In this document: piece by piece, positions 1 to 64,000 of the stretch
Numbering within the stretch: the stretch's first letter is position 1
Layout of the letters: each line of letters opens with the position of its first letter
NCBI GenBank assembly: GCA_020631995.1
Contig: JACKGJ010000001.1
Span: 225,753 to 289,752 of the forward strand
From: Candidatus Nomurabacteria bacterium
GTDB taxonomy: Bacteria > Patescibacteriota > Minisyncoccia > Phycocordibacterales > UBA918
Direction: 5' to 3'
Length of the DNA stretch: 64,000 nucleotides
Translations under genes and position numbers: made by a program
Notes under the pieces: generated by a model
Told to the model about the DNA's origin: nothing
Databases searched by the model: none
Seen by the model: the letters and a program-made list of their open reading frames with translations, nothing else

Positions 1-473
1 TCGACGAGTTCGGCAATCTCTTTTGGTCCCAACCCGTCCACAAAACGTAGTGTGATTACCTCCCGATATTCATCAGAAAGAGTTTTCAGAAGTTCAAACG
101 CTTTGCGTCCGTCAATGGTAGCCGCGAGGGCTTCGGTGTTGTCGTCTACCAATTCTTCAAAAGAACCTTCAGTTACTCCTTCCACTTCCAGGATTGCGTC
201 AAGAGATGACTCTCTTCGCTTTCTGTACTCATCAATTATTAAGTTGTTGAGTACTTTGTATAAAAATGGGCGGAAGGAATCTATTTCCTGGCCTGATCTT
301 ACGTACGACCACACTTTAGTAAAAGCATCGTGTACCAAATCAATAGCCCTTTCTCGGTCACTTAGACGAATGGAGGCGTGACGGAAAAGTGCGTCAGCAT
401 ATTCATCGAAAGCTTCCAAAAATTGTTCTTCTTGGTTGCCACTTACTTTGCCTGTTTTATGCGGATCTGGCAT
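1..473 (-). CDS. ECF-type RNA polymerase sigma-70 factor (C-terminus cut by window edge)
   Basis: Absent from the ORF track because it runs off the edge. Reverse translation from ATG (473-471) gives MPDPHKTGKVSGNQEEQFLEAFDEYADALFRHASIRLSDRERAIDLVHDAFTKVWSYV...VITLRFVDGLGPKEIAELV. This shows the sigma region 2 / region 4 pattern and resembles the sigma factor at 14646-15158. The listed + ORF 52..381 is its antisense. Confidence 0.8.
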   Translation of the reverse strand, partial: MPDPHKTGKVSGNQEEQFLEAFDEYADALFRHASIRLSDRERAIDLVHDAFTKVWSYVRSGQEIDSFRPFLYKVLNNLIIDEYRKRRESSLDAILEVEGVTEGSFEELVDDNTEALAATIDGRKAFELLKTLSDEYREVITLRFVDGLGPKEIAELV

Positions 474-596
474 GTGGTAACCATTATAGCTAAAGACGTA
501 CGAAAAGCCGAAGTCTTTCACAAGACCCCTATCCTGCTATTAGTCGCTTTTTCTGCGGAAAATGTTATGATTTTGCCCGAACAAGATAAGAAGTAT

Positions 597-667
597 CGGG
601 GCATAGTATAGTGGTAGTATATACGGTTTGGGACCGTAAGATCTGAGTTCGATTCTCAGTGCCCCGA
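597..667 (+). tRNA. tRNA-Pro (anticodon UGG)
   Basis: Hand-folded cloverleaf of 71 nt. Acceptor CGGGGCA/TGCCCCG, anticodon stem TACGG/CCGTA, loop TTTGGGA (UGG, G37), T arm CTGAG-TTCGATT-CTCAG. No encoded CCA. Confidence 0.9.
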
Positions 668-679
668 CAAAGTAAGGAA

Positions 680-716
680 AATCAAAAGACCGACTAAAAT
701 AGTCGGTCTTTTGATT
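680..716 (+). terminator. Hairpin terminator after tRNA-Pro
   Basis: Perfect 17-bp stem AATCAAAAGACCGACTA / TAGTCGGTCTTTTGATT with a 3-nt loop. The U-rich 3' arm lies inside the stem. Confidence 0.6.
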
Positions 717-811
717 TGCCATACAAAAAATTCATTGAGACTCTATATCCAGCCAGAGATTGACCATAAACCATATTATGACTGTTACCTTCCATCCTTC
801 TGTCTCTCCCT

Positions 812-854
812 AGATGTCCTTTATAAAAGACAATGTCTTTTATAAAGGACATCT
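812..854. repeat. 43-bp perfect palindrome (21-nt arms, 1-nt centre) carrying the TGTCCTTTAT motif
   Basis: AGATGTCCTTTATAAAAGACA-a-TGTCTTTTATAAAGGACATCT lies between the tRNA-Pro terminator and the 3' end of yraN. Confidence 0.9.
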
Positions 855-877
855 CCCGCATCCCTAGGCCTTATCTA

Positions 878-1315
878 TTAATCTATAACTACTTGCTCTA
901 TATACCTTACTAAAGCGTACTTTTCACGTGAAACTATATGTACGGCTATGACATCAATCTGCACTTCCCCATTCCATTCATTTTCACTTATCCAAATGTC
1001 TGCTGTCTTTCGTATTTGGTTTAGTTTAAAGCTATGGACCTGCTCCTCTGGCCTGTATGTTTCGTGTGAAACGCTCATTTCCAGCATTTCCTTGGTTTCA
1101 TATGAAACACTCTTTACTTCTACAAAATGGACTGTTTCACGTGAAAACCCATCTTTAGAAATATGTTTTGTTCCACGTGCAACAATATCTATTTCACCGT
1201 ACTTCTTCCGATAATTACGATCAATAATAGAAAAACCCTTGTTTTTAAGGTATTTTACTGCAATTGACTCCCCTAAATCCCCTACCTTCTTGGTATTTTT
1301 CTTCTTTTGTTCCAT
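878..1315 (-). CDS. yraN: YraN/UPF0102 family endonuclease-like protein
   Basis: GDLGESIAVKYLKNKGFSIIDRNYRKKYGEIDIVA...VHFVEVK...IDVIAV matches the YraN core pattern. I prefer ATG at 1315 (MEQKKK) because TATAAT lies 7 nt upstream. The track start is GTG at 1333. Confidence 0.75.
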   Translation of the reverse strand: MEQKKKNTKKVGDLGESIAVKYLKNKGFSIIDRNYRKKYGEIDIVARGTKHISKDGFSRETVHFVEVKSVSYETKEMLEMSVSHETYRPEEQVHSFKLNQIRKTADIWISENEWNGEVQIDVIAVHIVSREKYALVRYIEQVVID

Positions 1316-1395
1316 TTTAAGTATTATAACCACAATACAAGTAGATTTGAGGAACGTTTCATGTGCAACGTCACTCGGTACGTTTCACGTGAAAC
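921..1395. repeat. Six dispersed copies of the 14-bp palindrome GTTTCAYRTGAAAC
   Basis: Copies at 921-934 (TTTTCACGTGAAAC), 1059-1072 (GTTTCGTGTGAAAC), 1095-1108 (GTTTCATATGAAAC), 1134-1147 (GTTTCACGTGAAAA), 1356-1369 (GTTTCATGTGCAAC) and 1382-1395 (GTTTCACGTGAAAC). Four lie inside yraN and two lie upstream of it. Confidence 0.9.
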
Positions 1396-1807
1396 ATAGT
1401 AAAATACATTAAAGTCATAAAAGACCCTTATTTTAAGCCATTTTCGATAAATTGCCCTAAAAAATCTAATGTCCTTTATCCACTTGTCCCCTTAGTTGTC
1501 CACAATTTTGGCGTTCTGATTGTCAATTGTCGTTTTATGGGGATAAGTAGGGGAGTGAAGATGATTTTGGTAATAAGTGACGAGTAGACAGCAAATATCC
1601 TTCTATTCATAGTCGAAAAAAGACCTGTAAAAGGCGTTTTTCCGAGAGCGTGATTTCTGTATTGGTTGTCGCTATTTTATGCTGGGGTCAAGTTGCTAAG
1701 TAAAATTGTTCACTTCGCTCCAATTTATACTAAGCACTTCCTCCCCGGCCTCGACTGCTTTTGTTTCTAGGAAATGAAACAAAAACATGTCTCTGACTCA
1801 CAAAAAG

Positions 1808-1846
1808 CGAAAGGACCTGAAGCAATTCAGGTCCTTTCGTCTTTTT
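1808..1846. terminator. Bidirectional intrinsic terminator
   Basis: CGAAAGGACCTGAA-gcaa-TTCAGGTCCTTTCG is a 14-bp stem with a T-run on the + side (TCTTTTT) and on the - side (CTTTTTG). Confidence 0.8.
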
Positions 1847-1847
1847 G

Positions 1848-2008
1848 TGCGGCCAGGGGTAATCGAAACCCGCTTTTTCTAATTCGTTACACTCATAAGA
1901 ACGCTGGTCGTGCCTCACTCGCATTTTGCCTTAGGAAAGGGCTAAATACACCGTTCCGGCAGTTTCGATTACCCCGAAAGGTGCGCAGGCACCTTTCTCC
2001 TGGCCGCA
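1848..2008 (-). other. tRNA-Gly-derived rod-like element (direct plus inverted copies of the tRNA 3' end)
   Basis: 1848-1871 is identical over 24 nt to the tRNA-Gly 3' end at 2045-2068. 1962-1975 and 2001-2008 are the inverted copy, interrupted by a 25-nt insert containing the hairpin GAAAGGTGC-gcag-GCACCTTTC. The termini can pair as GCGGCCA/TGGCCGC plus GGGGTAATCGAAAC/GTTTCGATTACCCC. Confidence 0.6.
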
Positions 2009-2010
2009 CA

Positions 2011-2035
2011 TATGAGAAAACGCCCTTACGGGCGT
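2011..2035 (-). terminator. Intrinsic terminator after tRNA-Gly
   Basis: On the minus strand, ACGCCC-gtaa-GGGCGT is followed by TTTCTC. Confidence 0.55.
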
Positions 2036-2044
2036 CTCTCTGTG

Positions 2045-2115
2045 TGCGGCCAGGGGTAATCGAAACCCCGACTAATCCTTGGCAAGGACTCGTTATACCA
2101 CTTAACCATGGCCGC
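2045..2115 (-). tRNA. tRNA-Gly (anticodon GCC)
   Basis: Cloverleaf of 71 nt. Acceptor GCGGCCA/TGGCCGC, anticodon stem AGTCC/GGATT, loop TTGCCAA, T arm GGGGT-TTCGATT-ACCCC. No encoded CCA. The overlapping track ORFs are artefacts. Confidence 0.9.
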
Positions 2116-2123
2116 ATTTACAT

Positions 2124-2792
2124 TTATTTGGACAACTCCTTTGAAGCCAGTTCAATCCATTTCATGAGCTTTCGCTTCAAGTAAGCGTTCCCGATTATAG
2201 TATTTCCAACACCATTGTGCAATGTTCTTTTGTGACTTTTCCCTTGGACAATTTGAGTTTTATAAAATTGGCTTTCTGGTAGCTTAACAGCCTTCATCCA
2301 AACCTTTTTGCATTCCTTTTCGGATAGATCAGGGTAGAGAAGTAGCCAGAAACGTATGTCCTTTTTGGGCACTCCTAAGAATTCAGTAGCGAACTTAATA
2401 AAAATCGTATGTAAGGCAGGTTTAGAGTTAGTGACACGTATCAATCTGCCATCACTAGTGTCACCCTCACCAGCGTAAAGCATTAAGCCAGCCATAAAAA
2501 GAGGGGAGAGCTTGTAATGCTTATATTCAACCGAGGCACTCTTAACCGCTTCACTGTAGTGGCGCTCTCGCTCACGACCTCGATACTTATTTAAAACAGC
2601 CAGTCTCTTAACATTGTCTTTACGAGCTCGCTTTTCATTGTCCGCTCGTACCTTCTTAGAGAAGGATTGCTTAGCAAACCAAAGACTAAGTGTGCTTGGG
2701 GATACACCTACCATTTTAGAAATTTCAGAGTAGGTAAACCCACGTTTCCTAAAATCCCTAGCTTTTGCGTGCTTTTCTGCGTTTCGAATCAT
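2124..2792 (-). CDS. HTH + single LAGLIDADG-like motif protein (putative homing-endonuclease family), 8 nt upstream of tRNA-Gly
   Basis: N-terminal HTH-like RKRGFTYSEISKMVGVSPSTLSLWF. The dodecapeptide-like LFMAGLMLYAGEGD is followed by a basic C-terminal half. Paralogous in pattern to 3270-3944. TATAAT lies 6 nt before the ATG. Confidence 0.6.
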   Translation of the reverse strand: MIRNAEKHAKARDFRKRGFTYSEISKMVGVSPSTLSLWFAKQSFSKKVRADNEKRARKDNVKRLAVLNKYRGRERERHYSEAVKSASVEYKHYKLSPLFMAGLMLYAGEGDTSDGRLIRVTNSKPALHTIFIKFATEFLGVPKKDIRFWLLLYPDLSEKECKKVWMKAVKLPESQFYKTQIVQGKSHKRTLHNGVGNTIIGNAYLKRKLMKWIELASKELSK

Positions 2793-2842
2793 AAGAGTAT
2801 TATATTATATACCGTTACAATTGTTCAGTTTTAATAGTTATA

Positions 2843-2876
2843 CACAATAAAACCGCCTAGAGGCGGTTTTATTGTG
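2843..2876. terminator. Hairpin terminator after the cupin gene
   Basis: CACAATAAAACCGCC-taga-GGCGGTTTTATTGTG is a 15-bp stem. Confidence 0.7.
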
Positions 2877-2891
2877 TTGGATGTAGTTCAA

Positions 2892-3176
2892 TTATGAATC
2901 TTCTTCAATTTCTTCAGCAACTATACCTATCCAGCCATTTGGACCAACTACTGCCGAATGTTCGGCGCCAATCGGAACATCAAAACGTTCTCCGACTTTA
3001 ACTATTTTCTTCTCACCAGAAAAATCAAACTCAATTTCTCCGTCTGTAATAAACAGTGACACTTTACCCTTGTGCGAGTGAGGTTTATAAACTGTATCGG
3101 CAGGGTCCGACCATTCATAGACAGAAGCAAAGCCCTCTTCTTCAAAAGTCTTTATCCATCTTTCCGATAGTTCCAT
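2892..3176 (-). CDS. Cupin-fold small protein
   Basis: YKPHSHKGKVSLFITDGEIEF...GERFDVPIGAEHSAVVG shows the cupin two-motif pattern. ATG at 3176 (MELSERW) is preferred because the track GTG start (3182) would overlap the tRNA-Arg 3' end. Confidence 0.65.
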   Translation of the reverse strand: MELSERWIKTFEEEGFASVYEWSDPADTVYKPHSHKGKVSLFITDGEIEFDFSGEKKIVKVGERFDVPIGAEHSAVVGPNGWIGIVAEEIEEDS

Positions 3177-3177
3177 G

Positions 3178-3250
3178 TGCACCCGGAGGGACTCGAACCC
3201 CCAACCCCTTGTTCCGAAGACAAGTACTCTATCCGTTGAGCTACGGGTGC
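3178..3250 (-). tRNA. tRNA-Arg (anticodon UCG)
   Basis: Cloverleaf of 73 nt. Acceptor GCACCCG/CGGGTGC, anticodon stem CTTGT/ACAAG, loop CTTCGGA, T arm GGGGG-TTCGAGT-CCCTC. No encoded CCA. Confidence 0.9.
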
Positions 3251-3269
3251 AAGCGAGGCCAGTCTACTA

Positions 3270-3944
3270 TCATTTTAGGTGATGTTCAACAAGCATATTT
3301 TGCCAAAAGCGCATTTTGCAAAGCAGGTTCTTACTTCTCCTCACTTCAATCTTAATGCATCCCATATAAGCTGGTCTCTTTTTGACACCAAGTCCTGTCG
3401 GCTTGTAAATCGTTTTAACAAATCGTGAGGAAGTAACCTGCAACTTTTCCGCCCACCAGCCTTCACAATTTTCGTGAGCGTAAGGTTTATGGATATAAAG
3501 TCTAAAAAAGATATCCTCAGGGCCTATTAGTGCATATTCGTGTAACCACTGAAGCATCACTAGTATCATATCTTCGTCAGAATTTGAAAAACTCCATTGA
3601 TTTACTCTCTTAGCGCCCTCTGCCCAATACAAAGCCAAACCAACTTGAAATAAAGTATCATCCTTATATTTTTGGAATATCTGGCGAGCTTCTTGTAGCC
3701 AAAGAGCCTCTCTTTCCAACCTCCTTTTACGCAACTCAGAAGCTGCCTTAATACGACCACGAGTTATATTAGTATTTTTGCGGTCTTTTAGTACAAGCTT
3801 TTCACTTTTTGTAAGGGGAAGTTCGGCCAACCACAATGAAAGAGAACTTTTTGCCACAGGCACTTCGGCAAGGATTTCTTTATAGCTATATCCTTTTTTC
3901 CGCAAATATATAGCCCTTTCTTTTTCTTGAACCAAAGCTTTCAT
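3270..3944 (-). CDS. HTH + single LAGLIDADG-like motif protein, 19 nt upstream of tRNA-Arg
   Basis: RKKGYSYKEILAEVPVAKSSLSLWL (HTH-like) and LFQVGLALYWAEGAK (dodecapeptide-like). The domain order and length match 2124-2792. Confidence 0.6.
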   Translation of the reverse strand: MKALVQEKERAIYLRKKGYSYKEILAEVPVAKSSLSLWLAELPLTKSEKLVLKDRKNTNITRGRIKAASELRKRRLEREALWLQEARQIFQKYKDDTLFQVGLALYWAEGAKRVNQWSFSNSDEDMILVMLQWLHEYALIGPEDIFFRLYIHKPYAHENCEGWWAEKLQVTSSRFVKTIYKPTGLGVKKRPAYMGCIKIEVRRSKNLLCKMRFWQNMLVEHHLK

Positions 3945-4026
3945 ATTAGTACCAATCTATCATAGTTCATATTATTCACAGTAGTCACATATACAAATTG
4001 TGGATAAGCAAATACAATACACAAAC

Positions 4027-5499
4027 ATGATAACCAGAGAAGACATACCTAAAGAGGTAAGTAGGATTGCAGATACACTTGAAGACGCCGGGCTTGAAGC
4101 CTATCTAGTCGGGGGTTGTGTTCGTGACCTAGTGCTCGGACGTGAACCAAAGGATTGGGATATCACCACCAACGCCACGCCTGACCAAATTCAGGCGCTC
4201 TTTCCTGAAACATACTGCAATAATGACTTCGGTACAGTTGGGGTAGTTAATGAAGATGTGGAAGACCTACGACTCAAGGTAGTTGAAGTAACGCCATATC
4301 GTAAGGAGAGTGAATATTCAGACAAGCGTCGTCCTGATAGCGTGGAGTTTGGTGTGTCTCTAGAAGAAGATTTGGAGCGAAGAGACTTCACAGTAAATGC
4401 AATCGCGTTTAGAGCCAAAAATGCCACACTGGTGGATCTTTTTGATGGAGAGGGTGACATACGCAAGAAGCGTTTAAAAACGGTTGGTGAAGCAGATAAA
4501 CGCTTCACAGAGGACGCTTTACGTATGATGCGAGCGGTGCGACTCTCTGCAGAGTTAAATTTCGCCATTGAGTCAGAAACAATGGCTTCCATCTCTAAAA
4601 ATTCTGCCTTACTTGAACATATTTCAACCGAACGTATCCGAGATGAGTTTCTCCGCATTATTGATTCTGCAAATCCAATGCTTGGAGTAGCGATGCTTGA
4701 GAAATTAGGCTTAATTGACTATGTCTTACCTGAAATTAAGGACAGTATTGGTTGCGAGCAAGGTGGAATTCATACATATGATGTCTATGAGCACCTACTC
4801 CGTAGTCTTCAGGCTGCTGCTGACAAAGGCTATTCGACCGAAATGCGTCTTGCAGCCTTATTGCACGATATCGCTAAGCCAGCCACCAGAAGGGAAGGCG
4901 GACGGTCTAAAAAATACACTTTCTTCGGACACGAGGTGGTAGGAGCTCGAATGACAGCCAAAATAATGAAACGACTGAAGATGCCTAGGGAAATAGCAGA
5001 GAAAGTAGAGATGATGGTGCGTTGGCATATGTTCTTTGCTGACCCTGACCTTATTACTCTGGCGGCTGTACGCCGCACTATAGTGAGAGTGGGGGAGGAG
5101 AATATAGAAGATTTACTAACTCTACGTATTTGTGACCGTATCGGTACCGGGCGACCAAAGGAACAACCATTTCGATTCCGAAAGTATAAGGCTATGGTAG
5201 ATCAGGCAAGGCGTGACCCAGTCTCAGTCAAAATGTTGAAGACTGATGGTGAACGGATAATGAAGCAAACAGGGGAGAAGCCAGGCAGGAAACTAGGTTT
5301 CATCCTACATGCCCTTTTAGAGGAAGTTTTGGAAGATCCAGCCCGAAATACAGAGGAATACCTTGATGCAAAAGTCGCAGAATTAATAAAACTGGACGAA
5401 GCTGAGCTTAAAAAACTAGGAGAAGCTGGTAAAGAACGCCAAAAAGAGGAGGAGGAAGCGGCGATTAAGGAGATTGAACGGAGTCATAAGGTTGGTTAA
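4027..5499 (+). CDS. cca: CCA-adding tRNA nucleotidyltransferase with HD domain
   Basis: LVGGCVRDLVLGREPKDWDITT (PolyA_pol head), RDFTVNA, and HD region ALLHDIAKP...GHEVVGA. ATG at 4027 is preferred over the track GTG at 4000, which sits in a DnaA-box-like TGTGGATAA. Confidence 0.85.
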   Translation: MITREDIPKEVSRIADTLEDAGLEAYLVGGCVRDLVLGREPKDWDITTNATPDQIQALFPETYCNNDFGTVGVVNEDVEDLRLKVVEVTPYRKESEYSDKRRPDSVEFGVSLEEDLERRDFTVNAIAFRAKNATLVDLFDGEGDIRKKRLKTVGEADKRFTEDALRMMRAVRLSAELNFAIESETMASISKNSALLEHISTERIRDEFLRIIDSANPMLGVAMLEKLGLIDYVLPEIKDSIGCEQGGIHTYDVYEHLLRSLQAAADKGYSTEMRLAALLHDIAKPATRREGGRSKKYTFFGHEVVGARMTAKIMKRLKMPREIAEKVEMMVRWHMFFADPDLITLAAVRRTIVRVGEENIEDLLTLRICDRIGTGRPKEQPFRFRKYKAMVDQARRDPVSVKMLKTDGERIMKQTGEKPGRKLGFILHALLEEVLEDPARNTEEYLDAKVAELIKLDEAELKKLGEAGKERQKEEEEAAIKEIERSHKVG

Positions 5500-5643
5500 C
5501 AAGTTTTTCCAACGAAGACAAAACCTCAAAATCGGATGCAGTTTTGCTGGCTGGAGGAAGCTTTGAGAGGGAGGCGTAGATAGACCTACGGCGACTGAAC
5601 AAAGCGACTGAAGCCAGTGAAAATGCGCTGATTTTGAGGTTTT

Positions 5644-5705
5644 GTATAAAAAAGGCCTGGAGGGGTGGGGAGACGATTTTAATCATCTACCTACCTCTCC
5701 AGGCC
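5644..5705 (-). terminator. Minus-strand intrinsic terminator
   Basis: GGCCTGGAG (5654-5662) pairs with CTCCAGGCC (5697-5705). On the minus strand the stem is followed by TTTTTTATAC. Confidence 0.6.
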
Positions 5706-6166
5706 TTGTTATGTGTCTCGCGACACATATGTGTTCTAGGTTTGGGTCTCTATATTTTCGAGGCAATGTGCCTCAAGTGGAACCCACTTATAGTCGAACG
5801 ACATGGGGTGATCCTTTTTGACCGAGACTCCATACGTTGTGCTCGTCTGTACCTATTGGACAGTGAGAATCCTATAGTAGGACCCCCAGTAGAACTCACG
5901 TAGTTTTTGTTTTGCGCCAGATGCGCAAGTCGGAAGGGTATCTAAAAGTTATGTCCTTTAGACTCTCCTTCTTTGCGACTCATGCTCCTGACAATGAGTT
6001 CTTATTGAGTATGGCTACATACTCTAGTGTGGTGTTATGAACGTTGTTAGATTATTTGGAGGTATTCTAACTTTGTGGAACGAACTCTTTAGGGGTCGCT
6101 CCGGAATCTTGAATAGAAGTTTTTCCGTACAAGATTCCGTAGCGACCGCCCGCCCTTTCTGGACCT
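5706..6166 (-). ncRNA. Candidate structured non-coding transcript(s), family unknown
   Basis: There is no credible ORF on either strand. The minus strand has a sigma70-like promoter (TTTACA 6201-6196, 17-nt spacer, TACACT 6178-6173). There are at least 8 local hairpins, for example GGTCGCT..CGGAATCTTG/CAAGATTCCG..AGCGACC, GAGTATG/CATACTC, TTGCGC/GCGCAA and TATGTGTC/GACACATA. The region ends at the 5644-5705 terminator. Confidence 0.35.
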
Positions 6167-6267
6167 TTCCCTAGTGTATGTCCTTTAGTTTTTTATGTAA
6201 AGGACACAATGTGTGCATAACTGTGGATAAGTGCACACAATTGTCCTTTATTGAAATAATTTGTCTT

Positions 6268-7059
6268 TTATATCGACAATTCTACAGAAACAGGACAGTG
6301 GTCACTCCCTAAAACGTCAGGGTGGATATTAGCTTTTTTAATCAGGGGCTCTAATTGTTTTGACACCATCACATAATCAATACGCCAACCAACATTTCTG
6401 TCCCTCGCCTGACCCCAGTGTGACCACCAGGTGTAGTAACCATTACCTTCGTGAAACTTTCTAAAGCTATCGACAAAACCAGCTTTTAACATTTCATCAA
6501 TTCCAGCACGTTCCTCATCAGTAAACCCCTTCTTGCCTTTATTCTCCTTTGGTCTAGCCAAGTCATGTTCCTGATGTGCCACGTTTAGGTCTCCACAGAA
6601 GATGACTGGTTTTTTTGCCTCCAACTCATACATATAATATATGAATGCTTGGTCCCATTCAGTCCGCACCGGTAGACGAGAGAGATCCTCCTTGGCGTTT
6701 GGCGTATAGACTGAAACCACGTAAAAAGCTTCAAATTCTAGAGTGGTTACGCGCCCCTCGGAAGTAGTATCTCCATACTTGTCTTCTAGGGCAAATTTCT
6801 GTTTCACATTATCTGGTAACCCATAAATGGCTTCAATTGGAGCTATTTTAGTGAAAATGGCGGTACCAGAGTAGCCTTTTTTCACAGCTGAAGACCAATA
6901 TTCGTCATAATCGGGCAGATCCACCTCACTTTGACCTTGTTCTGCCTTAGTTTCCTGCAAACAAAGTATGTCTGGTTGGTGTTTTTGGATAAATGGCTCA
7001 AATAAGCCCTTCTTATGTACTGCCCGTATGCCATTAACGTTCCATGAATAGATTTTCAT
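6268..7059 (-). CDS. xth: Exodeoxyribonuclease III / AP endonuclease
   Basis: MKIYSWNVNGIRA...LCLQETK...GDLNVAH...WRIDYVMVS...GSDHCPV are the ExoIII family hallmarks. Confidence 0.9.
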   Translation of the reverse strand: MKIYSWNVNGIRAVHKKGLFEPFIQKHQPDILCLQETKAEQGQSEVDLPDYDEYWSSAVKKGYSGTAIFTKIAPIEAIYGLPDNVKQKFALEDKYGDTTSEGRVTTLEFEAFYVVSVYTPNAKEDLSRLPVRTEWDQAFIYYMYELEAKKPVIFCGDLNVAHQEHDLARPKENKGKKGFTDEERAGIDEMLKAGFVDSFRKFHEGNGYYTWWSHWGQARDRNVGWRIDYVMVSKQLEPLIKKANIHPDVLGSDHCPVSVELSI

Positions 7060-7161
7060 CTAAATATTCTAACATTTGATGTAGTTAGTTCGAGTACAAG
7101 TCTGCCAAAGAAAAGACCGCCCAATGGTTGGGCGGCTTAATTGAACAGACAATGACGTCAG

Positions 7162-7401
7162 TCAAACTTGATGCAACGGAAATTTCGAGTAGTTCTCGAT
7201 GCGTCCGCCGACCACTTTGCCGGTTTGGTTACTCCGAAACACCACGAAACAACTTCCAGGAACTTGCTCTTCGGTGATGGAGCAGTCTTCTTCGTAGAAA
7301 GAAAACGTGTCAGCTTGTGTATCATCCACAACACAAGGCTCAAATGTTCCCATTCGAATTCGAATTTTCTCAGGTACATTAGTAGTAGCTCGCTCGGTCA
7401 T
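7162..7401 (-). CDS. Small hypothetical protein (79 aa)
   Basis: Of three overlapping track ORFs, this frame has AAAGGAG 7 nt upstream of ATG (MTERATT) and a TTGGAA-N17-TATGAT promoter upstream. Confidence 0.5.
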   Translation of the reverse strand: MTERATTNVPEKIRIRMGTFEPCVVDDTQADTFSFYEEDCSITEEQVPGSCFVVFRSNQTGKVVGGRIENYSKFPLHQV

Positions 7402-7443
7402 TTGGACTCCTTTCTGTTCCAGGTGAATCATAGCTGTTTATCA

Positions 7444-7590
7444 AAAAAATTCCAATTTCGTCACCACAAGAATACTTCCATTTTCATAGTCGTTCTCACT
7501 CCTTGAAAATTAGGTCGCAGCACAAGACTACTTCCATTTTTCTAACTCGCTTTGCTCCTAAGAAAAATTGGTCGCCCAGACGGCTATAGT
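7444..7590. repeat. About 2.5 imperfect tandem repeats of ~57 bp
   Basis: Units start near 7444, 7504 and 7561. They share the core GTC.C.CACAAGA.TACTTCCATTTT and the end CTCCT. They lie in the divergent region between 7401(-) and 7646(+). Confidence 0.75.
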
Positions 7591-7645
7591 TTTGATATAG
7601 TTACGCTTATGGAAAAGGCAATCACGCAATTGGATCTATATATAT

Positions 7646-7882
7646 ATGACACCACAGAAAAATAACCCCTTGCATGGAGTGACGTTAAAAACCATTATCG
7701 AAGAGTTGGTCACAAAGTATGGCTGGGAAGAACTGGGACAGAAAATAAAAATTAAATCTTTTACTGAAAGTCCGAGCGTGAGCTCAAGTCTTACTTTCCT
7801 GCGCAAAACGCCTTGGGCACGAGAGAAGGTTGAGCAGTACTATATACGGACTTTCTTCAAGCGCGATGGAACACGAAAGTAG
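7646..7882 (+). CDS. DUF2132 (VF530-like) small protein
   Basis: NPLHGVTLKTIIEELVTKYGWEELGQKIKIKSFTESPSVSSSLTFLRKTPWAREKVEQYY matches my memory of the DUF2132 signature. Confidence 0.7.
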   Translation: MTPQKNNPLHGVTLKTIIEELVTKYGWEELGQKIKIKSFTESPSVSSSLTFLRKTPWAREKVEQYYIRTFFKRDGTRK

Positions 7883-7948
7883 GAAAGTGAACTGCATACT
7901 CTTCAATACCTACTTATTCTATGTGTCTTGCTGGTAGCATATATTGCA

Positions 7949-7973
7949 CAGTATACCCCTTGGGGGTATACTG
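7949..7973. promoter_or_regulatory. CsoR-type operator (perfect 25-bp palindrome)
   Basis: CAGTATACCCC-TTG-GGGGTATACTG lies 8 nt upstream of the csoR ATG. It has the GC-tract inverted-repeat architecture typical of CsoR operators. Confidence 0.75.
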
Positions 7974-7980
7974 TTTTAGT

Positions 7981-8250
7981 ATGAAAGCAGAGATTAAGAA
8001 AAGTATCACAAACCGTCTCCGACGTATCGAGGGGCAAGTTCGTGGTCTTCAAAAAATGGTTGGTGACGAACAATATTGTGTTGACATTATCACTCAGTCG
8101 TCTGCAGTGCGGAGTGCACTCTCAGCCGTTGAAGATTTAATGCTTGAAAATCATTTGACAGAACATGTCATACACCAGATGAAGCAGGGGCAGGAAGTTA
8201 AGGCTATTGGTGAGATCATTAGTATTTTTAAAAAAGCTAAAAAGAAATAA
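7981..8250 (+). CDS. csoR: CsoR/RcnR-family metal-sensing repressor
   Basis: RLRRIEGQVRGLQKMVGDEQYCVDIITQSSAVRSALSAV...H shows the W-X-Y-Z Cys/His pattern. Start ATG at 7981 (MKAEIKK); the track start at 7921 would read through the operator. Confidence 0.85.
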   Translation: MKAEIKKSITNRLRRIEGQVRGLQKMVGDEQYCVDIITQSSAVRSALSAVEDLMLENHLTEHVIHQMKQGQEVKAIGEIISIFKKAKKK

Positions 8251-8255
8251 ATAAT

Positions 8256-8678
8256 ATGGAAAACAAAAATCAAACAATCATTATCGGTCTCCTTGCACTT
8301 ATTGTAGGTCTGCTCTTTGGGTACTTCTTCGGGACAAACACTATGTCACCACGAAATTTCTCTAACGGTGAGTCGATGTATGAAGAAATGGAAGAACATA
8401 TGTATGACAACGAAATCATTAACAATGACGGGGCAATGCAACACGCCATGGACGAAATGATGCTTGGTTTCCGAGGACTAGAGGGTGAGGCGTACGAGGA
8501 AATGTTCTTACGCGGAATGATTGTTCATCACCTTGGTGCAATAAGTATGGCAGAGGAGCTACTAGAACAAACCGATCGTCCAGAGCTTATCGAACTCGCC
8601 AATAATATTATTAACAGCCAAAAGGGTGAGGTGGAAATGATGAAAGGGTGGATGGGAACTTGGTTTAATAAAAATTAG
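8256..8678 (+). CDS. DUF305 family membrane-anchored protein
   Basis: N-terminal TM segment, then MIVHHLGAISMAE...ELANNIINSQKGEVEMMKGWM. Confidence 0.75.
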   Translation: MENKNQTIIIGLLALIVGLLFGYFFGTNTMSPRNFSNGESMYEEMEEHMYDNEIINNDGAMQHAMDEMMLGFRGLEGEAYEEMFLRGMIVHHLGAISMAEELLEQTDRPELIELANNIINSQKGEVEMMKGWMGTWFNKN

Positions 8679-8683
8679 TTTGT

Positions 8684-9160
8684 ATGAAAAATAATCTTTT
8701 CATTGGAGTTTTGGTTGTTGCGGTACTGGGTATTGTTGGCACTATGGCGATGCAGTTGTCCCCTCAAACTAATTCCACCTCTGAAGTATTAGCTACCGCA
8801 ACACTTTATAAATCACCAAGTTGTGGCTGTTGCGGACAGTATACAGCTTACTTAAGAGAGGAGAACTACGGTGTCGAAGTGAAGGATACCGAAGATATGA
8901 TAGACATCAAAGAACAATACGGCGTGCCTTACGAACTCGAAAGTTGCCACACCATGGTAGTCGAAGGATATGTAGTTGAAGGACATATTCCTAAAGAAGC
9001 AGTTCAAAAACTACTTACTGAAAGACCAGATATAAAAGGAATTGGTATGGCGGGTATGCCATCAGGTTCTCCGGGTATGCCTGGTCCAAAAAACTCAGAC
9101 TTCGTTATCTACGAAATCACCCATGAGGGGCAGAAGGGTAATGTATTTATGACAATCTAA
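8684..9160 (+). CDS. DUF411 (CopG-like) metal-binding protein
   Basis: N-terminal TM segment, SCGCCGQY, SCHTMVVEGYVVEGHIP and GMPSGSPGMPG. Confidence 0.75.
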   Translation: MKNNLFIGVLVVAVLGIVGTMAMQLSPQTNSTSEVLATATLYKSPSCGCCGQYTAYLREENYGVEVKDTEDMIDIKEQYGVPYELESCHTMVVEGYVVEGHIPKEAVQKLLTERPDIKGIGMAGMPSGSPGMPGPKNSDFVIYEITHEGQKGNVFMTI

Positions 9161-9162
9161 CT

Positions 9163-11151
9163 ATGGAGCATAACCACCACAATCACACTAACCACGTAGC
9201 TCATGGCATGAGCCATGGTTCAGCGTCCGAATATCTCAGACGTTTTTGGATTGTTACCTTCTTACTCATTCCACTTGTTTTCACAAACGAAATGGTAACC
9301 GAGTCACTTGGTATTGGTAGGTTGCCGTACGCCCAGGTTATTGGATTTGGTATTGCCACAATCATCTTTGGTTTTTCACTCGTATTCTTCCAGCATGCGT
9401 GGCATGAAATAAAGTCCCACAAATACGGCATGATGACACTCGTCTCACTTGCAGTAGGGAGTGGGTATCTATTTTCAGTTGCTTCTACATTCATACCTGC
9501 ACTTCTGGTCGAGTTCTATCTAGAAATTTCTACCCTTATCTGGGTACTTTTGTTCGGACATTATCTGGAAGCCAAATCAAGTGGAGCGGCCGGAGATGCT
9601 TTGTCGGAAGTGGCCAAACTGCTTCCGAAGAAGGCACACAGACTGACGGATGGGAAAGAAGTCGATGTAGACATCGAGAATCTACGAGAAGGCGATGTAG
9701 CCGTGGTAAAACCTGGAGAGAAAATTCCAGCAGACGGTGTAATCACAAAAGGTTCTGCAAATGTTAATGAGTCACATATCAGTGGCGAGTCAAAACCGGT
9801 GGAGAAAAAAGAAGGCATGAGTGTGATCGCGGGAGCAATTTGTCTTGACGGATCACTCACCATCAAACTCTCTCGAGTTGGTGAACATTCAACTGTAGGA
9901 CAAATACAAAAGCTTATTGAACAAGCAGGAAAAACCAAACCACGCTCACAGAAGATTGCAGACAAAGCATCTGCCGTACTCACTTTTGTTGCGGCGATTA
10001 CTGCGCTTGGCACACTCCTTGTTTGGACACTCGTCATCGGAGAACCTTTTGTATTTGCTATAACTCTCGCTATCACAGTACTTGTCATTGCTTGTCCACA
10101 CGCACTAGGTCTCGCTATTCCGACAGTCACCACCATCACTACCTCACTAGCCGTAAAGAATGGGTTCTTTATAAAAGACCTTTCTAAAATAGAAACAATA
10201 CGTAAAGCGGACTATGTAGTCTTCGACAAAACTGGCACACTAACCCTTGGAGAATTTGGTGTAACTGAGATAGTTAGTGTAGATGAACCTGATAAAGATA
10301 AAATACTTTCCATTACCGCATCGCTCGAACAACACTCCTCACACATCATTGGCCAGTCGATATTAAAGTACGCTCGTGAGCAACAAAGCACTTTGTCTGA
10401 AATAAATAATTTTCAAAATATTGCAGGGCAGGGTATACGAGCTGAAATTGATGGTAGAGAATATTTTGTTGGCAACGAGCGTTTGCTAAAAGAAGTTGAC
10501 TTGAAATTTGAAGCACCTAAAAATATCGCCGGAACTATTGTATTTGTTGCTGATAGAGAAATGGTCCTAGGTTACATTGTCCTATCTGATGAAATCAAAC
10601 AATCTTCGTATGACGCGGTAAAAGAGCTGCACCTAATGAACATAAAAGTTGCCATACTTACAGGTGACAATGAGCGAGTTGCTAAGTCAGTGTCGGATGA
10701 ACTTGGCATTGATGACTATTTTGCCAACGTCTTACCAGAAGATAAATACTCCCGCATAAAAGAGTTACAACAACAAGGTAACGTAGTGATAATGGTTGGA
10801 GACGGTGTGAATGATGCCCCAGCCCTCACGCAAGCAGACGCGGGAATTGCTATTGGAGCAGGGACTGACGTAGCAGTTGAGTCGGGAGATGTAATCCTGA
10901 CACAGAATAATCCTCAAGATATTGTTCGTCTGATAAAACTATCGAAAAAGGTCTACACAAAAATGATTCAAAATCTTGTCTGGGCGCTTGGGTATAACAT
11001 TGTCGCTATTCCGGCAGCGGCTGGTGTGTTCGCTCATACGTTTTTCTTCGGGGGATTCTTTCTGCGGCCAGAGATTGGTGCACTCATAATGAGTCTATCA
11101 ACCGTGATCGTGGTTATTAATGCTATGACTTTGAAACGAGTCAAGCTGTAG
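9163..11151 (+). CDS. copB: P1B-type copper-translocating ATPase, CopB-like
   Basis: His-rich N-terminus MEHNHHNHTNHVAHGMSHG, CPH motif (IACPHALGLAIP), DKTGTLT, TGDN, GDGVNDAPAL. Antisense track ORFs within it are ignored. Confidence 0.9.
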   Translation: MEHNHHNHTNHVAHGMSHGSASEYLRRFWIVTFLLIPLVFTNEMVTESLGIGRLPYAQVIGFGIATIIFGFSLVFFQHAWHEIKSHKYGMMTLVSLAVGSGYLFSVASTFIPALLVEFYLEISTLIWVLLFGHYLEAKSSGAAGDALSEVAKLLPKKAHRLTDGKEVDVDIENLREGDVAVVKPGEKIPADGVITKGSANVNESHISGESKPVEKKEGMSVIAGAICLDGSLTIKLSRVGEHSTVGQIQKLIEQAGKTKPRSQKIADKASAVLTFVAAITALGTLLVWTLVIGEPFVFAITLAITVLVIACPHALGLAIPTVTTITTSLAVKNGFFIKDLSKIETIRKADYVVFDKTGTLTLGEFGVTEIVSVDEPDKDKILSITASLEQHSSHIIGQSILKYAREQQSTLSEINNFQNIAGQGIRAEIDGREYFVGNERLLKEVDLKFEAPKNIAGTIVFVADREMVLGYIVLSDEIKQSSYDAVKELHLMNIKVAILTGDNERVAKSVSDELGIDDYFANVLPEDKYSRIKELQQQGNVVIMVGDGVNDAPALTQADAGIAIGAGTDVAVESGDVILTQNNPQDIVRLIKLSKKVYTKMIQNLVWALGYNIVAIPAAAGVFAHTFFFGGFFLRPEIGALIMSLSTVIVVINAMTLKRVKL

Positions 11152-11242
11152 ACCACTCCTACATCATTAAAAAAGGAACTGATCGTCACCAGCATTATTT
11201 TAAATGTTGCTTAAGCAGACATCTATAGTATTGTAGGACGCT

Positions 11243-12727
11243 ATGTCTCGAAGCGACGGACTCATCACTTTTAATAATGTGTCGTATGAGTACGACCCGA
11301 CTAAACCGATATTAATCGGTGCGAGTTTTTCTATTCGTCGCGGAGCGAAGCTTACCTTGATGGGACAAAACGGAGCAGGGAAGAGTACACTCTTCAATCT
11401 CATTACTGGTTCAATCAAACCTGACGACGGTGCGATAAATATTTTGCCGCGCACTAGCATCGCTATCTCAAAGCAGGTGATTCCACGCAGTGACCTCACT
11501 CTCACGGTGCGAGATTTTTTTAGAAAACAATTTTCAGAAACCGTTTACGATATCGACCCTAAGATTGACGACATACTTGAAGTTGTAAATTTGGCTCAAC
11601 CAACAGCCGAAGCTAGTGAAACTTTCAAAGACCGAATCATCAGTAGCTTCTCCGGTGGTCAACAAGCGAGACTACTTTTAGCTTCAGCACTTATCCAAAC
11701 ACCAGACGTACTACTACTCGATGAGCCGACCAACAACCTTGACCGTGAAGGAATCGAGCACCTGACAGAATTTTTGAAGGAGTATAAAAAAACTGTAGTG
11801 GTGATTTCTCACGACGCTGATTTCTTGAATGCTTTCACACACGGCGTTCTCTATCTGAATACACAGACAAGAACTGTGGAACAGTATGATGGTAACTATC
11901 ACGACGTAGTGGAAGAGATTGTGGCCCGAGTAGAGAAGGAGAAGCGAAAGAACGCACAACTTGAAAAGGAGATTCGTCTCAATAAAGAGAAGGCAAACTT
12001 CTTTGCCAACAAGGGTGGAAAGATGCGTATGGTTGCGAAACGTATGCGTGAGGAAGTGGAGGAACACGAAGAAAATAAAGTGGAGGTGCGTAAAGAAGAC
12101 CGTACCATCCGCCCGTTTAATATCCCTGCCCAAAGTGGCGTCCCACTTGAAGTACTCAAACTAACTTCATACAAAGTTATTAAAAATCATAAGCTGAAGG
12201 ATATTGAATGTGACATTACCCTTAAGAGAGGGGATCATATGCAAATTGTCGGACCAAATGGTATCGGAAAAACTACTCTTCTAGAATCACTTGCGTCAGG
12301 GCATGCTGATGGTGAGAAAGTTTCACCCGGCGTCACTATTGGCTATTATCGACAAGACTTTTCAAACCTCGACTTTGAGCAGTCAGTGCTAGACTGCCTA
12401 CTCTCAGTAATGGGGAAGAAGGTGGAAGAGACAGCAAGGGCGACAGCGGCCGGATTTCTCTTAACTGGTGACCTGGTGAAAGCTAAGATTGGGAACCTTT
12501 CGGAAGGTCAAAAGGGCCTAGTGGCTTTTGCTCGCTTGAAGCTTATGGAGCCAGGCCTCTTGATTCTCGATGAGCCTACCAACCATATCAACTTCCGACA
12601 TATCCCTGTGATTGCGAAGGCACTGGACGAGTTTCCGGGTGCAATGATACTTGTTTCGCACGTACCCGAGTTCGTGTCACAAGTGAGAATCGACCATATT
12701 CTGGACCTAAATAAGAAGCTTAAGTAA
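11243..12727 (+). CDS. ABC-F family ATPase (two ABC domains, no TM)
   Basis: GQNGAGKSTL and GPNGIGKTTL Walker A motifs, SGGQQARL and SEGQKGL signatures, LLLDEPTN and LILDEPTN, and a charged linker EKEKRKNAQLEKE. Confidence 0.85.
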   Translation: MSRSDGLITFNNVSYEYDPTKPILIGASFSIRRGAKLTLMGQNGAGKSTLFNLITGSIKPDDGAINILPRTSIAISKQVIPRSDLTLTVRDFFRKQFSETVYDIDPKIDDILEVVNLAQPTAEASETFKDRIISSFSGGQQARLLLASALIQTPDVLLLDEPTNNLDREGIEHLTEFLKEYKKTVVVISHDADFLNAFTHGVLYLNTQTRTVEQYDGNYHDVVEEIVARVEKEKRKNAQLEKEIRLNKEKANFFANKGGKMRMVAKRMREEVEEHEENKVEVRKEDRTIRPFNIPAQSGVPLEVLKLTSYKVIKNHKLKDIECDITLKRGDHMQIVGPNGIGKTTLLESLASGHADGEKVSPGVTIGYYRQDFSNLDFEQSVLDCLLSVMGKKVEETARATAAGFLLTGDLVKAKIGNLSEGQKGLVAFARLKLMEPGLLILDEPTNHINFRHIPVIAKALDEFPGAMILVSHVPEFVSQVRIDHILDLNKKLK

Positions 12728-12843
12728 CTGTCCAAGTAGGGGTCTGCTATAATTTAGTCGTTACCCACCAGATAATAAACGACCAATGGTAATTTAATTT
12801 AAATAAAGAAGGGAGGAGAATTTATTCACTAAGACCAAACAAT

Positions 12844-12912
12844 ATGGGAGAAAGAGTCGCTCACAAAAAAGAAAAGAAGAAACCAAAGAAGGACAAGACT
12901 GGTAGTAACTAA
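12844..12912 (+). CDS. Possible 22-aa lysine-rich micro-ORF
   Basis: [22 protein letters not shown]. It lies downstream of a TATAAT (12757-12762) and is followed by the hairpin AAAAAGTGGGCGA-gaaa-TCGCTCACTTTTT. There is no clear SD at the right distance. Confidence 0.25.
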
Positions 12913-12980
12913 TTAGAAAAAGTGGGCGAGAAATCGCTCACTTTTTCTTTTCAGAGTCCAGATTTGCTATAATTGAATTA

Positions 12981-14087
12981 ATGAAAACTTTTTTCTTAAT
13001 CGTAGCAATTTTAGCAATAATAGGTTGGGTCGCAGCTTACTTATTTCTTAATGAAAGTGCTGTAAATATTGAGGAAATAAACAAAGCAACACCGGAAGTT
13101 ACCAAGACAGCACTTTTAGCCGGAGGTTGCTTCTGGTGCGTTGAGGCAGACCTCGAAAAACTACCTGGAGTAGTTGAGGCAGTCTCAGGTTATGCAGGTG
13201 GGGCAACTGAAAATCCAACCTACAAAAACTATGCGAGTGGTGGACACCGGGAAGTAGTGGAAGTAACTTATGATCCAACTATCGTCACATACGAACAACT
13301 AGTTGAATACGTTATCAAGCACAGTGATCCAACTGATGCTAATGGTTCCTTTGTAGATCGCGGTAAAGAGTATGCGCCGGCTGTGTACTTTGCCGACGAG
13401 ACTGAAGAGCAAGTAGCAAAAGCGGTGATCAACAAGATAGACGCGAAGGGAGTGTACGAAAAACCATTAACTGTAGCGGTGCTACAAAGACCAACAGCTT
13501 TTTATCCAGCTGAGGAATATCATCAGGATTATTATAAAAACAATCCAGTTAGATACCGCTACTACCGCAACGGTTCAGGTCGTGACGATTTTATTGCCAA
13601 ACATTGGGGTAACAACGTGTGGCCAGAAGGAGACAGTCCTTGGAAAAACTTTCAAAAACCATCTGACGAAATACTGAAACAAACACTGACTGACATCCAA
13701 TATAAAGTGACACAAAAGAATGGAACTGAAACGGCTTTCGAAAATGAATACAACGACAATAAGGAAACGGGAATATATGTTGACATCGTGTCCGGCGAAC
13801 CACTGTTCTCATCACTCGATAAGTATGACTCCGGAACCGGCTGGCCATCATTTACTAAACCAATTGATACAGAACATATTGTCACAAAAGATGACTGGGG
13901 TTTGTTTGGTAAGCGCACCGAGGTACGTTCTCGCTACGCTGACTCACATCTGGGTCATGTGTTTCCTGATGGGCCCGCAGACAAAGGTGGTTTACGCTAC
14001 TGTATGAACTCTGCAGCTTTGCGCTTCATACCAATAGATAAACTAGCCGAAGAAGGATACAGCCAGTACGTTAGTTTGTTTGAATAG
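12981..14087 (+). CDS. msrAB: Membrane-anchored bifunctional methionine sulfoxide reductase MsrA-MsrB
   Basis: N-terminal TM segment. MsrA motif GGCFWCVE...GYAGG. MsrB motifs GTGWPSF and [15 protein letters not shown] (12968-12973) lies 7 nt before the ATG. Confidence 0.9.
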
Positions 14088-14102
14088 TGACTATACATAT
14101 AT

Positions 14103-14468
14103 ATGATTAAAGACATTCTAAAAATCTCTTCGCTACCAGTTGTGATTGCATCTTTATGTTGCTTAACACCAGTCGTCATAGTTTTGGCTGGACTCGGCAC
14201 CGTTACTTTTGCCTCAACTTTAGCCGATACTTTATACGGTGACTATAAATGGATATTCCGCGCAGTGGGACTCTTGGCACTCTTAGCATCACTGATTGTG
14301 TACCTGCGTCGACAAAAAGGTATCTGTACTATTGACGAGGCAGTGAAGCGTCGCAATGAAATAATCAACCTGTCTATCATCACTATTGCTGTGGGAGTGG
14401 CAGGATACTTCTTCTTCCTGTATGTAGTGGTGCATTATCTGGGTGTTTTCTTAGATATTTGGGCTTAA
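14103..14468 (+). CDS. Small polytopic membrane protein with vicinal-Cys TM motif (MerT/MerF-like CCLTP)
   Basis: SSLPVVIASLCCLTPVVIVLAGLG plus two further hydrophobic helices. The function is not assignable from sequence alone. Confidence 0.45.
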   Translation: MIKDILKISSLPVVIASLCCLTPVVIVLAGLGTVTFASTLADTLYGDYKWIFRAVGLLALLASLIVYLRRQKGICTIDEAVKRRNEIINLSIITIAVGVAGYFFFLYVVVHYLGVFLDIWA

Positions 14469-14479
14469 CGTTACATGTA

Positions 14480-14635
14480 GCGACATTGCTATCTAGCGTG
14501 ACATTCTAGTAAGAACACCATTTTCGTCCGCAGGCGAAAATGGACCAGGTGTTCTTGCTAGCTAAGGAGTTGCCCACCGGCAACTCTTCTTTTAAAAGTT
14601 TGCTGGCGCAAACATTGCTAGTAATAAAAGTGGTA
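14480..14635 (+). repeat. Intergenic module copy E1 (double hairpin + conserved ACATTGCTAGTAAT end)
   Basis: GAACACC-[ATTTTCG..CGAAAAT]-GGACCAGGTGTTCTTGCTAGCTAAGGAGTTGCC-cacc-GGCAACTCTTCTTTTAAAAGTTTGCTGGCGCAAACATTGCTAGTAAT. Compare 16031-16183 and 24507-24651. Confidence 0.8.
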
Positions 14636-14645
14636 AAGTAGAGTC

Positions 14646-15158
14646 ATGGAATCGGACCGCCCTAAACATTCAAATGAGCTAAAAGTGACCTTTGAGTCGC
14701 TCTTTGCAGAATATTCCGATGTTATTTATCGGTTCTGCCTATATAAAACCAGTGACAAAAACATAGCTCACGATTTGACTCAAGATACTTTTATGCGTCT
14801 ATGGAAATCGATGAACACCGGGGCGGAAATAGAAAAACCAAAGCAATACATATATCAGATTGCTCGCAATTTAGTAATCGATTATTACAAAAAGGCTAAG
14901 GCTGTATCTTTAGACTCTTTGGAGGAGGACGGTTTTGAAGCTAGGGAAACATCCGCTGGTTCCGAAATGTTGTCTGAGCTTTTACTATTGCGTGATTCCA
15001 TAGACAAGCTTGAGCAAGATTACAGAGAAGTACTATATATGCGTTTTGTTGAAGATATGGGCGTAGAAGAAATCGCTGACACTTTGGGAGTTTCCCCAAA
15101 CTTGGTATCGGTAAGAATTAATCGTGGCAAGAAAAAGTTACGTGAATTGTTTACATAA
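14646..15158 (+). CDS. ECF-type RNA polymerase sigma factor
   Basis: Region 2 (DLTQDTFMRLWKSM...YIYQIARNLVIDYYKK) and region 4 (YREVLYMRFVEDMGVEEIADTLGVSPNLVSVRINRGKKKLRE). Confidence 0.9.
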   Translation: MESDRPKHSNELKVTFESLFAEYSDVIYRFCLYKTSDKNIAHDLTQDTFMRLWKSMNTGAEIEKPKQYIYQIARNLVIDYYKKAKAVSLDSLEEDGFEARETSAGSEMLSELLLLRDSIDKLEQDYREVLYMRFVEDMGVEEIADTLGVSPNLVSVRINRGKKKLRELFT

Positions 15159-15159
15159 T

Positions 15160-15966
15160 ATGAAAATCAAAGAAGAAGAATTTAATAAATCAGCTGAGAT
15201 CCTGAAAGGGGTAAGGTTAACTAAAGCTGAGAAATCAGCAATGATATCAAACATCTACCGGACAGAAATAGCACCGGAACCCTCTCCGATAGCGAGCCCG
15301 TTTATCTTTTCCTCTCTCTTTATGCGAGAGAAGGTAATGATAGCGTTAGCATCCCTCGTCTTAATCTTGACAGGTGGTGGCTATGCCGCTGCCGGTAGTT
15401 TGCCGGGCGACCCTCTCTATGGGATAAAGGTAAACGTACTTGAACCTCTCGCACTCCAACTCACCTTTGACGAGACTGCAAAAGATGAATATAAGATAGA
15501 GTTACTAAAAAGACGCGTGGCTGAATTGCAAGAACTAAGACTTAACGCAAATGTAAACATAGCGTCAGAAGAAGAAAGTTATCACGCAGCCGAAAAGAAT
15601 ATCACTGAACTTGAAGCCAGCGCGGTTTATAACAAAAATGGGGTAAATGTTGAAATAGAGACCAGTGTTAATACCTACAATAGTCTAATCAGTGAACCAT
15701 TCCAACTCGAGACTAAGATAATGAAAGGTAGATTGATGCCTGAAATGGAAGATGAAGATAAGGATGAAGAAGATAATGACGAGGAAAAGGAAGAAACAAG
15801 TTTACAAAAGAATACAGAACGTATTGAGGAAGTAGTAACTGAAGCTAAAAAATCTCTTGACAAGGTAGAAGAGAAAATAAAGGAAGTAGAAGGCACAATT
15901 GAAGGCGAAGCGAACGAAACCTTAAAAGAAACGACAAACCCACTCACTGAAAGTTTGAGTTTTTAA
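15160..15966 (+). CDS. Putative anti-sigma factor (single TM, DUF5667-like extracytoplasmic domain, acidic tail)
   Basis: The ATG lies 2 nt after the sigma stop. TM segment VMIALASLVLILTGGGYAAAG, then LPGDPLYGIKVNVLEPLAL..., then a Glu/Asp/Lys-rich C-terminus. Confidence 0.6.
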   Translation: MKIKEEEFNKSAEILKGVRLTKAEKSAMISNIYRTEIAPEPSPIASPFIFSSLFMREKVMIALASLVLILTGGGYAAAGSLPGDPLYGIKVNVLEPLALQLTFDETAKDEYKIELLKRRVAELQELRLNANVNIASEEESYHAAEKNITELEASAVYNKNGVNVEIETSVNTYNSLISEPFQLETKIMKGRLMPEMEDEDKDEEDNDEEKEETSLQKNTERIEEVVTEAKKSLDKVEEKIKEVEGTIEGEANETLKETTNPLTESLSF

Positions 15967-16030
15967 GTATATTTATAATTACCAGTAAAGTTACCTGCTT
16001 CGCAGGACCTGGTAACTTTGTTATCTAAAG

Positions 16031-16183
16031 TGACGAACACCACCCAGGCCTGCGGGCTTGGGTGGACCAGGTGTTCTTTCTAGCTAAAGAGTCTTCCTGC
16101 AGAATCTGTACACCCACCGAGAGCTCTTCTTTTAAAAGTTTTCTGGCGTAAACATTGCTAGTAATATTTTTGGAGATAGGCGG
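16031..16183 (+). repeat. Intergenic module copy E2
   Basis: It has the same conserved blocks as E1 (GGACCAGGTGTTCT identical; CTCTTCTTTTAAAAGTTT.CTGGCG.AAACATTGCTAGTAATA 40/42). The inner hairpin has a completely different sequence (ACCCAGGCC..GGGCTTGGGT). Confidence 0.8.
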
Positions 16184-16237
16184 TCTTGTAGGTACACGCG
16201 ACTAATATGCGTTTATAAAGACCGATAAATTAAACAT

Positions 16238-16963
16238 ATGAAAACTATAGCCATAAACTTAAATTACTTGTCCCTATATGGAGTGAGTTTAATGCTACTT
16301 TCAGCACTGGCTTTAACTCCATTGTACTCACACGCACAGATCAATGTCACTACTAGTTCTGATGCTTCTAGCACAATTGAGTTCGGTACCGATGATGGTT
16401 CCACAACTACAGCTAGTAGTATCATAGAGTTAGAAGTAGGCGCTGAATCTACCAGCACTGAGTTTGAAACTGAAGCACAAAACTCTACATCGCTTCGGGT
16501 AAATGCTGATGGTGATGCTATCGCCTTTGCAGCAGACGTAAAGAACGATGCTGATTTGGAAGTATTCGCACACAATATTTCTGAAACAGAAGAAAACGTA
16601 TCTGGGGTAGAAGTAGATTCTGAAGAGAATGGTGCCTGGCAAGCAGAAGTATCATATGAGCATGAAGGAAAGCTCTTTGGTCTAATGCAGGTCACCCTTA
16701 AATCAAAAACTACTGTTGAAGTAAACGAAGGCGGAGAACTAGAGGTTCACTCCAACCTCCCATGGTGGAACTTCTTGGTTACAAAGAAGAATCACGCTGA
16801 GTCTGAAATAGAATCTCGTCTTCGTGATAACGCTACTATTATGGCCGCCGCGGAAGTAGAAGCAAACGCTGCTGTGAAAGCACAGGTAGTGGAAGCGGTA
16901 GTTGCTGAGCTAAACGCTCACACTTACATCTACTCTTCCATAAATGCAGAAGTGCTCTTCTAA
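16238..16963 (+). CDS. Secreted hypothetical protein
   Basis: Signal-like N-terminus (LMLLSALALTPLYSHAQ) with a Thr/Ser/Glu-rich body. It is followed by the hairpin AAAAAGCGTGG..CCGCGCTTTTT. Confidence 0.5.
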   Translation: MKTIAINLNYLSLYGVSLMLLSALALTPLYSHAQINVTTSSDASSTIEFGTDDGSTTTASSIIELEVGAESTSTEFETEAQNSTSLRVNADGDAIAFAADVKNDADLEVFAHNISETEENVSGVEVDSEENGAWQAEVSYEHEGKLFGLMQVTLKSKTTVEVNEGGELEVHSNLPWWNFLVTKKNHAESEIESRLRDNATIMAAAEVEANAAVKAQVVEAVVAELNAHTYIYSSINAEVLF

Positions 16964-17029
16964 AGAACTACTACAATTAAGAAAAAGCGTGGTCTAACCG
17001 CGCTTTTTCTTTAACAAGTGGGGGAGTAT

Positions 17030-18115
17030 TTATTTTCCTCGACCAAACACACTTCTGAGTTTAGAGACGTGTTCTTCGTAGGTAGGGGAACAATAAAAAT
17101 CACCGCGATTGGCGTGAAAATAGAAGAGACAGTCTGTGATTTCTGGATTAAGGGCAGCTACAATTGCTTCTAAAGAGGGGTTAGCTATCGCACTCGGAGG
17201 AAGACCTTTATTTCGATATGTATTGAAAGGTGACTCTATGAATTTATCGGCCGGCACAGGTATTGGCCACCAAGGCTGATCGGTACGACTGCCTTTTGCA
17301 TATTGCAAAGTAGCATCGAGTTGGAGGGGCATATCAATGAATAGTCGATTCCATATCACTCCAGATATTTCGCGCATATCAGTAAAATCATATGCTTCTC
17401 TCTGGAGTAGAGAAGCTATAACTAAAACATCATTGAGAGGAAGGATGTCGCCCGCACCATTTTCGTACCTATCTAATACTTCGCTCTCAAAACGTTCATT
17501 TACCATCTGGGCCACGTCACCCGCAGATGCATCAACGGCTACCAAATAACGCTCTGGATAAAACTTTCCCTCTACTAGCGCAGGATCCTCTGATGTAACC
17601 AGTTCTAAAAAGCGGTCTCTTTCGGCCCTTTCCCAACCCAAGATGTCACCAAAGTTTTTTGCTATCTGCTCTTTACGTTCACCAGGAAAAATTACCAACA
17701 AACGGCCGCCCGGTATTGCCATCTGATACCAAGAAGAGTTACTAAGCTTGGCAATGAAGCGTGCAAACTTACCAGAAGGAACTAAAGAAGGGAAGCTCCA
17801 CTTCGCTCTACCTTCGTTCGCAATAAAACTCTCAAGGGCAGGATTCTCTGTTATTTTTTTAAGCTCTGGATTAACACCGATAGGGAACGGGGCTACCGCT
17901 ATCTTAGGTTCAGTAAGAGGGAAACTAATAGTGAGTGCCGTAAATATGGTAAGTGCCGTAAATAAAAAGAGGAGTAACAAAAAAGAACCGTAAATGGAAC
18001 GTAGTACAAAAGTAATGCGGGTATTAAAGAGAGGACGTTTAAGTAGGCGATACCAGCGCTTCTGATTTAGTCTACTTATTTTAAAGTTTTTAAGACGCCA
18101 AGTCCGCGACTTCAT
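17030..18115 (-). CDS. mltG: Endolytic murein transglycosylase MltG (YceG-like)
   Basis: N-terminal TM segment. LLQREAYDFTDMREISGVIWNRL, LQLDATLQYA and NTYRNKGLPPSAIANPSLEAI. Confidence 0.85.
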   Translation of the reverse strand: MKSRTWRLKNFKISRLNQKRWYRLLKRPLFNTRITFVLRSIYGSFLLLLFLFTALTIFTALTISFPLTEPKIAVAPFPIGVNPELKKITENPALESFIANEGRAKWSFPSLVPSGKFARFIAKLSNSSWYQMAIPGGRLLVIFPGERKEQIAKNFGDILGWERAERDRFLELVTSEDPALVEGKFYPERYLVAVDASAGDVAQMVNERFESEVLDRYENGAGDILPLNDVLVIASLLQREAYDFTDMREISGVIWNRLFIDMPLQLDATLQYAKGSRTDQPWWPIPVPADKFIESPFNTYRNKGLPPSAIANPSLEAIVAALNPEITDCLFYFHANRGDFYCSPTYEEHVSKLRSVFGRGK

Positions 18116-18396
18116 ATTTCAGTTATTGTAACAGTATTTCTTTAAGTTGTTTGCTCCAAACTGCATACAACTTGGACAAGGTAAAACTAGACATTAAAAG
18201 GTGTACTTATCGTAAGCAAATCAAAACCCTTGAATAAGTAGGAGGTACGTGCTTTAATAGTCTCACAAAGAGCCCTCCTTGGGAGCACTTCCAATTCTAT
18301 GCCAAAAGCGTAGAGGTCGCGGAAGGAACGAACAGGTGTAGAAGGACTTTGTTCGGAGTAAGAAATTACTCCGAATTAAAAAATAAGTAGAACAAA

Positions 18397-18594
18397 ATGA
18401 CAGGAACTATTGCACGTCTTACAGATCGTGGTTTCGGCTTTATCAAGCCAGACCAGGGTGACAAGGATGTATTCTTCCATGCTCGTTCTCTCGTAGAAAT
18501 CATGTATGATGATCTACGTGAGGGTGAAGCAGTCACTTTTGATGTTGAAGAGGGCCCTAAGGGACCTTCTGCCATCAATGTGAAGCGCGCATAA
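18397..18594 (+). CDS. Cold-shock domain protein
   Basis: GTIARLTDRGFGFIKPDQGDKDVFFHARSL contains the RNP-1/RNP-2 motifs. There is a long 5' leader (TTGAAT-N17-TTTAAT near 18233-18261) and a 17-bp-stem terminator at 18608-18651. Confidence 0.9.
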   Translation: MTGTIARLTDRGFGFIKPDQGDKDVFFHARSLVEIMYDDLREGEAVTFDVEEGPKGPSAINVKRA

Positions 18595-18749
18595 GACACG
18601 CGAAAAGGAAAATCACCATCGTATTCCAATTGGGATACGATGGTGATTTTCTATTAAAGTAGGCTAAATTTTGGATAATTTCATTTATGATATAATCGAT
18701 GTTGAGACCTACACTTATAGTTGGACTCTCTAAATTCTTTTTAAACTTT

Positions 18750-19478
18750 ATGAACGAAAAAACAACAGAAACTGTGGAAAAAAGTAGCAGTAACGTACTT
18801 TTGATAACATTTGCGATATTGGCAGTGTTAGCAATCGTAGCTACTGGTGTTTATTTTTCTATAAATACTAGCAAGAGTGCCGAAACTATGGAGGAAGCTG
18901 ATTCGGCAGTTGCTCGTGTAAATGGCGAGGAGATAAGCCAGAGTGAATATAATCGTAGCGTCGCCCAGATTACTGGAGTGTACGCTTCTCAGGGCGCTGA
19001 TCCAACTGACCCTAATGTCATAGCCGCAGTAAATGACCAGGCGTTAAACACTTTGATAAATCGTATGCTGATGGCAAATGCTGCCTTGTCTACTGGTATA
19101 GCAGTTAGTGACTCTGAAGTGGAAACTGAGTTCCAGGCAGCAGTAACTAGCCTTGGTGGTGAAGAAGCTTTGGCTACTGCACTAAGTGAAAATGGTTTAA
19201 GCGAAGAAACTCTTCGTTCTGAGATTCGAACTGACCTATTAATCAACAAATATCTAGAAAACAAGTTGGAAGTCAGCTCTATCACAGTAACAGATGAAGA
19301 AATTGAAGCAGCGTATGATACTGCCATTAACAGCAGTGAAAACGCGGAGGAAATTCCCGAACTTGCAGATGTTAGAGACGTAATTAGTAGCCAACTCCTT
19401 AGTGAAAAGCAACAAGTTGCTATAAACGCAGAGCTGGAACGTCTACGACAAGAGGCCTCTATCGAAGTACTTATATAG
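18750..19478 (+). CDS. SurA N-terminal-domain-like membrane-anchored chaperone (no PPIase motif seen)
   Basis: TM segment LLITFAILAVLAIVATGVYF, then VARVNGEEISQSEYNRSVAQ... Start ATG at 18750. Terminator at 19504-19532. Confidence 0.55.
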   Translation: MNEKTTETVEKSSSNVLLITFAILAVLAIVATGVYFSINTSKSAETMEEADSAVARVNGEEISQSEYNRSVAQITGVYASQGADPTDPNVIAAVNDQALNTLINRMLMANAALSTGIAVSDSEVETEFQAAVTSLGGEEALATALSENGLSEETLRSEIRTDLLINKYLENKLEVSSITVTDEEIEAAYDTAINSSENAEEIPELADVRDVISSQLLSEKQQVAINAELERLRQEASIEVLI

Positions 19479-19551
19479 GTATATATAGCAAAGCTATCTA
19501 AGCAGAAAACCGGCCTGAATGGCCGGTTTTCTAATAGGGGAGAGTAGGCAC

Positions 19552-19580
19552 TTGAAATTTATCCTTAAGTATGCTATAGT
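19552..19580 (+). promoter_or_regulatory. Sigma70-type promoter of rpsO
   Basis: TTGAAA (19552-19557), 17-nt spacer, TATAGT (19575-19580). Confidence 0.6.
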
Positions 19581-19655
19581 TGTCGCAACCTTCGCAGGTT
19601 TAAAAAAGGGACTCAAGGGACATCTAACCCTCGTTTTCCACAAATTTCACAAAAA

Positions 19656-19922
19656 ATGCTAAGTAAGAATCAGAAACAGCGCGCACTAAAAGATGTTCGC
19701 CGACACGATGGAGACACTGGTTCTCCTCAGGCACAGATTGGTATTTTAACCAAGCAAATTAGTGCCCTTGCTACACACCTGCGCAAGAACGCTAAGGATT
19801 TTCATTCCCGTCGCGGACTTTTACAGATGGTAGCAGACCGTCGCAAACAACTACGCTATCTAGAGCGAAAGGATAAAAAGGAGTATGACTCTATTATCAA
19901 GAAGCTTGGCCTGAAGAAGTAA
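19656..19922 (+). CDS. rpsO: 30S ribosomal protein S15
   Basis: GDTGSPQAQIGILTKQISALATHLRKNAKDFHSRRGLLQMVADRRKQLRYL. Confidence 0.95.
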   Translation: MLSKNQKQRALKDVRRHDGDTGSPQAQIGILTKQISALATHLRKNAKDFHSRRGLLQMVADRRKQLRYLERKDKKEYDSIIKKLGLKK

Positions 19923-20172
19923 TTCAATAAAATCGCGATCCGCTACGTTGGACTTCTGAAATTAATGTTCACTGGACTACTCTTTGTCCCGCTCACATTA
20001 TTTTCCTCGTCCGCCTTCCGGCTCATCGATTTTATTGAATTACTTTGGTCACAACAGTTACGGCGTGGCCTTCGGCCATGCCGTAACTGTTATAATCAGC
20101 GAAGGCATTATCAAATGTGTCAAAGGACCTTTTAATAAATCGAACTTAGACCTTAAATTTTATATTCAAAAT

Positions 20173-20763
20173 ATGTCAGTAATAAGACATCCAGAACAAA
20201 GAGTGGCTATCTTAATAGATACACAAAACCTTTATCATAGTGCAAAAAATCTTTATCGTTCTAAAGTAAATTTTGGGGCAGTAGTAAAAGCGGTACTAGG
20301 TGAGCGTAAACTTATTCGTGCTTTATCCTATGTAGTTAATACGGAAAGCGGGGAAGAGACTGCTTTCTTTGAAGCGTTAGAGAAACTCGGAATTGAAATA
20401 AAGACAAAAGATTTACAAATTTTTTATGGTGGTGCCAAAAAAGCCGACTGGGACGTAGGGCTCGCTATTGATGCCATCAAGCTTGCCCATAAGGTAGACG
20501 CAATTGTTATCGCAAGTGGTGACGGGGACTTCGTGCCACTAGTAGAATACATTAAGTCACAAGGTTGTCAGGTAGAAGTAGTGAGTTTTGGTCGTTCCTC
20601 TTCACAGCGACTTCGTGAAAGTGTCGACGACTTTATTGATATGGACGATGATCCTTCAGAATTCTTGATTGGTTATCGGCCAAACAAAACCAAATCTCAG
20701 AAGGAGAAATTGTCCGATGATGATGAAGTCAAAACAGTTGGCAGTGACACAGACAATATCTAG
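20173..20763 (+). CDS. NYN/LabA-like domain protein
   Basis: RVAILIDTQNLYHSAKNLY...ADWDVGLAIDAI...IASGDGDFVPLVEYIKSQG. ATG at 20173; the upstream part of the track ORF covers a structured non-coding stretch. Confidence 0.75.
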   Translation: MSVIRHPEQRVAILIDTQNLYHSAKNLYRSKVNFGAVVKAVLGERKLIRALSYVVNTESGEETAFFEALEKLGIEIKTKDLQIFYGGAKKADWDVGLAIDAIKLAHKVDAIVIASGDGDFVPLVEYIKSQGCQVEVVSFGRSSSQRLRESVDDFIDMDDDPSEFLIGYRPNKTKSQKEKLSDDDEVKTVGSDTDNI

Positions 20764-20865
20764 CTTCTACTCCACAGATAAAAAGCGCGAGTCTTTGACT
20801 CGCGCTTTTTATACAACCTATCCTTAAAGCACGTTTAAGCCATGCGATAATAGATATAAATATTT

Positions 20866-22584
20866 ATGGGCTCGAACACTGTTAAATTAAAAAAGCTTCG
20901 AACGTTTCATTCTGATATGGAGCGTATAAAACCTAGCCCAAAACCAGAAACTCCTGTAAACACCCCTGCACCCACTCAACCTACTAAGTCCTTAACATCT
21001 GTACTTAACCCCAAAAAAGTAACTACAGAAATATTTACTCCACCACCTTCTACACCAAACAAAATACCGCAGGTTCCCTTACATACAACACCTAAAGTCA
21101 CAACAATCAAACCTAGCGTACCGAACGAAGTTGTAAATCAGCCATTAGTTCCGACTTTGCCTTCAGTATCTGACCATTCAGCTATTTCTAAGGAAATGTC
21201 TGCGAATCTTGGAACTTTGTCTAAAACAACCGAGTATAGTCCTGGTGAAAAATTGAACGTAATGGATACGGATAATGTAATCACAGAGGGTACAATTATT
21301 ACTGATAAAAAAAGAGAACGCTTCAGCTTATTGCCCGCAATGGTAGAGGCAATAAAAGACTGGTTTTCAGAAGGCAAAGAAAGTATTGAAAGACGCGTCG
21401 AGAAAAAGCGACTGGCGACACCTACTGTTAGTACAATTGAGGATCGTAAAGAGATTCTAAAGAAAGCAGCTCACCAAAGCGCCCAAGCTCCAAAGGATGA
21501 CTATAAAAAGCTTACTGACAAACTACCAAAAAAACTGGCTGAGAAGCCAGTACCGACAAAGTCTTGGTTGACTATAGTTAAGAAGGAACAAAGTGCCAAG
21601 CCTGGCTGGAGCCACTTTGAGGAAAATCAAACAAAACCTGTTGCACCAGTTGCAGTGACGGCCACTGAAGAGAAAGTCCCTGATAAATCTGTAGCTCCAG
21701 CAGCAATTCCTCTCCTACCTACTACTAAAGAAGAACCTGCAACTAAAGCTCCACTCGAGTCGACAGTACCGAAGGTGAAAGTTGAACCTGTAGAGTTAAC
21801 GATAAAAGATAAACCTGCTCCACCTCCACCACGCAAGTGGAAAGAAACACCGCGACCAAAAAGGTTTGCGGGGGTTTCACGTTTTCTATTTTTTGTAATC
21901 GCTATAGTGATAGCATTAGTTTCCATAGCAGGTGGAGTGATGTTGACGATGTGGTTCTTTGGAACAAGTAACGGACTAACTCCCACTACTCAAATTAGTA
22001 CAAACGACTCAGTCGATACACAAAAAGAATTACTACTAATTAGAGAAGACAGGCAAACAGAACTGCCACTTCCACGTTCTCGCGCCCAATTCTATAAGGA
22101 CATACTAACTAATAGTCAGGACTCTGGTGGCATCAATGTAATCATTCCTACCATTGATGGTGCAGGAGTAAAAGCCAGTACTGGAGACATCCTTGAGACC
22201 TTGGCTTGGCAAGGTGGTCCAGCACTATTGCGTGCTATCAATGAAGTAAACTTTGGAATGTTGGGTACTACACCATTCATCATAATGCGAGTTACTTCGT
22301 TTGATACTGCATTTGGGGGTCTCTTGTATGCAGAGGATAAGCTAAGTAATGATTTATCACCACTGTTTGGTGAACCAGTCACTGGTTCGTTTAGTGTTTC
22401 TCCTGAAGGAAGCAAAGTACGCCCAGCCTACTTTGAAGATGACACGGTACGTAATCACGACGTCCGAGTTCTTCGTGATGAGTTGGAGAAAGAAAGAATA
22501 GTCTACGGCTTTGTAAATCAAAATACAGTAATCATAACCACAGACAGAGGAACATTCTCTGCCTTAGCTGAAGCAATACGTTAA
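20866..22584 (+). CDS. Hypothetical single-pass membrane protein (Pro/Thr/Lys-rich N-terminal half, ~210-aa C-terminal domain)
   Basis: The long ORF has the TM segment FLFFVIAIVIALVSIAGGVMLTMWFF. I recognise no family motif. Confidence 0.5.
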   Translation: MGSNTVKLKKLRTFHSDMERIKPSPKPETPVNTPAPTQPTKSLTSVLNPKKVTTEIFTPPPSTPNKIPQVPLHTTPKVTTIKPSVPNEVVNQPLVPTLPSVSDHSAISKEMSANLGTLSKTTEYSPGEKLNVMDTDNVITEGTIITDKKRERFSLLPAMVEAIKDWFSEGKESIERRVEKKRLATPTVSTIEDRKEILKKAAHQSAQAPKDDYKKLTDKLPKKLAEKPVPTKSWLTIVKKEQSAKPGWSHFEENQTKPVAPVAVTATEEKVPDKSVAPAAIPLLPTTKEEPATKAPLESTVPKVKVEPVELTIKDKPAPPPPRKWKETPRPKRFAGVSRFLFFVIAIVIALVSIAGGVMLTMWFFGTSNGLTPTTQISTNDSVDTQKELLLIREDRQTELPLPRSRAQFYKDILTNSQDSGGINVIIPTIDGAGVKASTGDILETLAWQGGPALLRAINEVNFGMLGTTPFIIMRVTSFDTAFGGLLYAEDKLSNDLSPLFGEPVTGSFSVSPEGSKVRPAYFEDDTVRNHDVRVLRDELEKERIVYGFVNQNTVIITTDRGTFSALAEAIR

Positions 22585-22608
22585 TTATAAGTGGTATATA
22601 ATATTTTT

Positions 22609-22971
22609 ATGGAAACAGAAAAATTTAAAACCGCACTTAAGGTCGAACTAGATCGGCTAAATAGCGAAATGAAAGAATTAGGGGTAAAGAACCCTGGGGT
22701 AAAAGGTGACTGGGTAGAGAGAACAAATGATTTAGACACTGTTAGTGCAGACCTAAACGATGTAGCTGATCGTACCGAGGAATATGACGAAAGGCGAGCT
22801 ACGCTTGCAACCCTCGAAGGCAGATACAACAATATCAAGCGAGCTCTGAAAAAAATCGATGAGGGTAACTACGGTATTTGCGAAGTGTCTGGCGAACCAA
22901 TTGAGGAAGATAGATTGGAAGCTAATCCAGCAGCTAGAACTTGCAAGGCCCATATGGATGAAGCTCTTTAA
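22609..22971 (+). CDS. DksA/TraR-family zinc-finger-like protein (degenerate finger)
   Basis: Coiled-coil N-terminus, then GNYGICEVSGEPIEEDRLEANPAARTCKAH (only 2 of 4 Cys retained). TATAAT (22597-22602) lies 6 nt before the ATG. Confidence 0.65.
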   Translation: METEKFKTALKVELDRLNSEMKELGVKNPGVKGDWVERTNDLDTVSADLNDVADRTEEYDERRATLATLEGRYNNIKRALKKIDEGNYGICEVSGEPIEEDRLEANPAARTCKAHMDEAL

Positions 22972-22978
22972 ATCTACT

Positions 22979-24496
22979 ATGTCGATTGCCAGAACATACA
23001 CGGCTCAACCAGGAATATTGCGCGGTGATATTATCACTATCGAAGTAGACCTTTCACGAGGTCTTTATTCGTTTGCGGTGGTGGGTTTAGTTGGAAAAGC
23101 AGTCGAAGAAGCTAAAGACCGAGTTAGTGCAGCTATTAAAAATTCTGGATTCACTTCACCAAAAAGCGAAAATCAAAAAGTCGTAGTATCACTTTCTCCA
23201 GCCGACCTAAAGAAAGACGGACCACTCTTTGATTTACCGATCGCAATCGCTTATCTACTTGCTTCCGGTGCAATGAAAACCGACATTGAAAAAACTTTAT
23301 TAATTGGTGAACTTTCTTTAGACGGTCACCTACGTGAAGTGCGTGGCATATTACCAGTGGTCATAGCAGGGAAGAAGGCTGGTTTCACAGAGATAATAGT
23401 GCCATACGATAATCAAGAAGAAGCCGCCCTAATTGATGGAGTGAATATTTATGGAGCCCAGTCCTTAATGGAAGTGGTAGATCATTTAGACAAGAGTCGT
23501 ACCAGCTACTCAAAACTTGGTATCACTAAACCAACACAAATCAAAGAGCATTGGACCGACACTCACATAAGACTAGAGGATATTAAGGGTCAGGAAAGTG
23601 CTAAGCGAGGACTCCTGATTGCAGCCGCTGGACTCCACAACATCATAATGGCTGGACCACCCGGTACCGGAAAGACGATGTTAGCCCGAGCCTTTCAAGG
23701 ACTACTACCGCCATTATCTAAAGAAGAAGCTCTCGAAGTAATGGCTATACACTCACTAGTCGGTAATTCGGAAAAAGAAATCTCATCAGCACCACCATTT
23801 CGCACCCCACATCATACTGCTAGTCACACGAGTATAGTCGGTGGAGGAGTTAATCCGCGCCCAGGCGAAGTGACCCTCTCACATCGGGGAGTCTTATTTA
23901 TGGACGAGTTTCCGGAATTTGATAGACGTTCTTTGGATGCACTTCGCCAACCATTAGAGGATAGATGTGTAACTATATCGAGAGTAAAGGGAAGCGAGAA
24001 GTTTCCTGCAGACTTCGTTTTAGTAGCTGCTCTAAATCCTTATCGAGGAACAGAAGATGGAAGTACCGACTACGCATCAACAATGATGGATACGTATAAA
24101 AACAAAATCTCCGGGCCAATTTTAGATCGCATCGACTTGTGGCTCAACGTTCCACACGTGGATTACGAGACATTAACTAGGAAGACCATAGAGAATGACG
24201 AGACAAAGAGAGCAAGAGAACAAGTAATGAAGGCTCGTGAACTCCAGAGAAAACGCTTCAAAAACAGCAGTGCACTCTTAAACTCCCGTATCTCAAGTAG
24301 GGAACTGGAAGAGTTGGTTCCATTGTCGGACGAAGTAAAAGATATGCTTCGCCAAGCTTCTGTAAAGTTAAACCTCTCACCCCGCGCTCTCCACCGACTG
24401 ATCAAAGTTGCCCGAACCATCGCTGACCTTGAAGACCAAACAGACCTCGCCCTCCCACATATCCTTGAAGCCCTCCAATACCGAGTAAAAATGTAG
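22979..24496 (+). CDS. comM: YifB/ComM family Mg-chelatase-like AAA+ ATPase
   Basis: IEVDLSRGLYSFAVVGL, GPPGTGKTMLA, GVLFMDEFPEF, ALRQPLEDR and AALNP. ATG at 22979 (MSIARTY). Confidence 0.9.
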   Translation: MSIARTYTAQPGILRGDIITIEVDLSRGLYSFAVVGLVGKAVEEAKDRVSAAIKNSGFTSPKSENQKVVVSLSPADLKKDGPLFDLPIAIAYLLASGAMKTDIEKTLLIGELSLDGHLREVRGILPVVIAGKKAGFTEIIVPYDNQEEAALIDGVNIYGAQSLMEVVDHLDKSRTSYSKLGITKPTQIKEHWTDTHIRLEDIKGQESAKRGLLIAAAGLHNIIMAGPPGTGKTMLARAFQGLLPPLSKEEALEVMAIHSLVGNSEKEISSAPPFRTPHHTASHTSIVGGGVNPRPGEVTLSHRGVLFMDEFPEFDRRSLDALRQPLEDRCVTISRVKGSEKFPADFVLVAALNPYRGTEDGSTDYASTMMDTYKNKISGPILDRIDLWLNVPHVDYETLTRKTIENDETKRAREQVMKARELQRKRFKNSSALLNSRISSRELEELVPLSDEVKDMLRQASVKLNLSPRALHRLIKVARTIADLEDQTDLALPHILEALQYRVKM

Positions 24497-24506
24497 CTCG
24501 TCCTAT

Positions 24507-24651
24507 CCCCGCTGCAAGCAGACGGGGCATTAGGCGAGCGAACCAGGCGTTTTTTCTTGCTAAAGAGTCGCCCTCCGGCGACACTATTTTTATAAGTCGC
24601 ATTCATCTCCGCGGCAGAGCCGTCGAAGCATTATGCGACATTGCTAGTAAA
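24507..24651 (+). repeat. Intergenic module copy E3 (diverged)
   Basis: AACCAGGCGTT..CTTGCTAAAGAGTCGCC-ctcc-GGCGACACT...GCGACATTGCTAGTAAA. The terminator-like stem covaries with E1 (TGCC/GGCA becomes CGCC/GGCG). Confidence 0.65.
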
Positions 24652-24764
24652 AATTTAATTATAAAAACTTCAAATTTCTTTGTAGACCATTTTAATAAAA
24701 CACTGATATTACTGCTAACGACTTTGAAAAATTTGGTGGAGCCAAAAGTTTAAATTAAAAAAAT

Positions 24765-24789
24765 ACCCCGACGCGTGGTGCGCCGGGGT
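24765..24789 (-). terminator. Terminator of the DUF4214 gene
   Basis: The ACCCCG..CGGGGT hairpin is followed on the minus strand by ATTTTTTTAATTT. Confidence 0.6.
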
Positions 24790-24804
24790 TATATTTTAGG
24801 GCCT

Positions 24805-25974
24805 TTAGATAATCAAAGGCATAGGGTCAACGAACGTTATGTCGATACCTATTCCCATAACGACCTCTCCGTAGCCCAGGCCATCAGTGTCGATGAGGCG
24901 AATTTCCATTCGAGCAGTATCACCTGCGTCAGGAATGTCGCCGAACCAATTACTGAAGGCGAAGTTTGTTGAGTTCGCTTCATTGTTGGCAGTCGCAGGA
25001 GTGCCTTGCGGACTGTCGGCGATAAACACCACGTTGTTTTCATCGACCCAGGCACGTAGTCCACCACTGTGTACGAGATGGAGAAGTGTACTGTCACCAT
25101 CGCTAGAGGTGAAGTCCATTTCCCATCGTTCCTTGCCATCCTCGCCGAGCCCACTAGGCCCAGTTCCGATATACCAGTCGATGTTGTTCTTGGCACGAGC
25201 AAGGTTCACAGGTTCACCGTCGGAGCCGTCCTGTGGTCCAGCTTCCAACGTGTAGTCCAGTTCGAGCCAATTGCCAGTTTTTTCGGCAGACAGGGCGTTG
25301 ATATCATCAGGATGCTGGCGTATGTGCGCCCGTACCCCAATAACATTGTTACCTGTTTCGTCAACCAGGATATTGTATCCATCAGACGGGTTTCCGCTCC
25401 CGAAGAGCGCGTCGCCGTTGGCCTTTCGCCCTTGAAGCGGAAGAGTAGCATCAAGGTAAGCACTGGTGACTGGAAGTTCGGCCGTCGGCACAAAAACCGT
25501 TGAACCTGGCCCTTCAACCACCTTAATCACCTCCACGATCTTGATGTCCGGGTCCATACCCGGCAAGGGAGAGGTGTAGTCGAGCGGAATTCCCGCCAAG
25601 GCGTTGGTATAGACGTGTACAACGCCTTCGGCAGTGAGGCCCGTGAACTCAGCTGAGTTCACGAACCCAAGGGCGATCTCCAGTGGACTAAGTCCAGTAG
25701 CAATCCAAGCCTGGACAGCACTAGCTTCAGGTTCGCGCCCGAGCGCCTGCTGATAGAATGTGCTGATGAACGACTCAAGATCGGATCCATCGCCGTATGT
25801 GCTTTTGAACTCAGCCGAGTCCATAAAGCCTTTAGCGATTTCTGCTTGCGAGACGCCATTGTTCAGCTGGTCAACCCAGTGCTGTAGTCCAGCAGAATCC
25901 GGGCTTCGCCCGAAGAATGCCTGGTAGAGCCTGGCGACAAAGCTGATTTCGTTGAAGTCAGATTCATTGAACAT
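24805..25974 (-). CDS. DUF4214-repeat protein with unknown C-terminal domain (GC-rich island)
   Basis: Two repeats match the pattern I recall for DUF4214: FVARLYQAFFGRSPDSAGLQHWVDQL...AEFK and FISTFYQQALGREPEASAVQAWI...AEF. No signal peptide. GC is 52-55% in hand-counted lines versus about 38-45% nearby. Confidence 0.65.
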   Translation of the reverse strand: MFNESDFNEISFVARLYQAFFGRSPDSAGLQHWVDQLNNGVSQAEIAKGFMDSAEFKSTYGDGSDLESFISTFYQQALGREPEASAVQAWIATGLSPLEIALGFVNSAEFTGLTAEGVVHVYTNALAGIPLDYTSPLPGMDPDIKIVEVIKVVEGPGSTVFVPTAELPVTSAYLDATLPLQGRKANGDALFGSGNPSDGYNILVDETGNNVIGVRAHIRQHPDDINALSAEKTGNWLELDYTLEAGPQDGSDGEPVNLARAKNNIDWYIGTGPSGLGEDGKERWEMDFTSSDGDSTLLHLVHSGGLRAWVDENNVVFIADSPQGTPATANNEANSTNFAFSNWFGDIPDAGDTARMEIRLIDTDGLGYGEVVMGIGIDITFVDPMPLII

Positions 25975-26399
25975 TTGGTATTCCTTCTCTATTTTTGAGG
26001 TCCTAGGATGTCATCTTTTGGGGAGTTTGGACCCCTCCAAAAGTACGCCGGTATTCTACCTAATTATTGACAAAATTGCAAATTACCATTGTTGTAGAGT
26101 GTACGGGTAGGTTACCGTGGAAAATAACGGAAAACAATTGTAACTTTATACTTTCATCCTTCTTTATAGATTACAAAACCGACTCATCGCACGACGAGTC
26201 GGTTTTGTTTTTAAAAAAGCTGGACAGTTGTCTAACTTAGGATTTCAAGATAGGGGACAAGGAGTCCAGACAGTGTGAGCGATAGAAACTCGGATTCATT
26301 CTAAGATAAAGCGCAAGGAGCCTAGTAAAAAATGACAGGAGCGGGACAAGAAGGTAGTCCAGTGACTGTCATTTTTTGCGTAGCGACACAGTGATTTGC

Positions 26400-27467
26400 T
26401 TAGAATGGATTCGAGGCGCCGCGGACTTCAAAGTGAAGGTGCGCCCCGGTCGACCTACCACTACTACCTACATACCCAATAGTCTCTCCAGCACTCACCG
26501 AAGCACCTACCCCTACTGCATTACTTGAAGTGTGCGCGTAAAGAGTCTGCGCACCACCGGAGTGCTTGATAACCACGTAGTTTCCATAACCACCATTCCA
26601 ACCACCACTCTTTGAGACAATCACTTCACCATCAGCGGCAGCTCGAATGGCTGTACCATTTGCGGCTGCCAAATCGACAGCATTATAGCCGTGGATACCT
26701 TGTGTACGTACTGCTCCCGGAACAGGGTGAACAAACCCACCACCCCCTGATGCACCGCTAGTGACTCTGGTTGGAGTTGATCCAGTTGAACTACTTGGTT
26801 TCTTGGTTGTGGCTTGGTGCATTATGCCACCTGGAACCACCACAGTATCTCCAGGTGAAATATCGCTAGCAGATGCGAGACGGTTATATGAAAGAATGTC
26901 ACCAATCATCGCCTCTACCTCTTCAGCACTTTCTGCACCGTATTTTTTAGTAATAGAAGCTAAAGTTTCACCATTTTTTACAACATGTCTAACACCAGTA
27001 ATAGGCAAGATAATTAATGTATCTCCTGGCTGAACCGACTTAGCGTTACTAATATCATTAGCCCATAAAATCGTATTAACAGAAACGCCATACATTTCAG
27101 CAATATGAGAAAGAGTCTCGCAACGCTCCTCGGTACAAGGGCGCACTGTATGCACACTAATTTCTCCACCAAGGTTTTTGGCATCTATGGCTTCAGAAAA
27201 AGGACCACTGGATTGCAGTGCTCCTTCTTCGACAATGATATCCCCACCACCTTGGTTCGACTTCAGGTCTGGACCAGTTGCAGAAGATAACAATTTCACT
27301 TCGCCAGCACCAGAAGTCGATTGGGGTTTCTCATAAACTAAAGTATCACCATTTAAAAAGCCAGCTACACTGGAAAGCCAGCCAGCCTGTACGGAGAGGG
27401 GAATTATGATGAGAGAAACCACAACCGCTGCCTCTAGGAAGCGTGTTTGTTTATGGTTTAAATTCAA
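26400..27467 (-). CDS. LysM-domain M23 family metallopeptidase
   Basis: Signal/anchor N-terminus, two LysM-like segments (HIAEMYGVSVNTILWAN; ETLASITKKYG), and M23 core GYGNYVVIKH...GYVGSSGRSTGAHLHFEVR. TTG start as in the track. Confidence 0.85.
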   Translation of the reverse strand: MNLNHKQTRFLEAAVVVSLIIIPLSVQAGWLSSVAGFLNGDTLVYEKPQSTSGAGEVKLLSSATGPDLKSNQGGGDIIVEEGALQSSGPFSEAIDAKNLGGEISVHTVRPCTEERCETLSHIAEMYGVSVNTILWANDISNAKSVQPGDTLIILPITGVRHVVKNGETLASITKKYGAESAEEVEAMIGDILSYNRLASASDISPGDTVVVPGGIMHQATTKKPSSSTGSTPTRVTSGASGGGGFVHPVPGAVRTQGIHGYNAVDLAAANGTAIRAAADGEVIVSKSGGWNGGYGNYVVIKHSGGAQTLYAHTSSNAVGVGASVSAGETIGYVGSSGRSTGAHLHFEVRGASNPF

Positions 27468-27913
27468 CCTTGTATATATGGTCCGAAGTAATCGTGGGGC
27501 TAAGGAACCCTCCTCGGAGTTTTGATTTGCAGGTTTAATAAGTTCTAGGTTTAAGGACTCGCCGCCATACTTCCACTACAGTCAGGGGTCAAACAAAAAG
27601 AGCTAATACCATCTTTAATTAAACATTCCTTCTCCCACTCAGAATTTTGGTTAAAAAATTCTGAGTGGAAGTAATGTAGAAGCGCTAGTTAGAGATGGTA
27701 TCACCGCTCGTACCCAATATGATACTAGAGTCAGAACGGTACACAATTGACTAAAGGGTAGTTTTCCACTCTTTTAAAAAACATCTTTTATAGCAGGCCT
27801 ATAAAGGGTTTTTTAACTATTGACATTACGGTGTAAATATTTTCTGATTTAAAAGTTGGGGGAACCAAGTCGATACGGCTATAATAGACTTCTTTCAAAA
27901 GTCTAATGTACCA

Positions 27914-30900
27914 ATGATGAGATATATAGACACTCTAAACGAACGACAAAAAGAAGCGGTATTGACTACCGAAGGGCCTTTGTTGGTACTGGCTGGAGCA
28001 GGTAGTGGTAAGACTAAAACCATTACCCACCGTATTGTGCACCTCATTCACCAAGGAACAGCACCACATAATATTCTAGCGGTCACCTTCACCAACAAGG
28101 CGGCCAAAGAGATGCGTGAACGTGCACTCAGTCTTATTAAGGAATATCCTCCCTCTGAGCGCGCCTTATTAGACTCAATCCCGATAATAACCACCTTCCA
28201 CTCATTTGGTGTCCGGCTACTTAGAGAATTTCACGAGGCAGCCGGGCTTCGTCGACACTTCGTAATCTTTGACCGAGCAGATAGCGTACGTGCTATAAAG
28301 GTAGCGATTGAAAAAGCTGGGTACAATCCAAAAGAATTTGAACCTCGCAAAGTGCTCTCTATAATTTCTCGAGCTAAAGGAGATGCACTGTCCCGTGGAG
28401 ATTTCGCTGACGAAGCAAGGTCGTACCCGGAGAAAGTAGCAGTAGCTGTCTGGGAACACTACGAACAAAAACTGCGAGAAGATCACGCTTTAGACTTTGA
28501 CGACCTTTTGTTGAAGACACTACGCCTTCTGCAATCAAACCAGAACGTAAGAGAAACGCTCCAGAAACGTTTCCACTATATACACATCGATGAATACCAG
28601 GACACCAACAAAGTGCAGTATGAGATTGCTAGACTACTAGCGGGAGAGAAACAAAATATCTGTGTTGTTGGGGACATCGATCAATGTCTAATCGCTGGAA
28701 CAAAAGTAACAATGGAAGATAACAAGGTGAAGCCAATTGAAGAGATACAAAAAGGAGATTTGGTTCTTTCTAATTACGGAGGTGGTAAATTCGCACCCGC
28801 TCCTGTAGAGAGAGTATATAAAAAAAGCAATAAAAAACCCTTGATTAAAATAACCACAGCTACTGGCAAAACTATCACTAGCACCCCTGAACATACGCAC
28901 TTTGCTGGATATAGGCTAGACGTATCTCCACAATTACACTTCACATATTTGATGTACAAAAAGAATACTGGTTGGCGACTTGGTGTGACTTCTGTACATA
29001 CAAAGGGGCAAATAAGACCTCAGGTCGGTTTTATACAAAGATGCAATCAAGAAAAGGGTGACGCATTGTGGATTTTATCGACCCATCAATCTTCAAATGA
29101 AGCACGGGTCAATGAGTATTTATTGTCTTTGCGGTATCAAATCCCCACACTACCTTTTGTGGCTAGAAAAGGTGCAAGTCAAAATGGCTACGTACATAAC
29201 CAAGAGTTGTTGAATAAAATTTTTGCGTCATTTGATACTGATAATGGAGCAAGAAAATTACTGAATGACAGTCAACTACTCATTAACTACCCTCACCACC
29301 AACCCCAAGCTTCAAAGAGTGGCCGTATAAATTTAACCATCACACTCTGTGGAGATAGTCGCGGTAATTCTGTCCTACACCGCATTAGCATTGTTAGTCA
29401 AAATATAGAAGTAAAGAGAAAGTTAGAGTCACTCGGCTTGTCTGTTAGAAAAGCTAAAGCTGACAGCCCCGCCGTTCGTTTCGAAACTTCTCACAAATCT
29501 TTTAACACAATTCAAAAAATAACCTCCGACATACAACAGGTGATTCCTGACATCAACATCAATTTACGCGCCCGTTTAGCTAAACAAGCTAATAAAGATA
29601 AATTTGAAAGCGTTTCTCTTGCCTTCATGCCCGCAGTAAGTGTACGAGAAGGAATGGCGATGTTTGACGACAAAGGTGGTTATGAAATAGTAAAAAAGAC
29701 AGAAGAGGTACTTTCTAGTGATTTTGTTTATGATCTTGATATTTCAAACACTCACAACTTTATCGCTAATGGTATCGTGACCCACAACTCAATCTACTCT
29801 TGGCGCGGTGCAGATATAAAGAATGTTCTTCAATTTGAACGCCACTTTAAAAACGCCAAGACTATTCTCCTTGAACAAAACTACCGTAGCACAAAAACAA
29901 TTGTTGAAGCTTCGAATAAAGTAATTGCTAAGAACCAAAACCGGGTAGAAAAAATAGTTTTTACCGACAACCTGGAAGGGGAGAAGATTACCGTGTTTGG
30001 AGCTTTCTCTGGGGGAGAGGAGGCTGACTATATTGCGAGAGAGGCTGCCAAACTAATAGAGAACGGGGCCTCCCCGTCGGAGGTAGCTGTCTTATTTAGA
30101 ACCAACTTCCAGTCACGCGCTCTTGAAGAGGCTTTTTTAAACCAAGACATTCCTTATCAGGTATTAGGGGTAAAATTCTTTGAACGTAAAGAAGTAAAAG
30201 ACGTGTTGTCTTACCTACGTCTATCACTCAACCCAGGATCAAGTGCTGATTTGGCACGAGTGATTAATTCGCCAGCGAGGGGGATCGGCAAAGTAACCGT
30301 GCTAAAAGTTCTATCTGGACAACGCAATGAATTAAAAGGAGCGACTCTAGCTAAAGTAGAAGCCTTTGACCAGATGATGATGGACATAGCTGACGAAGCA
30401 AGAACGAAAAAACTATCTGAGACTCTACGTTTTATCATCACTAGAACCGGGCTCGAAATGACCCTGAAAAAAGGTGGCACTGACGAAGATTTAGAGAGGC
30501 TAGAAAACTTACGGGAGCTGGTTTCACTATCAACTCGTTACGACGAGATGGGGCCAGAGGAGGGAGTGGAGGCTTTATTAGAAGACGCTGCTCTCCAAAG
30601 TGACCAAGATGAAATAAAAGAAAAGGAGGAAAAGGATGCTGTACTACTAATGACCGTACACGCTGCAAAAGGTTTGGAGTTTCCCTATGTCTTTGTGAGT
30701 GGACTTGAAGAAGGACTATTCCCGCACGAGCGACTCGACGCCACTGGCATTGATCAAGAAGAGGAGAGACGATTATTTTATGTGGCCTTAACTCGGGCCG
30801 GAGTGAAACTCTGGCTTACGTACGCCAATTCACGAATGATCTTTGGTTCAACTCGAGTTAACCTACCTTCTTCATTCCTTATGGATATTGATCCTGAACT

Positions 30901-31003
30901 AGTAGAACTTGAAGGTTCAGGACGTGCCGGTGGAAAAGCTGCTCGTAAAGCAGGTCTACTTGATGATTGGGATGACTGGGATGAGGGTTATGTCATAACT
31001 TAG
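27914..31003 (+). CDS. pcrA: PcrA/UvrD-type DNA helicase interrupted by an in-frame intein
   Basis: Motif I GAGSGKT, Ia TFTNKAA, II DEYQDT. Motif III is split as VVGDIDQ | intein | SIYSWRGAD. Later motifs are LEQNYRS, TVHAAKGLEF and RRLFYVALTRA. The extein totals 661 aa. Confidence 0.9.
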   Translation: MMRYIDTLNERQKEAVLTTEGPLLVLAGAGSGKTKTITHRIVHLIHQGTAPHNILAVTFTNKAAKEMRERALSLIKEYPPSERALLDSIPIITTFHSFGVRLLREFHEAAGLRRHFVIFDRADSVRAIKVAIEKAGYNPKEFEPRKVLSIISRAKGDALSRGDFADEARSYPEKVAVAVWEHYEQKLREDHALDFDDLLLKTLRLLQSNQNVRETLQKRFHYIHIDEYQDTNKVQYEIARLLAGEKQNICVVGDIDQCLIAGTKVTMEDNKVKPIEEIQKGDLVLSNYGGGKFAPAPVERVYKKSNKKPLIKITTATGKTITSTPEHTHFAGYRLDVSPQLHFTYLMYKKNTGWRLGVTSVHTKGQIRPQVGFIQRCNQEKGDALWILSTHQSSNEARVNEYLLSLRYQIPTLPFVARKGASQNGYVHNQELLNKIFASFDTDNGARKLLNDSQLLINYPHHQPQASKSGRINLTITLCGDSRGNSVLHRISIVSQNIEVKRKLESLGLSVRKAKADSPAVRFETSHKSFNTIQKITSDIQQVIPDININLRARLAKQANKDKFESVSLAFMPAVSVREGMAMFDDKGGYEIVKKTEEVLSSDFVYDLDISNTHNFIANGIVTHNSIYSWRGADIKNVLQFERHFKNAKTILLEQNYRSTKTIVEASNKVIAKNQNRVEKIVFTDNLEGEKITVFGAFSGGEEADYIAREAAKLIENGASPSEVAVLFRTNFQSRALEEAFLNQDIPYQVLGVKFFERKEVKDVLSYLRLSLNPGSSADLARVINSPARGIGKVTVLKVLSGQRNELKGATLAKVEAFDQMMMDIADEARTKKLSETLRFIITRTGLEMTLKKGGTDEDLERLENLRELVSLSTRYDEMGPEEGVEALLEDAALQSDQDEIKEKEEKDAVLLMTVHAAKGLEFPYVFVSGLEEGLFPHERLDATGIDQEEERRLFYVALTRAGVKLWLTYANSRMIFGSTRVNLPSSFLMDIDPELVELEGSGRAGGKAARKAGLLDDWDDWDEGYVIT
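28685..29788 (+). mobile_element. Intein (368 aa) in PcrA helicase motif III
   Basis: It starts with Cys (CLIAGTKV...), has block B TSTPEHTHF, and ends ...VYDLDISNTHNFIANGIVTHN followed by Ser+1. The coordinates are in frame with 27914. The central ~230 aa have no LAGLIDADG or HNH motif that I can see. Confidence 0.85.
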
Positions 31004-31248
31004 AGTCGCTCTTGCTAAGATATTTATTAGTGATATTGTACGTTTAGCAAGAGGCAAGTACGTTTGCTCTATCTTACCGGCAGAAGTAAACTAACCACTT
31101 GCATCCGAGCGTCGAGCGCCAGCAGACCCAGGTTTGCACGGCAGTGATTATGAAGGAGAAGCCACCTCTATTTTCACACCCAAGACGCTCCCGCTCGGAT
31201 TTTTCTACAACCCGTCATAGACGGGTTTTCTTTTTCCTTAAACCACGT

Positions 31249-32079
31249 ATGCTGACTAGAATGGATAGGTTTGAAACAAAAAAGTCTCTGGGGCAAAATT
31301 TTCTAAACAGCAAGGTGGTGCCTGAGTGGCTTTGTGATGCCGGGGAAGTGGTGGCCGGAGATTTAATCTTAGAAATCGGACCTGGTACTGGAGCTCTAAC
31401 AGAGGCACTATTGTCGCGTGGTGCCCGAGTGCTCGCTCTCGAAGCCGACTTGCGGGCAATTGAAATACTGAAAGATAAGTTCAAGGATGAATTAAAGAGT
31501 GGACAATTAAGCTTAGAACATACTGATGTCCGGGAGCTAGACTTGGCTAAATTTGGGCTTCAAGACCACAGCTTCAAGGTGGTAGCTAATATTCCATACT
31601 ACCTGACTGGATTTTTATTTAGAGTACTACTCTCACATGACATCCAACCTTCTACACTGGTCTTCTTGGTGCAAAAAGAAGTAGGGAAGAGAGCCTCATC
31701 TAATATTCAAAAGGGAGAAAAGGAATCATTACTCTCTCTTTCCCTGCAAGCCTTTGGGGATGTGAAGTATGTAAAGACTGTTGGAAGAGGACACTTTTCA
31801 CCATCACCCAAGGTAGATTCAGCTATCGTGCTGGTACATAACATCAACCGAGATAAATTTAAAGAACATTCTGCGGACTTCTTTTTTGAAATACTGCACT
31901 TAGGCTTTGGCTCAAAAAGAAAGCAATTGCTTGGTAATTTAGCAAAAAAATATCCCCGACCGAGACTTTTAGAAATATTTAATGTGGCCGATATAGAGCC
32001 TAATGCTCGCGCGGAAGATGTTCCAATCTGGAAGTGGCTCACCCTAACTAGAACATTGGAAAACGAACTAGAAGCATAA
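31249..32079 (+). CDS. rsmA: 16S rRNA (adenine1518/1519-N6)-dimethyltransferase
   Basis: KKSLGQNFL, EIGPGTGALT and NIPYY. The ATG lies after the pcrA terminator hairpin ACCCGTC-ata-GACGGGT (31211-31227). The track start at 31099 is rejected. Confidence 0.85.
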   Translation: MLTRMDRFETKKSLGQNFLNSKVVPEWLCDAGEVVAGDLILEIGPGTGALTEALLSRGARVLALEADLRAIEILKDKFKDELKSGQLSLEHTDVRELDLAKFGLQDHSFKVVANIPYYLTGFLFRVLLSHDIQPSTLVFLVQKEVGKRASSNIQKGEKESLLSLSLQAFGDVKYVKTVGRGHFSPSPKVDSAIVLVHNINRDKFKEHSADFFFEILHLGFGSKRKQLLGNLAKKYPRPRLLEIFNVADIEPNARAEDVPIWKWLTLTRTLENELEA

Positions 32080-32131
32080 CTGGATAACAGTCGCTCTTCT
32101 CTTAGGGGCGACTGTTATAATATATGTACTA

Positions 32132-32965
32132 ATGAGAATAAACCCTCGCATCGCGATAGCATTTATGATCGGCCTCGTAATGGTCGGCGGTTCTTATTTT
32201 GTGTCTAATAATTCCGAGTCAAAGGAAACAAATAGCCAACTTATAACAACAACGAGCAAACCAGCACGCCAGTTTATTGCAGTTACCGACGAAGACCGAG
32301 ATGGGTTACCCGACTGGCAAAATTCTCTTTCCCTCAATACTGTAAATTTAGATGAGCAGGAGGGGAATACACGAACCAGTGCCTTAGCTGTGAAGCTGGC
32401 CACTTTGACCGCCACCTCTGAAAACAACTCTGATACTATTCTTGCGTCAGTAGGGAGTGAACTGGCTCAAGAAAGCTTTGATACACAGTTCACTCGCGAC
32501 GATATCCTAGTAATTGAAGACAATACACTATCTTCCCTACGCTCCTATGGTAACAAAATCGCTTCCATTGCTCTCGACAACGCTCCACCAATCGGTACGG
32601 AAGATGAATTAACTCTCCTTAATCGGGCTCTGGTACGCAATGATCCCAATGTTCTTGATGAACTCTCTCCAACCATCACTTCTTATGAGAGAATGGTAGA
32701 GGCAATGTTAGTGACCAACGTTCCTTCATCAATGGTACGTGAACACCTGGCCTTACTGAATGTCTACCAAGCAATCCTCAATGACATCAAAGCGTTCCAA
32801 GGAGTATTCACAGATGCTTTACCATCAATGATTCGCTTCCGTCGCTATCAGGCTGATGCTGAAGCCCTATATCTTGCCCTTAACTTTTTATATCTTCAAC
32901 TACACGACCGAGGCATCGTGTGGGGACCAACTGATAGAACATCGCAATTCATAATTATAGAATAA
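32132..32965 (+). CDS. T4SS-like cluster gene 1: membrane-anchored hypothetical
   Basis: N-terminal TM segment IAIAFMIGLVMVGGSYFV, acidic DEDRDGLPDWQ motif, helical C-terminal half. Confidence 0.5.
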   Translation: MRINPRIAIAFMIGLVMVGGSYFVSNNSESKETNSQLITTTSKPARQFIAVTDEDRDGLPDWQNSLSLNTVNLDEQEGNTRTSALAVKLATLTATSENNSDTILASVGSELAQESFDTQFTRDDILVIEDNTLSSLRSYGNKIASIALDNAPPIGTEDELTLLNRALVRNDPNVLDELSPTITSYERMVEAMLVTNVPSSMVREHLALLNVYQAILNDIKAFQGVFTDALPSMIRFRRYQADAEALYLALNFLYLQLHDRGIVWGPTDRTSQFIIIE

Positions 32966-32967
32966 GT

Positions 32968-34551
32968 ATGAGATTTTCACTCCTAAAAACAAAAACTTTG
33001 TTAATTGTAGTAGCGATGATTGTTCTGTCCCATGGTTATTTTGGAGTGGAAAAAGCTGAAGCTTTTCTTGGTTCACTACTCGGTGGACTTGGTGGTGGTG
33101 ATGCGGTACGAGTGGTAAGTGATACATCTGAGTCATCAATTACTACAGCCCTACAAAATACTTTAGCTAGAATATTCGGTGGAATAGCTTCTGGTGAACT
33201 CCAATCAATCAATCTGAAGGAGACAGTACTTGATCCAATTGCTTGGAATATGGCCAAACAACTACAGCAACAAATGACTGGGGATTTACTGAAGTGGTTA
33301 GGTGGTCAACTACCTGGACAGGAAGGTGAAATTCCATTCGTAACAGATTTCTCTGGATTCTATGGTGACCTACTGGACAACGTAGCCGGGGATGTCATAT
33401 TCGGTGGTGACTTGAGTGGCCTTTGTTCTGAGGAGGAGGATTTTAAGGCAAAGCAAAAGGCTTACAACTCTTATATTAAAAGTCGAAATAAACAAGAAAT
33501 TTTTTCTTGCAATGAAGAAGACTTATCCAACCCTAACCAAGAAAGTCTTTTAACGAAGATATTTAAAGGTACTGTCAGCTGTGATGGTAATGATATTTGT
33601 GTCGGATACAAGGCAGATAACCATCTTGCACTCAAACAAGCTAACGCTATAGCCAACGAGAATAGGGCACTAGACTACAGTCGTGGAATGAAACCACAAA
33701 GAGTATGTAAGGTTATCAATGATCCAGACGGAAAACCTCGTCAACTTTGTGAAATCGTGAGTCCTCTATATCTAGCCGCAGACAATGCATCTTTCCAAAT
33801 CAACCAAGTGCCTAGTCTCCAATTGTTACAGATAGACGAATTTAATGAAATCGTGTCTGGCTTTATGACACAACTTACCAGTGAAGCAGTGACTGGTATC
33901 AGCTCGCTCGCCAATGGCGTAGACTTCACCGGTGTACTTGGTCTCAGTGGTAATCCTGACTTCACCAACTTGCTCTTTGGAAGTGACGGGGGATTATCAT
34001 ATGTAGACGGCCTGATAAAAGATGATGTATCAAGCTACCAAGATGTGGGTATTAATCCAATCCAGCAATCATTGACCATAGAACAAACAAACCTTTCAAT
34101 GCAAAACTTCATTTTCAATGAAGTCAACAGTCTGAATACAAAAACTATTTCTAATCAGGAAACATACGGCAGTTGCTACAATCTGCCTTTGACCGCTGAA
34201 CTCACAAGTGCCCTTGAGAGTGCAAAAGTTAATATGAACATCGCTTCCACCTCAGTGGCCATATTGTCCACCTTGAATAACCAGTACACGAACGCTCCGG
34301 ACGCTAGTGCCAAAAATTCTGTTATATCTGTCTATGCAAGCTACAGGAATCAGGGATTTTTCAGTACCGAGCAAAAAAATCAGGAACTTAAGATTAGTTT
34401 CATTGACCATACTTTTGCAATAATAGTTGATCAATTCAAGTATCAAATGGCTGTTGAACAACAAAAATGTGGCGGGGAGTTCGATTACGACGGTCTGATA
34501 ACTAACAATGACTCCTCTAATGATCAAAACGGTAGTAGTGATGGTAACTAA
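32968..34551 (+). CDS. T4SS-like cluster gene 2: exported hypothetical (527 aa)
   Basis: Signal/anchor LLIVVAMIVLSHGYFGVEKAEA, several Cys pairs, Asn/Ser-rich tail. Confidence 0.5.
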   Translation: MRFSLLKTKTLLIVVAMIVLSHGYFGVEKAEAFLGSLLGGLGGGDAVRVVSDTSESSITTALQNTLARIFGGIASGELQSINLKETVLDPIAWNMAKQLQQQMTGDLLKWLGGQLPGQEGEIPFVTDFSGFYGDLLDNVAGDVIFGGDLSGLCSEEEDFKAKQKAYNSYIKSRNKQEIFSCNEEDLSNPNQESLLTKIFKGTVSCDGNDICVGYKADNHLALKQANAIANENRALDYSRGMKPQRVCKVINDPDGKPRQLCEIVSPLYLAADNASFQINQVPSLQLLQIDEFNEIVSGFMTQLTSEAVTGISSLANGVDFTGVLGLSGNPDFTNLLFGSDGGLSYVDGLIKDDVSSYQDVGINPIQQSLTIEQTNLSMQNFIFNEVNSLNTKTISNQETYGSCYNLPLTAELTSALESAKVNMNIASTSVAILSTLNNQYTNAPDASAKNSVISVYASYRNQGFFSTEQKNQELKISFIDHTFAIIVDQFKYQMAVEQQKCGGEFDYDGLITNNDSSNDQNGSSDGN

Positions 34552-34556
34552 ACCTA

Positions 34557-36590
34557 ATGACTATGAACTTCTTTAGCAGAAAATTGGGGATTATCTTGAT
34601 AACCTGTTTCGTGCTGGGTTTTTTTGCTATACAGATACAAAGCCCTACTGTTGCTTTAGCCCTGACTGCCGAGGAACTTGCCGAAGCAGAAGGTGCTGCC
34701 GCAGGTGGTGGCGCAAATTTCATTGACGAAAACTACACCGCACCTGAATCTAATGACGGTCCTCCTAGCGTGGGGGAGAGACTGCAATTCACTAAGTGGA
34801 ATTTGACTATCTTTAATATGCTCTCCTCCTTAGGGGTCTTGGTTGCTTGGCTCGGAGGGTCACTTCTAGATGCCACAATAGGTGTCTTCACAGTTGGGAT
34901 GTATGAGACATCAGAATATTTTCAACTCGACAGAACAATCCAAACGATGTGGGGGATTATTCGAGATATTTTCAATCTGCTTTTTATCTTTGGACTTATT
35001 TTCGCTGGATTTAAACTAATCCTTGGTAAAGATGACTCGGGTTCTAAGAAAATGATTGGTTCTATTATTGTCGCGGCACTACTTATCAACTTCAGTCTAT
35101 ATGCAGCACAAGTAGTAGTCGACTTCAGTAACGTTGTGGCGTATCAAATTAATGAATTGATACAACCACCAGAAACTACAGTTGTTTTAGGTGGCTGGAG
35201 CGTACCCAATATCTCTACCAGTTTCACACAACTTACCAACCTAGACCAACTTGGAAACCAGTCAGGAGAGATGGCTGAAGTGGCTGGACTGGGGGTAGAC
35301 ACATTTGGTGCGGCAATAGTTTTGGGGATTTTATTCACGGTTTTCTACTCTGTCTTAGGTTTTGTTTTTGCAGCCGGTGCTTTCGTATTGTTCTCACGAT
35401 TCATTACCTTAATCTTTTTGATGATTTTTTCACCGATAATGTTCCTTGGCTTTATATTTCCTAATTTCAAGGAATACAGCAGTAAGTGGCTCAAGTTACT
35501 TATGAATCAGGCACTAGTTGGTCCAGCCTTCCTCTTTATGCTCTACCTCTCTCTACAAGCATTGTCAGGCCTGGCTAGTATTCCACCTTCACAATTTACT
35601 ATAATCAACTTAACCATATATCTCCTTATTGTAGTGGCTTTCTTGTGGGGTTCACTAATGGTCGCCAGGAGTATGAGTAATTGGGGGGCCTTGCAAGCTT
35701 ATAACGCCGGAGACGTAGCGAGTAAGTATGCACGGAGAGTGACAGGCGGTACTACGGCAGGACTAGCTGGCAGAGGCCTAAGAGCAAGTGTTGGTAAATG
35801 GTCGCAAGGTTATGCGGAAAGTGACAAAGCCAAGGATCGCGCAGCTAACAGCTGGGTGGGACGTCGAGCGCTCAACGTCACCAGCAAACTAGGTGACAGC
35901 AGTTTTGACGCGCGCAAGGTCGGTGGAGTAGGAAAAAAACTTGGTCTCGGCGAGGGTTTAAAAGAAGGATATGCTACTAAGACCAAGAACATAATAGAAA
36001 GAGAAAAGAAGTATGCTGAGAGATTAGGACCAGTAAGTGAGAATGATGAACGTGTATCTAACCTTCAAATAGATATAGAGGCAAGCGAACAGATGATAAA
36101 AGATAAGAAAAAGGAAATTAAAGATGCACAACTCTTGAAGAAAAATGCTACCACTGATGATGATAGGAATAAAATACAGGCAGATATCGATCTAAAGAGA
36201 TCTGAAATTGAGACCTATGAAGAAGACTTACAAAAGAGAAAGGAGGTCTTACAGTCAGAAAAGTACCGCAGACAACTAGGAACTATTCCCACAACCACTG
36301 CTGATAGCCTGAAGGCAAAGAGAGATCAAATAAAGACTAAGCTGGTAGATTATGAAAAAGCCTTACCAGAGGACAAAGGGCCAATACGAGAAGAGATAGC
36401 AAGACTTAAAAAGGAATTGGCTGAGGCAGAGAAAGAAGCTAGTAAGGAAGCGGGCGGATACGCTACAACAATTGAAAGTTATGGACGTGTCAAGAATTGG
36501 TTCATTAGCAGAAATAAGGACCAGAATAATGAAGCAGGTAAGGAAATTCGTAAGGAATACAAAAGTAAGGTGAAGAGTAAGGAAAATTAG
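34557..36590 (+). CDS. T4SS-like cluster gene 3: polytopic membrane protein, VirB6/TrbL-like, with Lys/Glu coiled-coil tail
   Basis: Signal-like N-terminus, at least 6 hydrophobic helices (for example NLLFIFGLIFAGFKLILG and FLMIFSPIMFLGFIFP), and a ~250-aa charged C-terminus. The assignment rests on topology and context only. Confidence 0.45.
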   Translation: MTMNFFSRKLGIILITCFVLGFFAIQIQSPTVALALTAEELAEAEGAAAGGGANFIDENYTAPESNDGPPSVGERLQFTKWNLTIFNMLSSLGVLVAWLGGSLLDATIGVFTVGMYETSEYFQLDRTIQTMWGIIRDIFNLLFIFGLIFAGFKLILGKDDSGSKKMIGSIIVAALLINFSLYAAQVVVDFSNVVAYQINELIQPPETTVVLGGWSVPNISTSFTQLTNLDQLGNQSGEMAEVAGLGVDTFGAAIVLGILFTVFYSVLGFVFAAGAFVLFSRFITLIFLMIFSPIMFLGFIFPNFKEYSSKWLKLLMNQALVGPAFLFMLYLSLQALSGLASIPPSQFTIINLTIYLLIVVAFLWGSLMVARSMSNWGALQAYNAGDVASKYARRVTGGTTAGLAGRGLRASVGKWSQGYAESDKAKDRAANSWVGRRALNVTSKLGDSSFDARKVGGVGKKLGLGEGLKEGYATKTKNIIEREKKYAERLGPVSENDERVSNLQIDIEASEQMIKDKKKEIKDAQLLKKNATTDDDRNKIQADIDLKRSEIETYEEDLQKRKEVLQSEKYRRQLGTIPTTTADSLKAKRDQIKTKLVDYEKALPEDKGPIREEIARLKKELAEAEKEASKEAGGYATTIESYGRVKNWFISRNKDQNNEAGKEIRKEYKSKVKSKEN

Positions 36591-36593
36591 AAT

Positions 36594-37190
36594 ATGTACG
36601 ACACATCACAACAACCAGAAATGATGCGTGAGCGCTATTCAGAACTACCTAATGAGGTACGTGAGCTTTTTGATTACGGAACAGTTGAGCAAACTTTACA
36701 GAAAATTAGCAACGAATTTGGTTTAAGGCAGGAAGACATTCCGCTAATCCAAATGGAAATAGACCTTATATTGTATGGCTTCTTAACTAGGGAAGATTTA
36801 CCTGCAAGACTGCAAGAATCGCTTAATATAGAGGAGACGCGTGCTAACCAAATAGCGGAGCGTCTTGAAGAAGATCTATTTATAATTGTTGATCGATTCC
36901 TTACCTATGTGGAAGAATTATTAGCAGATGATGAAGGTGGCAAACAACCACTTACTACAAATCAACCTCAATCTAAGGAAAACTCGACTCCAACACCAAA
37001 AGTTTCCAGTACTGCTGTAGAGCAGTCTGAGGAAGTTGGTGCCTCAATCAAACCTCTTCGCACCTTCGCCGAAGATGTTGAACTTAGTCGAGTACACGGT
37101 TATGGTACTTTCCAAAGCGGGGAAGTTACTGAGGACGCTGACGACACTCCAGTACACCGCTCAAATCAGGATGATATAATCAACAAGTAA
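36594..37190 (+). CDS. T4SS-like cluster gene 4: acidic cytoplasmic hypothetical
   Basis: An ORF with no TM segment, lying 3 nt after gene 3. Confidence 0.45.
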   Translation: MYDTSQQPEMMRERYSELPNEVRELFDYGTVEQTLQKISNEFGLRQEDIPLIQMEIDLILYGFLTREDLPARLQESLNIEETRANQIAERLEEDLFIIVDRFLTYVEELLADDEGGKQPLTTNQPQSKENSTPTPKVSSTAVEQSEEVGASIKPLRTFAEDVELSRVHGYGTFQSGEVTEDADDTPVHRSNQDDIINK

Positions 37191-37237
37191 AAAGTTGAGA
37201 CTGGCTTGTCGATACTTTAAACTTTGAACTACATAGT

Positions 37238-37648
37238 ATGCGCTTTGAAGTTCCACAATTTATTGAAATAGAAGACAAAATATTTGGTCCACTAACCTGG
37301 AAGCAATTTGTGTATGTTGCTGGTGGGGGAGGGTTAGCTGCTGTGTTTTTCTTCTTTACTCCGTTTATCATATTTGTATTAATCGGTATTCCAATTGCTA
37401 TCCTAACTTTCCTTTTAAGTTTTTATCCAGTTAACAATCGTCCCTTTGTTTTATTTCTTGAATCTGCAGTCAACTACTTTAAGGGTTCGAAGCTGTACTT
37501 ATGGCGGAAAAGTGGCAGTGGGGTATACAAAGGTGCCGAAATCGAAGCCAGTGGTAGCCCATCATATATGCCTCCAACTAGCGCTGATAATATCGCTTCT
37601 TTGTCGAGGAGGTTAGAGATGAAGGCAATACAAAAACCTAATCAGTAG
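37238..37648 (+). CDS. T4SS-like cluster gene 5: PrgI/VirB3-like small membrane protein
   Basis: MRFEVPQFIEIEDKIFGPLTWKQFVYVAGG followed by two TM helices, the pattern I associate with PrgI-family proteins. Confidence 0.6.
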   Translation: MRFEVPQFIEIEDKIFGPLTWKQFVYVAGGGGLAAVFFFFTPFIIFVLIGIPIAILTFLLSFYPVNNRPFVLFLESAVNYFKGSKLYLWRKSGSGVYKGAEIEASGSPSYMPPTSADNIASLSRRLEMKAIQKPNQ

Positions 37649-37767
37649 CATTTGTTTTAAAGTGGTACTCCTGTGTCCAGCCTTGAGAGTGAGTTTATAC
37701 ATATAGTTGACGGTGTGAGTTAAGTGTCAATTTAAAGCTGTTGGATGTTAGAATATTAATATCAACA

Positions 37768-38403
37768 ATGGCAAATCAGAACACTAGTCAAAAATTCGTA
37801 CCACTTAGAGACATCAAAGATAATGTGGTGATTCTTAAAAATGGCCAAATGAATATGGTGCTTTTAGCGTCTTCGATTAACTTCGCACTGAAGTCACTAG
37901 ACGAACAGGAAGCAATCCTGCGACAGTTTCAAACATTCCTAAACACCATAGACTTCTCAGTGCAATTTTATATTCAATCTCGTCGACTGAATATTCAGCC
38001 CTACCTCGATATGTTATCTGGTCGTGAAGAAAAACAAGATAATGACCTGATGAAGATTCAGCTTCGTGAATATATGCAATTCATCAAGACTTTTACCACC
38101 GAGGTAGAGGTGATGAGTAAAAGTTTCTTTATTGTTGTGCCATACACACCTGTTGCGGCCAACCTTCAAAACAATCTTGAAGGATTCAAGGATTTAATCG
38201 GAGGGAAGAAAGACGTATACTTTGACGACAAGAACTTTATGGAGCATAAGCTTCAACTTGAGCAACGTGTCTCATTAGTAGAGCAAGGGCTGTCTGGAAT
38301 AGGCGTGCGCACCATTTTATTGCAAAGCGAAGAGTTAGTTGAATTGTATTATCACATCTTCAATCCCGGCGAGGTTGGAGGGACCGCACCAGGTGGTAAA
38401 TAG
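37768..38403 (+). CDS. T4SS-like cluster gene 6: stand-alone VirB4 N-domain-like protein
   Basis: FVPLRDIKDNVVILKNGQMNMVLLASSINFALKSLDEQEAILRQFQTFLNTIDFSVQFYIQSRRLNIQPYL parallels the N-terminal domain pattern of the adjacent VirB4. No Walker motifs. Confidence 0.45.
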   Translation: MANQNTSQKFVPLRDIKDNVVILKNGQMNMVLLASSINFALKSLDEQEAILRQFQTFLNTIDFSVQFYIQSRRLNIQPYLDMLSGREEKQDNDLMKIQLREYMQFIKTFTTEVEVMSKSFFIVVPYTPVAANLQNNLEGFKDLIGGKKDVYFDDKNFMEHKLQLEQRVSLVEQGLSGIGVRTILLQSEELVELYYHIFNPGEVGGTAPGGK

Positions 38404-38407
38404 TTTT

Positions 38408-40210
38408 ATGGGAATTTTTGATTTTATAAAAAAAGGGAACAGAGAAGGAGACAACAAATCAGCGCTAGACACTGAGAGTGCTTTAATGACACTTGAAGAT
38501 GTAGTGGCGCCTTCGGCTGTATCAGTCAGCCCACGCAGCATTAGTATCAGCGGACAAAACGCTCGAGTATTTTTCGCAGTTTCATATCCTCGCTATCTCA
38601 ATGACGGTTGGCTAGAACCGATTCTTAACCTAGAGAAGGAACTAGATGTTTCAATAGTCATTCACCCTATTGATACCGCTGAGACTTTAAAAAAATTCCA
38701 AAAGAAAGTGGCCGAGGTACAGAGTCAGATTAGTATGAACGAAGAGAAGGGAATGGTGCGTGACCCACAACTTGAAGCTGCTTATCGAAACCTAGAAGAA
38801 CTTCGAGACAAGCTCCAACAGGCTGAGGAAAAGCTGTTTGATGTTGGCCTTTATATTGCCGTCTACGGTAAAGATGATGACGCGCTCAACAAAACTGAGT
38901 CAGAGGTGAAGGGTATTTTGGATTCAAGACTAGTCTATATAAAACCTGCTCTTTTCCAGCAAGAACAAGGTTTGCGAAGCGTCTTACCTACAATGACTGA
39001 TGAATTATTAGTGCATAGTAAATTTAATTCTTCACCTTTATCTAGCTTCTTCCCGTTCACTTCGTTTGACCTAACTAGCGACAACGGTATTCTCTACGGT
39101 ATCAACCGCCATAATTCCTCACTGGTACTATTCGATCGCTTTTCGCTCACCAACTACAACTCTGTTACTTTTGCTACTTCTGGAGCGGGTAAGTCTTATG
39201 CAATCAAACTCGAAATATTGCGCTCTTTGATGTTCGGCACAGAGGTCATTGTCATCGACCCAGAACGTGAATATGAGTACTTAGCTGAAGCAACTGGTGG
39301 ACGATTTTTCAACATTGCACTTTCCTCTGCTCACCACATTAACCCATTTGATTTGCCCGATCCGCAAGAGGACGAAGAACCAATGGACATTTTGCGTTCA
39401 CATATTATTGAATTAACCGGACTCTTCCGTTTAATGCTTGGGGGACTTACGCCTGAAGAGGAGACAGTTATCGATCAAGCCCTGCACGAAGTCTACGCCC
39501 TCAAGGACATTACTGGTGACGTAAGTTGGTCAGGACAAGAACCGCCACTTTTGACTGACTTTGAAATGGTACTAGCTGGAATGGATGGCAGTGATTCACT
39601 AATTGCTAGACTACAAAAGTACACCAGCGGTACTTGGTCGGGCTTTATGAACCAACCTACTAACGTAGACATCAATCAAAAGTTCATCGTTTTCTCCCTC
39701 CGCGATATGGAAGACGAACTAAAGTCCGTAGCTATGTACATCATCACGAATCATATTTGGAATATGGTTCGCCGACGACTAAAGAAGCGTTTACTAGTAA
39801 TCGACGAGGCCTGGTGGATGATGAAGTCAGAGGACACCGCCTCCTTCCTCTTTTCACTCGCCAAACGTGGTCGTAAATATTATCTTGGTATCGCCACCAT
39901 CACACAGGACGTAGACGACTTCTTGCGCTCACCTTATGGAGTACCGATGATTACAAACTCTTCATTGCAGTTTTTAATGAAACAATCACCGACTTCAATT
40001 GACCTTCTTCAACGCACCTTTAACCTAACAGATGAAGAAAAACTATTGCTCCTAGAAAGTAACGTAGGGGAGGGAATCTTCTTCGTCGGACTCAAACACG
40101 TAGCTATTAAAGTTATTGCTAGTTACACTGAAGACCAAATCATCACCTCTGACCCTCACCAAATTCTCCAAATCAAGCAAGCTCGAGCTGAATTAAAGAG
40201 CGCCTCTTAA
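38408..40210 (+). CDS. virB4: T4SS-like cluster gene 7: VirB4/TrbE-family ATPase
   Basis: N-domain (ISISGQNARVFFAVSYPRYLNDGWLEPIL...DVSIVIHPI), Walker A TSGAGKSYAIK, Walker B LLVIDEAWWMM, and ATITQDVDDF. ATG at 38408. Confidence 0.85.
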   Translation: MGIFDFIKKGNREGDNKSALDTESALMTLEDVVAPSAVSVSPRSISISGQNARVFFAVSYPRYLNDGWLEPILNLEKELDVSIVIHPIDTAETLKKFQKKVAEVQSQISMNEEKGMVRDPQLEAAYRNLEELRDKLQQAEEKLFDVGLYIAVYGKDDDALNKTESEVKGILDSRLVYIKPALFQQEQGLRSVLPTMTDELLVHSKFNSSPLSSFFPFTSFDLTSDNGILYGINRHNSSLVLFDRFSLTNYNSVTFATSGAGKSYAIKLEILRSLMFGTEVIVIDPEREYEYLAEATGGRFFNIALSSAHHINPFDLPDPQEDEEPMDILRSHIIELTGLFRLMLGGLTPEEETVIDQALHEVYALKDITGDVSWSGQEPPLLTDFEMVLAGMDGSDSLIARLQKYTSGTWSGFMNQPTNVDINQKFIVFSLRDMEDELKSVAMYIITNHIWNMVRRRLKKRLLVIDEAWWMMKSEDTASFLFSLAKRGRKYYLGIATITQDVDDFLRSPYGVPMITNSSLQFLMKQSPTSIDLLQRTFNLTDEEKLLLLESNVGEGIFFVGLKHVAIKVIASYTEDQIITSDPHQILQIKQARAELKSAS

Positions 40211-40216
40211 CGCATT

Positions 40217-40891
40217 ATGATACGTAATGTTGCTGTCAAAAAAGCTACCCCGAAGGATGCTGGTTTTTCTGCGTCTAATACCAAAGTGCTACGTACCTCC
40301 GCGGGAGAATCATTACTAAATGATCAAAATAACAACATCAACAACGCCCAAAGATTAAATCGTCCGGCTAACGACAACACAGTACAAAGATTGCCAGCAA
40401 ACCCACGACAAAGACTAAAACGAGCATCCAATGACCACAAACTGAAGCCTGCCAGTATGTCACAAGTCAAAGAGGTTACGAGCAAAGCGGTAGCGGTAGC
40501 CAATGCTGGAAGTGCTGCTTGGTTTATTGTTGGTGTGACTTGGATTTTTTATATGGTGCAGTTTGTGTTTGCTTTGGTGTCCCTAATGGGCTTTGCCACC
40601 ATCAGTGCCGTAGCAGAGAGCTGGGTAGGGTACGTTGATTTTTTTGGTGTATTTTCCGATAACGCACAAGATATGACCTCCGCAGGAATAGGTATGACCG
40701 CCGCAATGGGCATATTCACTTTGATTGTGGCCATAGTAATCTTTTTGTTCCGGGGAGTAGATATCGCTCGAGGAAACAGTGTCCTTATTATGGCCGTCTG
40801 CTTCGCACTGAATACTGCGCCAGTAGCGAGTTTGGTCCCCTGGATATGGGTATGGTGTCTCTATGTGGTCAAAAGCCAGATTAACAAGTAG
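40217..40891 (+). CDS. T4SS-like cluster gene 8: membrane protein (Asn/Gln/Arg-rich N-terminus with three QRL repeats, ~4 TM)
   Basis: AQRLNRPAND / VQRLPANP / RQRLKRASND, then hydrophobic helices. Confidence 0.45.
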   Translation: MIRNVAVKKATPKDAGFSASNTKVLRTSAGESLLNDQNNNINNAQRLNRPANDNTVQRLPANPRQRLKRASNDHKLKPASMSQVKEVTSKAVAVANAGSAAWFIVGVTWIFYMVQFVFALVSLMGFATISAVAESWVGYVDFFGVFSDNAQDMTSAGIGMTAAMGIFTLIVAIVIFLFRGVDIARGNSVLIMAVCFALNTAPVASLVPWIWVWCLYVVKSQINK

Positions 40892-40911
40892 CGATACGCT
40901 ATAATGTTTGT

Positions 40912-41628
40912 GTGTCTACAAGATTTTTTACCATCTTAATATTGTGTCTATTTTTCACAGGACAAAGTGCTGAGGCGCAATCCTCTAACTTTGGAAGTGT
41001 GAATGTCGTACAAACCCGCGTTGCTTTAGGTGAGGTAGAAATCATAATAGAAGCTGATACTTACATTCCTTCCTTTTATAGAGGTCGGGCCGAACCAACT
41101 AGCGGTAACTCCGTGCGTGCCACCGCTATACCGCTTGAAGCAGACCCAAGTAGTCTTACCTACCGCTGGAGAGTAAACGGTCAACCAATATCTGGTGATG
41201 GTCAGACAATTACTTTCCCTGCTCCGATTGGAGATAACTTTACTCTTGAAGTTACTGTACTCAAAAATGGAACATTTTGGTCAGAAAAAGGAGAGAGCAT
41301 AGCACTTTCCACCCCAGAAGTTTTATTTTATGAGGAAAACGCTTTAAGAGGCATTGGGACAATAGCTATAAAAAACGACTTTTCTTTAATAGGCGCTGAA
41401 GCGAGCGTAACTGCAGAGCCGTTTTTTGTGGGGAATGGAAGTCAAAATAACTTACGAGGAAACTGGAAAATAGATGACACAGCAATAACAACTACCGATT
41501 GGAGAAAGTTGACCTTCATTAGACCAGAAGAGCCAAATGCAAAGTACCTAGTGGAGTTAAACATTTTCAATCGTGTTAACTTGAACGAACAAGCTAGCAA
41601 CAGTTTTAACTTGCACCTAGAAATATGA
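40912..41628 (+). CDS. T4SS-like cluster gene 9: exported hypothetical
   Basis: GTG start 6 nt after a TATAAT. Signal peptide ILILCLFFTGQSAEA. Confidence 0.45.
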   Translation: MSTRFFTILILCLFFTGQSAEAQSSNFGSVNVVQTRVALGEVEIIIEADTYIPSFYRGRAEPTSGNSVRATAIPLEADPSSLTYRWRVNGQPISGDGQTITFPAPIGDNFTLEVTVLKNGTFWSEKGESIALSTPEVLFYEENALRGIGTIAIKNDFSLIGAEASVTAEPFFVGNGSQNNLRGNWKIDDTAITTTDWRKLTFIRPEEPNAKYLVELNIFNRVNLNEQASNSFNLHLEI

Positions 41629-42173
41629 AGTACCTAGTTTTCTTATCACCTTTCTTGACACTATTCGCAGCGCCGCTGTTAGCCTTAGCCCAGGAAGATA
41701 GGTTAACTTTTATTAAACAGCTACCTTTTATGAACGGGGCGGTGAGTTCAACTGAAGATTACATCAGTGCACTTTATATGATCGCTATTAGTGTGGCTGC
41801 CATACTGGTAGTGATAAGGCTTATGATAGCTGGCGCTAAATATATGTTGTCGGAAATTGTTACTGACAAAGGACAAGCTAAAGAAGACATCAAGGGCGCC
41901 TTGCTTGGTCTCATAATCGTTCTAGGGGCTGTAACCATCCTAAATACTATTAACCCTCAATTAACCCGAACGGACATCTTTCGTAATGCCGAGATCGCTA
42001 CACCTCCCACCACTAATACCGGCAACAGTTCAACACCGGTACAACAAAATACCGGCAACTGTTCACAAGGTACTATATGGATGGAATGTGAGACCTCTAA
42101 TAGTGTGGACGGGCAGTGTTCGGCAGTCAGCAACACTAGCTGGTGCGCTGGTACCCTTAAAATATTCCCATAG
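41625..42173 (+). CDS. T4SS-like cluster gene 10: VirB2/TrbC-like pilin with Cys-rich C-terminal extension
   Basis: ATGA overlap with gene 9. Signal peptide ...APLLALA-QE, then two hydrophobic helices split by the charged loop SEIVTDKGQAKEDIKG, then a ~70-aa tail with 4 Cys. Confidence 0.55.
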   Translation: MKYLVFLSPFLTLFAAPLLALAQEDRLTFIKQLPFMNGAVSSTEDYISALYMIAISVAAILVVIRLMIAGAKYMLSEIVTDKGQAKEDIKGALLGLIIVLGAVTILNTINPQLTRTDIFRNAEIATPPTTNTGNSSTPVQQNTGNCSQGTIWMECETSNSVDGQCSAVSNTSWCAGTLKIFP

Positions 42174-42175
42174 AT

Positions 42176-43354
42176 ATGAAACGTACTATTTTTATCATTT
42201 CTGGTTCAATAGTCTTACTACTCGTCTTCTCGATGTGGGTCTTTTTGCTTTTGTTCGGTACACCGCAAAATATTGAGGATGCATTTACTAACTTAGGTTT
42301 AGGTAGTGATCCAACACCAATTACCTCTGACTCAAATCAGACCCTTGAACAAACCGCCCAACTCAATATCGACGCTGGGACGTTGGTACAACTCACTACA
42401 AAACCAGTAGCCGGACACCGCTTCCTTTCAGGAGCCAGTAGCACCACAGACAAACTACTCTACGCCGAAAGGGGAGTTGGCCACATTTATGAAATAGACA
42501 TCGCCTCCAGTGTGGAAAATAGAATCTCAGCCAAAACCTTTTTGGCGGTTATAGACGCTATATTTTCTCCTGACGGTAAGTTTGTGGCTTTGGTAAGCGA
42601 AACAGAAAATGGTACTGCCGTGACTTTAGAAAACCTTGAAGATGAAGTTGATTACGATATCCCTACAAACGCTAAAAATTTAGAATTTATCAGTGACACT
42701 GAGTTGCGTTATGCAGTAACCAGTCAATCTGGCACTGTCGGCTACTCTTTTGATTTAACCGAAATAACTACTGACCAGATTTTTTCTATTCCTCTAACAG
42801 ATATAGATATCATCTGGGGAACAGACGAAACTCTTGTTATTAATAAACCAGCCTCAAGATTACGAGGGGGTCTATTTAGAATCAATGGGAGTCAGATGTC
42901 CCGAGTTGGAGAAAGCGGTTACTCTCTCCGCGCCATTGCATCACCGTCAAGTAATGGTGAGTACATTTTAACCGTCGCCAATCTAAATCGAGGTGGAGTT
43001 ATTGAGTCTAGAGTTTTTAATGAGACGACTGGAGAGTTAAGATCTCTATCCATTTTGGCTTGGCCAGAAAAATGTGTGTTTGATACAACAACCCAAAATT
43101 CGCTATGGTGTGCATCTTCTGCCTCCGAATTAAGTCGCGACAGTCAGAGTGATTGGTACAAAGGTTTAGTAACATTTTCTGACTTATTGTGGAGAGTAGA
43201 TACTGTTTCAGGAGAAGCAACCTTAGTAGAAAATTTCGTTGAAACTTCTGGTCGCTACATAGATGTAACAGATATATCAATAGACCAGAATGGTAGATTT
43301 TTACTTTTTAAAAACAAGATTGATGATAGCTTGTGGATCAAGAAGACTAACTAG
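42176..43354 (+). CDS. T4SS-like cluster gene 11: membrane-anchored beta-propeller-like protein
   Basis: N-terminal TM segment. It has TolB/WD40-like repeat flavour (FSPDGKFVALVSE, IASPSSNGEYILTVA). Its 3' end overlaps the 3' end of convergent yidC by 8 nt. Confidence 0.45.
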   Translation: MKRTIFIISGSIVLLLVFSMWVFLLLFGTPQNIEDAFTNLGLGSDPTPITSDSNQTLEQTAQLNIDAGTLVQLTTKPVAGHRFLSGASSTTDKLLYAERGVGHIYEIDIASSVENRISAKTFLAVIDAIFSPDGKFVALVSETENGTAVTLENLEDEVDYDIPTNAKNLEFISDTELRYAVTSQSGTVGYSFDLTEITTDQIFSIPLTDIDIIWGTDETLVINKPASRLRGGLFRINGSQMSRVGESGYSLRAIASPSSNGEYILTVANLNRGGVIESRVFNETTGELRSLSILAWPEKCVFDTTTQNSLWCASSASELSRDSQSDWYKGLVTFSDLLWRVDTVSGEATLVENFVETSGRYIDVTDISIDQNGRFLLFKNKIDDSLWIKKTN

Positions 43355-44090
43355 AGAGCGGTCCAGAGTCACGGTGTCGACGTAGGATAAATTCTTGACC
43401 TATAGCGAAGAGGTTACTGATTAGGAAGTACAAAGCCACTGAAGCAGACAGGGTATAAGCAACTACACCAATGATGACTGGGAGAACATAGCGCATATTC
43501 ATATTCATACTGCGGGCGAAATCTCCTTTCATATCCACCACACCCTCCTTTCGTGGCTCTGACTTGGGAAGTGAAAGGTGGGCGTGAATAAATTGTGTGA
43601 AGCCAGCCAAGATAGCCAACGGCAGACTCTTTTGCGCAATATCAACGAAGCCGAGGAATATCATATCGACAGTTTCTGGAGAAGGTACAAAGCTATAAAG
43701 TAGCTCTGTGTTGATACCAGGTAGAGCAACACCACCACCACTTAAGACTGAAAAATAGAGGGCGATCACAATTGGTATCTGAAGAAACATCAAGAAAATT
43801 CCTGAAAATGGATTAATACCAGCATCTTTATATGCTGCCATCGTTGCGCGAGCTAATTCTTCACGATTATCCTTATGCTTCTCTTTAAGCTCCTTCATTC
43901 GTGGTTCAAGTTCACGAACCACTCTTTGCATCTTGGCAGCTTTGATTGAAAGAGGCAGCAAGAGAAACTTCACTACCAAAGTAATAGCGATAATAGACAG
44001 ACCAACATCACCACCGGGGATAACGTCCACAAAGAAGACTAGACCGTTATAGATAGGGTCGAAGAAGAATGTGTGCCAGATATAGGACAT
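43347..44090 (-). CDS. yidC: Membrane protein insertase YidC (short form)
   Basis: GLSIIAITLVVKFLLLPLSIKAAKMQ, NPFSGIFLMFLQIPI, and the conserved position next to rnpA. Confidence 0.9.
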   Translation of the reverse strand: MSYIWHTFFFDPIYNGLVFFVDVIPGGDVGLSIIAITLVVKFLLLPLSIKAAKMQRVVRELEPRMKELKEKHKDNREELARATMAAYKDAGINPFSGIFLMFLQIPIVIALYFSVLSGGGVALPGINTELLYSFVPSPETVDMIFLGFVDIAQKSLPLAILAGFTQFIHAHLSLPKSEPRKEGVVDMKGDFARSMNMNMRYVLPVIIGVVAYTLSASVALYFLISNLFAIGQEFILRRHRDSGPLSS

Positions 44091-44095
44091 AAAAT

Positions 44096-44422
44096 TTAAG
44101 ACTTGATATTACTTAGCAAATTTTCTAAAGTCGCCTTTAGTTCACCAAAACCAATAGTAGTAGCCGGTGCTTTGGTTAAAACAATATACACGCCTTTTAG
44201 ATTTTTTTCTTGCGACGTGCGGTAAATAATGTTGTACAGCTGACGACGCAGGCGGTTGCGGTCAACAGCTTTTTTATAAACCTTCTTACCGACCACTACC
44301 GCAGCATGAAAATCTGGAGCAGGGGAGTAAATCAGACCAAGGGCCGGACTATGGTAACGTCGCCCTAAAGAAAAAAAGCGATCAAACTCTTTTTTAGTTA
44401 ATCGCTCCTTTTTCTTTAACAT
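44096..44422 (-). CDS. rnpA: Ribonuclease P protein component
   Basis: KKERLTKKEFDRFF...AVVVGKKVYKKAVDRNRLRRQL, located between rpmH and yidC. Confidence 0.9.
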   Translation of the reverse strand: MLKKKERLTKKEFDRFFSLGRRYHSPALGLIYSPAPDFHAAVVVGKKVYKKAVDRNRLRRQLYNIIYRTSQEKNLKGVYIVLTKAPATTIGFGELKATLENLLSNIKS

Positions 44423-44503
44423 ATATCAGTTGTTAGATAATGGTTGTCAGTAAGGTACCGAAGGGTACCCATAACTTACAACCAATAACCTTTAACAAAC
44501 AGC

Positions 44504-44665
44504 CTATTTACTAGGTTTTACACTAGGCTTTACAGCCAAACGAACACGCCCCTTCTGACGTCGGGCTTTAAGAATATTGCTCCCCTTAGGGCTATTTTTG
44601 CGAGCCAAAAATCCGTGAGTAGTCATTCGCTTCTTTTTGCTCGGTTGATAGGTTCGTTTAGGCAT
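44504..44665 (-). CDS. rpmH: 50S ribosomal protein L34
   Basis: Below the track's 60-aa cutoff and translated by hand: [53 protein letters not shown]. Confidence 0.9.
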
Positions 44666-44890
44666 AAGTGACACAAATATATAGGAAATATATTAAAAGT
44701 CAACGCTGATTTTCAATAGGGCAACTAAGTCACCTAAGAAAACTTATCCCCATCTTATCCACATTGACGCTTTAAAGGATTCTCGGCGGTTTAGTTTCTC
44801 AGGTAAATTTACCCCAAAAGTTTACACGCCAAATGAGGAGAGTATAATGCTTTGCATCGAGTTGTTAATCGCCAACCTCAATCACCGATT

Positions 44891-46270
44891 ATGAATCAAG
44901 CCTCTCCATCAATCTCTAACAACTTTATGCAGACTGAACAAGTAGACATAAAGAAACTCTGGGACGACACCTTGGTCAACATCGAATTGGCAATCACTCC
45001 CGCTAATTTCAAAACTTGGTTTCGAGATACCCGCATTGTGTCACTTGAGGACGGCACAATTGTACTAGGTGTTCCAAGTGTTTTCGTCAGGGACTGGTTG
45101 AAGGACAAGTTCCAACCAATGATTCTGCGTGTACTACGTGAAAATGCTCCTTTTGTACGCAACATTGACTATAGCGTAGTAGCCCGTAGTGAAAAAAAAC
45201 AAGAAACCCGTGCCCAAAACATTAATGCTGCCCTGCCTCTTGAGGAGTACTACATAAATAAGAGCGACAACCTTAACCCACGATACTCTTTCGATACTTT
45301 TATAATCGGCCCTTTCAATGCCCTAGCACACGCAGCGGCCAAGACCGTAAGTGAACGACCAGGAATCACCTATAACCCACTCTTTATCTACGGAAAGACC
45401 GGGCATGGTAAAACCCACCTTATTCAAGCAGTGGGTAATCACCTAAAGAAGGGCGGTAAAAAAGTGTTTTACGTTACTGCAGAGCGTTTTACAGTTGATT
45501 ACTTCAACTCACTACAAAGCGGTACCGCTAACAGCTTCAAAGACAAATACCGTCAATATGACGTATTAGTAATGGACGACGTGCAGTTCTTAAACAGTAA
45601 GGAGAAGACTCAAGAAGAGTTGTTCCATCTGTTTAACACCCTACACGACAATAACAAACAGATAGTGTTTTCAAGTGACATTCACCCCGCTCTACTTTCA
45701 GGTATGGAAGAACGCCTTCAGTCACGTTTTGCGGCCGGAATGATCGTAGACATCCCAGCCCCTGACTTGGAGTCTAGGGCAGCCATTTTGAAGGCAAAAG
45801 CGGCACAAAACAGCATCGCACTAGCCGATGATGTTATTGAGTACCTAGCTGAGTCAATTAATGGCAACATCCGTGAATTAGAAGGTGCCCTAAACTCCAT
45901 AATGTGCCAATCTCAACTTTTGGGACGCATCCTAACAGTAGACGAGGTTCGACTCATTATTAAAAACAGCACCCGACCTCGTCGTAATATGGCTGTGGAT
46001 GATGTTGTGGAAAAAGTAGCCCAATTCTTCAAAATCGAAGCAGCTAGCATTTACGAGAAGACTCGTCGTAAAGAAGTAGTGAAACCACGTCAATTAATTA
46101 TGTATATCTTACGTGAAGATTTTGCCGTATCCTATCCACACATCGGACAAAAACTCGGGGGACGTGACCACACTACTGTTATTCACTCTTGTGAGAAGAT
46201 AAAAAATGAACTTAAACATAGTCCTGAACTAGAAGAAGAAGTTTCACAAATCAGAATGCTCCTAAAATAG
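44891..46270 (+). CDS. dnaA: Chromosomal replication initiator DnaA
   Basis: NPLFIYGKTGHGKTHL, DVLVMDDVQFL, the RELEGAL sensor region, and the C-terminal DNA-binding region GGRDHTTVIHS. First ATG at 44891 (the track TTG is at 44852). DnaA boxes TTATCCCCA (44744-52) and TTATCCACA (44755-63) lie upstream. Confidence 0.95.
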   Translation: MNQASPSISNNFMQTEQVDIKKLWDDTLVNIELAITPANFKTWFRDTRIVSLEDGTIVLGVPSVFVRDWLKDKFQPMILRVLRENAPFVRNIDYSVVARSEKKQETRAQNINAALPLEEYYINKSDNLNPRYSFDTFIIGPFNALAHAAAKTVSERPGITYNPLFIYGKTGHGKTHLIQAVGNHLKKGGKKVFYVTAERFTVDYFNSLQSGTANSFKDKYRQYDVLVMDDVQFLNSKEKTQEELFHLFNTLHDNNKQIVFSSDIHPALLSGMEERLQSRFAAGMIVDIPAPDLESRAAILKAKAAQNSIALADDVIEYLAESINGNIRELEGALNSIMCQSQLLGRILTVDEVRLIIKNSTRPRRNMAVDDVVEKVAQFFKIEAASIYEKTRRKEVVKPRQLIMYILREDFAVSYPHIGQKLGGRDHTTVIHSCEKIKNELKHSPELEEEVSQIRMLLK

Positions 46271-46271
46271 A

Positions 46272-46303
46272 TGAACAAAGCGCCCTCTTGGGCGCTTTGT
46301 TCA
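46272..46303 (+). terminator. dnaA terminator hairpin
   Basis: TGAACAAAGCGCCC-tctt-GGGCGCTTTGTTCA is a 14-bp stem. Confidence 0.7.
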
Positions 46304-46753
46304 TTCAGCAACAAAAGTGGCTGAATAGATAGGGAACAAAAGTTTGATAACTTGTGGAAAACATACAGATAAGTCTGGGGAAAATAGCCCGAACAGCACG
46401 GTATAAGGTGGGGATCAAAACCTTTCAAAACGATGGATAAAACCCCGAGATCTTCATAGCCCCACTTACCCCCAGGCTACTACATAGGTTATAGGTAGAG
46501 GCCTGTGGAAAACAATTGTAAAAATAACTAAGTTTAGGGCCCTAAAATGCAGTTTTCCCGCAATCCACAGGGCTAATAGTAGTAAGGGTTTTGTTTAAAA
46601 ATAAAAATTTACCCCCACTATCCACAAGTCAACACGAGTGAAGTTCAAGGACAACTAAGCCGAAGAGACAAATGAGACAGTTGCGTTATAATGAAGACAA
46701 TACGAACGACAGTCACTGTAAAACACTTATAAATACGTTGTAGCTTCAATAGA
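46304..46753. other. Candidate oriC (dnaA-dnaN intergenic region)
   Basis: DnaA-box-like 9-mers: TGTGGAAAA (46353-61 and 46504-12), ATGGATAAA (46433-41), AATCCACA (46562-69) and CTATCCACA (46618-26). AT-rich tract TTTTGTTTAAAAATAAAAATTTA (46589-46611). Confidence 0.7.
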
Positions 46754-47848
46754 ATGAAAATTACACTCAATCAGAAAGACTTCTACGAAAGGTTGGAGAT
46801 GGTGGGGAGAGTAAGTGCTAAGCATGTTACTTTGCCGGTTTTGCAGTGTGTGTATCTGGAGGCGAAAGGTAGTGATTTGGTAATGAGGGCAACAAACCTT
46901 GAGATTGCTGTTGAGGCAACGGTTGTTGCTGATGTGACTGAAGAGGGTGTTGTGGCAGTTCCAGCTTCAGTTTTACTACAAACAGTGAGTTTAAATAAAG
47001 AGAAATCAGTTACTTTGCGTGCTGAAGACGGTGGTTTGGTTGTGGAAGCTAGTGGGTCAGAAACTTTGATTAAGTCCATTCCTCACGAAGAGTTTCCTTC
47101 TATACCAAAAGTGGAAGGTGGAGGGCAAACAATTAACAATCATTTGTTTAGTCTAGGTATCAAGTCTTCGGCTTTTGCTGCTTCGGTATCCTCGATTAAG
47201 CCTGAGCTAGGTAGTGTGTATATTTTTCAGAAGAAGGAACATAGTCTTACTTTTGTAGCTACGGACTCGTTTCGTTTGATGGAAAAGTCTGTTCCACAAA
47301 AAGGTGTAATTTTTGAGTCGTCAGTTTTGTTGCCACAGAAGAACGCCTTGGAAATTGCTCGCGTTTTAGATTCTGTTTCTTCTGATCCGGTCTGTCGGTT
47401 TAATGATAATCAGTTCTCTTTGGAATTTAGTGAGGGTGTTTATATAACTTCACGACTTATCTCTGGGTCTTTCCCTGACTACGAACAGATTATGCCGAAG
47501 GAGTTTGCGGCCAAGGTTACTCTACTCAAAGAAGATCTGGTGCGTGCTTTTAAGAAAACGAGTATATTTTTAAATAAATTTGCTCAAGTGGGCCTCTATA
47601 TAACCAAAGGTTCTTTGACAGTCTCCGCTGTAGGAGGGGAGTTGGGAACAACTACTGAATCATTAAAGGCAGAAACTGAAGGGGAGGAACTCACTTTGAA
47701 TTTTAATCAAAGATACCTTTCGGAAGTGTTGTCCCATATGGTGGATGATAGTGTTGTCTTACAGTTCTCGGGAGTGGGTAGGCCGGTTGTAATAAAGGGT
47801 GTTTCAGATGCTTCTGTTCGTTATCTTGTTATGCCGATGAACAAATAA
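46754..47848 (+). CDS. dnaN: DNA polymerase III beta sliding clamp
   Basis: 364 aa with a three-domain repeat flavour (LQCVYLEAKGSDLVMRATNLE..., ATDSFRL, PVVIKG...YLVMPM), located directly after dnaA/oriC. Confidence 0.9.
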   Translation: MKITLNQKDFYERLEMVGRVSAKHVTLPVLQCVYLEAKGSDLVMRATNLEIAVEATVVADVTEEGVVAVPASVLLQTVSLNKEKSVTLRAEDGGLVVEASGSETLIKSIPHEEFPSIPKVEGGGQTINNHLFSLGIKSSAFAASVSSIKPELGSVYIFQKKEHSLTFVATDSFRLMEKSVPQKGVIFESSVLLPQKNALEIARVLDSVSSDPVCRFNDNQFSLEFSEGVYITSRLISGSFPDYEQIMPKEFAAKVTLLKEDLVRAFKKTSIFLNKFAQVGLYITKGSLTVSAVGGELGTTTESLKAETEGEELTLNFNQRYLSEVLSHMVDDSVVLQFSGVGRPVVIKGVSDASVRYLVMPMNK

Positions 47849-48026
47849 AGCTTGCAGAATTGGCGCAGAACTTTGGCGCCACGAAAAAATAATACTCACT
47901 GTATATCTAAGATACACTTCGCATTATTTTTTCTAAGCTCCTCGTTCTGTATCAAATTTTGCAAGCTTTGGCTACAATAGGTACTGCAAAAAACACATCT
48001 ACGTTCATTAATTACTAAACTAAAAT

Positions 48027-48308
48027 ATGAGAGGTGAATTAACAAAAGTATCTTCTTTATTTGATAAATACAAAAAGACTTTAGTTGCGCCTGAGGCTTC
48101 GGTGGTGAGTGCTTTTTTGGAGGTGGTAGAAGATTTGTTGTCTGTAAAACTGAGTAGGGAAAAGGTTAGATATAATCCTACCTCACGCACCTTGTCCCTT
48201 AACGGACTGGGTGCCCTTCGTAGCGAGGTGAAGATAAGAGAGGGGGAGATACTAAATCACTTGAGGGGTCGTTTGGGAGATAAGGGTTCACCTAAGAGGG
48301 TGATGTGA
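48027..48308 (+). CDS. Small DUF721/DciA-like protein (tentative)
   Basis: A 93-aa protein downstream of dnaN. TLSLNGLGALRSEVKIREGEILNHLRGRLG resembles the DUF721 C-terminal pattern. Confidence 0.4.
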   Translation: MRGELTKVSSLFDKYKKTLVAPEASVVSAFLEVVEDLLSVKLSREKVRYNPTSRTLSLNGLGALRSEVKIREGEILNHLRGRLGDKGSPKRVM

Positions 48309-48356
48309 TGGTTTGTTTCTGTTAGTAGTACTGTCCAATTAGTTGCCAGGCGGGTC

Positions 48357-48402
48357 AGAAAACAAAAGAACCACAGCTATAGCTGTGGTTCTTTTGTTTT
48401 CT
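48357..48402. terminator. 46-bp perfect palindrome, bidirectional terminator
   Basis: AGAAAACAAAAGAACCACAGCTA / TAGCTGTGGTTCTTTTGTTTTCT has 23 of 23 bases paired when checked base by base. It lies between convergent genes. Confidence 0.8.
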
Positions 48403-48407
48403 GCTCC

Positions 48408-50672
48408 TTAGTTTTGCAGGTCTCCGATTTCGACGCCTTCTTCTTGATTTTGATTATCTTCACTGTTCTCAGGTCCGACGCCGTCGTTTAGGATTGTGAA
48501 AAATTGATTATTTTTCCAAGCTGTCACTCCGTACTCCCACAAGTAGTATTGCCCGTCACTGGCTGGATTGGACGGGTATGGTCCACGTGGGTCGTCTTTG
48601 TTTACAAAGTGCAGGATGGAATGGGTGTTCGAATATAGGGCTTCCAATATGTTTGCGGTGTCTGGGTTGCTACCAAGGTCTCCCACTAGGCTACTAGCGT
48701 CCACAAAATAGCCGTTAGAGCGTAGTACTGGCTTAATGTCGTCAGGTATAGCTGCTGGGTCTGGAAACGATTCCTTGGCTATATTTTCGTTTTCTAAAGC
48801 CACATCCATAAAGGCGCGCCAAAGAGGAGAAATAATAAGTCCTGATATCTCATTCATTGATTCGTTGTTGTTATTTCCAGCCCAGGCCCCCACAACTATA
48901 TTTGGTGTGTACCCAAATATCCAAGCGTCGCGTTTGTCGTTAGTGGTACCTGTCTTGGCGGCTACGTCGACATCATTACCGAAGTAGAGTTGGGAATTGG
49001 CTCCATAGAGCGGTGTTCTGGCTACGTTGTCAGAAAGAATATTGGAGACTTGGAGTGCGGCTTCTCGGTCAATTACTCTCTCTACTACTATCTCCTCGTC
49101 TACTTCCTCTATAATATTTCCTACCGGATCTTCGATGCGCAATATACTTCGAGTTTGCGCCTTTTCGCCCTCGTTGGCCAATACACTGTATGCTGTCGTC
49201 ATATTAAGTAGAGTGACCTCACCGCCTCCGAGCACTAACGTGAGTCCATAACGGCGCCAGTCAGTTAGGGTCGATAGTCCAGCATCTCTGGCTAGTTTGA
49301 TTGAGTCTTGCATTCCAGCCAGGTACAAGGTCTTAACAGCAGGAATGTTAAGAGATTGAGCCAGGGCGTTTCTCATTGAAACCGGTCCACGAAAAGCGTT
49401 GTCATAGTTTTGTGGAGAATAACAACCGTCTTCAGAAGTGAAGTTGTTTGGTGAGCAGGTTGTGGAAAATTGTGTACGTACATCAAAAAGTGTAGTGGCT
49501 GGGGTGTATCCCTTTTCAAAGGCTTTGGCGTAGATAAAGGGCTTGATGGATGAACCCGGCTGACGTTCGGCTAGGGCAATATTATAATTTCCATCAATCT
49601 CCTCGTCGAAATAGCCACGAGAACCAACCATTGTTAGTATGTCTCCTGTGTTGGGGTCGATGGCCACAAGGGCTGCGTTTGATGCGTTGTACTTGGTTTC
49701 ATTGGTAAGGGCATAATCATTAACGATTTTCTCTGCCTCGGCTTGAAGTTCATAGTCAAGAGTAGTCACAACTTTTAGTCCACGAGTAGCGAGCTCCTCC
49801 TCACCATAGCGTTCGGCCAACTGTTCCCAAATATACATTACGAAGTGCGGAGCCTTGATGCCGGTATTGGCGTCAGCAACGAATTCCACAGTCTCAGCTT
49901 TGGCTGCGTCATACTCTTCTTGTGAAATGAATTCCAGTTTGAGCATTTGATCTAACACGCGATTCTTTCGCACCTCAAGAGCATCGCGGTTGTTGCCGTG
50001 GGGTGAGAAATAGGTGGGGGCCTGAGGTATGGCGGCTAAGTATGCCGCCTCTGCTAAGGTGATATCGGAAGCAGATTTGGCGAAGAAGGCTCTGCTAGCT
50101 TCCTCTACTCCATAGATGGTACCGCCGTATGGAGATTCGTTAAGATAGTGCCAGAGAATTTCTTCCTTGGTAAGAAGCTGTTCTAGGCGGAGAGCCAAAA
50201 TAGCCTCCTTAATCTTTCTTATGTATGACTTCTCACGACTAAGGAGTGCGTTTTTGATTACTTGTTGAGTAATAGTCGAGCCTCCTTGGCCACGGATATC
50301 ACCTCCTTGGAGATTGCTAACAAAGGCACGTACGATTGCAAGTGGACGTACTCCCCAGTGTTCGAAAAAAGTATCATCCTCAATAGCGACCGTAGCATTT
50401 TTTATATGATGTGATATCTCATCGTAAGGTATTACTGTGCGCCGTACGTCTTGATTGAGGTCGTACAAAACAATCTCGCCGGTGCGGTCATAGATTTTAG
50501 TAGACTGCAGTACGCGACGTTGTTCAAAGGCGGACAAGTCAGGAATGTTGAGTGTAGAGATAAAGACCAGTAGGGCACCAGCACCAATAAAACCAAGTAC
50601 AGTGGTGATAATTAACCCATCCACCGCCCATTCTTTCCATTTTGCTGATGATTTTCTCTTCATATGTCTCAT
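48408..50672 (-). CDS. Class A penicillin-binding protein (glycosyltransferase + transpeptidase)
   Basis: GT51 motifs (AIEDDTFFEHWGV, GGSTITQQ, RKIKEA). Transpeptidase motifs SSIKP, SMRN (SxN-like) and KTGTT. The start is taken at MRHMKRK; the track start at 50714 almost abuts tyrS. Confidence 0.85.
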   Translation of the reverse strand: MRHMKRKSSAKWKEWAVDGLIITTVLGFIGAGALLVFISTLNIPDLSAFEQRRVLQSTKIYDRTGEIVLYDLNQDVRRTVIPYDEISHHIKNATVAIEDDTFFEHWGVRPLAIVRAFVSNLQGGDIRGQGGSTITQQVIKNALLSREKSYIRKIKEAILALRLEQLLTKEEILWHYLNESPYGGTIYGVEEASRAFFAKSASDITLAEAAYLAAIPQAPTYFSPHGNNRDALEVRKNRVLDQMLKLEFISQEEYDAAKAETVEFVADANTGIKAPHFVMYIWEQLAERYGEEELATRGLKVVTTLDYELQAEAEKIVNDYALTNETKYNASNAALVAIDPNTGDILTMVGSRGYFDEEIDGNYNIALAERQPGSSIKPFIYAKAFEKGYTPATTLFDVRTQFSTTCSPNNFTSEDGCYSPQNYDNAFRGPVSMRNALAQSLNIPAVKTLYLAGMQDSIKLARDAGLSTLTDWRRYGLTLVLGGGEVTLLNMTTAYSVLANEGEKAQTRSILRIEDPVGNIIEEVDEEIVVERVIDREAALQVSNILSDNVARTPLYGANSQLYFGNDVDVAAKTGTTNDKRDAWIFGYTPNIVVGAWAGNNNNESMNEISGLIISPLWRAFMDVALENENIAKESFPDPAAIPDDIKPVLRSNGYFVDASSLVGDLGSNPDTANILEALYSNTHSILHFVNKDDPRGPYPSNPASDGQYYLWEYGVTAWKNNQFFTILNDGVGPENSEDNQNQEEGVEIGDLQN

Positions 50673-50716
50673 AATAAAGGTGCAATATTGCCAATAATAA
50701 CAGTATTTGTCCAATT

Positions 50717-51958
50717 ATGATAAACTCGATGGGTATGGAATTTAGTACAGAACTTAAAAACCGTGGCTTAGTGCAAGATACTTCTGCTGATATCGAACGA
50801 ATCTTGGGTGAAAAGCGGACTGTTTATATAGGGACTGATCCAACTGCCGATTCATTACACGTTGGGCACTTAGCCTGGGTAGTTTTATTAAAGCGACTGG
50901 GAGACGCCGGACACAAGCTGATTCTTCTTGTTGGCGGCGGTACTGGAATGATTGGTGATCCAAAAGAGAAAGGCGAGAGGTCCCTTAAGACCATAGAAGA
51001 AGTAGACCACAATGCGCGGGCCTTCGAAGTACAACTGCGAAGTTTGTTGGGAGAACAAGTTGATTTCGAAATGGTTAATAATGCTCTGTGGTTGCGTGAG
51101 GTAAGGTTGTTAGATTTTTTGCGAGATACCGGTAAGCACTTTACGGTAAATGATTTGGTTAAGCGCGATTTGATTCGTCGCCGCCTCGAAACCCCTGACG
51201 AAAGTATTTCTTATACGGAATTTACCTATTCATTACTTCAAGCTTACGACTATCGTGAACTTAATGAACGCTATGGTTGTGATTTGCAGATCGGGGGAAG
51301 TGACCAGTGGACTAATATTTTATCGGGCGTCGACCTTATCCGAAAAACCACCGGGAAAGAAGTGTTTGCCTTCTCGTTCCCGTTAATTACTGATGCCAGC
51401 GGAAGAAAGTTTGGTAAGAGTGAAGGAAACGCTCTGTGGTTGAGTGGGGAGAAGACCAGTCCATATCAGTTTTATCAGTTCTGGCTTAATGTCGAGGATG
51501 AGAAGGTTATTGATTATTTGAAGATTTATACATTCTTATCTCTCGAGGAAATAGAGACAATTGAAAAAGAACACCAAGTGGATCCAGGCGCTCGCCTTGC
51601 TCACAGACGCCTGGCTGAAGAGATGACCAGCTTCACTCATGGGGACGAGGCAACCAAATCCGCTATTCGCATTTCTGGAATTTTGTTTGATGGTTTGCCG
51701 CTTAGTGATTTGTCCGGTGCCGATAAAGAGATGCTTGTGAAAAACGCACCAGTATTTCCGGGCGCGAAGGGCCAACTCCTGGTTGAGGTTTTGGTAGGTA
51801 GTGGATTAGCTAGTAGTAAAAGAGAGGCACGTGAATTCATCGAAAGTGGAGCCGTCACTTTGGCTGGAGAAAAGCTAACTAACCCAGAAACTACAATGGA
51901 TTTTGCTGAGCTAGCAATATTAAAAAGAGGAAAAAAGAATTTGGTAGTTTTGATTTAG
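50717..51958 (+). CDS. tyrS: Tyrosyl-tRNA synthetase
   Basis: HVGH (HIGH motif), KFGKS (KMSKS motif) and a C-terminal S4-like domain. The true start may be ATG at 50729 or 50735. Confidence 0.9.
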   Translation: MINSMGMEFSTELKNRGLVQDTSADIERILGEKRTVYIGTDPTADSLHVGHLAWVVLLKRLGDAGHKLILLVGGGTGMIGDPKEKGERSLKTIEEVDHNARAFEVQLRSLLGEQVDFEMVNNALWLREVRLLDFLRDTGKHFTVNDLVKRDLIRRRLETPDESISYTEFTYSLLQAYDYRELNERYGCDLQIGGSDQWTNILSGVDLIRKTTGKEVFAFSFPLITDASGRKFGKSEGNALWLSGEKTSPYQFYQFWLNVEDEKVIDYLKIYTFLSLEEIETIEKEHQVDPGARLAHRRLAEEMTSFTHGDEATKSAIRISGILFDGLPLSDLSGADKEMLVKNAPVFPGAKGQLLVEVLVGSGLASSKREAREFIESGAVTLAGEKLTNPETTMDFAELAILKRGKKNLVVLI

Positions 51959-51973
51959 AGCCCAAATTAAAAA

Positions 51974-52005
51974 CCACGACTGCCCTTTGGGCAGTCGTGG
52001 TTTTT
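51974..52005. terminator. Bidirectional terminator
   Basis: CCACGACTGCCC-ttt-GGGCAGTCGTGG is flanked by an A-run and a T-run. Confidence 0.8.
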
Positions 52006-52018
52006 AATAAATTTTCAA

Positions 52019-52357
52019 CTAAAGTGGGTCCTCGTCATCAAAGGAGTCATAATCTACGTCCTCTGCATCTTCCTCTAAGGTCTCACTGTCTTCGGCGTCT
52101 TCATCCTTTTTTTCCTCCTCTTCCTCCTCCGGGTCGTCTTCTTTTATGTGTCCAAAACCTTCCGGTTCTTCCGGGGTTGCGACTTCCTCGCTAATTTCGT
52201 CAAGCATTGAGTCATCGATGCCGGATTCGGTATCCTCAACTTCCTCCTCGACATCATCGTCATTATTTTTAGTATGCAAAAAGTTCATATAAGGTTGGGG
52301 GTTGGTAATTAATTCACTACTGAAAAAAGATTTTAGCGCATTAACGATGATGCGCAA
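52019..52357 (-). CDS. Highly acidic hypothetical protein
   Basis: The ORF has long Asp/Glu tracts (DDPEEEEEEKKDEDAEDSETLEEDAEDVDYDSFDDEDPL). The start is uncertain (52357 or ATG at 52288). Confidence 0.4.
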   Translation of the reverse strand: MRIIVNALKSFFSSELITNPQPYMNFLHTKNNDDDVEEEVEDTESGIDDSMLDEISEEVATPEEPEGFGHIKEDDPEEEEEEKKDEDAEDSETLEEDAEDVDYDSFDDEDPL

Positions 52358-52496
52358 CCCCTACAGCAGACTTCCTTCGGTTTGGCATACAGATTTTCGT
52401 AAAGAGCAAGATAGCTGGCGTCTTTTGAGTAATTTACGCTATGTCGTTTCACCTTGGCCAAACTTAAGGACAGGAAGTTTGGTGTTGTGGCGGGGG

Positions 52497-52967
52497 CTAC
52501 CTGTGGTGAGCTAGTGCTGTTACAGCAACGGCAATCGCATCGTACTCGTCGTCAAGGGCAGTCTCGGGTAAGTCGGGCACTAAACGCATTAACATATTCA
52601 TTACGGCGCGTTTGTCACTCATTCCGTACCCTGTAACGGCAACCTTTATCTCCTGTGGACCAAATTCCCGCACTTCTGCCTTATGCTTCCGGGCTAAATA
52701 GATAACCACACCACGGGCTTCAGCAACAGCCACTGCCGTTTTTAAATTTTTGTTAAAGAACAGAGTTTCAATTGCTACTAAGTCAGGTTTATATTTTTTA
52801 ATCAACACCTCTAAGGCAGACCCTAGTTCACCAATACGTTCAGGAAGTGTATCCTTTTTGTCGGTCAAAACACACTCTGAATGGATTAGGTGTTCTTTTC
52901 CACTAACTTTCTCCATCACCGCCACTCCAAGGCGATCATATCCAGGATCTACTGCCAAGACTCTCAT
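52497..52967 (-). CDS. ruvC: Crossover junction endodeoxyribonuclease RuvC
   Basis: MRVLAVDPGYDRLGVAV...VAIETLFFNKN...DEYDAIAVA. ATG at 52967. Confidence 0.9.
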   Translation of the reverse strand: MRVLAVDPGYDRLGVAVMEKVSGKEHLIHSECVLTDKKDTLPERIGELGSALEVLIKKYKPDLVAIETLFFNKNLKTAVAVAEARGVVIYLARKHKAEVREFGPQEIKVAVTGYGMSDKRAVMNMLMRLVPDLPETALDDEYDAIAVAVTALAHHR

Positions 52968-52971
52968 ATTG

Positions 52972-53520
52972 TTATTCACCCGACTCAGGGCTATCTGCTG
53001 TTGTGTATACATCCTGTACATCGTCTTGTTCCTCAAGTTGTTCTATGAGTTCTCCCAGGCGCTCGCCGTCTGTGTCATTTAGTTCCAGTGGGGTGTTCGG
53101 CACGTATCCATCAGCTGTTTTAGTAAAAGCCCAAGCTGCTGTTCCTGGTACTCCGAGCTGGAAGCCAGATTTAGTGAAAATGCTTCGTACTTCTTGAGAG
53201 GTACGGTTATTGTTGTCAGTGACGGCGGTAATCATAAGTGCTACTCCACCTGGACCAAAGGCCTCGAACAATACTTCCTCAAAAGCGGCACCTCCAGCAC
53301 CCGCACCTTTGGCCACTGCTCTATCAATGTTTTCCTTTGGCATTGATTCTTTCTTAGCTCGTACAATAGCTGCGGCAAGTCCGGGCGAACTTATGTCTCC
53401 ATTTGCCTTACGTGATTCCATAGCAATTAGAGCAGAGTGCTTGGAAAACACTTTGCTCTTTACGGCGTCAGTCGCCGCTTTCTTATGTTTAATCTTTGAC
53501 CATTTATTGTGTCCGCTCAT
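52972..53520 (-). CDS. yebC: YebC/PmpR-family protein, short (182 aa) form
   Basis: MSGHNKWSKIKHKKAATDAVKSKVF...EAFGPGGVALMITAVTDNNNRT...DDVQDVY. It is about 60 aa shorter than the ~240-aa forms I know. Confidence 0.8.
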   Translation of the reverse strand: MSGHNKWSKIKHKKAATDAVKSKVFSKHSALIAMESRKANGDISSPGLAAAIVRAKKESMPKENIDRAVAKGAGAGGAAFEEVLFEAFGPGGVALMITAVTDNNNRTSQEVRSIFTKSGFQLGVPGTAAWAFTKTADGYVPNTPLELNDTDGERLGELIEQLEEQDDVQDVYTTADSPESGE

Positions 53521-53541
53521 ATTATGAGATTAAATTAATAC

Positions 53542-54525
53542 TTAATTTTCTAAATGAGATATTGCCGAGGCGCTGGCAATACGACCACGCGGTGTGCGCT
53601 CTAGAAGCCCTAGCCGAATGAGATATGGTTCGATAACGTCTTCGATAGTGGACGCTTCCTCGCCAGTGGCTGCTGCTATGGTGCCCAGTCCCACCGGACC
53701 ACCACCAAACTTAGTAATGATGGCACTAAGTACCGCTCGGTCAGGTTTACCTAGTCCTAGTTCATCGACTTCAAGTAGGGAGAAGGTGCGGTCAACAATA
53801 TCTCTAGATATTGGTGCACCATCTAGCTGGGCCAAATCGCGACATCTCTTCAAAAGATAGTTAGCGGTGCGTGGAGTGGCTCGACAACGGGCTGCGATGC
53901 TATCAATAACTGATGCATCAGTTGGTACGCCGAGTAGATTGGCGGAGCGGGTAAGAATTTGTCCGATCTCTTCTTCAGAATAAAAATCAAGTCGAAAGGT
54001 TCCACCAGAAAAGCGAGAACGAAGTGGGGAAGAGAGAAGTGATATGCGAGTAGTGGCGGCCACTAGTGTAAACGGCGGTAGTTCTAATTGAACAGTACGG
54101 GCTGAGGGCCCTTTGCCAATAATGATATCAAGTACTCCGGATTCCATTGCAGGATATAGCACCTCTTCAATGGATTTTGAGAGGCGATGAATCTCATCAA
54201 TAAATAATACGTCTCCAGGAGAGAGGTTCGTGAGGATAGCTGCTAGGTCTCCAACACGCTCGATAGCGGGGCCAGAGGTTATGCGCATATTGGTACCCAG
54301 GGTCTTGGATATCAAGTACGCTAAAGTAGTCTTGCCGAGTCCAGGTGGACCATAAAGCAGGATATGTTCAGCGCTGTGTCCACGCTCACGAGCAGCAGTG
54401 AGCAAGATGCGTAGGTTTTCTTTAATCTTAGCTTGGCCAATGTACTCTTCCCAGGTACCCGGGCGTAGAGTTTGGTCTAGGTTTCCCGCATTGTCTTTAG
54501 TAAAAGTGTTAGTGTCTTTGGTCAT
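53542..54525 (-). CDS. ruvB: Holliday junction helicase RuvB
   Basis: [32 protein letters not shown] and the [11 protein letters not shown] arginine-finger region. Confidence 0.95.
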
Positions 54526-54576
54526 ACGGACATTATACCGAAATAGTGCCGGTTTGACCCGTGGAGTATGAAACGC

Positions 54577-54604
54577 TTGACAAATTTCTCAAATGTGCTA
54601 AGAT
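54577..54604 (+). promoter_or_regulatory. Near-consensus sigma70 promoter (extended -10)
   Basis: TTGACA (54577-82), 16-nt spacer ending in TGc, TAAGAT (54599-54604). Confidence 0.6.
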
Positions 54605-54610
54605 ATGAGT

Positions 54611-54903
54611 GTTCTTGATAGTTAGTAAAGAAAAAGCGCCACAACGTTAGTTGCTGGGGGCTATTTTTTTCTGTTCAAAATGGAGCTATCTCATTCGAGA
54701 TGACAGCTCTCTAAGCAATTGGGTGGTGTGGCGAGGACCTTCTGGTCCTTACCTTGAGTGAGAACGCTGGGAAAATCCTTAGCGCATCACTCACTTTCAT
54801 ACTAGAAAGCTTGCTTAGAGAACTTTCCTCTCGAAATATCTCCATCTATATCTATCTCTGCAAGAACCTTCAAACCGACTATAACATAGTCGGTTTTGTT
54901 GTT
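54611..54903 (+). ncRNA. Candidate ~290-nt rod-like structured RNA (family unknown; 6S-like architecture possible)
   Basis: It runs from promoter to terminator with no plausible ORF. Nested long-range pairings are GTTCTTG (54623-29)/CAAGAAC (54861-67), ATGGAG/CTCCAT, TCGAGA/TCTCGA, and AGCTCTCTAAGCAA (54705-18)/TTGCTTAGAGAACT (54811-24). Apical hairpins are AGGACC-ttct-GGTCCT and GAGTGA..CGCT/AGCG..TCACTC. The terminator is AAACCGACTAT-aac-ATAGTCGGTTT plus TGTTGTT. Confidence 0.5.
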
Positions 54904-54953
54904 AATCTTGCGGAGACTAATCTGACGTGTCGTGGAATCATTTAGAGCTATTT

Positions 54954-56633
54954 TTAGGACAGAGGACGTAGCTGTGTAATATCGACAACACGCTCAAGCT
55001 CTGCAAGTGATGTGACTCCTTCTAATACTTTCTCCATACCGTCTTCAACCATTGTGGGAATACCTTGGCTTTTAGCGGCAGCTAACACAACATGGTCACG
55101 TGGGTCGCTAATGACAACTTCTTCAACTGCCTCATCTATTCTAATCGCCTCAAATACCCCTTGTCGTCCTTTGAAACCAGTATTAGCACATTCTTTACAC
55201 CCAGGCGCATCGTAGATTGTTACTTCGTCGGTTATGACTGGTGGAGCGGGGTGTCCACGAAGTACTTTAGTAATTTTTTCTTTTTCTTCAGGAGTTGCTG
55301 GACGAGCTTTTTTGCAGACGTCACACAGCTTTCTGACCAAACGTTGTCCGAGTATGATATTGGTACTACTTCCTATGAGTCGAGCATCAACTCCTAGGTC
55401 GATAAGCCTAGCAAAACTCCCAGCTGCGCTATTAGTGTGCAGGGTAGAGAATACCAAGTGACCAGTTTCGGCAGCGTGTACTGCTGTTTCAGCCACATCA
55501 CGATCACGGATTTCACCCACCATAATGATGTCAGGATCTTGGCGAAGAATAGAGCGTAGACCGGAGGCAAAAGTGTAGTCTTCTTCTACTTGTGTCTGAA
55601 CGATTCCTTCTACCTTATATTCAACCGGATCTTCAATGGTAATTATTTTTACCTCTGGATTATGTACGGCGCGCAAAAAGGCATAAAGAGCAGTAGTCTT
55701 TCCACTTCCTGTCGGACCAGTAGTGATAATCATTCCGTTTGGACGTTTTAATTCTTCCAACATCACACGGTGCATAATGGCATTGAGACCTAGTTGCTCC
55801 ATACTAAAACTAGCGACGGTTGGGTCTAAGAGACGCATCACGGCGCTCTCGCCGGCCGAACCAGGAATAACAGAGGTACGTACCTCCACACTGCGCTGGC
55901 TGTTGTTAAAAGTGAAGCGACCGTCTTGCGCTTCGTTTTTTTTGTTAAGAATCAGTCCTGCTAAAAGCTTGATGCGTGATATTAGTCTTTCGTAAACACC
56001 GCGCTCTAAATCTACTATGTCGTGTAGTACACCATCGAGTCGATAACGTACGCGCACCTTAGCTGGCTCAGGTTCAATATGGATATCGGATGCGCCAAGT
56101 GACAATGCTCCGGCAAATAATGTTTCCAAAGTGGCACTGACGCGCCTAGCAGAATTGATAGTTTTTATCTCTTCGATTTTTGTCTTTACCTGCTCGGGGG
56201 ATAGTACGCTCTTGGTGAGACGTTCAATTTCTTCTGGGTCAATATCAAGCACGCCTTGCTTCACTGCAGTGGTGGTGTGCTGATCTTTGTATCTAGTCCA
56301 AGCGTGTTCGAGGCTGGCTGTAGACGCCATAAAAATGGACAGTGTCCAAGTGCTCTCTAATCTTTTTAAAAGTTCTTTAGTCTTTGGGTTGTTTGGATTA
56401 GTGATAGCGACAGAGAGTTTACGATTTTGTTTTTCAAATGCCACTGCGTCAGCTGCCCGGGCTTCCTCCTCAGGCACCAAAACCAATGCCGCTGGATTAA
56501 TGCTAATCCCATGCAGATCGACGTAGGTGTAGCCGTTTTGCTTGGCTAGGGCGCGAATCAGGCTTTCTTGTTCACCTTGGCGGAATTCCTGGTAGCGCTT
56601 ACTCTCTAGAATGTGGTCATCAAATTTTGGCAT
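54954..56633 (-). CDS. pilB: GspE/PilB-family secretion ATPase (type IV pilus assembly-type)
   Basis: GPTGSGKTT Walker A, IMVGEIRD Asp box/Walker B, TGHLVFSTLHTN His box, and tetracysteine CDVC...CKEC. Confidence 0.85.
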   Translation of the reverse strand: MPKFDDHILESKRYQEFRQGEQESLIRALAKQNGYTYVDLHGISINPAALVLVPEEEARAADAVAFEKQNRKLSVAITNPNNPKTKELLKRLESTWTLSIFMASTASLEHAWTRYKDQHTTTAVKQGVLDIDPEEIERLTKSVLSPEQVKTKIEEIKTINSARRVSATLETLFAGALSLGASDIHIEPEPAKVRVRYRLDGVLHDIVDLERGVYERLISRIKLLAGLILNKKNEAQDGRFTFNNSQRSVEVRTSVIPGSAGESAVMRLLDPTVASFSMEQLGLNAIMHRVMLEELKRPNGMIITTGPTGSGKTTALYAFLRAVHNPEVKIITIEDPVEYKVEGIVQTQVEEDYTFASGLRSILRQDPDIIMVGEIRDRDVAETAVHAAETGHLVFSTLHTNSAAGSFARLIDLGVDARLIGSSTNIILGQRLVRKLCDVCKKARPATPEEKEKITKVLRGHPAPPVITDEVTIYDAPGCKECANTGFKGRQGVFEAIRIDEAVEEVVISDPRDHVVLAAAKSQGIPTMVEDGMEKVLEGVTSLAELERVVDITQLRPLS

Positions 56634-56717
56634 TTTATTGGGTGAACTAGCAATTCTTTAAGAAGAGTAGAGACTTGAGATAGTTCCTAAGTCTATTTTA
56701 AGTGATAGAATGCCATT

Positions 56718-57167
56718 ATGAAAGGTAAGATTTGGGACATTAGCTCGCTAGAAAAACTAAATCTAGCTGTCAAAGAAGTTCTGGCTCAAGTTAGGAGTGG
56801 TGGGCAAGGTGAAAGTGCTAGTGTCCTAGCTCTAAGTGGGGATTTAGGTGCTGGAAAAACTACTTTTACTCAATACTTAGCCAAAGAACTGGGGGTGAGT
56901 GAAGCGATCACTAGTCCAACATTTGTCATTATGAAAAAGTACCCACTTCCAAACGATGCTCAGTTCAAGCACTTGGTCCATATTGATGCTTACCGTCTTG
57001 AGTCCCCGGAAGAGTTACTTGTTTTAAATTTTAATACAGAACTACATAATAAAGATAATTTAGTAGTCATCGAGTGGGCTGAAAAAGTCGTAACACTCTT
57101 GCCTCCTTATGTAACTTCGCTCTCCTTTAATTTAGATGGCGCACAGAGGTCTCTCTCACTAAAGTAG
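56718..57167 (+). CDS. tsaE: tRNA t6A biosynthesis ATPase TsaE
   Basis: LALSGDLGAGKTTFTQYLAKELGV...SPTFVIMKKY...HIDAYRL. TAGAAT (56706-11) lies 6 nt before the ATG. Confidence 0.85.
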   Translation: MKGKIWDISSLEKLNLAVKEVLAQVRSGGQGESASVLALSGDLGAGKTTFTQYLAKELGVSEAITSPTFVIMKKYPLPNDAQFKHLVHIDAYRLESPEELLVLNFNTELHNKDNLVVIEWAEKVVTLLPPYVTSLSFNLDGAQRSLSLK

Positions 57168-57170
57168 GAT

Positions 57171-59561
57171 ATGCCAAAAACATCAGAGAAAAAAAAGACA
57201 CTAGTACTCCTAGACGCTCACGCGATTTTGCACCGTGCTTATCACGCTTTGCCTGATTTCTCGTCACCTAAGGGAGAACCGACCGGGGCCTTGTTTGGTG
57301 TAGTCTCTATGCTCTTAAAAATAGTTGAAGATTTAAAACCTGATTACTTAGTAGCTTGTTATGACCTGCCGGAGCCAACACATCGCCATCAGGCTTTTAA
57401 TGGTTACAAAGCTAAGCGGTTAAAGACTGAGGATTCTCTCGTAGCTCAAATCGAACGTTCACGTGATATTTTAGCAGCACTTAATATTCCAATTTATCAG
57501 TATCCTGGATTCGAGGCTGACGATATGTTGGGTACGATTGTTGAGCAGACTAAAAAAAACAAAGACTTAAATATCATCATTGCCTCAGGGGATATGGACA
57601 CTCTGCAACTTGTGTCTGGTAAAAAGGTGCAGGTATTTACCCAGCGCAAAGGGTCAGAGGTAGCGATGTTTGATGAGACGGCTGTAAAAGAGAAATTTGG
57701 ATTTGGTCCTAAGTTGACCATTGACTACAAGGGCCTGCGCGGTGATCCGTCAGATAATATTCCTGGTGTACCAGGAGTGGGAGACGGGAGTGCTTTGAAA
57801 TTAGTAGGTACCTACGGATCGATAGAAAAAATCATATCTGCCATTAAGAAGAAGGGTGTGGAGGTGGTATCAAAGGAAAGTGGGGTACAAAAACGTTTTG
57901 TGGAGCTGGTGGGGAAACACGAAGAAGAAGCTAAGTTTTCGAAAATGTTGGCCACTATTCGGTTGGATTCGCCAATTAAGTTTGTGTTGCCAGAGCGTCA
58001 CTGGTTAGAAGACGTAAAGAAAGATGAAGTGCTGACACTATTCAGTGAGTTAGGTTTTCGTACCTTGGCTACACGCTTTAAAACTCTACTGAATATCGAA
58101 GCAGAAGAAAACTACGACGGTGGACAATTTTCCGAAGAGGAATTGAAGACTGCGGCAGTAATGTTGTGGCTTATTGAGTCGGACCGCACAAATCCAACAA
58201 TTGATGACATTATTGATTATGGACGCTCTGTATATGCTCTTACCGATATACCTGCCATTTTAAAAAAGTTTGAGGAGGAACTACATAAGCAAGAACTCTG
58301 GGAAGTTTATGAAAAAATCGAGAAGCCACTTATTCCGGTCCTTGATAAGGTAAATCAAACTGGTATCAAGTTGGATATTGAGTATCTAGCTAAACTTTCC
58401 AAGACATTCCGCACCGAACTCGCATCATTAGAGAAGGAGATACTTCAACACGCTGGGCAGGACTTTAATATTAATTCACCAAAACAGCTTGGTGACATTA
58501 TCTACGACAAACTTGGACTTAAACCGAAGCGTCAAAAGAAAACAGCTGGTGGAGCACGCTCTACTCGCGAGAGTGAACTTTCACAAATGAAAGATGATCA
58601 CCCGATCATTAACGCCATCCTGCGTTATCGCGAACTTTCAAAATTAGTTTCCACCTACGTGGATAACCTACCGCCTTTGGTGAAAGAGGATGGAAGACTT
58701 CGCACCACATTCTTGCAGACCGGTACTGTGACTGGGCGTATTGGCTCACGCGACCCTAACCTCCAGAATATTCCAGTTCGCACAGAGGAGGGAAGGGCTG
58801 TGCGTCAGGCTTTTGTGGCTGAAAAGGGATATAAGCTATTATCGATAGACTATTCTCAAATAGAACTTCGTATCGCCGCTATTTTATCGGAGGATCAAAA
58901 GATGCTCGAGATTTTCCAAAGCGGTCAGGACGTTCACAGTGCGGTAGCTTCCAGGGTTTTCGGAGTCGAGGAAAGTGAGGTAACTCCTGATATGCGCAGA
59001 AGAGCCAAGGTAATTAACTTTGGTATCCTCTACGGGATGGGGGTTAATGCCCTCAGGGCTAACTTAGGAGAGGATACCAGCCGAGAAGAAGCTCAAGAAT
59101 TCTTAAATGCCTACTTCAATACCTTCACTCGTCTCGCTGAATATCTAGAGGAAACAAAAGCCTACGCTCGTGAACACGGATTCACCAAAACCTTATTTGG
59201 TCGCCGTCGCTATTTCCCGGGTATACAATCTAGTGCACCCTTCTTACGCGCTAGCGCTGAGCGTATGGCTATTAATGCACCGATTCAAGGTACTGAGGGA
59301 GACATCTTGCGTATTGCTATGGTGAACATTGATAATTATCTAAACTCCAACAATCTAAACGATGAGGTGCGGACGCTTCTTCAGGTGCATGACGAACTAG
59401 TTTTTGAAGTGAAGGAAGAAAAACTCACCGAACTCGCCCCATCCTTAGCGAAGATAATGAGAGAAGTCTTCGCCGGACAGGACATCAAGCAGATACCGAT
59501 TGAGGTGGAGGCCAAGGTGGGGGACAATTGGTCAGAGATGACTAAGTTAAAACTATCCTAA
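57171..59561 (+). CDS. polA: DNA polymerase I (5'-3' exonuclease + polymerase; short middle region)
   Basis: 5' nuclease region (LLDAHAILHRAYHA, EADDMLGT). Polymerase motifs DYSQIELRI, RRRAKVINFGILYG and QVHDELVFE. Confidence 0.9.
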   Translation: MPKTSEKKKTLVLLDAHAILHRAYHALPDFSSPKGEPTGALFGVVSMLLKIVEDLKPDYLVACYDLPEPTHRHQAFNGYKAKRLKTEDSLVAQIERSRDILAALNIPIYQYPGFEADDMLGTIVEQTKKNKDLNIIIASGDMDTLQLVSGKKVQVFTQRKGSEVAMFDETAVKEKFGFGPKLTIDYKGLRGDPSDNIPGVPGVGDGSALKLVGTYGSIEKIISAIKKKGVEVVSKESGVQKRFVELVGKHEEEAKFSKMLATIRLDSPIKFVLPERHWLEDVKKDEVLTLFSELGFRTLATRFKTLLNIEAEENYDGGQFSEEELKTAAVMLWLIESDRTNPTIDDIIDYGRSVYALTDIPAILKKFEEELHKQELWEVYEKIEKPLIPVLDKVNQTGIKLDIEYLAKLSKTFRTELASLEKEILQHAGQDFNINSPKQLGDIIYDKLGLKPKRQKKTAGGARSTRESELSQMKDDHPIINAILRYRELSKLVSTYVDNLPPLVKEDGRLRTTFLQTGTVTGRIGSRDPNLQNIPVRTEEGRAVRQAFVAEKGYKLLSIDYSQIELRIAAILSEDQKMLEIFQSGQDVHSAVASRVFGVEESEVTPDMRRRAKVINFGILYGMGVNALRANLGEDTSREEAQEFLNAYFNTFTRLAEYLEETKAYAREHGFTKTLFGRRRYFPGIQSSAPFLRASAERMAINAPIQGTEGDILRIAMVNIDNYLNSNNLNDEVRTLLQVHDELVFEVKEEKLTELAPSLAKIMREVFAGQDIKQIPIEVEAKVGDNWSEMTKLKLS

Positions 59562-59564
59562 GAT

Positions 59565-60263
59565 ATGCTGAACGTATTTTTTGGAAACGATACGGTTAAG
59601 GTGCGCCAAAAAGCCTTTGACTATGTAGATAAAGAAAAAGGGGAGACCACCTTGGTTTTAATTGATGCTGATAGTTATGAAGAGGGGATTTTGAGCACCG
59701 CCACAGAAGGCAATTCTCTCTTTGGAGAAAAATACTTTTATGTTTTGGATAATTGGTCGGCAAATTCTTTAGCTTATGAAGAGTTAACTAAGCACTTGGA
59801 CCGCCTAAAAGAGGCAGAACATAATTTTGTTGTGGTGGAAGGGACAATGTTGGCACCAGAAAAAAAGAAATTTGAAAAGCACGCTGATAAATTCGAGGAG
59901 TACAAAAGTGAAGCTGTTAAAAGTTTCAATAGCTTTTCATTAGCTGATGCTTTTGCTAAAAGAGATAGGAAACTACTTTGGCTTTTATGGAGCGAAGCCC
60001 AGCTCTCTGGAAATAGTCCTGAAGAACTGGCAGGGATATTATGGTGGCAGATAAAGACACTGCGCCTAGCTCAGATAGGTAGTACGGCTGAGTCGGTTGG
60101 GTTAAAGGATTTCCCTTATACAAAGGCCAAGCGTGCGCTTTCGAACTTCAAGGAAGGTGAGCTTGAAAGGCTCTCGCGTGATCTGCTCACACTCGTGCAT
60201 GAAAGCAGATTGGGTAAATTTGAACTATCACTAGCGCTCGAGCGCTGGATATTAAAAGTATAG
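59565..60263 (+). CDS. Hypothetical, possibly a short DNA polymerase III delta (HolA)-like protein
   Basis: SLFGEKYFYVLDNW and a C-terminal helical region. The assignment rests on weak pattern similarity and the position after polA. Confidence 0.3.
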   Translation: MLNVFFGNDTVKVRQKAFDYVDKEKGETTLVLIDADSYEEGILSTATEGNSLFGEKYFYVLDNWSANSLAYEELTKHLDRLKEAEHNFVVVEGTMLAPEKKKFEKHADKFEEYKSEAVKSFNSFSLADAFAKRDRKLLWLLWSEAQLSGNSPEELAGILWWQIKTLRLAQIGSTAESVGLKDFPYTKAKRALSNFKEGELERLSRDLLTLVHESRLGKFELSLALERWILKV

Positions 60264-60353
60264 AAATACGTATTTTTTGTGATATAGTGCAAGTCGTTTT
60301 CTTCTTCAGAAGGAGAGAGATTAGAACTTTCGTATGATAGAATATTAAGGTAT

Positions 60354-60426
60354 CCGCCCATAGCTCAGCTGGTAGAGCATTCGCCTTTTAAGCGAGCGGC
60401 CGTTGGTTCGAGTCCAACTGGGCGGA
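60354..60426 (+). tRNA. tRNA-Lys (anticodon UUU), atypical C1:G72
   Basis: Cloverleaf of 73 nt. Acceptor CCGCCCA/TGGGCGG, D arm GCTC-AGCTGGTA-GAGC, anticodon stem TTCGC/GCGAG, loop CTTTTAA, T arm GTTGG-TTCGAGT-CCAAC. No encoded CCA. Confidence 0.85.
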
Positions 60427-60430
60427 CATT

Positions 60431-61258
60431 ATGAAGTCTTTCAAACAGATATGCATTGATTTGCGTCGGAAGGACCATACCCTGAACGAAATTATTGAAA
60501 TAACAGGTCGTAGCAAGACCACTGTTTATTACCATATTAAGGACATTGCCCTTAGCGAAGAGAAGCGTAAACAAATTTCAGAGAATTCAAGAAGATTGGC
60601 GATTGGGGTCGCATCTTCACGTCGAGGTATTGCATTACGTCCATTTCAACCATTTGATAAATGGACACCCGAACTCGTTTTACTAACTGCCCACATGGTT
60701 TTTGACGGCGAGATTTCAAAGACTTGTGCCTATAACAATCGAAGTTCCGCTTTGATAGGAAGGTTTGTAATGCTAATGAAACAGGTATATAGCTTCCCAC
60801 CCAAACGTTATTTAAATTCAGTGACTGGAGTTATTAAAGTTTGCTATAACAATGTAGCAATGGCAAACTTTTTCAAACTTAAATCTAATGAGTTGTTAAG
60901 TTGCATCCCTGAATTACCAACAAGTTACCAGAGAGAATTTCTGAGAGCTTTTTTTGATGACGAGGGTTGTATGGATTTTAGAACAATAAAGAATAAACGC
61001 AGTATAAGAGGCTATCAAAATGACGTGACAATTCTTCGTACAGTAGAACTTTTGCTTAAAAATTTTGATATTGACTCGAAGCTTCAGGGTCGCAATGAAG
61101 TTGTTATATCGGGTAAGGAGAATTTAATTAGATTCCGCGATGAGATCAATTTTTCTAAAGGAGTTCGCATTAACCCCAATCGTACCAACAGCTTATGGAA
61201 GAAAAATTTGGAAAAAAGGAAATTATTAGATATGGCCATAGCCTCCTTTAAGAAATGA
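60431..61258 (+). CDS. HTH + double-motif LAGLIDADG-type homing endonuclease-like protein
   Basis: The ATG lies 4 nt after the tRNA-Lys 3' end. HTH-like segment HTLNEIIEITGRSKTTVYYHIKD. Two dodecapeptide-like motifs, LLTAHMVFDGEI and FLRAFFDDEGCM. The stop overlaps the next gene's ATG (ATGA). Confidence 0.7.
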   Translation: MKSFKQICIDLRRKDHTLNEIIEITGRSKTTVYYHIKDIALSEEKRKQISENSRRLAIGVASSRRGIALRPFQPFDKWTPELVLLTAHMVFDGEISKTCAYNNRSSALIGRFVMLMKQVYSFPPKRYLNSVTGVIKVCYNNVAMANFFKLKSNELLSCIPELPTSYQREFLRAFFDDEGCMDFRTIKNKRSIRGYQNDVTILRTVELLLKNFDIDSKLQGRNEVVISGKENLIRFRDEINFSKGVRINPNRTNSLWKKNLEKRKLLDMAIASFKK

Positions 61259-61725
61259 AAAAGACAGTCATTATCCTCGATAACATCCGTTCCGCACACA
61301 ATGTCGGTTCAGCTTTTCGTACCGCCGACGGAGCGGGAGTAGAAAAGATATATCTTCTTGGTACAACAGCGTCGCCGAGAGACCGCTTTGGTCGTGAAGT
61401 AGCGGAAATCAAGAAGACTTCACTCGGCGCTTCAGAAATGGTCCCGTGGGAACATATAGATAATGAAAATACTGATGCGCTACTCACCAAGCTTCAGAGT
61501 GAGGGTTTTGAACTGGTGGCGGTTGAACAAACTCCAACCAGCACCTCTCTCTATGACTTCACTCCGTCAGAAAAAACCTGTTATATATTCGGAAATGAGA
61601 TAGACGGGGTAGGGCAGAGTATTTTAGATAAGATAGATAAAGCAATAGAGATACCAATGAAAGGGCAGAAGGAATCCCTAAATGTATCTGTAACAGTTGG
61701 TATCGTACTGTTTAAAAACGGCTAA
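61255..61725 (+). CDS. SpoU/TrmH-family RNA 2'-O-methyltransferase
   Basis: LDNIRSAHNVGSAFRTADGAG, YIFGNEIDGV and IPMKGQKESLNVSVTVGIVL. Confidence 0.8.
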   Translation: MKKTVIILDNIRSAHNVGSAFRTADGAGVEKIYLLGTTASPRDRFGREVAEIKKTSLGASEMVPWEHIDNENTDALLTKLQSEGFELVAVEQTPTSTSLYDFTPSEKTCYIFGNEIDGVGQSILDKIDKAIEIPMKGQKESLNVSVTVGIVLFKNG

Positions 61726-61852
61726 CTAGAGCCACATTTAGGACTTTTCAACATCTTATCCCTAGGGTTGCTTTTTCAACAAATTTGTGATATAGTACAA
61801 GCAGTTGAACTGGAGCAAAGCTCCGATCGCAAATTGAAATAGGAGAGGTGCT

Positions 61853-62452
61853 ATGCGCATTTTGAAGAGAATACTCTTCCTTGCCTTGGCTATCGTGGGT
61901 TTGAGTCAGCTTTTTTCCTGGTACTCGAACTTCGACCGCCAGGTTGAAGTCTCCATCATCATGGAGAAGAAGTACATCACATTGGCCGACAGTCGGGCTA
62001 ACGCTGAACTTATCGCCCTGCGCAATCATTGCGGCGATGCAAAGGTTGCAGTTAGTGAACTGCAAACGCGCATCGGTGAGGACGACGGCGAAGGCGGAGG
62101 TATTTCCTACGACGAGTTGGTCGGGGATATCCTCGATTACTTGTTGAATGAAGGGACCATTTCTCGCGATTGTCTCTTCGAAGCAAGGAATTCGAGGACA
62201 TACGCGATGTATGGTCCACTCGAAGGAAACGGCTACGTTCTCCTTACGAACAAAGGTGACGTGGCTATCGGCGTCTATGGACAGGCAACCATGCCGTGGA
62301 GCATGGTCAATCACCCTGACGGCTGGCTCCCAGACGTTCTCGTGATTGGCGACAATGTACAGCTTGCAATCAAATCGCCGAGTGAAGTCTCGGTGGAGCA
62401 AGCGAGTATTTGGAATCGTTTGCTTTCCGTCCTCAAAGAGGGTCGCGGATGA
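61853..62452 (+). CDS. Exported/anchored hypothetical protein on a GC-rich (55-60%) islet
   Basis: GGAGAGG lies 5 nt before the ATG. The signal-like N-terminus is ILKRILFLALAIVGLSQLF. Upstream is the extended -10 TGATATAGT (61787-95), and downstream the terminator AAACCCCCAA..TTGGGGGTTT. The fully overlapping 236-aa minus ORF is treated as an antisense artefact. Confidence 0.55.
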   Translation: MRILKRILFLALAIVGLSQLFSWYSNFDRQVEVSIIMEKKYITLADSRANAELIALRNHCGDAKVAVSELQTRIGEDDGEGGGISYDELVGDILDYLLNEGTISRDCLFEARNSRTYAMYGPLEGNGYVLLTNKGDVAIGVYGQATMPWSMVNHPDGWLPDVLVIGDNVQLAIKSPSEVSVEQASIWNRLLSVLKEGRG

Positions 62453-62538
62453 TTCCATTTTCCGCGCCTCTCCAACTCAAAACCCCCAACGTAGGTTTAC
62501 TACGGATTGGGGGTTTGTTTTATCTAATAAATAGCGAA

Positions 62539-64000
62539 TTATTCAACAGTAATTTCAATACTCCTATCATCCACTCCGAACTCATTGTTTCGCTGTCCAC
62601 CACATTCAATACGGTACACAGCACTACGTTCGGTAATGTTATATCCTTCACTCTCAGTATTTCCGGTGGTCATAGCTCGATTCTTCACAGTTAGAGAATA
62701 GTTACCGTTGTCATTAAGGAAGGGGAGACACTGTTGGTAGGACGAACCGTCCCATCGGAAGTATAGTTGTGAACCACTACTGATGTTAATGGACGAGTTA
62801 TTAGTCCAATCAAGGACAGTCTGACCTTGGGTATCAATAGCTTTTACTTCAAAAGTAATTTCATTAGAGACATTGGGTTTGAAAGTCTCTGTTTCAGTAG
62901 TGGTATTTTCAGGAACGGTTGTTGTAGATGTGGATACAGTCTCTGTTTCCACAGTTGCTTCTGCAACTAGACTACTCATATCAAGGTCTTGGAATGCAGA
63001 GAAACGGATCATTTCTGACAATCGTTGACGATCTAATGTGCCAACGTCATCAAAAGTTTCAAAGTGATCAGCTATTTGATCAACAAAGTCCTGCTTTTCA
63101 CCTCCACCGCAACGAACTGCACGGAAGGCTTGGTCAGAAGTGGCACCCCTGATTGCATTTTGCGCTATCACTATCTCATAAAGATACGGGCGGGTGAGGC
63201 CAGGAACAAATGGACATTCCGCCTCAACATCTAGTAGAACCAGCACTGACTGTATGTCGTTCATAGTTATCTCATCGTCATCTGATGGCGTGAGGGTTCC
63301 GAAGTCAGTAACTATCGGATTATCGTCTCCTTCATTATTGCGGAATAGGTCAAGTGCGGAAAGACCAACGTCTTTCAGTGTCTCCACAATTTTTGACATC
63401 ACTGGTCCAGACGATGGGGGAGGGATTTCTACTGATTCAGCAATAAGTGTCAATACGTTACCGACAAATCCTGTCTCAGCAAAACGTTCGTTCATATAAC
63501 GGTAGGAAGTATATTTTGGCACCGTGGTTCCACGTACATCTCCATTTTTTAGGTATACGCGGTAGATGTAGTACTCATCAGCAGGAACTTCACTATCTGG
63601 GTCGATAAGTGCGCGAGTGACTGCGTCAATGTCGGCTAATTGGTACGAGCTAGTGTCGGAAAATAGGGAATTTAGTAGGTTAGATAGAGGATTACCTTGA
63701 GGTAATACGCCGGCGTTTTCTGCAGTTTCGACCAATTCTCCGTCTTGATAGTACTCGACAGTGTAGACATAGTTTGAGTCTTCAACTGATTCGTACCACA
63801 CACCGTCTACAACTACTGGTGCATATGTACCGTCAGAGTAGATAACATTTTGACGTTGGTCGTCGAGGATGATACTTGGGTTTTCGGTCTCAGTTTCTAT
63901 CTCATTTGGATCATCTTCCTCATGTATATAGTTATAATTTTTGTAAGCATTGTCTGTGTAGACACCTTCGACACTAAAATACATATCACCAGTATTACCA
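62539..64000 (-). CDS. Large hypothetical protein, N-terminus beyond the window
   Basis: The reading frame stays open to the window edge upstream of the track's Met at 63984. It is acidic with a Thr-rich linker (TVSTSTTTVPENTTTETE) and a C-terminal beta-rich domain. Confidence 0.5.
   Translation of the reverse strand, partial: GNTGDMYFSVEGVYTDNAYKNYNYIHEEDDPNEIETETENPSIILDDQRQNVIYSDGTYAPVVVDGVWYESVEDSNYVYTVEYYQDGELVETAENAGVLPQGNPLSNLLNSLFSDTSSYQLADIDAVTRALIDPDSEVPADEYYIYRVYLKNGDVRGTTVPKYTSYRYMNERFAETGFVGNVLTLIAESVEIPPPSSGPVMSKIVETLKDVGLSALDLFRNNEGDDNPIVTDFGTLTPSDDDEITMNDIQSVLVLLDVEAECPFVPGLTRPYLYEIVIAQNAIRGATSDQAFRAVRCGGGEKQDFVDQIADHFETFDDVGTLDRQRLSEMIRFSAFQDLDMSSLVAEATVETETVSTSTTTVPENTTTETETFKPNVSNEITFEVKAIDTQGQTVLDWTNNSSINISSGSQLYFRWDGSSYQQCLPFLNDNGNYSLTVKNRAMTTGNTESEGYNITERSAVYRIECGGQRNNEFGVDDRSIEITVE

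Follow-up and report, generated by a model that had tools for sequence, protein, structure and literature searches.

In the genome of Candidatus Nomurabacteria bacterium, near-identical copies of a 14-bp palindrome are packed into and just upstream of yraN, a gene for a protein with a predicted nuclease fold. The question raised by this locus is what these copies are, i.e., whether they are read as DNA by a protein or follow from a peptide that is repeated in the gene product, and, in the former case, which protein reads them. The analysis was based on a window of 64,000 nt (GCA_020631995.1 JACKGJ010000001.1:225753-289752), which here denotes the whole stretch of DNA investigated, and on the yraN loci of relatives.

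A palindrome cluster in and upstream of yraN

The window was searched over its whole length for the 14-mer GTTTCACGTGAAAC, with up to two mismatches allowed. Seven near-palindromic copies were found, starting at positions 921, 1059, 1095, 1134, 1170, 1356 and 1382 and spanning 475 bp (local density ~15 sites/kb); the remaining 63.5 kb held no further match at this threshold. When the 64 kb were shuffled 100 times with dinucleotides preserved, a mean of 0.25 and a maximum of 2 matches were obtained, which bears out the original prediction that the density exceeds chance. That prediction had counted six copies; near-palindromes are indeed present at all six positions, but a seventh, encoding VARGT in the same frame (1170-1183, GTTCCACGTGCAAC), had been missed. 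Its pattern GTTTCAYRTGAAAC is matched exactly by two copies only, those at 1095 (GTTTCATATGAAAC) and 1382 (GTTTCACGTGAAAC), each of the other four (921, TTTTCACGTGAAAC; 1059, GTTTCGTGTGAAAC; 1134, GTTTCACGTGAAAA; 1356, GTTTCATGTGCAAC) being one base off, so that searches with mismatches were required. The host gene, a hexamer in front of it and the seven sites, the latter listed with their mismatches to the 14-mer GTTTCACGTGAAAC, are as follows.

878-1315, minus strand: yraN (UPF0102, predicted PD-(D/E)xK nuclease fold), 438 bp, 145 aa from the ATG at 1315
1323-1328, minus strand: TATAAT hexamer, separated by 7 nt from the ATG of yraN, called from the sequence only
921-934, no strand: parS-like site 1, TTTTCACGTGAAAC, one mismatch, yraN codons 128-132 (VSREK)
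1059-1072, no strand: parS-like site 2, GTTTCGTGTGAAAC, two mismatches, yraN codons 82-86 (VSHET)
1095-1108, no strand: parS-like site 3, GTTTCATATGAAAC, central TA in place of CG, yraN codons 70-74 (VSYET)
1134-1147, no strand: parS-like site 4, GTTTCACGTGAAAA, one mismatch, yraN codons 57-61 (FSRET)
1170-1183, no strand: parS-like site 5, GTTCCACGTGCAAC, two mismatches, yraN codons 45-49 (VARGT)
1356-1369, no strand: parS-like site 6, GTTTCATGTGCAAC, two mismatches, intergenic, 26 bp from site 7
1382-1395, no strand: parS-like site 7, GTTTCACGTGAAAC, perfect 14-mer, intergenic, 67-80 bp upstream of the yraN ATG

Of these sites, five lie inside yraN, in one shared frame and spread over 260 bp, and two lie upstream of its ATG. 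Translation confirmed the peptides FSRET, VSYET, VSHET and VSREK and the single frame of the in-gene copies, and the two copies in front of the gene are 26 bp apart, likewise as originally described. Only site 7 corresponds to the consensus; the other six are degenerate, with one or two mismatches to the 14-mer, and three of the seven have a non-CG centre (CATATG, CACACG, CATGTG), including VSYET, the best-conserved in-gene site. Extended to 1381-1396, site 7 matches the 16-mer TGTTTCACGTGAAACA at 15 of 16 positions, with a perfect 14-mer core, and it is the predicted primary high-affinity site.

The host gene product belongs to the YraN family according to Pfam (PF02021, 71.9 bits at a cutoff of 23.6) and is identical to the NCBI protein 'YraN family protein [Candidatus Nomurabacteria bacterium]'; the NCBIfam YraN equivalog models are matched at E ~1e-20, below their strict cutoffs. 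Among 27 homologues, D43, E66 and K68 are invariant. The AF2 model (pLDDT 85) has its best PDB match in the solved UPF0102 protein 3FOV (E 7e-8, TM 0.85 normalised to the target). The GEIDIVAR nuclease motif ends in site 5, where some homologues have VSRET, site 3 directly follows the FVEVK catalytic motif, and VSREK of site 1 is found at a beta-hairpin turn of the AF2 model. The pentapeptides had been suspected to lie in insertions relative to the YraN core. This is true of FSRET, which falls in a variable, lineage-specific loop (aa 50-60, pLDDT ~60) that is missing in some homologues; the segment with VSYET and VSHET also exceeds what the Pfam model covers, 111 residues being matched to its 80 positions, but it is conserved throughout this YraN subfamily. 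Taken over all in-gene sites, the AlphaFold model places them at the ends of strands, at the end of a helix, at a hairpin turn and in a loop of low confidence, where a sequence constraint imposed by the DNA is tolerable.

In front of the gene, the TATAAT-N7-ATG arrangement is present as originally reported (TATAAT at 1328-1323 of the minus strand, 7 nt before the ATG at 1315), and the hexamer is a possible -10 element of a near-leaderless yraN transcript. The accompanying claim that the upstream copies cover the -35 region needs correction, since the copy at 1356-1369 ends 4 nt upstream of the hexamer expected with a 17-nt spacer (1346-1351) and only abuts it. A consensus promoter scan, for which both hexamers were needed, called no promoter on the yraN strand, and the promoter/terminator scan was uninformative for yraN. 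An explanation at the RNA level was also considered and dropped because, besides tRNA-Gly, an Rfam search over positions 700-2200 gave no RNA family.

Motif identity and conservation in relatives

The 14-mer GTTTCACGTGAAAC is exactly the parS sequence of M. smegmatis (3 sites) and forms the core of TGTTNCACGTGAAACA, the parS of B. subtilis and C. glutamicum (10 sites each); the 16-mer TGTTTCACGTGAAACA is the parS of Hyphomonas (PMC7022226, Table 1). Generally, most parS sites are located in the origin domain, and several per chromosome are usual (PMC7022226).

By a pattern-plus-tblastn scan with one genome per species, this YraN was found to have at least 585 relatives. The 80 best were analysed together with up to 10 kb of flanking DNA each (1.27 Mb of flanks in total); these 80 are labelled Nomura-, Kaiser-, Yonath- and Taylorbacteria, Paceibacterota, Minisyncoccia and Parcubacteria. 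Allowing up to two mismatches, 355 matches were counted in 75 kb around yraN versus 130 in the remaining 1.2 Mb. Relative to the yraN start, the density is 5.4/kb at 0 to 500 and 3.4/kb at -500 to 0, declines to -3 kb and is ~0.01/kb elsewhere, the motif being essentially absent from ~0.87 Mb of flanking DNA away from yraN in the 80 species. Among exact matches in these loci, 39 of 40 14-mers and 13 of 13 16-mers belong to the yraN arrays. An array comprises 6.0 sites on average (range 0-12) with a median span of 953 bp, and neighbouring intergenic sites are most often 24-26 bp apart, as are sites 6 and 7 of the window; a perfect 14-mer within 300 bp upstream of yraN, equivalent to site 7, occurs in 30 of the 80 species. 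The yraN-anchored array is conserved across a class-level clade.

The bases that flank the 14-mer had no part in the selection of matches and are T in 52-55% (5') and A in 43-61% (3') of cases; the position weight matrix of the 80 species, including these unselected flanks, reproduces the 16-mer TGTTTCACGTGAAACA. It has G at position 2 and A at position 7, which, with regard to ParB/Noc specificity, we take to be the parS type and not the Noc-site type.

Whether selection acts on the DNA or on the peptide can be read from synonymous positions. Read as GTT TCA CGT GAA ACN, the palindrome encodes V-S-R-E-T; its second frame gives F-H-V-K and its third contains TGA, so that V-S-R-E-T, used by the five yraN sites, is the only hydrophilic open frame. 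In a yraN codon alignment of 80 orthologues, the commonest codon of each column was compared with a background from long ORFs of the same loci, and strong departures (-log10 P 8-34) were essentially confined to codons under the motif. At site 3, these are GTT for V70 (69/73; background 28%), TCA for S71 (67/75; 23%), TAT for Y72 (49/53; 55%), GAA for E73 (68/68; 61%) and ACA for T74 (38/56; 24%), the wobble base of Thr74 being biased to A, i.e., base 16 of parS. Site 2 is likewise frozen in the orthologues, with GTT for V82 (55/58), TCA for S83 (32/46) and CAT for H84 (31/31). The site 1 equivalent of the homologues, V(P/S)RE, has CCA for P129 (38/38), CGT for R130 (40/44) and GAA (50/53), and at site 5, R47 is CGT in 24 of 33 homologues (background 24%). 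Outside the motif, F64 alone (TTT, 74/79) reaches a -log10 P of 8, and almost all remaining yraN codons stay below 5. Since synonymous positions are frozen only under the motif, selection acts on the DNA. The VSxET-type peptides appear to be largely a by-product of this selection for DNA sites, with the middle codon (Y/H/R) as a compromise between DNA site and protein function.

The original prediction had pictured the palindrome as a DNA element of the protein-binding type overlapping coding sequence, to be doubted if orthologues kept the peptide without the palindrome. Orthologues keep both, with silent positions frozen, which favours such a DNA element. The reverse relationship, in which the palindromes would be the by-product of a functionally important repeated peptide (V/F)S(R/Y/H)E(T/K), could draw on the near-invariance of VSYET and HET in the subfamily and on the presence of at least one pentapeptide of this type in 118 of 120 homologues. 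However, protein selection cannot freeze codons (GTT, TCA, GAA, CGT, CCA) exactly and only there, the background usage shows that these amino acids do not carry the bias throughout the genome, the wobble position of the Thr codon follows parS, and the 14-mer is also found between genes and in other genes; this reading is very improbable.

Outside yraN, sites of the other species are found in unrelated genes up to 3 kb away, on either strand, and also downstream of yraN; host genes of this kind encode a peptide deformylase, a citrate-lyase-like protein and a membrane protein. Counted over all sites beyond yraN, 155 fall in no ORF of at least 100 aa, and the V-S-R-E-T frame is used by 95, the F-H-V-K frame by 31 and the TGA frame by 12; about half are intergenic or outside ORFs of at least 100 aa, and within unrelated genes 69% are in the VSRET frame. 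In one relative (L043), the internal yraN sites have decayed and the array continues in neighbouring genes as xSRET-type peptides. The array is stable at yraN because sites in the conserved gene are doubly constrained, and flanking sites come and go, which accounts for the variable tails of the arrays.

This distribution also bears on operators for transcriptional (auto)regulation of yraN, one of the originally proposed explanations. Two copies are positioned 23-80 bp upstream of the ATG, the proximal one abutting the expected -35 element, and repression of nearby promoters is known for palindrome binders, ParB-family proteins among them (PMC7022226). However, the sites are not confined to the promoter or the 5' region, five of seven lying in the coding sequence over 260 bp, and the copies in unrelated neighbouring genes of other species extend further than would be needed for the control of one 145-aa gene. 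An operator array is quite unlikely, and if the sites influence yraN expression at all, this more probably follows incidentally from ParB being bound there.

A miniature palindromic mobile element had been proposed as well; a restriction-modification or uptake-signal motif concentrated at this locus can be considered along with it. The short perfect palindrome with its CACGTG core is indeed restriction-modification-like. Against this, nothing is shared between copies beyond the 14-16 bp core, neither common flanks nor terminal repeats or target duplications as in MITE- or REP-type elements, and motifs of all these kinds would be dispersed, whereas this one occupies a single locus, as judged from the 63.5 kb of the window and the ~0.87 Mb of flanks in 80 species. 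We consider this origin extremely improbable.

What the locus does combine is a match to the 16-bp inverted repeat TGTTNCACGTGAAACA, a small number of sites that are clustered and rare elsewhere (in 63.5 kb of the window and in the yraN flanks of 80 species), and DNA-level selection that is independent of the coding context. The palindromes are probably an array of chromosomal parS sites, i.e., loading sites of the ParB/Spo0J CTPase clamp; parS is the best-supported identity and was absent from the options originally offered.

The probable replication origin and a DnaA-box-like array

Given the usual location of parS, the position of the replication origin is of interest. The window has the gene order rpmH-rnpA-yidC, followed by dnaA (44852-46270) and dnaN (46754-47848), and the following origin-related features were located.

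46562-46611, plus strand: BUS-like origin core in the dnaA-dnaN spacer, AATCCACA-GGG-CTA ATA GTA GTA, then an AT-rich run
1396-1475, no strand: AT-rich DNA separating the DnaA-box-like array from the best parS, with a conserved 'atGGCTtaaaATAAGGgt' block
1476-1504, plus strand: DnaA-box-like 9-mer array of TTATCCACT, a degenerate middle box and TTGTCCACA, in the same orientation
1538-1546, strand opposite to the array at 1476-1504: further DnaA-box-like 9-mer

According to the BUS rules, one or more DnaA boxes are followed, after a spacer of up to 16 bp, by at least three DnaA-trios and AT-rich DNA, 3' of 5'-TTATCCACA-3' (PMC8287927). The BUS-like core at 46562-46611 agrees with these rules, is conserved in the dnaA-dnaN spacers of three relatives with dnaA within 10 kb of yraN (L061, L079 and L082) and is the probable oriC unwinding site. 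The array is ~45 kb away from dnaA-dnaN in this genome, and dnaA is 1.4-8.7 kb from yraN in three species. By these distances, the array is probably origin-proximal, although GC skew and gene orientation point to a different switch point.

A tandem DnaA-box-like array is located 100-250 bp upstream of yraN in 74 of the 80 species and reads, in yraN orientation, TGTGGATAA-N3-nGTGGATAn-GTGGATAA-AGGACA. In three 50-bp bins over the 80 species, 129 box matches have one orientation and 5 the other, and the enrichment over background is ~14-fold at up to one mismatch and ~20-fold for perfect boxes. The order in the 80 loci is DnaA-box-like array, 80-110 bp of DNA with 67-69% AT, and best parS; the AT content at -150 to -50 of yraN is 67-69% versus ~56% in the flanks. 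In the mean of the 80 loci, the sign of GC skew switches at yraN and the gene-strand bias flips, and in the window cumulative GC skew has its minimum at ~4 kb and rises on through dnaA.

The box peak, the AT-rich DNA and the switch in skew and strand bias led us to consider an oriC abutting yraN. The skew and the strand flip would fit a replication switch near yraN, but they disagree with the canonical BUS found between dnaA and dnaN. The boxes near yraN have their AT-rich DNA on the side opposite to that required by the BUS rule, and no convincing trio run follows them. We backed off from an oriC at yraN because of the conserved BUS-like element in the dnaA-dnaN spacer and the orientation of the boxes at yraN. 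The DnaA-box-like array may instead be a box cluster or titration site, the remnant half of a bipartite origin, or an element of promoter control.

Clusters of DnaA boxes outside oriC are known as the DBCs of B. subtilis and as datA and DARS of E. coli. For the DnaA-box-like array only, the bipartite origins of B. subtilis (incAB/incC) and H. pylori (oriC1/oriC2) offer a further comparison. With DBCs, datA and bipartite origins, the yraN-side boxes share the tandem, same-orientation TTATCCACA-like boxes with ~10-11 bp periodicity, the AT-rich neighbourhood and a location away from the dnaA-dnaN unwinding element. Unlike in these systems, they are fixed at 100-250 bp from the parS array in 74 of 80 species, and no BUS-fitting DnaA-trio arrangement was seen on the yraN side. 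The conserved pairing with parS suggests that the control of initiation and segregation are physically linked.

The reader of the array and known systems

For parS sites, the expected reader is ParB. Neither ParB nor ParA turned up in the window, where most ORFs of at least 110 aa were scanned with Pfam and the six-frame translation with a ParB HMM and tblastn, or in the flanks of up to 10 kb around yraN of the 80 species, to which tblastn and the ParB HMM were applied; a crude regex search for ParB/ParA was also negative. The tblastn queries were Spo0J/Soj sequences, and the HMM was built from 60 retrieved ParBs and run on six-frame ORFs of the window and 85 loci. When a hand-made consensus ParB was compared with the database, the named proteins among the best 120 ParBs listed were mostly from Firmicutes. 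parS sites far from parAB occur in other bacteria.

This result leads to the question of whether a protein other than ParB reads the array. YraN itself, which would mark or cut its own locus, or the products of conserved genes just upstream are candidates, and the likeness to parS would then be convergent or stem from a lost ParB system.

2124-2792: conserved HTH protein gene
3270-3944: conserved HTH protein gene

In line with this are the yraN-anchored position of the array across 80 species, the negative searches for ParB and ParA, the restriction-enzyme-like fold of YraN and the occurrence of homologues of the two HTH proteins (HTH222 and HTH224) upstream of yraN in 45 and 33 of the 80 species, respectively. 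However, identity over 16 bp with a pan-bacterial ParB site, which extends to the positions that set parS apart from the Noc site, is hard to obtain by convergence, and arrays persist without the HTH genes (35 of 80 species lack HTH222 within 10 kb). YraN as the reader, an idea of the original prediction, has in its favour the mere co-location with a motif that is base-for-base canonical parS; in L043, where yraN is without internal sites, the array continues in the neighbours, and cutting of its own gene would need a protecting modification, of which there is no sign. A reader other than ParB is unlikely. Likewise, we see only a slim chance for a replication/segregation control module peculiar to this lineage, made up of the parS-like array and the DnaA-box-like array 100-250 bp upstream and read by YraN or another lineage-specific protein, or for a true replication switch point at yraN, at which GC skew and gene orientation hint.

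For the parS array, we infer ParB as the reader, along with roles in segregation and SMC loading, and the steps of a possible mechanism can be drawn by analogy from established ParABS biology. ParB dimers would recognise each site via their helix-turn-helix domains and nucleate on the strong site at 1382 and its weaker neighbours. Upon CTP binding, ParB would close into a clamp and slide onto the flanking DNA. Repeated loading from seven close sites would yield a dense partition complex at this probably origin-proximal locus, which could serve ParA-driven segregation and/or the loading of SMC.

The array resembles the chromosomal parS of the ParABS systems of B. subtilis and M. smegmatis in that it consists of the same 14/16-bp palindrome, in multiple, probably origin-proximal copies that are rare elsewhere in the DNA examined, and in that sites are tolerated within coding sequences. 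In B. subtilis, a parS inside spo0J encodes VPRET in the same frame. It differs by the seven sites in 475 bp, five of them in one 438-bp gene, by the lack of parAB both in the window and in the 10-kb surroundings of yraN in the 80 species, by the degeneracy of most sites, three of which have a non-CG centre, and by the association with yraN as the host gene across a class-level clade.

Dense parS arrays and intragenic parS are already known; it is this instance that is new. The searchable literature contained nothing on point for parS/ParB in Patescibacteria, CPR, Parcubacteria or Minisyncoccus or in connection with YraN, and nothing was found there on chromosome segregation in Paceibacteria/Parcubacteria; as far as this literature goes, the array would be the first described candidate centromere for Paceibacteria. 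If correct, it marks the chromosomal centromere of a large uncultured class of ultrasmall bacteria (Paceibacteria/Parcubacteria); this would concern at least 80 species-level genomes, and probably upwards of 585. It could further serve as a landmark for orienting Paceibacteria MAGs and as a candidate centromere for vectors. As a case of overlapping codes, the array dictates ~20 codons of the YraN subfamily and, with them, its signature peptides (VSYET, VSHET, V(P/S)RE), which is relevant for reading conserved YraN/UPF0102 motifs and for building family models from them. To our knowledge, ~15 sites/kb is the highest local density of parS.

The closest counterpart is the cluster of Myxococcus xanthus, with 22 parS sites in ~3 kb, ~4 kb from parA and ~35 kb from oriC (PMC3899335). 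Like this very dense tandem array, which serves as one compound centromere, the yraN array lies tens of kb from the probable oriC and would act as a single centromere. In contrast to the M. xanthus array, which adjoins parAB, the yraN array has no parAB in the window or within 10 kb in the relatives; it is smaller (mean 6 sites, median span ~950 bp across species) and denser (~15/kb in the window versus ~7/kb), and it is largely embedded in frame in a conserved gene.

The DnaA-box-like array and inverted repeat at yraN

Sequence elements beside yraN
1476-1546: tandem DnaA-box-like 9-mers, all in one orientation (TTATCCACT ... TTGTCCACA)
812-852: inverted repeat (GATGTCCTTTATAAAAGAC-AAT-GTCTTTTATAAAGGACATC) whose 19-bp arms match perfectly around three central nucleotides

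The DnaA-box-like array, adjoined by AT-rich DNA, is kept in 74 of the 80 related species whose yraN loci were compared (L006-L085), where it lies 100-250 bp upstream of the gene. Across these 74 species, its distance to the parS array, i.e., the parS-like palindromes in and upstream of yraN, is fixed. The 9-mers may represent a DnaA-box cluster, one half of an origin, or an element of promoter control.

On the other side of the gene, the inverted repeat lies 26 bp past the yraN stop codon. Its 'TAAAGGACA' half is found again at 1469-1479, beside the DnaA-box-like array, and also occurs as palindromes at the corresponding locus of other species (L028, L031). The repeat may act as a terminator hairpin or, alternatively, as a third motif bound by a protein.

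GC skew minimum and the dnaA-dnaN spacer

DnaA boxes and BUS-like core
3972-3980: DnaA box with one mismatch
3999-4007, minus strand: perfect DnaA box
46562-46611: canonical core resembling the basal unwinding system (BUS) of oriC, in the dnaA-dnaN spacer

The 224-aa HTH ORF (3270-3944) and the gene of the CCA-adding enzyme diverge from a 55-bp spacer that contains both DnaA boxes, and the cumulative GC skew minimum coincides exactly with this spacer. The BUS-like core is ordered as DnaA box, GC cluster, CTA ATA GTA GTA trios and AT-rich run, and is common to the dnaA-dnaN spacers of four species, namely the window organism, L061 (~17060-17110), L079 (~3690-3740) and L082 (~20290-20340). This core conflicts with the GC skew minimum of the window at ~4 kb and with the nearly exclusive plus-strand orientation of the genes from 4 to 43 kb.

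tRNA-adjacent ORFs and other genes

ORFs adjoining tRNA genes
2124-2792, minus strand: adjoins tRNA-Gly (2044-2115)
3270-3944, minus strand: adjoins tRNA-Arg (3177-3250)
60431-61258, plus strand: adjoins tRNA-Lys (60354-60427)

The first two ORFs, kept upstream of yraN in 45 and 33 of the 80 species, respectively, show weak mutual similarity and a LAGLIDADG-like motif, recognized by eye only; the first also has weak HTH matches at its N-terminus. The third matches Pfam LAGLIDADG_3. Placement of these ORFs in a family is tentative.

Immediately upstream of yidC-rnpA-rpmH-dnaA, a run of plus-strand ORFs (~32000-43400), most without a Pfam match, includes the following:
37238-37648, plus strand: PrgI-like protein
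38339-40210, plus strand: VirB4/TraG-type P-loop ATPase

The run may form a cluster for type IV secretion or a conjugation-like process. Elsewhere, a 1029-aa UvrD/PcrA-type helicase (27914-31003) is interrupted by an intein (Intein_splicing/Hint, ~aa 255-625).

Follow-up and report, generated by a model that had tools for sequence, protein, structure and literature searches.

A family of small cassettes, probably encoding structured RNAs, behind the tRNA and tmRNA genes of Patescibacteria

Why does the 3' end of a tRNA-Gly gene recur twice just downstream of the gene, once forward and once backward, on the two sides of a core that does not resemble a tRNA? The locus that raises this question lies in a 64,000-nt stretch of DNA, referred to below in its whole length as the window, and all coordinates are counted from the first letter of that stretch. 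The parts of the locus are listed in Table 1.

A comparison of the window with itself (blastn, E = 4e-9) reveals that the 3' end of the intact tRNA-Gly gene is repeated exactly downstream of the gene, with the two copies 197 nt apart. A preliminary description of this DNA had reported a duplication of 24 nt, which is exact and in fact extends to 26 nt (1846-1871 = 2043-2068). The repeated segment, S1, consists of the 3' part of the T arm, the acceptor 3' strand and the discriminator, followed by 2 trailer nt. The same segment is also present in inverted orientation as two blocks, 1962-1975 (complementary at 14/14 positions) and 1999-2010 (12/12), the second of which is longer than previously noticed. 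The insert that separates the two blocks is a 9-bp hairpin, as had been described, and is located at 1976-1997 (hairpin H). The antisense and sense copies pair with each other and close the RNA as a rod, in which the first 12 bp correspond to the acceptor/T-stem stack of the resident tRNA. On the tRNA-sense strand the rod has a folding energy of -75.6 kcal/mol (z = -7.3), and on the opposite strand the value is -71.5 kcal/mol (z = -6.8). None of 200 shuffled sequences folds as well as the rod, which bears out the closure proposed earlier. The combination of repeat and inverted repeat is far above chance.

The unit bounded by the two arms measures 165 nt (window 2010 to 1846, minus strand), and the complete cassette, including the hairpin that precedes the arms, occupies 1846-2042. 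The 90-nt core had been said to be free of tRNA features, and indeed ARAGORN and cmscan (E up to 1) call neither a tRNA nor a tRNA pseudogene in 1846-2010. Additionally, no tmRNA is found in the window by ARAGORN, the core has no further copy in the 64 kb, and three of the four tRNAs in the window lack any cassette. Upstream of the unit, the sole promoter-like site is the one ahead of tRNA-Gly (2221-2194). The bidirectional terminator placed near 1808-1846 in the preliminary description is confirmed at 1807-1840. At 2011-2035, where the preliminary description placed the terminator of tRNA-Gly, a hairpin is indeed present, but it was not picked up by the simple scan for terminators. A single ORF, of 26 aa, lies across the unit and is not kept in relatives. 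The DnaA-box-like motifs near 1400-1550 were considered as a replication origin, a candidate that is ruled out by the position of dnaA and dnaN at 45-48 kb.

An identical arrangement is present in independent assemblies from other samples, one from ENA (L117) and one from Logan (L118). These two assemblies rule out a misassembly, the doubt that the preliminary description had attached to the duplication, and the unit is conserved in relatives. Three observations go beyond that description, namely the membership of the unit in a family, its polymorphism between strains, and an adjoining degenerate cassette at ~1647-1801.

Table 1. Parts of the tRNA-Gly locus in window coordinates, in the order of transcription of the tRNA gene.
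Feature	Position	Strand	Remarks
Sigma-70-like promoter match, TGCACA-16-TATAAT	2194..2221	minus	Consensus match only; 79 nt upstream of tRNA-Gly
tRNA-Gly(GCC), intact, CCA not encoded	2045..2115 (called as 2044/2045-2115)	minus	ARAGORN and Rfam
S1, last 24 nt of tRNA-Gly and 2 trailer nt	2043..2068	minus	Template of both copies
GNRA-capped hairpin, spacer between tRNA and cassette	2011..2035	minus	Terminator-like; not called by simple terminator scan
P1 5' strand, exact antisense of acceptor 3' strand, discriminator and CA trailer	1999..2010	minus	
Hairpin H, 9-bp stem with CUGC loop	1976..1997	minus	Splits the antisense copy in two
S' (P2 5' strand), antisense of T-stem 3' strand, T loop and G52-U53	1962..1975	minus	
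Conserved core, three-way junction	1872..1961	minus	
Core P3	1958-1961 pairing with 1911-1914	minus	
Core variable hairpin, UUCCUA loop	1921-1949	minus	
Core P4	1903-1909 pairing with ~1868-1873	minus	
Core P5 hairpin, tandem G.A pairs (UGAG..CGAA)	1879-1899	minus	
S2 (P2 and P1 3' strands), sense copy of the tRNA 3' end	1846..1871	minus	26 nt identical to S1
Bidirectional intrinsic terminator, strong, directly after S2	1807..1840	both	Sole terminator called by the scan
Second cassette, with a core of type C (a relative of A)	~1647..1801	minus	Arms and P3 degenerate
Remnant of the ancestral tRNA-Gly terminator	1612..1646	minus	Directly 3' of the tRNA in strain L121

Distribution and turnover of the cassettes

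A species-level scan with one genome per species and the 24-nt tRNA end as query returned 63 loci, nearly all of which are labelled Patescibacteria/CPR (Paceibacteria, Kaiserbacteria, Nomurabacteria, Zambryskibacteria and others). A comparison of synteny at tRNA-Gly, as the preliminary description had proposed, reveals at least one cassette just behind the gene in 28 of the 59 species-level loci that have enough downstream sequence (single-sequence nhmmer), a count that is a lower bound, and an empty site in one strain (L121). Three core types recur: A, which is that of the window cassette, B, and C, which is related to A but lacks arms derived from a tRNA. Tandem arrays contain up to three cassettes in L019, L024, L057 and L061, and arrays are also present in L238 and L188. 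Further copies in these loci lie directly downstream of tRNA-Arg(UCG), tRNA-Arg(CCG), tRNA-Pro(UGG) and tRNA-Gly(UCC), on the same strand, and their antisense and sense arms match the 3' end of their own tRNA.

A metagenome scan was performed with a query that represents only the 3' end of the core subtype of the window, CGAA N0-1 TTAGAAAAAGCGGG, and a match was accepted as a real element when the 45 nt preceding the pattern also fitted an independent HMM of that segment. By this definition, 57 of the 120 matches listed are real elements, and in 40 of these 57 a tRNA on the same strand precedes the element by 125-170 nt. Elements of this core subtype are preceded by at least 21 tRNA isoacceptors, those among the matches listed being Val, Phe, Pro (two), Glu (two), Ser (three), Leu, Gln (two), His, Ala (two), Arg (two), Asp, Tyr, Trp and Cys. 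One further element among the matches listed (L131) lies behind a tmRNA gene.

The order of parts on the tRNA strand is tRNA, hairpin, antisense copy (often split by H), three-way-junction core and sense copy. The antisense copy runs from trailer positions +1/+2 through the discriminator and the acceptor 3' strand, usually then H, to the T-stem 3' strand and the T loop, and H is a conserved hairpin of 9-10 bp that is frequent in the family. The sense copy begins in the T loop (U54-C56). Elements of types A, B and C have no match in Rfam 15, whose models include Y RNA, 6S, SRP, group I and II introns, HEARO and ribozymes (window at E up to 1; six loci at E up to 0.1), and a literature search, which was not exhaustive, returned no description of such cassettes. 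Window positions 1846-2042 are a complete member of a widespread family, absent from Rfam 15, of small cassettes that probably encode structured RNAs and that occupy the 3' trailers of patescibacterial tRNA and tmRNA genes. The genomes of CPR/Patescibacteria are tiny, with almost no spare DNA; about half of the examined species nonetheless keep 150-500 nt of cassettes behind tRNA genes.

The empty site is found in a near-identical strain that has an identical YraN protein and highly similar flanks (L121), where the tRNA is followed directly by the ancestral terminator. Because the two adjoin in this strain, the window carries ~400 extra nt, which consist of cassette A with its own hairpin, followed by a terminator and cassette C. 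The hairpin at 2011-2035 is missing at the empty site and is therefore part of the inserted DNA, and the second cassette (~1647-1801) is likewise missing there. In the closest species (L048, with 92% identity of the neighbouring protein), this site holds a B-type cassette with a different hairpin, followed by the same ancestral terminator. A three-way MAFFT alignment of the empty, B and A+C alleles is too gappy to be informative. In L042, L124 and L238 the whole unit of S and terminator is repeated identically, which is compatible with tandem duplication or with sequential events. The cassettes are thus gained, lost, swapped and tandemly multiplied among close relatives, as an indel bounded by direct repeats of the tRNA end. 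Copies inside one genome are roughly 75-80% alike as estimated by eye, which argues against a recent burst. In practice, such repeats break short-read assemblies at tRNA genes and can mislead predictors of att sites and islands, and the cassettes can be used as strain-level markers.

Origin of the arms and selection on the fold

The arms follow the gene behind which they stand. After the sequence ...GCGGG(A/U), every case among the matches listed continues as its own tRNA from C56 to the discriminator with 1-4 trailer bases, and 14 of 31 elements among these matches are identical to their own tRNA at 18/18 positions from C56 onwards. The longest exact antisense match has a mean length of 12.3 nt with the own tRNA and 5.4 nt with other tRNAs, again among the matches listed. 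The antisense arm contains the complement of gene-specific trailer bases, and the bases in front of it are likewise complementary to the trailer of that gene (CA, CG, CT etc.). In tRNAs with a U.U or G.U pair in the acceptor stem, the P1 5' strand is the exact complement of the 3' strand and not a copy of the 5' strand of the tRNA. Since P1 follows the complement of the 3' strand and includes the complement of the gene-specific trailer, both arms are copies of the 3' end of the gene. Each cassette takes its arms from the resident gene and has its core in common with the rest of the family.

As judged from their sequences, the source of the arms is neither a mature, CCA-ended tRNA nor a duplicated whole tRNA. 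Two candidate origins were considered and ruled out. The P1 5' strand is not a leftover from the 5' half of a duplicated tRNA, as it matches the 3'-strand complement wherever the two differ, and the antisense arm is not a retroviral-type primer-binding site, as it lacks the CCA complement (no TGG at the 5' side). A CCA follows the sense copy in 8 of 41 copies, compared with 22 of 163 for all tRNAs, which is not convincing.

The antisense arm retains the complement of U54-U55 even in subfamilies in which the sense arm starts at C56, and it also pairs with the real tRNA by way of an extended palindrome. The tRNA itself could be the relevant partner of the antisense arm. A comparison of S':S1 with S':S2 pairing is biased by the way in which the copies are detected and is to be read qualitatively only.

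The fold was analyzed in two alignments, A3 with 30 elements from different tRNAs and A2 with 18 A-type elements. In A3, 95% of the cells are paired, and the covariation score is 0.40, compared with 0.13 in shuffled alignments (0 of 500 reach 0.40) and at most 0.07 in slid controls. Double changes are observed in 10/10 pairs of P2 and in 3/4 pairs of P3 (CGGC/GCCG, CAGC/GCUG, CGAC/GUCG and CGCC/GGCG), and the P4 pair that adjoins the sense arm changes from U-A to A-U; the invariance of P4 and P5 is partly imposed by the search pattern. In A2, 9/9 pairs of hairpin H and 7/10 pairs of the variable hairpin exhibit double changes. The three-way junction of the core is formed by P2, by P3 with the variable hairpin, and by P4 with P5. 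Tandem G.A motifs (UGAG..CGAA; GGAG/CGAG) and GNRA loops are visible in the element sequences, G-U wobbles are present (e.g. UGUGGCCA:UGGCCGCA), and ~45 nt of the core are invariant.

Of 47 elements, 44 fold more stably as the tRNA-sense strand than as its complement, with a mean difference of 5 kcal/mol (p = 1e-7). Selection acts on the fold of this strand. In the diverged element L051, the antisense and sense arms covary as GCAGCUA/UGGCUGC, whereas UGGCCGC is retained in the tRNA. The antisense arm of L129, upstream of which no tRNA was detected, also covaries with its sense arm.

Explanations for the cassettes

The explanation that we favour, with a confidence somewhat better than even, is a structured-RNA cassette that is gained and lost. 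It is predicted to be transcribed by read-through from the tRNA promoter, released as a rod by enzymes, bound at its core by a protein, turned over through the S repeats and retargeted through the T loop. The cassette would have no promoter of its own and would depend on the promoter of the tRNA (2221-2194), from which transcription may pass the weak hairpin at 2011-2035 and stop at 1807-1840, where the strong terminator lies. Owing to its likeness to a tRNA, the closing helix may then allow RNase P on the 5' side and a 3' tRNA-end nuclease to release a stable RNA of ~165 nt, of which the invariant G.A-rich core and arm would be the putative protein-binding part. Turnover may occur by recombination between S repeats, whether a cassette loops out and re-enters or is exchanged for another. 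The core is flanked at each end by the universal T-loop sequence, and template switching or recombination there could give rise to new tRNA specificities. Should the RNA be produced, it would be an abundant, unrecognised ribonucleoprotein of a huge uncultured radiation, for which a comparative data set is already at hand.

Several observations speak against this explanation. In many loci a good-looking terminator hairpin precedes the cassette, which would leave the cassette untranscribed. The acceptor/T-stem stack is exact, but pairing extends over the discriminator, +1/+2 and the T loop, and RNase P and RNase Z are candidates for the cleavage. Because P1 pairs beyond the end of the mature tRNA and the helix encloses the T loop, the closing stem does not look like a canonical substrate of RNase P, RNase Z or the CCA enzyme. 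The ~45-nt invariant core could equally be a protein-binding site at the DNA level. Additionally, no enzyme, circular form or near-identical copy indicative of recent transposition was seen. The overall interpretation in the preliminary description is supported in part: the misfit to a simple att scar was seen correctly, and a functional tRNA-like RNA and a tRNA-derived MITE were among the alternatives named, but the interpretation was too narrow, and its alternative of a decayed or excised integrative element is rejected.

A further reading, which is possible but clearly the more tentative, is that of a mobile RNA gene with built-in retargeting. A ribonucleoprotein core would insert behind genes that end in a T arm and an acceptor strand, with both arms templated from the gene and with entry at the T loop. 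If true, this would be a sequence-copying and possibly RNA-guided insertion, unlike that of integrases, transposases, integrons and retroelements.

It is rather unlikely that the cassette is a DNA-only, non-autonomous selfish mini-element to which RNA is irrelevant. The single strand would fold into an att site, comparable to integron attC or the attP of CTX phage, that rebuilds the T-arm/acceptor duplex, and its recombination at the T loop would be the work of a tyrosine or HUH enzyme of the host or of a distant source. The insertion between direct repeats of the tRNA end, the empty and filled alleles, the tandem arrays beside a fixed site and the strand-specific folding are all consistent with such an element. 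The junction, moreover, always lies in the T loop, where GTTCGAW is near-palindromic and common to all targets, tmRNA included. The element also supplies its own hairpin or terminator for the tRNA, and the invariant core could serve as a recombinase site. Were the cassettes to move as DNA, no smaller insertion elements specific for tRNA genes would be known, and they would pose the puzzle of how a 90-nt core gains forward and backward copies of >20 targets.

The search for a mobility enzyme argues against the DNA-only element. No recombinase, transposase or RT is present among the 50 ORFs of the window (Pfam), no integrase remnant was found, and 1334-2043 contains no ORF of note. No protein family recurs beside the 57 elements among the matches listed, the neighbours being ordinary host genes. 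In the 63 loci there is no larger element bounded by tRNA-end repeats, no autonomous relative with the same repeats within 8 kb, and no repeat copy more than ~500 nt from the tRNA. A scan of viral contigs with a B-core 15-mer gave only chance matches in phage coding DNA and no copy of the element. The limited similarity of copies within a genome (see above) also fits poorly, the GNRA tetraloops, the tandem sheared G.A motifs and the expansion hairpins of variable size typify RNA structure and not that of DNA, and a single recombinase would need to accept >20 arm sequences. A 222-aa HTH/LAGLIDADG-like ORF beside the tRNA was considered as a partner enzyme and rejected, because its orthologue lies upstream of tRNA-Gly with or without cassettes.

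Less probable still is a cis-acting switch on the tRNA transcript, in which the antisense arm would pair with S1 in read-through RNA, with S2 as a decoy, and thereby control maturation, decay or termination. In many loci (L006, L007 and L013, for example) a long palindrome runs almost without a break through S1, the hairpin and S', and S' retains the complement of U54-U55, two positions that many S2 copies lack. Four A-type elements have kept P1' and H although the acceptor part of S2 is lost, and the element always lies on the tRNA strand, directly downstream. In the diverged copies (L051 and L129), however, the antisense arm covaries with S2 and not with the tRNA. Half of the species and three of the four window tRNAs have no cassette, so the cassette is not a general requirement, and the switch leaves the large conserved core and the tandem arrays of different cores unexplained.

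We consider it improbable that the cassettes are functionless by-products of replication errors, that is, of tandem-inversion duplication between two palindromes, the T arm and the terminator hairpin. An order of sense copy, palindromic spacer, antisense copy and sense copy is the product of snap-back and template switching at palindromes, the identically repeated unit of S and terminator in three loci (L042, L124 and L238) is in line with it, and the process could work at any tRNA gene. It cannot, however, yield a conserved 90-nt core or H, both of which are common to many species and >20 tRNA types. The flanks are often not the perfect palindrome that would be expected (e.g. L238), and in L048 as in the window the element brings a hairpin that is not the same as the native terminator. 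Tandem-inversion duplication may nevertheless have been the first step in the making of the arms.

The scar of an integrase-mediated island or prophage in tRNA-Gly that later decayed or was imprecisely excised, an alternative raised in the preliminary description, would account for a direct repeat downstream of an intact tRNA but is refuted in substance, as the interior covaries over dozens of species instead of decaying and recurs at >20 other tRNAs and the tmRNA, and as neither an integrase remnant, a distant att copy nor a larger repeat-bounded element is found in the 63 loci; the extra antisense copy likewise does not fit a simple att remnant, as had been recognised.

Comparison with known systems

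To our knowledge, which rests on a non-exhaustive survey, no other bacterial element has terminal arms that are a backward and a forward copy of whichever tRNA precedes it. The cassettes nevertheless share individual features with several systems, each of which has a defining feature that they lack. With the islands and prophages that tyrosine integrases insert into tRNA and tmRNA genes (at anticodon-loop, T-loop or 3'-end sublocations), they share the 3'-end site, the intact gene, a direct repeat that begins in the T loop, constant orientation, tandem arrays, and empty and filled alleles. A repeat-bounded insert beside an intact tRNA is present, but an integrase gene in or beside the insert is not. 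The cassettes measure 100-200 nt rather than kilobases and carry neither an integrase nor any other gene, and they differ further in the extra antisense copy, the RNA-type fold and the use of one core for >20 targets.

The resemblance to integron cassettes and their attC sites, CALIN arrays and the folded, single-stranded attP of CTX phage lies in small tandem units at a fixed site and in imperfect inverted repeats that fold in a strand-specific manner, which are features of attC arrays and of the cassettes alike. Hairpin H branches off the cassette helix rather like the extrahelical bases of attC. The T-loop sequence GTTCGAW is loosely similar to the GTTRRRY core site, and the ends ..ATCGAAC/GTTCGAW loosely fit RYYYAAC/GTTRRRY by inspection. 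In contrast to integrons, no IntI or Xer gene is linked to the cassettes, no integrase is present in the window or the loci, and the content is a hairpin only. The arms are copies of 14-24 nt from the neighbouring gene and not generic R and L boxes, and the centre is conserved rather than variable.

Like MITEs, REP/BIME, Correia and RPE elements, the cassettes are small, non-coding and intergenic, with terminal inverted repeats, a stable hairpin and insertion polymorphism. Their inverted repeats, however, copy the target gene, so that the arms change with the resident tRNA, and copies occur only behind tRNA and tmRNA genes, on the strand of the gene. They have no fixed short target-site duplication, no known parent transposon and no near-identical dispersed copies, and they exhibit compensatory changes.

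The OMEGA/reRNA systems of IS200/IS605 (TnpB, IscB) also combine an RNA scaffold with a 3' segment of ~20 nt that equals the adjacent target, and in the target of the cassettes that sequence directly follows a short motif common to all tRNAs, GGTT of the T loop. The cassettes differ in that no TnpB, IscB or TnpA gene is found in their vicinity, an antisense copy within the element covers the 'guide', the tRNA upstream has stayed intact, and no Rfam or HEARO-type match is obtained.

Group I introns occur in the T loop of tmRNA genes (PMC11915505), which is the only loosely related item that the literature search returned. Such introns share with the cassettes the entry point in the T loop and an internal segment complementary to the exon or gene. 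The cassettes, however, measure ~90-170 nt, with neither a group I core nor a match to Rfam Intron_gpI, their tRNA is complete, which leaves nothing to splice, and the complementarity extends over 14-24 nt.

From tRNA mimics (the tRNA-like domain of tmRNA, bacterial Y RNAs such as YrlA, RNAs processed by RNase P such as the C4 RNA of phages P1/P7, and mascRNA), the cassettes differ in their identity to the neighbouring tRNA, the paired T loop, a helix that extends past the mature 3' end, the presence or absence at the strain level and the lack of an Rfam match. In both, the two termini of a longer RNA form a 7-bp acceptor-like stem stacked on a T-stem-like helix and the 3' side ends in a discriminator, which makes tRNA-processing enzymes plausible users of the cassettes.

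Additional cassettes and variants of the core

A second cassette, with a core of type C (a relative of type A, the core type behind tRNA-Gly in the window), is present in this region. Its arms, the copies of the resident gene's 3' end, are degenerate and its helix P3 is weakened; additionally, the near-identical strain L121 lacks this cassette, which probably represents an older copy that has ceased to be maintained. Cassettes are also present 3' of tmRNA genes, with arms that are copies of the tmRNA 3' end; the tmRNA of locus L131 is confirmed by ARAGORN, and the cassettes of loci L125 and L141 were judged from sequence alone to lie behind tmRNA.

In some cores of type B, ~85 nt of additional sequence, delimited by CTTGAAC...GTTCAAG, lies within the GUAA loop of P4; this sequence represents either a small nested insertion or an expansion segment. 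In the variable hairpin of the core, a UUCCUA-like apical loop (CCUUUCCUAAGG, CCCUUCCUGG and similar) is very frequent, occurring at many loci as well as in the window, and is replaced by a UGAG-UUUA-CGAA hairpin in the short variants. The UUCCUA-like loop is complementary to AGGAA-type ribosome-binding sites and, on this basis, could serve as a regulatory seed.

Features of the window and related loci (window coordinates unless a locus is named)
Feature	Position	Strand	Remarks
Motifs TTGTGGACAACTAAGGGGACAAGTGGATAAAGGACA (DnaA-box-like) and GTTTCACGTGAAAC	~1380-1500		between cassettes and yraN
Type C cassette	1647-1801	-	3' of bidirectional terminator
UUCCUA-like loop	1931-1939		variable hairpin
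222-aa ORF	2124-2792	-	N-terminal HTH, LAGLIDADG-like motif
224-aa ORF	3270-3944	-	N-terminal HTH, LAGLIDADG-like motif
UvrD-like helicase gene with intein; PrgI-like and TraG/VirB4-like ATPase genes	27914-31003; 37238-40210	+; +	
dnaA, dnaN	44852-47848		
275-aa ORF	60431-61258	+	HTH, LAGLIDADG_3; starts 4 nt 3' of tRNA-Lys
tmRNA and cassette	L131 662-1052 and downstream		
B-type core, extra P4-loop segment	L027 ~630-760		
B-type core, extra P4-loop segment	L042 ~1480-1560		
B-type core, extra P4-loop segment	L063		

tRNA 3' ends and flanking sequence

CCA is rarely encoded by the tRNA genes of these bacteria (163 tRNAs, all loci). Usually, CA(A) comes directly after the discriminator; the three nucleotides in this position are CAA in 60 of the 163, CCA in 22, CAT in 17 and CAC in 14. 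The Logan short-read contigs of the window's strain (L001, L119 and L120) end or start at or inside the tRNA-end repeats and the cassette; breaks at the tRNA-Gly gene in de Bruijn assemblies are probably due to the 26-nt repeats.

The motifs TTGTGGACAACTAAGGGGACAAGTGGATAAAGGACA and GTTTCACGTGAAAC are strongly conserved and occupy the same place in L012, L014, L026, L046, L121 and the closest species, L048. This region is probably not oriC because dnaA and dnaN lie 43 kb away.

Genes adjoining tRNA genes and elsewhere in the window

The 222-aa and 224-aa ORFs are paralogues, in which the HTH and LAGLIDADG-like motif were recognised by eye, with only weak Pfam HTH matches, and a tRNA gene lies 8-20 nt beyond the end of each. 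In most of the 63 related loci (matches to the 24-nt tRNA-Gly end, with one genome scanned per species), tRNA-Gly is preceded at a distance of 6-23 nt by an orthologue of the 222-aa ORF; the 224-aa ORF, which precedes tRNA-Arg in the window, is absent from L121. The 275-aa ORF is a third homing-endonuclease-like gene adjoining a tRNA gene. Elsewhere, a UvrD-like helicase gene contains an intein, and the presence of the PrgI-like and TraG/VirB4-like ATPase genes suggests a type IV secretion or conjugation-like cluster.

Follow-up and report, generated by a model that had tools for sequence, protein, structure and literature searches.

The interval between ruvB and pilB in a genome of Candidatus Nomurabacteria raises the question of whether it holds an RNA gene of its own and, if it does, of what kind. 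The locus lies in a stretch of 64,000 nucleotides of contig JACKGJ010000001.1, which was analysed as a whole and is called the window here. The initial annotation had described an independent unit, running from promoter to terminator on the strand opposite both neighbouring genes, and this description holds. The RNA gene interval, 54577-54903 (+), opens with a promoter, closes with a terminator and would yield an RNA of ~290 nt with a rod-like fold. Both flanking genes, ruvB (encoding RuvB, 53542-54525) and pilB (encoding a PilB-like T2SSE ATPase, 54954-56633), lie on the minus strand; they are co-oriented, and pilB is convergent with the RNA gene. On balance, the locus is read here as a gene for a non-coding structured RNA, transcribed from the + strand from ~54611 to ~54900 and belonging to a family new to Rfam 15, which would act in trans by binding protein and whose transcription would be coupled to ruvB; this reading is held with slightly better than even confidence. 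That there is a transcript, where it begins and ends and how abundant it is are predictions made from the sequence.

Promoter, terminator and neighbouring genes

The promoter (54577-54604, +), a strong one of the sigma-70 type, combines the -35 hexamer TTGACA (54577-54582) with the -10 hexamer TAAGAT (54599-54604), and the 16-nt spacer between them has TGC at its end. It matches 10 of 12 consensus positions and carries in addition the TG of an extended -10 element, and it deserves the description of near-consensus that it was first given. Transcription would start near 54610-54612. The plus-strand intrinsic terminator (54872-54903), which had been called clean, is indeed formed by a stem-loop (54872-54896) with an 11-bp stem and a 3-nt loop, then the T-tract UUUUGUUGUU; the tract after the stem-loop, TTTTGTTGTT, ends at 54903.

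On the minus strand, the region 54523-54560 holds the start of ruvB (ATG 54525-54523) and the probable promoter of a leaderless transcript. A TATAAT at 54537-54532, which is the presumable ruvB promoter, lies 6 nt 5' of the ATG, and the arrangement TATAAT/TAGAAT-N6-ATG is kept at ruvB in the relatives L196, L137 and L001. Furthermore, a promoter-like site (54878-54905, -; TTAACA-16-TGT-TATAGT, 10 of 12 positions with TG) is found inside the terminator and is directed back through the RNA gene. The motif ACTATAnCA, read as TGnTATAGT on the minus strand, has been retained by L137, L196, L001 and L002 despite their differing flanks, and a full antisense transcript could arise from this site (54905-54878, -).

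Fold of the window RNA

The sequence 54607-54903 (+) folds with -111.3 kcal/mol, against -71.8 ± 4.8 kcal/mol for its shuffles (z = -8.2, 0/200). The reverse strand is equally stable (z = -9.4), and the strand can therefore not be chosen from the energy alone.

Four helices had been proposed to pair the 5' and 3' halves in register, and all of them are present: GTTCTTG/CAAGAAC (54611-54617 with 54861-54867), ATGGAG/CTCCAT (54680-54685 with 54840-54845), TCGAGA/TCTCGA (54695-54700 with 54829-54834) and a 14-nt helix, AGCTCTCTAAGCAA/TTGCTTAGAGAACT (54705-54718 with 54811-54824), with one C.A mismatch. The first is part of an outer rod, whose 5' strand (GTTCTTG.ATA, 54611-54626) has its partner in the 3' trailer (54858-54867). 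Equivalent pairing is found in L137 and L001 and is missing in L196, so the outer rod is regarded as clade-specific and not as a feature of the family. The 5' strand of the extended closing helix (54680-54718) is made up of ATGGAG (54680-54685), the TCGAGA segment (54694-54700) and the core of helix P1 (54705-54718, the CUCUAAGCAA block), and the 3' strands occupy 54811-54867, with P1 at 54811-54824, the extended closing helix at 54826-54845 and the outer rod at 54858-54867.

The branch hairpin noticed on the 5' side is also there, as a leader hairpin (54627-54673, +) composed of an A-run, a G+C-rich stem (54635-54662) and T7 (54664-54670). It resembles an intrinsic terminator on both strands, and its stem covaries in L137 and L196. 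Terminator-like hairpins on the plus strand occur in 14 of 88 long leaders of relatives, where 1.6 would be expected. The leader hairpin could stop most transcripts before they reach the core.

Within P1 lies a long irregular arm, P3 (54720-54793, +). It begins with helix P3a (54720-54730/54783-54793), continues with AGG (54734-54736) paired to CCU (54777-54779) and an internal loop, AC/(A)AU, and ends in a G.U-rich helix (54740-54746/54766-54772) with a conserved CUGG...CUGG and a variable tip (54748-54762). A small side hairpin at the junction, P4 (54794-54809, +), has 5 bp (CUUUC/GAAAG). The two apical hairpins of the initial annotation exist in the minimum free energy (MFE) fold of the single sequence, but not in the family consensus, where this region forms the single arm P3 together with P4. 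The fold consistent with the family costs just 3 kcal/mol more in the window (-105.6 versus -108.6 kcal/mol for the MFE) and is the unconstrained MFE in L137, L196 and L001. The junction of the window RNA is compact, with 2+1+1 unpaired nucleotides; it is three-way here and four-way (P1-P4) in most members.

Homologues and covariation

Related sequences had been suggested as a check, and searches with nhmmer and blastn did find homologues, L001 and L002 being the first. Twenty genome loci found by motif (L001-L020) were the basis of the first covariance model, and three more divergent genome homologues were added, two through the covariance model (L032 and L042) and one by eye (L048). RuvB was used to retrieve the genome loci, so that copies elsewhere in those genomes would have been missed. 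Moreover, 119 metagenome loci of Patescibacteria were found with a DNA pattern that is blind to context and sampled the main sequence subfamily only. The window took part in the building of the family model R1, against which it scores 101.9 bits (E = 2e-28), and independent support comes from L032, L042 and the 119 metagenome sequences.

As judged from these homologues, the core of the RNA (54694-54835) belongs to a family that is confined to Patescibacteria (class Paceibacteria, 'Parcubacteria') and reaches across Kaiser-, Nomura-, Zambryski-, Ryan- and Sungbacteria and others. Each locus has a single copy, and so has the window. The promoter is shared as well: nearly all copies have TTGACA-17-TGn-TAnnnT, and the promoter architecture recurs in 23 of 23 genome homologues and in 114 of 115 metagenome loci (TTGACA in 108, the 17-nt spacer in 104 and TGn in 109).

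The rod-like RNA proposed at the outset is thus a conserved one, supported by its fold and by covariation in the alignments of homologues. Among 98 sequences, 93.5% of cells pair, versus 35-56% in slid controls, and 394 cells are changed on both sides versus 94 ± 14 in shuffles (0/500). Compensatory double changes occur at 29 of 36 pairs in this set and at 28 of 36 in an alignment of 21 sequences. Regarding the single helices, 19 of the 21 pairs of P1 are changed on both sides in the 98 sequences (95.6% of cells pair), P4 shows compensatory changes at 5/5 pairs (88% of cells pair) and the inner helix of P3 at 5 of 7, and P3a covaries among the window, L137, L196 and L001. The AGG/CCU of P3 is invariant in 95-98 of the 98 sequences. 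RNAalifold on a MAFFT alignment of 140 sequences recovered P1 only, because the inner helices are out of register in that alignment; cluster-wise and model-based alignments were needed for them.

The strand that the energy leaves open is given by the wobble pairs. Read on the + strand, the alignments hold 668 G.U against 33 A.C, and therefore the RNA strand is +; one pair of P1 is evenly divided, with G-C and G.U in 69 sequences each. The family model also scores the forward strand at 64-133 bits versus 22-46 bits for the reverse. A molecule made from the minus strand, either a structured intergenic element or the 5' UTR of a transcript of pilB and ruvB, or an antisense RNA started at 54905-54878, would account for the fold of that strand (z = -9.4, as good as that of the plus strand), for the common orientation of pilB and ruvB, for the promoter-like site and for the leader hairpin that doubles as a minus-strand terminator. 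Nevertheless, the 668 plus-strand G.U pairs would become A.C mismatches, with only 33 the other way, the conserved promoter is on the + strand in 137 of the 138 homologues examined, and ruvB has a probable -10 of its own in the window clade, 6 nt 5' of its ATG. A minus-strand molecule is accordingly considered very improbable.

It could also be asked whether the interval is a small protein gene, given a 63-aa ORF starting at TTG (54754-54945) and a 44-aa ORF on the minus strand, or a repeat such as a MITE or REP element, given that the sequence is a long imperfect palindrome. These ORFs have no Pfam match, however, and in the closest relatives, L196 and L137, the matches to the 63-aa ORF switch frames and hold stops, in agreement with its being non-coding, as had been supposed. 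Neither does a repeat fit well, as the helix tips and the optional hairpin P2 vary in length, P2 being absent in several members, and the RNA is single-copy in the window and sits at a fixed syntenic site; a search of viral contigs for the family gave no match. Both readings can be practically dismissed.

Family consensus

The consensus consists of a long closing helix P1, the long irregular arm P3, the small hairpin P4 and an optional P2, a hairpin present in most relatives and not in the window. P3 is defined by the AGG/CCU pairs, a 2x3 internal loop AC/UAU and the G.U-rich helix, and P1 is proposed, from the model of the fold, to stack on P3. The window has all of the family features, namely P1 (CUCUAAG.../...CUUAGAG or a covarying equivalent), the P3 elements AGG-AC...UAU-CCU and CUGG...CUGG, and P4 (ACUUU/AAAG), and also the TTGACA-type extended -10 promoter and a divergent ruvB upstream. 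Across the family the core measures 120-175 nt, and P1 is a stable helix of 18-23 bp, conserved in sequence. The core is the most conserved part, including internal-loop nucleotides and G.U pairs, the tips of the helices are variable, also in length (UUCG-type caps in some members), and the leader, of 22-231 nt and variable sequence, is the least conserved part.

Two further elements were considered and rejected. In L004 and L006, J2/3 could form a pseudoknot with the loop of P4, but their sister sequences, compared by eye, do not preserve this pairing, and an anti-terminator in the leader that copies the P1 3' arm, seen in L014, occurs in only 5 of 108 leaders.

At the 3' end, a T-run lies directly 3' of the P1 3' arm in 63 of 108 relatives, and a separate terminator hairpin like that of the window is found in 17 of 108. 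The gene that follows the RNA in relatives is convergent in 67 loci, versus a same-strand ORF in 12, some of them doubtful. With pilB also convergent in the window, a riboswitch or cis-regulatory leader was rejected; the stable, sequence-conserved P1 of 18-23 bp is likewise unlike the switchable P1 of a riboswitch.

Arrangement with ruvB

The gene on the other side is constant. In every locus with enough flank (>120 loci, the genome set among them having been fetched through RuvB), ruvB is divergent and head-to-head with the RNA, and adjacency to pilB is lost in several. The sole exception to this synteny, L153, is a chance match of the DNA pattern.

In most relatives the two genes interlock. 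The start codon of RuvB falls within the -35 hexamer that belongs to the RNA promoter: the motif reads TTGACAT in 90 loci, its CAT being the RuvB ATG, and the RuvB frame is in phase with the hexamer in 84 of 106 loci. A ruvB-directed TGCTATAAT is found within the RNA leader in most relatives, and a minus-strand extended -10 occurs in 57 of 92 long leaders versus ~16 expected. The RNA promoter and the predicted ruvB-directed promoter would thus stand face to face within ~60-130 bp in most relatives. In the window, the promoters are back to back, with the ruvB ATG 51 nt outside the -35 hexamer, the predicted starts ~86 bp apart and no overlap predicted.

Such an arrangement could be explained by a unit that works in cis only, controlling ruvB (perhaps pilB) by promoter occlusion, polymerase collision and 5'-5' antisense pairing, with the core as a stabilising or terminating module. 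The adjacency to ruvB, unbroken where that to pilB is not, speaks for it, as do the ATG inside the -35 hexamer, the extended -10 in the leader and the P1 plus U-run that forms a terminator in 63/108 loci. However, the leader, which is the part that overlaps the ruvB signals, is the least conserved, whereas the core overlaps nothing and is nevertheless the most conserved part, down to internal-loop nucleotides and G.U pairs, and the window clade keeps the core though its units no longer overlap. A control acting in cis alone is therefore held to be unlikely, though not negligible. Systems of interference and antisense are known from the face-to-face promoters of coliphage 186 and the 'excludons' of Listeria. 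In most relatives, the family resembles them in its predicted facing promoters, in a leader that would be complementary to the ruvB 5' UTR and in the neighbour's ATG in the -35 hexamer; those systems are not known to carry a covarying multi-helix domain of 130-160 nt outside the overlap, and in the window no overlap of the RNA and ruvB units is predicted.

Base-pairing in trans between the core and the 5' coding region of ruvB was rejected, the energy with the own target being -40.4 versus -39.2 across loci (p = 0.34). Shuffled targets, in 30 loci, gave a similar mean of -39.1. RNAduplex with its long loops is a weak test in both comparisons.

Comparison with known RNAs

The scan with RF00013 and all other families of Rfam, suggested together with the first description, returned no family matching the RNA in the window, 18 genome loci and 10 metagenome loci at the gathering threshold, and none at E <= 10 in the window interval or in 8 of the 18 genome loci. 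Only tRNAs, one SAM riboswitch and noise were returned, such as MicF at E 3.7, which corresponds just to the terminator. Neither was a description of the RNA found in the literature searched, and the family is absent from both that literature and Rfam 15.

A long irregular rod had initially been compared with 6S RNA, and this comparison was not upheld. Were the RNA the 6S of these bacteria, it would mimic an open promoter, sequester the sigma-70 holoenzyme and template short product RNAs. It shares with 6S RNA (RF00013, 6S-Flavo) a stand-alone, single-copy gene with a strong, housekeeping-like promoter, a long irregular rod closed by its own 5' and 3' ends and a wide distribution in its clade. 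Furthermore, 6S RNA diverges strongly in sequence, and no canonical 6S is seen in the sequences examined, which cover small parts of genomes only. Against this, the 6S models have no match in the window or in 26 homologous loci, and the whole of Rfam fails on the window at E <= 10, although the same scan gives E. coli ssrS 139.8 bits; the family model, run with filters off, finds nothing at the ssrS gene either, so the covariance models show no similarity whichever way the two are compared. The central bubble of 6S, with 13-16 unpaired nucleotides on each strand, is missing: in its place there is a compact three- or four-way junction, and the adjoining strands form the covarying P2, P3a and P4. 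The sole large loop of the window RNA belongs to the outer rod, absent from L196 and from the greater part of the family, and sequence conservation such as that of P1 and the internal loop is also not known from 6S. As to length, 6S has ~180 nt, the core of the RNA 120-175 nt and the predicted window transcript ~290 nt; the excess is due to the clade-specific pairing of leader and trailer and to the leader hairpin, neither of which is family-wide. The identification with 6S is consequently considered improbable.

The Rfam models of RNase P RNA, tmRNA and SRP RNA, whose signature strings had already been reported missing, gave no hits, and with the helix tips variable these RNAs were rejected; they are characterised by CR-I to CR-V (RNase P), by a tRNA-like end and a tag ORF (tmRNA) and by the helix-8 loops and a GNRA tetraloop (SRP). 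SRP RNA (4.5S or the long Bacillus type) is likewise a long hairpin-like rod, whose conserved internal loops lie near the apex, and the 5' branch hairpin of the window version recalls the Alu domain, but the apical loop is variable here instead of a conserved GNRA, and the helix-8 motif is lacking. Parallels may also be seen among the structured bacterial RNAs that are still orphans in function, the raiA, OLE, ROOL and GOLLD motif RNAs: conservation and covariation alone lead to the family, which has its own promoter and terminator, conserved internal loops and junctions, and lacks an obvious target in cis. Rfam contains every one of these RNAs and none was matched, so a similarity of sequence or structure is lacking, and the present family is smaller, far more rod-like, restricted to Patescibacteria, fixed in position and interlocked with one gene. 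A possible likeness of P1 and AAGGAC-GUU to the ends of E. coli 6S or to the Cas9 repeat/tracrRNA nexus was given no weight; no nuclease gene lies near the RNA locus.

Proposed function

The pattern of conservation suggests that the RNA may be abundant and act in trans by binding protein, as part of an RNP. Around the compact junction, the inner part of P1, which is conserved in sequence, would form its recognition surface together with the stem of P4 and the AGG-AC/UAU-CCU loop, and the variable helix tips would be mere caps. RNA synthesis would be reciprocally coupled to ruvB, through back-to-back promoters in the window, where ruvB is apparently leaderless, and through interpenetrating promoters in most relatives. 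RNA polymerase on one unit would occlude, or collide with, the other, and in the relatives with interpenetrating promoters the 5' leader of the RNA would be antisense to the ruvB 5' UTR. The effect predicted for ruvB is of a different kind in the window clade, where the promoters are back to back, than in most relatives, where they stand face to face, and this weakens the case for a single conserved cis mechanism.

A more specific and quite doubtful proposal is that of a new class of trans-acting RNA working with the recombination and repair machinery, which might, for example, bind or titrate RuvB (or RuvA/RuvC) or sense DNA damage or competence, its gene being welded to ruvB for inverse or stoichiometric expression. 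Since the junction is four-way in most members and three-way in the window, mimicry of branched nucleic acids by the RNA is conceivable.

Patescibacteria (the candidate phyla radiation) are a huge and almost uncultivated group with tiny genomes and few recognised regulators. Few non-coding RNAs shared across whole lineages are known in them, and an RNA of ~150 nt with a strong promoter and heavy covariation, found in many of these lineages and absent from Rfam, would join that small number; a core function in the cell is an obvious possibility for it. The arrangement with ruvB is unusual, with the start codon of a repair motor in the -35 element of an RNA promoter and a predicted ruvB promoter inside the RNA leader in most members, and it makes coupled and mutually exclusive transcription open to direct test. 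Should RNA polymerase prove to be the partner of the RNA, the notion of how a 6S-like RNA can look would have to be redefined; with another partner, the RNA would be part of a new RNP.

Genomic context and transcription signals

The window (43% G+C) comes from a Patescibacteria (CPR) genome, and its best RuvB matches are found in metagenome-assembled genomes labelled Kaiserbacteria, Nomurabacteria, Minisyncoccia and others. The RNA gene, single-copy within the window, sits in an intergenic gap of 428 nt bounded by the start of ruvB (53542-54525, minus strand) and by the stop of a gene encoding a PilB-like T2SSE ATPase (54954-56633, minus strand). Its promoter, TTGACA-16-(TGC)TAAGAT, is located at 54577-54604 on the plus strand (10 of 12 positions matched, TG present), and its terminator at 54872-54896 on the same strand, where an 11-bp stem-loop is followed by a T-rich tail. 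Both signals, the opposite orientation of the two neighbouring genes and four long-range helices had been proposed in the initial annotation, and all of them were recovered in place.

Concerning the surroundings, yebC and ruvC stand downstream of ruvB on the minus strand (52019-53520), and a 112-aa ORF on that side (52019-52357) has no Pfam match. ruvA precedes ruvB in most bacteria; there is no ruvA ahead of ruvB in the window. Farther along, an ORF encoding a LAGLIDADG homing-endonuclease domain (60431-61258) comes immediately after a tRNA gene (60354-60426).

A covarying RNA family in Patescibacteria

The loci of relatives were fetched through RuvB and searched with the intergenic sequence of the window, which gave syntenic matches in two genome loci (L001 and L002). 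Reading the regions upstream of ruvB, the same RNA unit was found in 20 Patescibacteria loci (L001-L020). Alignment of these with the window (21 sequences) gave a consensus of 36 pairs, with compensatory changes in 28, and the covariance model built from it (R1) found two divergent members outside its training set, L032 and L042, both upstream of ruvB and on the opposite strand. Inspection by eye revealed an even more distant copy that the model had missed, in L048 (~3000-3330, minus strand of this locus). The sequence of its closing helix P1 is wholly different (GACUCAGAUCUGGGGGC...), but it retains GGACGGUUUGG...AAACCUAUCC, the promoter and the ruvB/pilB context. R1 therefore does not reach the whole family.

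Metagenome contigs were scanned with an exact pattern, blind to gene context, which returned at least 120 loci. Among the metagenome matches listed, 119 of 120 are true members; the other, L153, lacks the inner motifs and was discarded as a chance pattern match. In an alignment of 98 sequences, which is fitted to R1, the pairing cells make up 93.5%, versus 35-56% once the partners are slid by 1-3 columns, and both sides change in 29 of the 36 pairs. Double-sided changes occupy 394 cells versus 94 +/- 14 in column shuffles, and the observed values were reached in none of 500. Cluster-wise alignments made with MAFFT only show the same helices, with 87-100% canonical pairing. The conservation and covariation in related genomes that an RNA gene should display were found.

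Strand, ends and coding potential

The 297-nt stretch has a fold energy of -111.3 kcal/mol, which is lower than that of dinucleotide shuffles by 8 standard deviations. As the complementary strand folds equally well, the strand was assigned from the types of base pair. Read on the strand opposite ruvB, the predicted helices contain 668 G.U pairs versus 33 A.C, and a central pair of P1 is G-C in 69 sequences and G.U in the remaining 69. Since these G.U pairs would be mismatches on the ruvB strand, the RNA corresponds to the plus strand of the window.

The promoter is present on this strand in all 23 genome homologues and, among the metagenome matches listed, in 114 of the 115 loci with enough flank, with TTGACA in 108, a 17-nt spacer in 104 and a TGn extended -10 in 109. 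Its end lies 13-231 nt before P1 across both sets. Regarding the 3' end, a T-run directly follows the P1 3' arm in 63 of 108 loci, where P1 therefore also serves as the terminator stem; 17 of the loci have a separate terminator hairpin, as in the window. Neither the 63-aa ORF nor a 44-aa minus-strand ORF has a family match, and a coding reading of both was rejected, as the closest relatives show frame splits and stops. Promoter, terminator, covarying fold and the broken 63-aa ORF support an RNA gene.

Comparison with known RNA families

Rfam 15 (4227 families) at gathering thresholds gave four tRNAs only in the whole window, and nothing meaningful in the RNA interval at E <= 10. At the position of the RNA, the scan was likewise empty in 18 genome loci (gathering; eight of them also at E <= 10) and in another 10 loci from metagenomes (gathering). 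The same scan gives E. coli ssrS 139.8 bits. A SAM-I riboswitch (51 bits) was detected on a related Patescibacteria contig (L178, 3590-3697), which shows that Rfam models are effective on genomes of this kind. SRP, RNase P and tmRNA fail as identities, and 6S RNA, which the initial annotation had suggested from the rod-like shape, fails with them. The 6S consensus has a central bubble of 16/13 nt, whereas the conserved core of the new RNA has none and the strands flanking its junction are covarying helices, so the defining structural feature of 6S is absent. In addition, the family model, run with filters off, did not match E. coli ssrS. A 6S analogue devoid of the bubble is improbable. The evidence supports an RNA gene and does not support the 6S label. 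No match was found in viral contigs, nor a description of such an RNA in the literature searched (full text).

Architecture of the family and fold in the window

Four independent sequence clusters gave one plan. The structure is closed by P1, a long helix (18-23 bp) whose inner part (UCUCUAAGCAAU / AUUGCUUAGAGA) is sequence-conserved in most members and swapped for covarying sequences in seven distant ones (L008, L012, L019, L020, L032, L042 and L048). The short hairpin P2 is optional and missing from the window, L001, L002, L137, L196, L012 and L018. The long irregular arm P3 comprises an A-U/G.U-rich outer helix (P3a), three invariant AGG/CCU pairs, a 2x3 internal loop in which AC faces UAU (AAU in the case of the window) and a G.U-rich helix containing the conserved CUGG...CUGG. 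The tip of the arm is variable and frequently has a UUCG cap. P4 (ACUUU.../...AAAG) is another short hairpin, and the helices meet in a compact junction.

In the window, on the plus strand, P1 occupies 54705-18/54811-24, extending outward to 54680/54845, P3 54720-54793 and P4 54794-54809. This family fold lies 3 kcal/mol above the window's own MFE and is the unconstrained MFE in the close relatives L137, L196 and L001; the two apical hairpins initially described are therefore an MFE artefact, their place being taken by the P3 arm and P4.

The extra length of the window RNA has two sources. One is pairing between 5' leader and 3' trailer (GTTCTTG/CAAGAAC and neighbours), common to the window, L137 and L001 and not found in L196. 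The other is a leader hairpin (54627-54673) made of an A-run, a G+C stem that covaries in L137 and L196, and T7. It looks like a terminator on both strands and, unless read through, would end plus-strand transcripts ~60 nt past the start; similar plus-strand terminators were counted in the leaders of 14 of 88 relatives, with 1.6 expected. Moreover, a minus-strand promoter-like TTAACA-16-TGT-TATAGT (54905-54878) lies inside the terminator hairpin of the RNA. Its -10 motif ACTATAnCA is kept in L137, L196, L001 and L002, where the flanking stems differ. If active, it would give an antisense transcript of roughly 230 nt ending at the leader hairpin.

Interlock with ruvB

In the context-blind set, among the matches listed, ruvB is divergently upstream in every true member with enough upstream sequence, 56-493 nt separating the first aligned RuvB residue from P1. 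A convergent pilB-like gene is usual, yet missing from several loci. The reason for the constant ruvB linkage is partly physical: in most related loci the RuvB start overlaps the -35 of the RNA. TTGACAT occurs in 90 loci among the metagenome matches listed, and its CAT is the first in-frame RuvB ATG (MS...) in ~70 of 106, with a stop 15 nt upstream. The conserved LRP...YIGQ motif of RuvB is in phase with the -35 hexamer in 84 of 106 loci, when one third would be expected. Examples of this opposite-strand overlap are L088 (~5990-6035), L006 and L004.

Furthermore, in 57 of 92 long-leader loci the leader of the RNA contains an extended -10 for the ruvB strand, perfect or nearly so, versus ~16 expected with a loose pattern. 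Its forms include TGCTATAAT (45 times) and TGTTATAAT (5 times), 21-136 nt before P1 in the metagenome loci L081-L200. This element is probably the ruvB promoter facing that of the RNA. In most of the family, 60-130 bp separate the two predicted promoters, which face each other. The leader of the RNA would run antisense to the 5' UTR of ruvB, and the -35 box of the RNA contains the RuvB start codon. Leaders of the largest cluster (e.g. L097, L098 and L120) carry three direct repeats TATCAACA with 11-12-nt spacing and a palindrome ATAGCTAT, between the ruvB-directed -10 and the RuvB ATG; together they look like a candidate operator for a regulator.

The window and its closest relatives are arranged differently. 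The RuvB ATG (54525) is 51 nt outside the -35 of the RNA and is preceded, 6 nt ahead, by a perfect minus-strand TATAAT (54537-54532), without a Shine-Dalgarno. This TATAAT-N6-ATG layout is kept in L196, L137 and L001 and suggests a leaderless ruvB mRNA in this clade, which implies back-to-back promoters with predicted starts ~86 bp apart.

Possible role of the RNA

These comparisons show a predicted transcription unit whose strong signals are conserved, whose fold is conserved and covaries, and whose linkage to ruvB is obligatory. A purely cis-acting unit is unlikely, if somewhat less so than a 6S analogue. Conservation is highest where the opposite strand encodes nothing, on which basis the core would act in trans. 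It covers helix sequence, the internal loop and specific G.U pairs round the compact junction, while helix tips vary freely, a pattern typical of protein-binding surfaces. By contrast, the part overlapping the ruvB signals is the leader, which is variable. A weak test of trans pairing between the core and the 5' part of the ruvB coding sequence gave no sign of it. Mechanisms outside those listed are about as unlikely as the cis-acting unit, and the remaining listed alternatives are together very improbable.

The reading we favour, with slightly better than even confidence, is a structured RNA that would act in trans by binding protein and whose transcription would be coupled to that of ruvB. 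Where the two genes interpenetrate, their transcription should be mutually antagonistic; in the back-to-back arrangement it should at least be coupled. The initial observation is confirmed as a whole: the RNA is a member of a new, widespread and strongly supported structured RNA family of Paceibacteria, and the interlock of its gene with ruvB is unusual.
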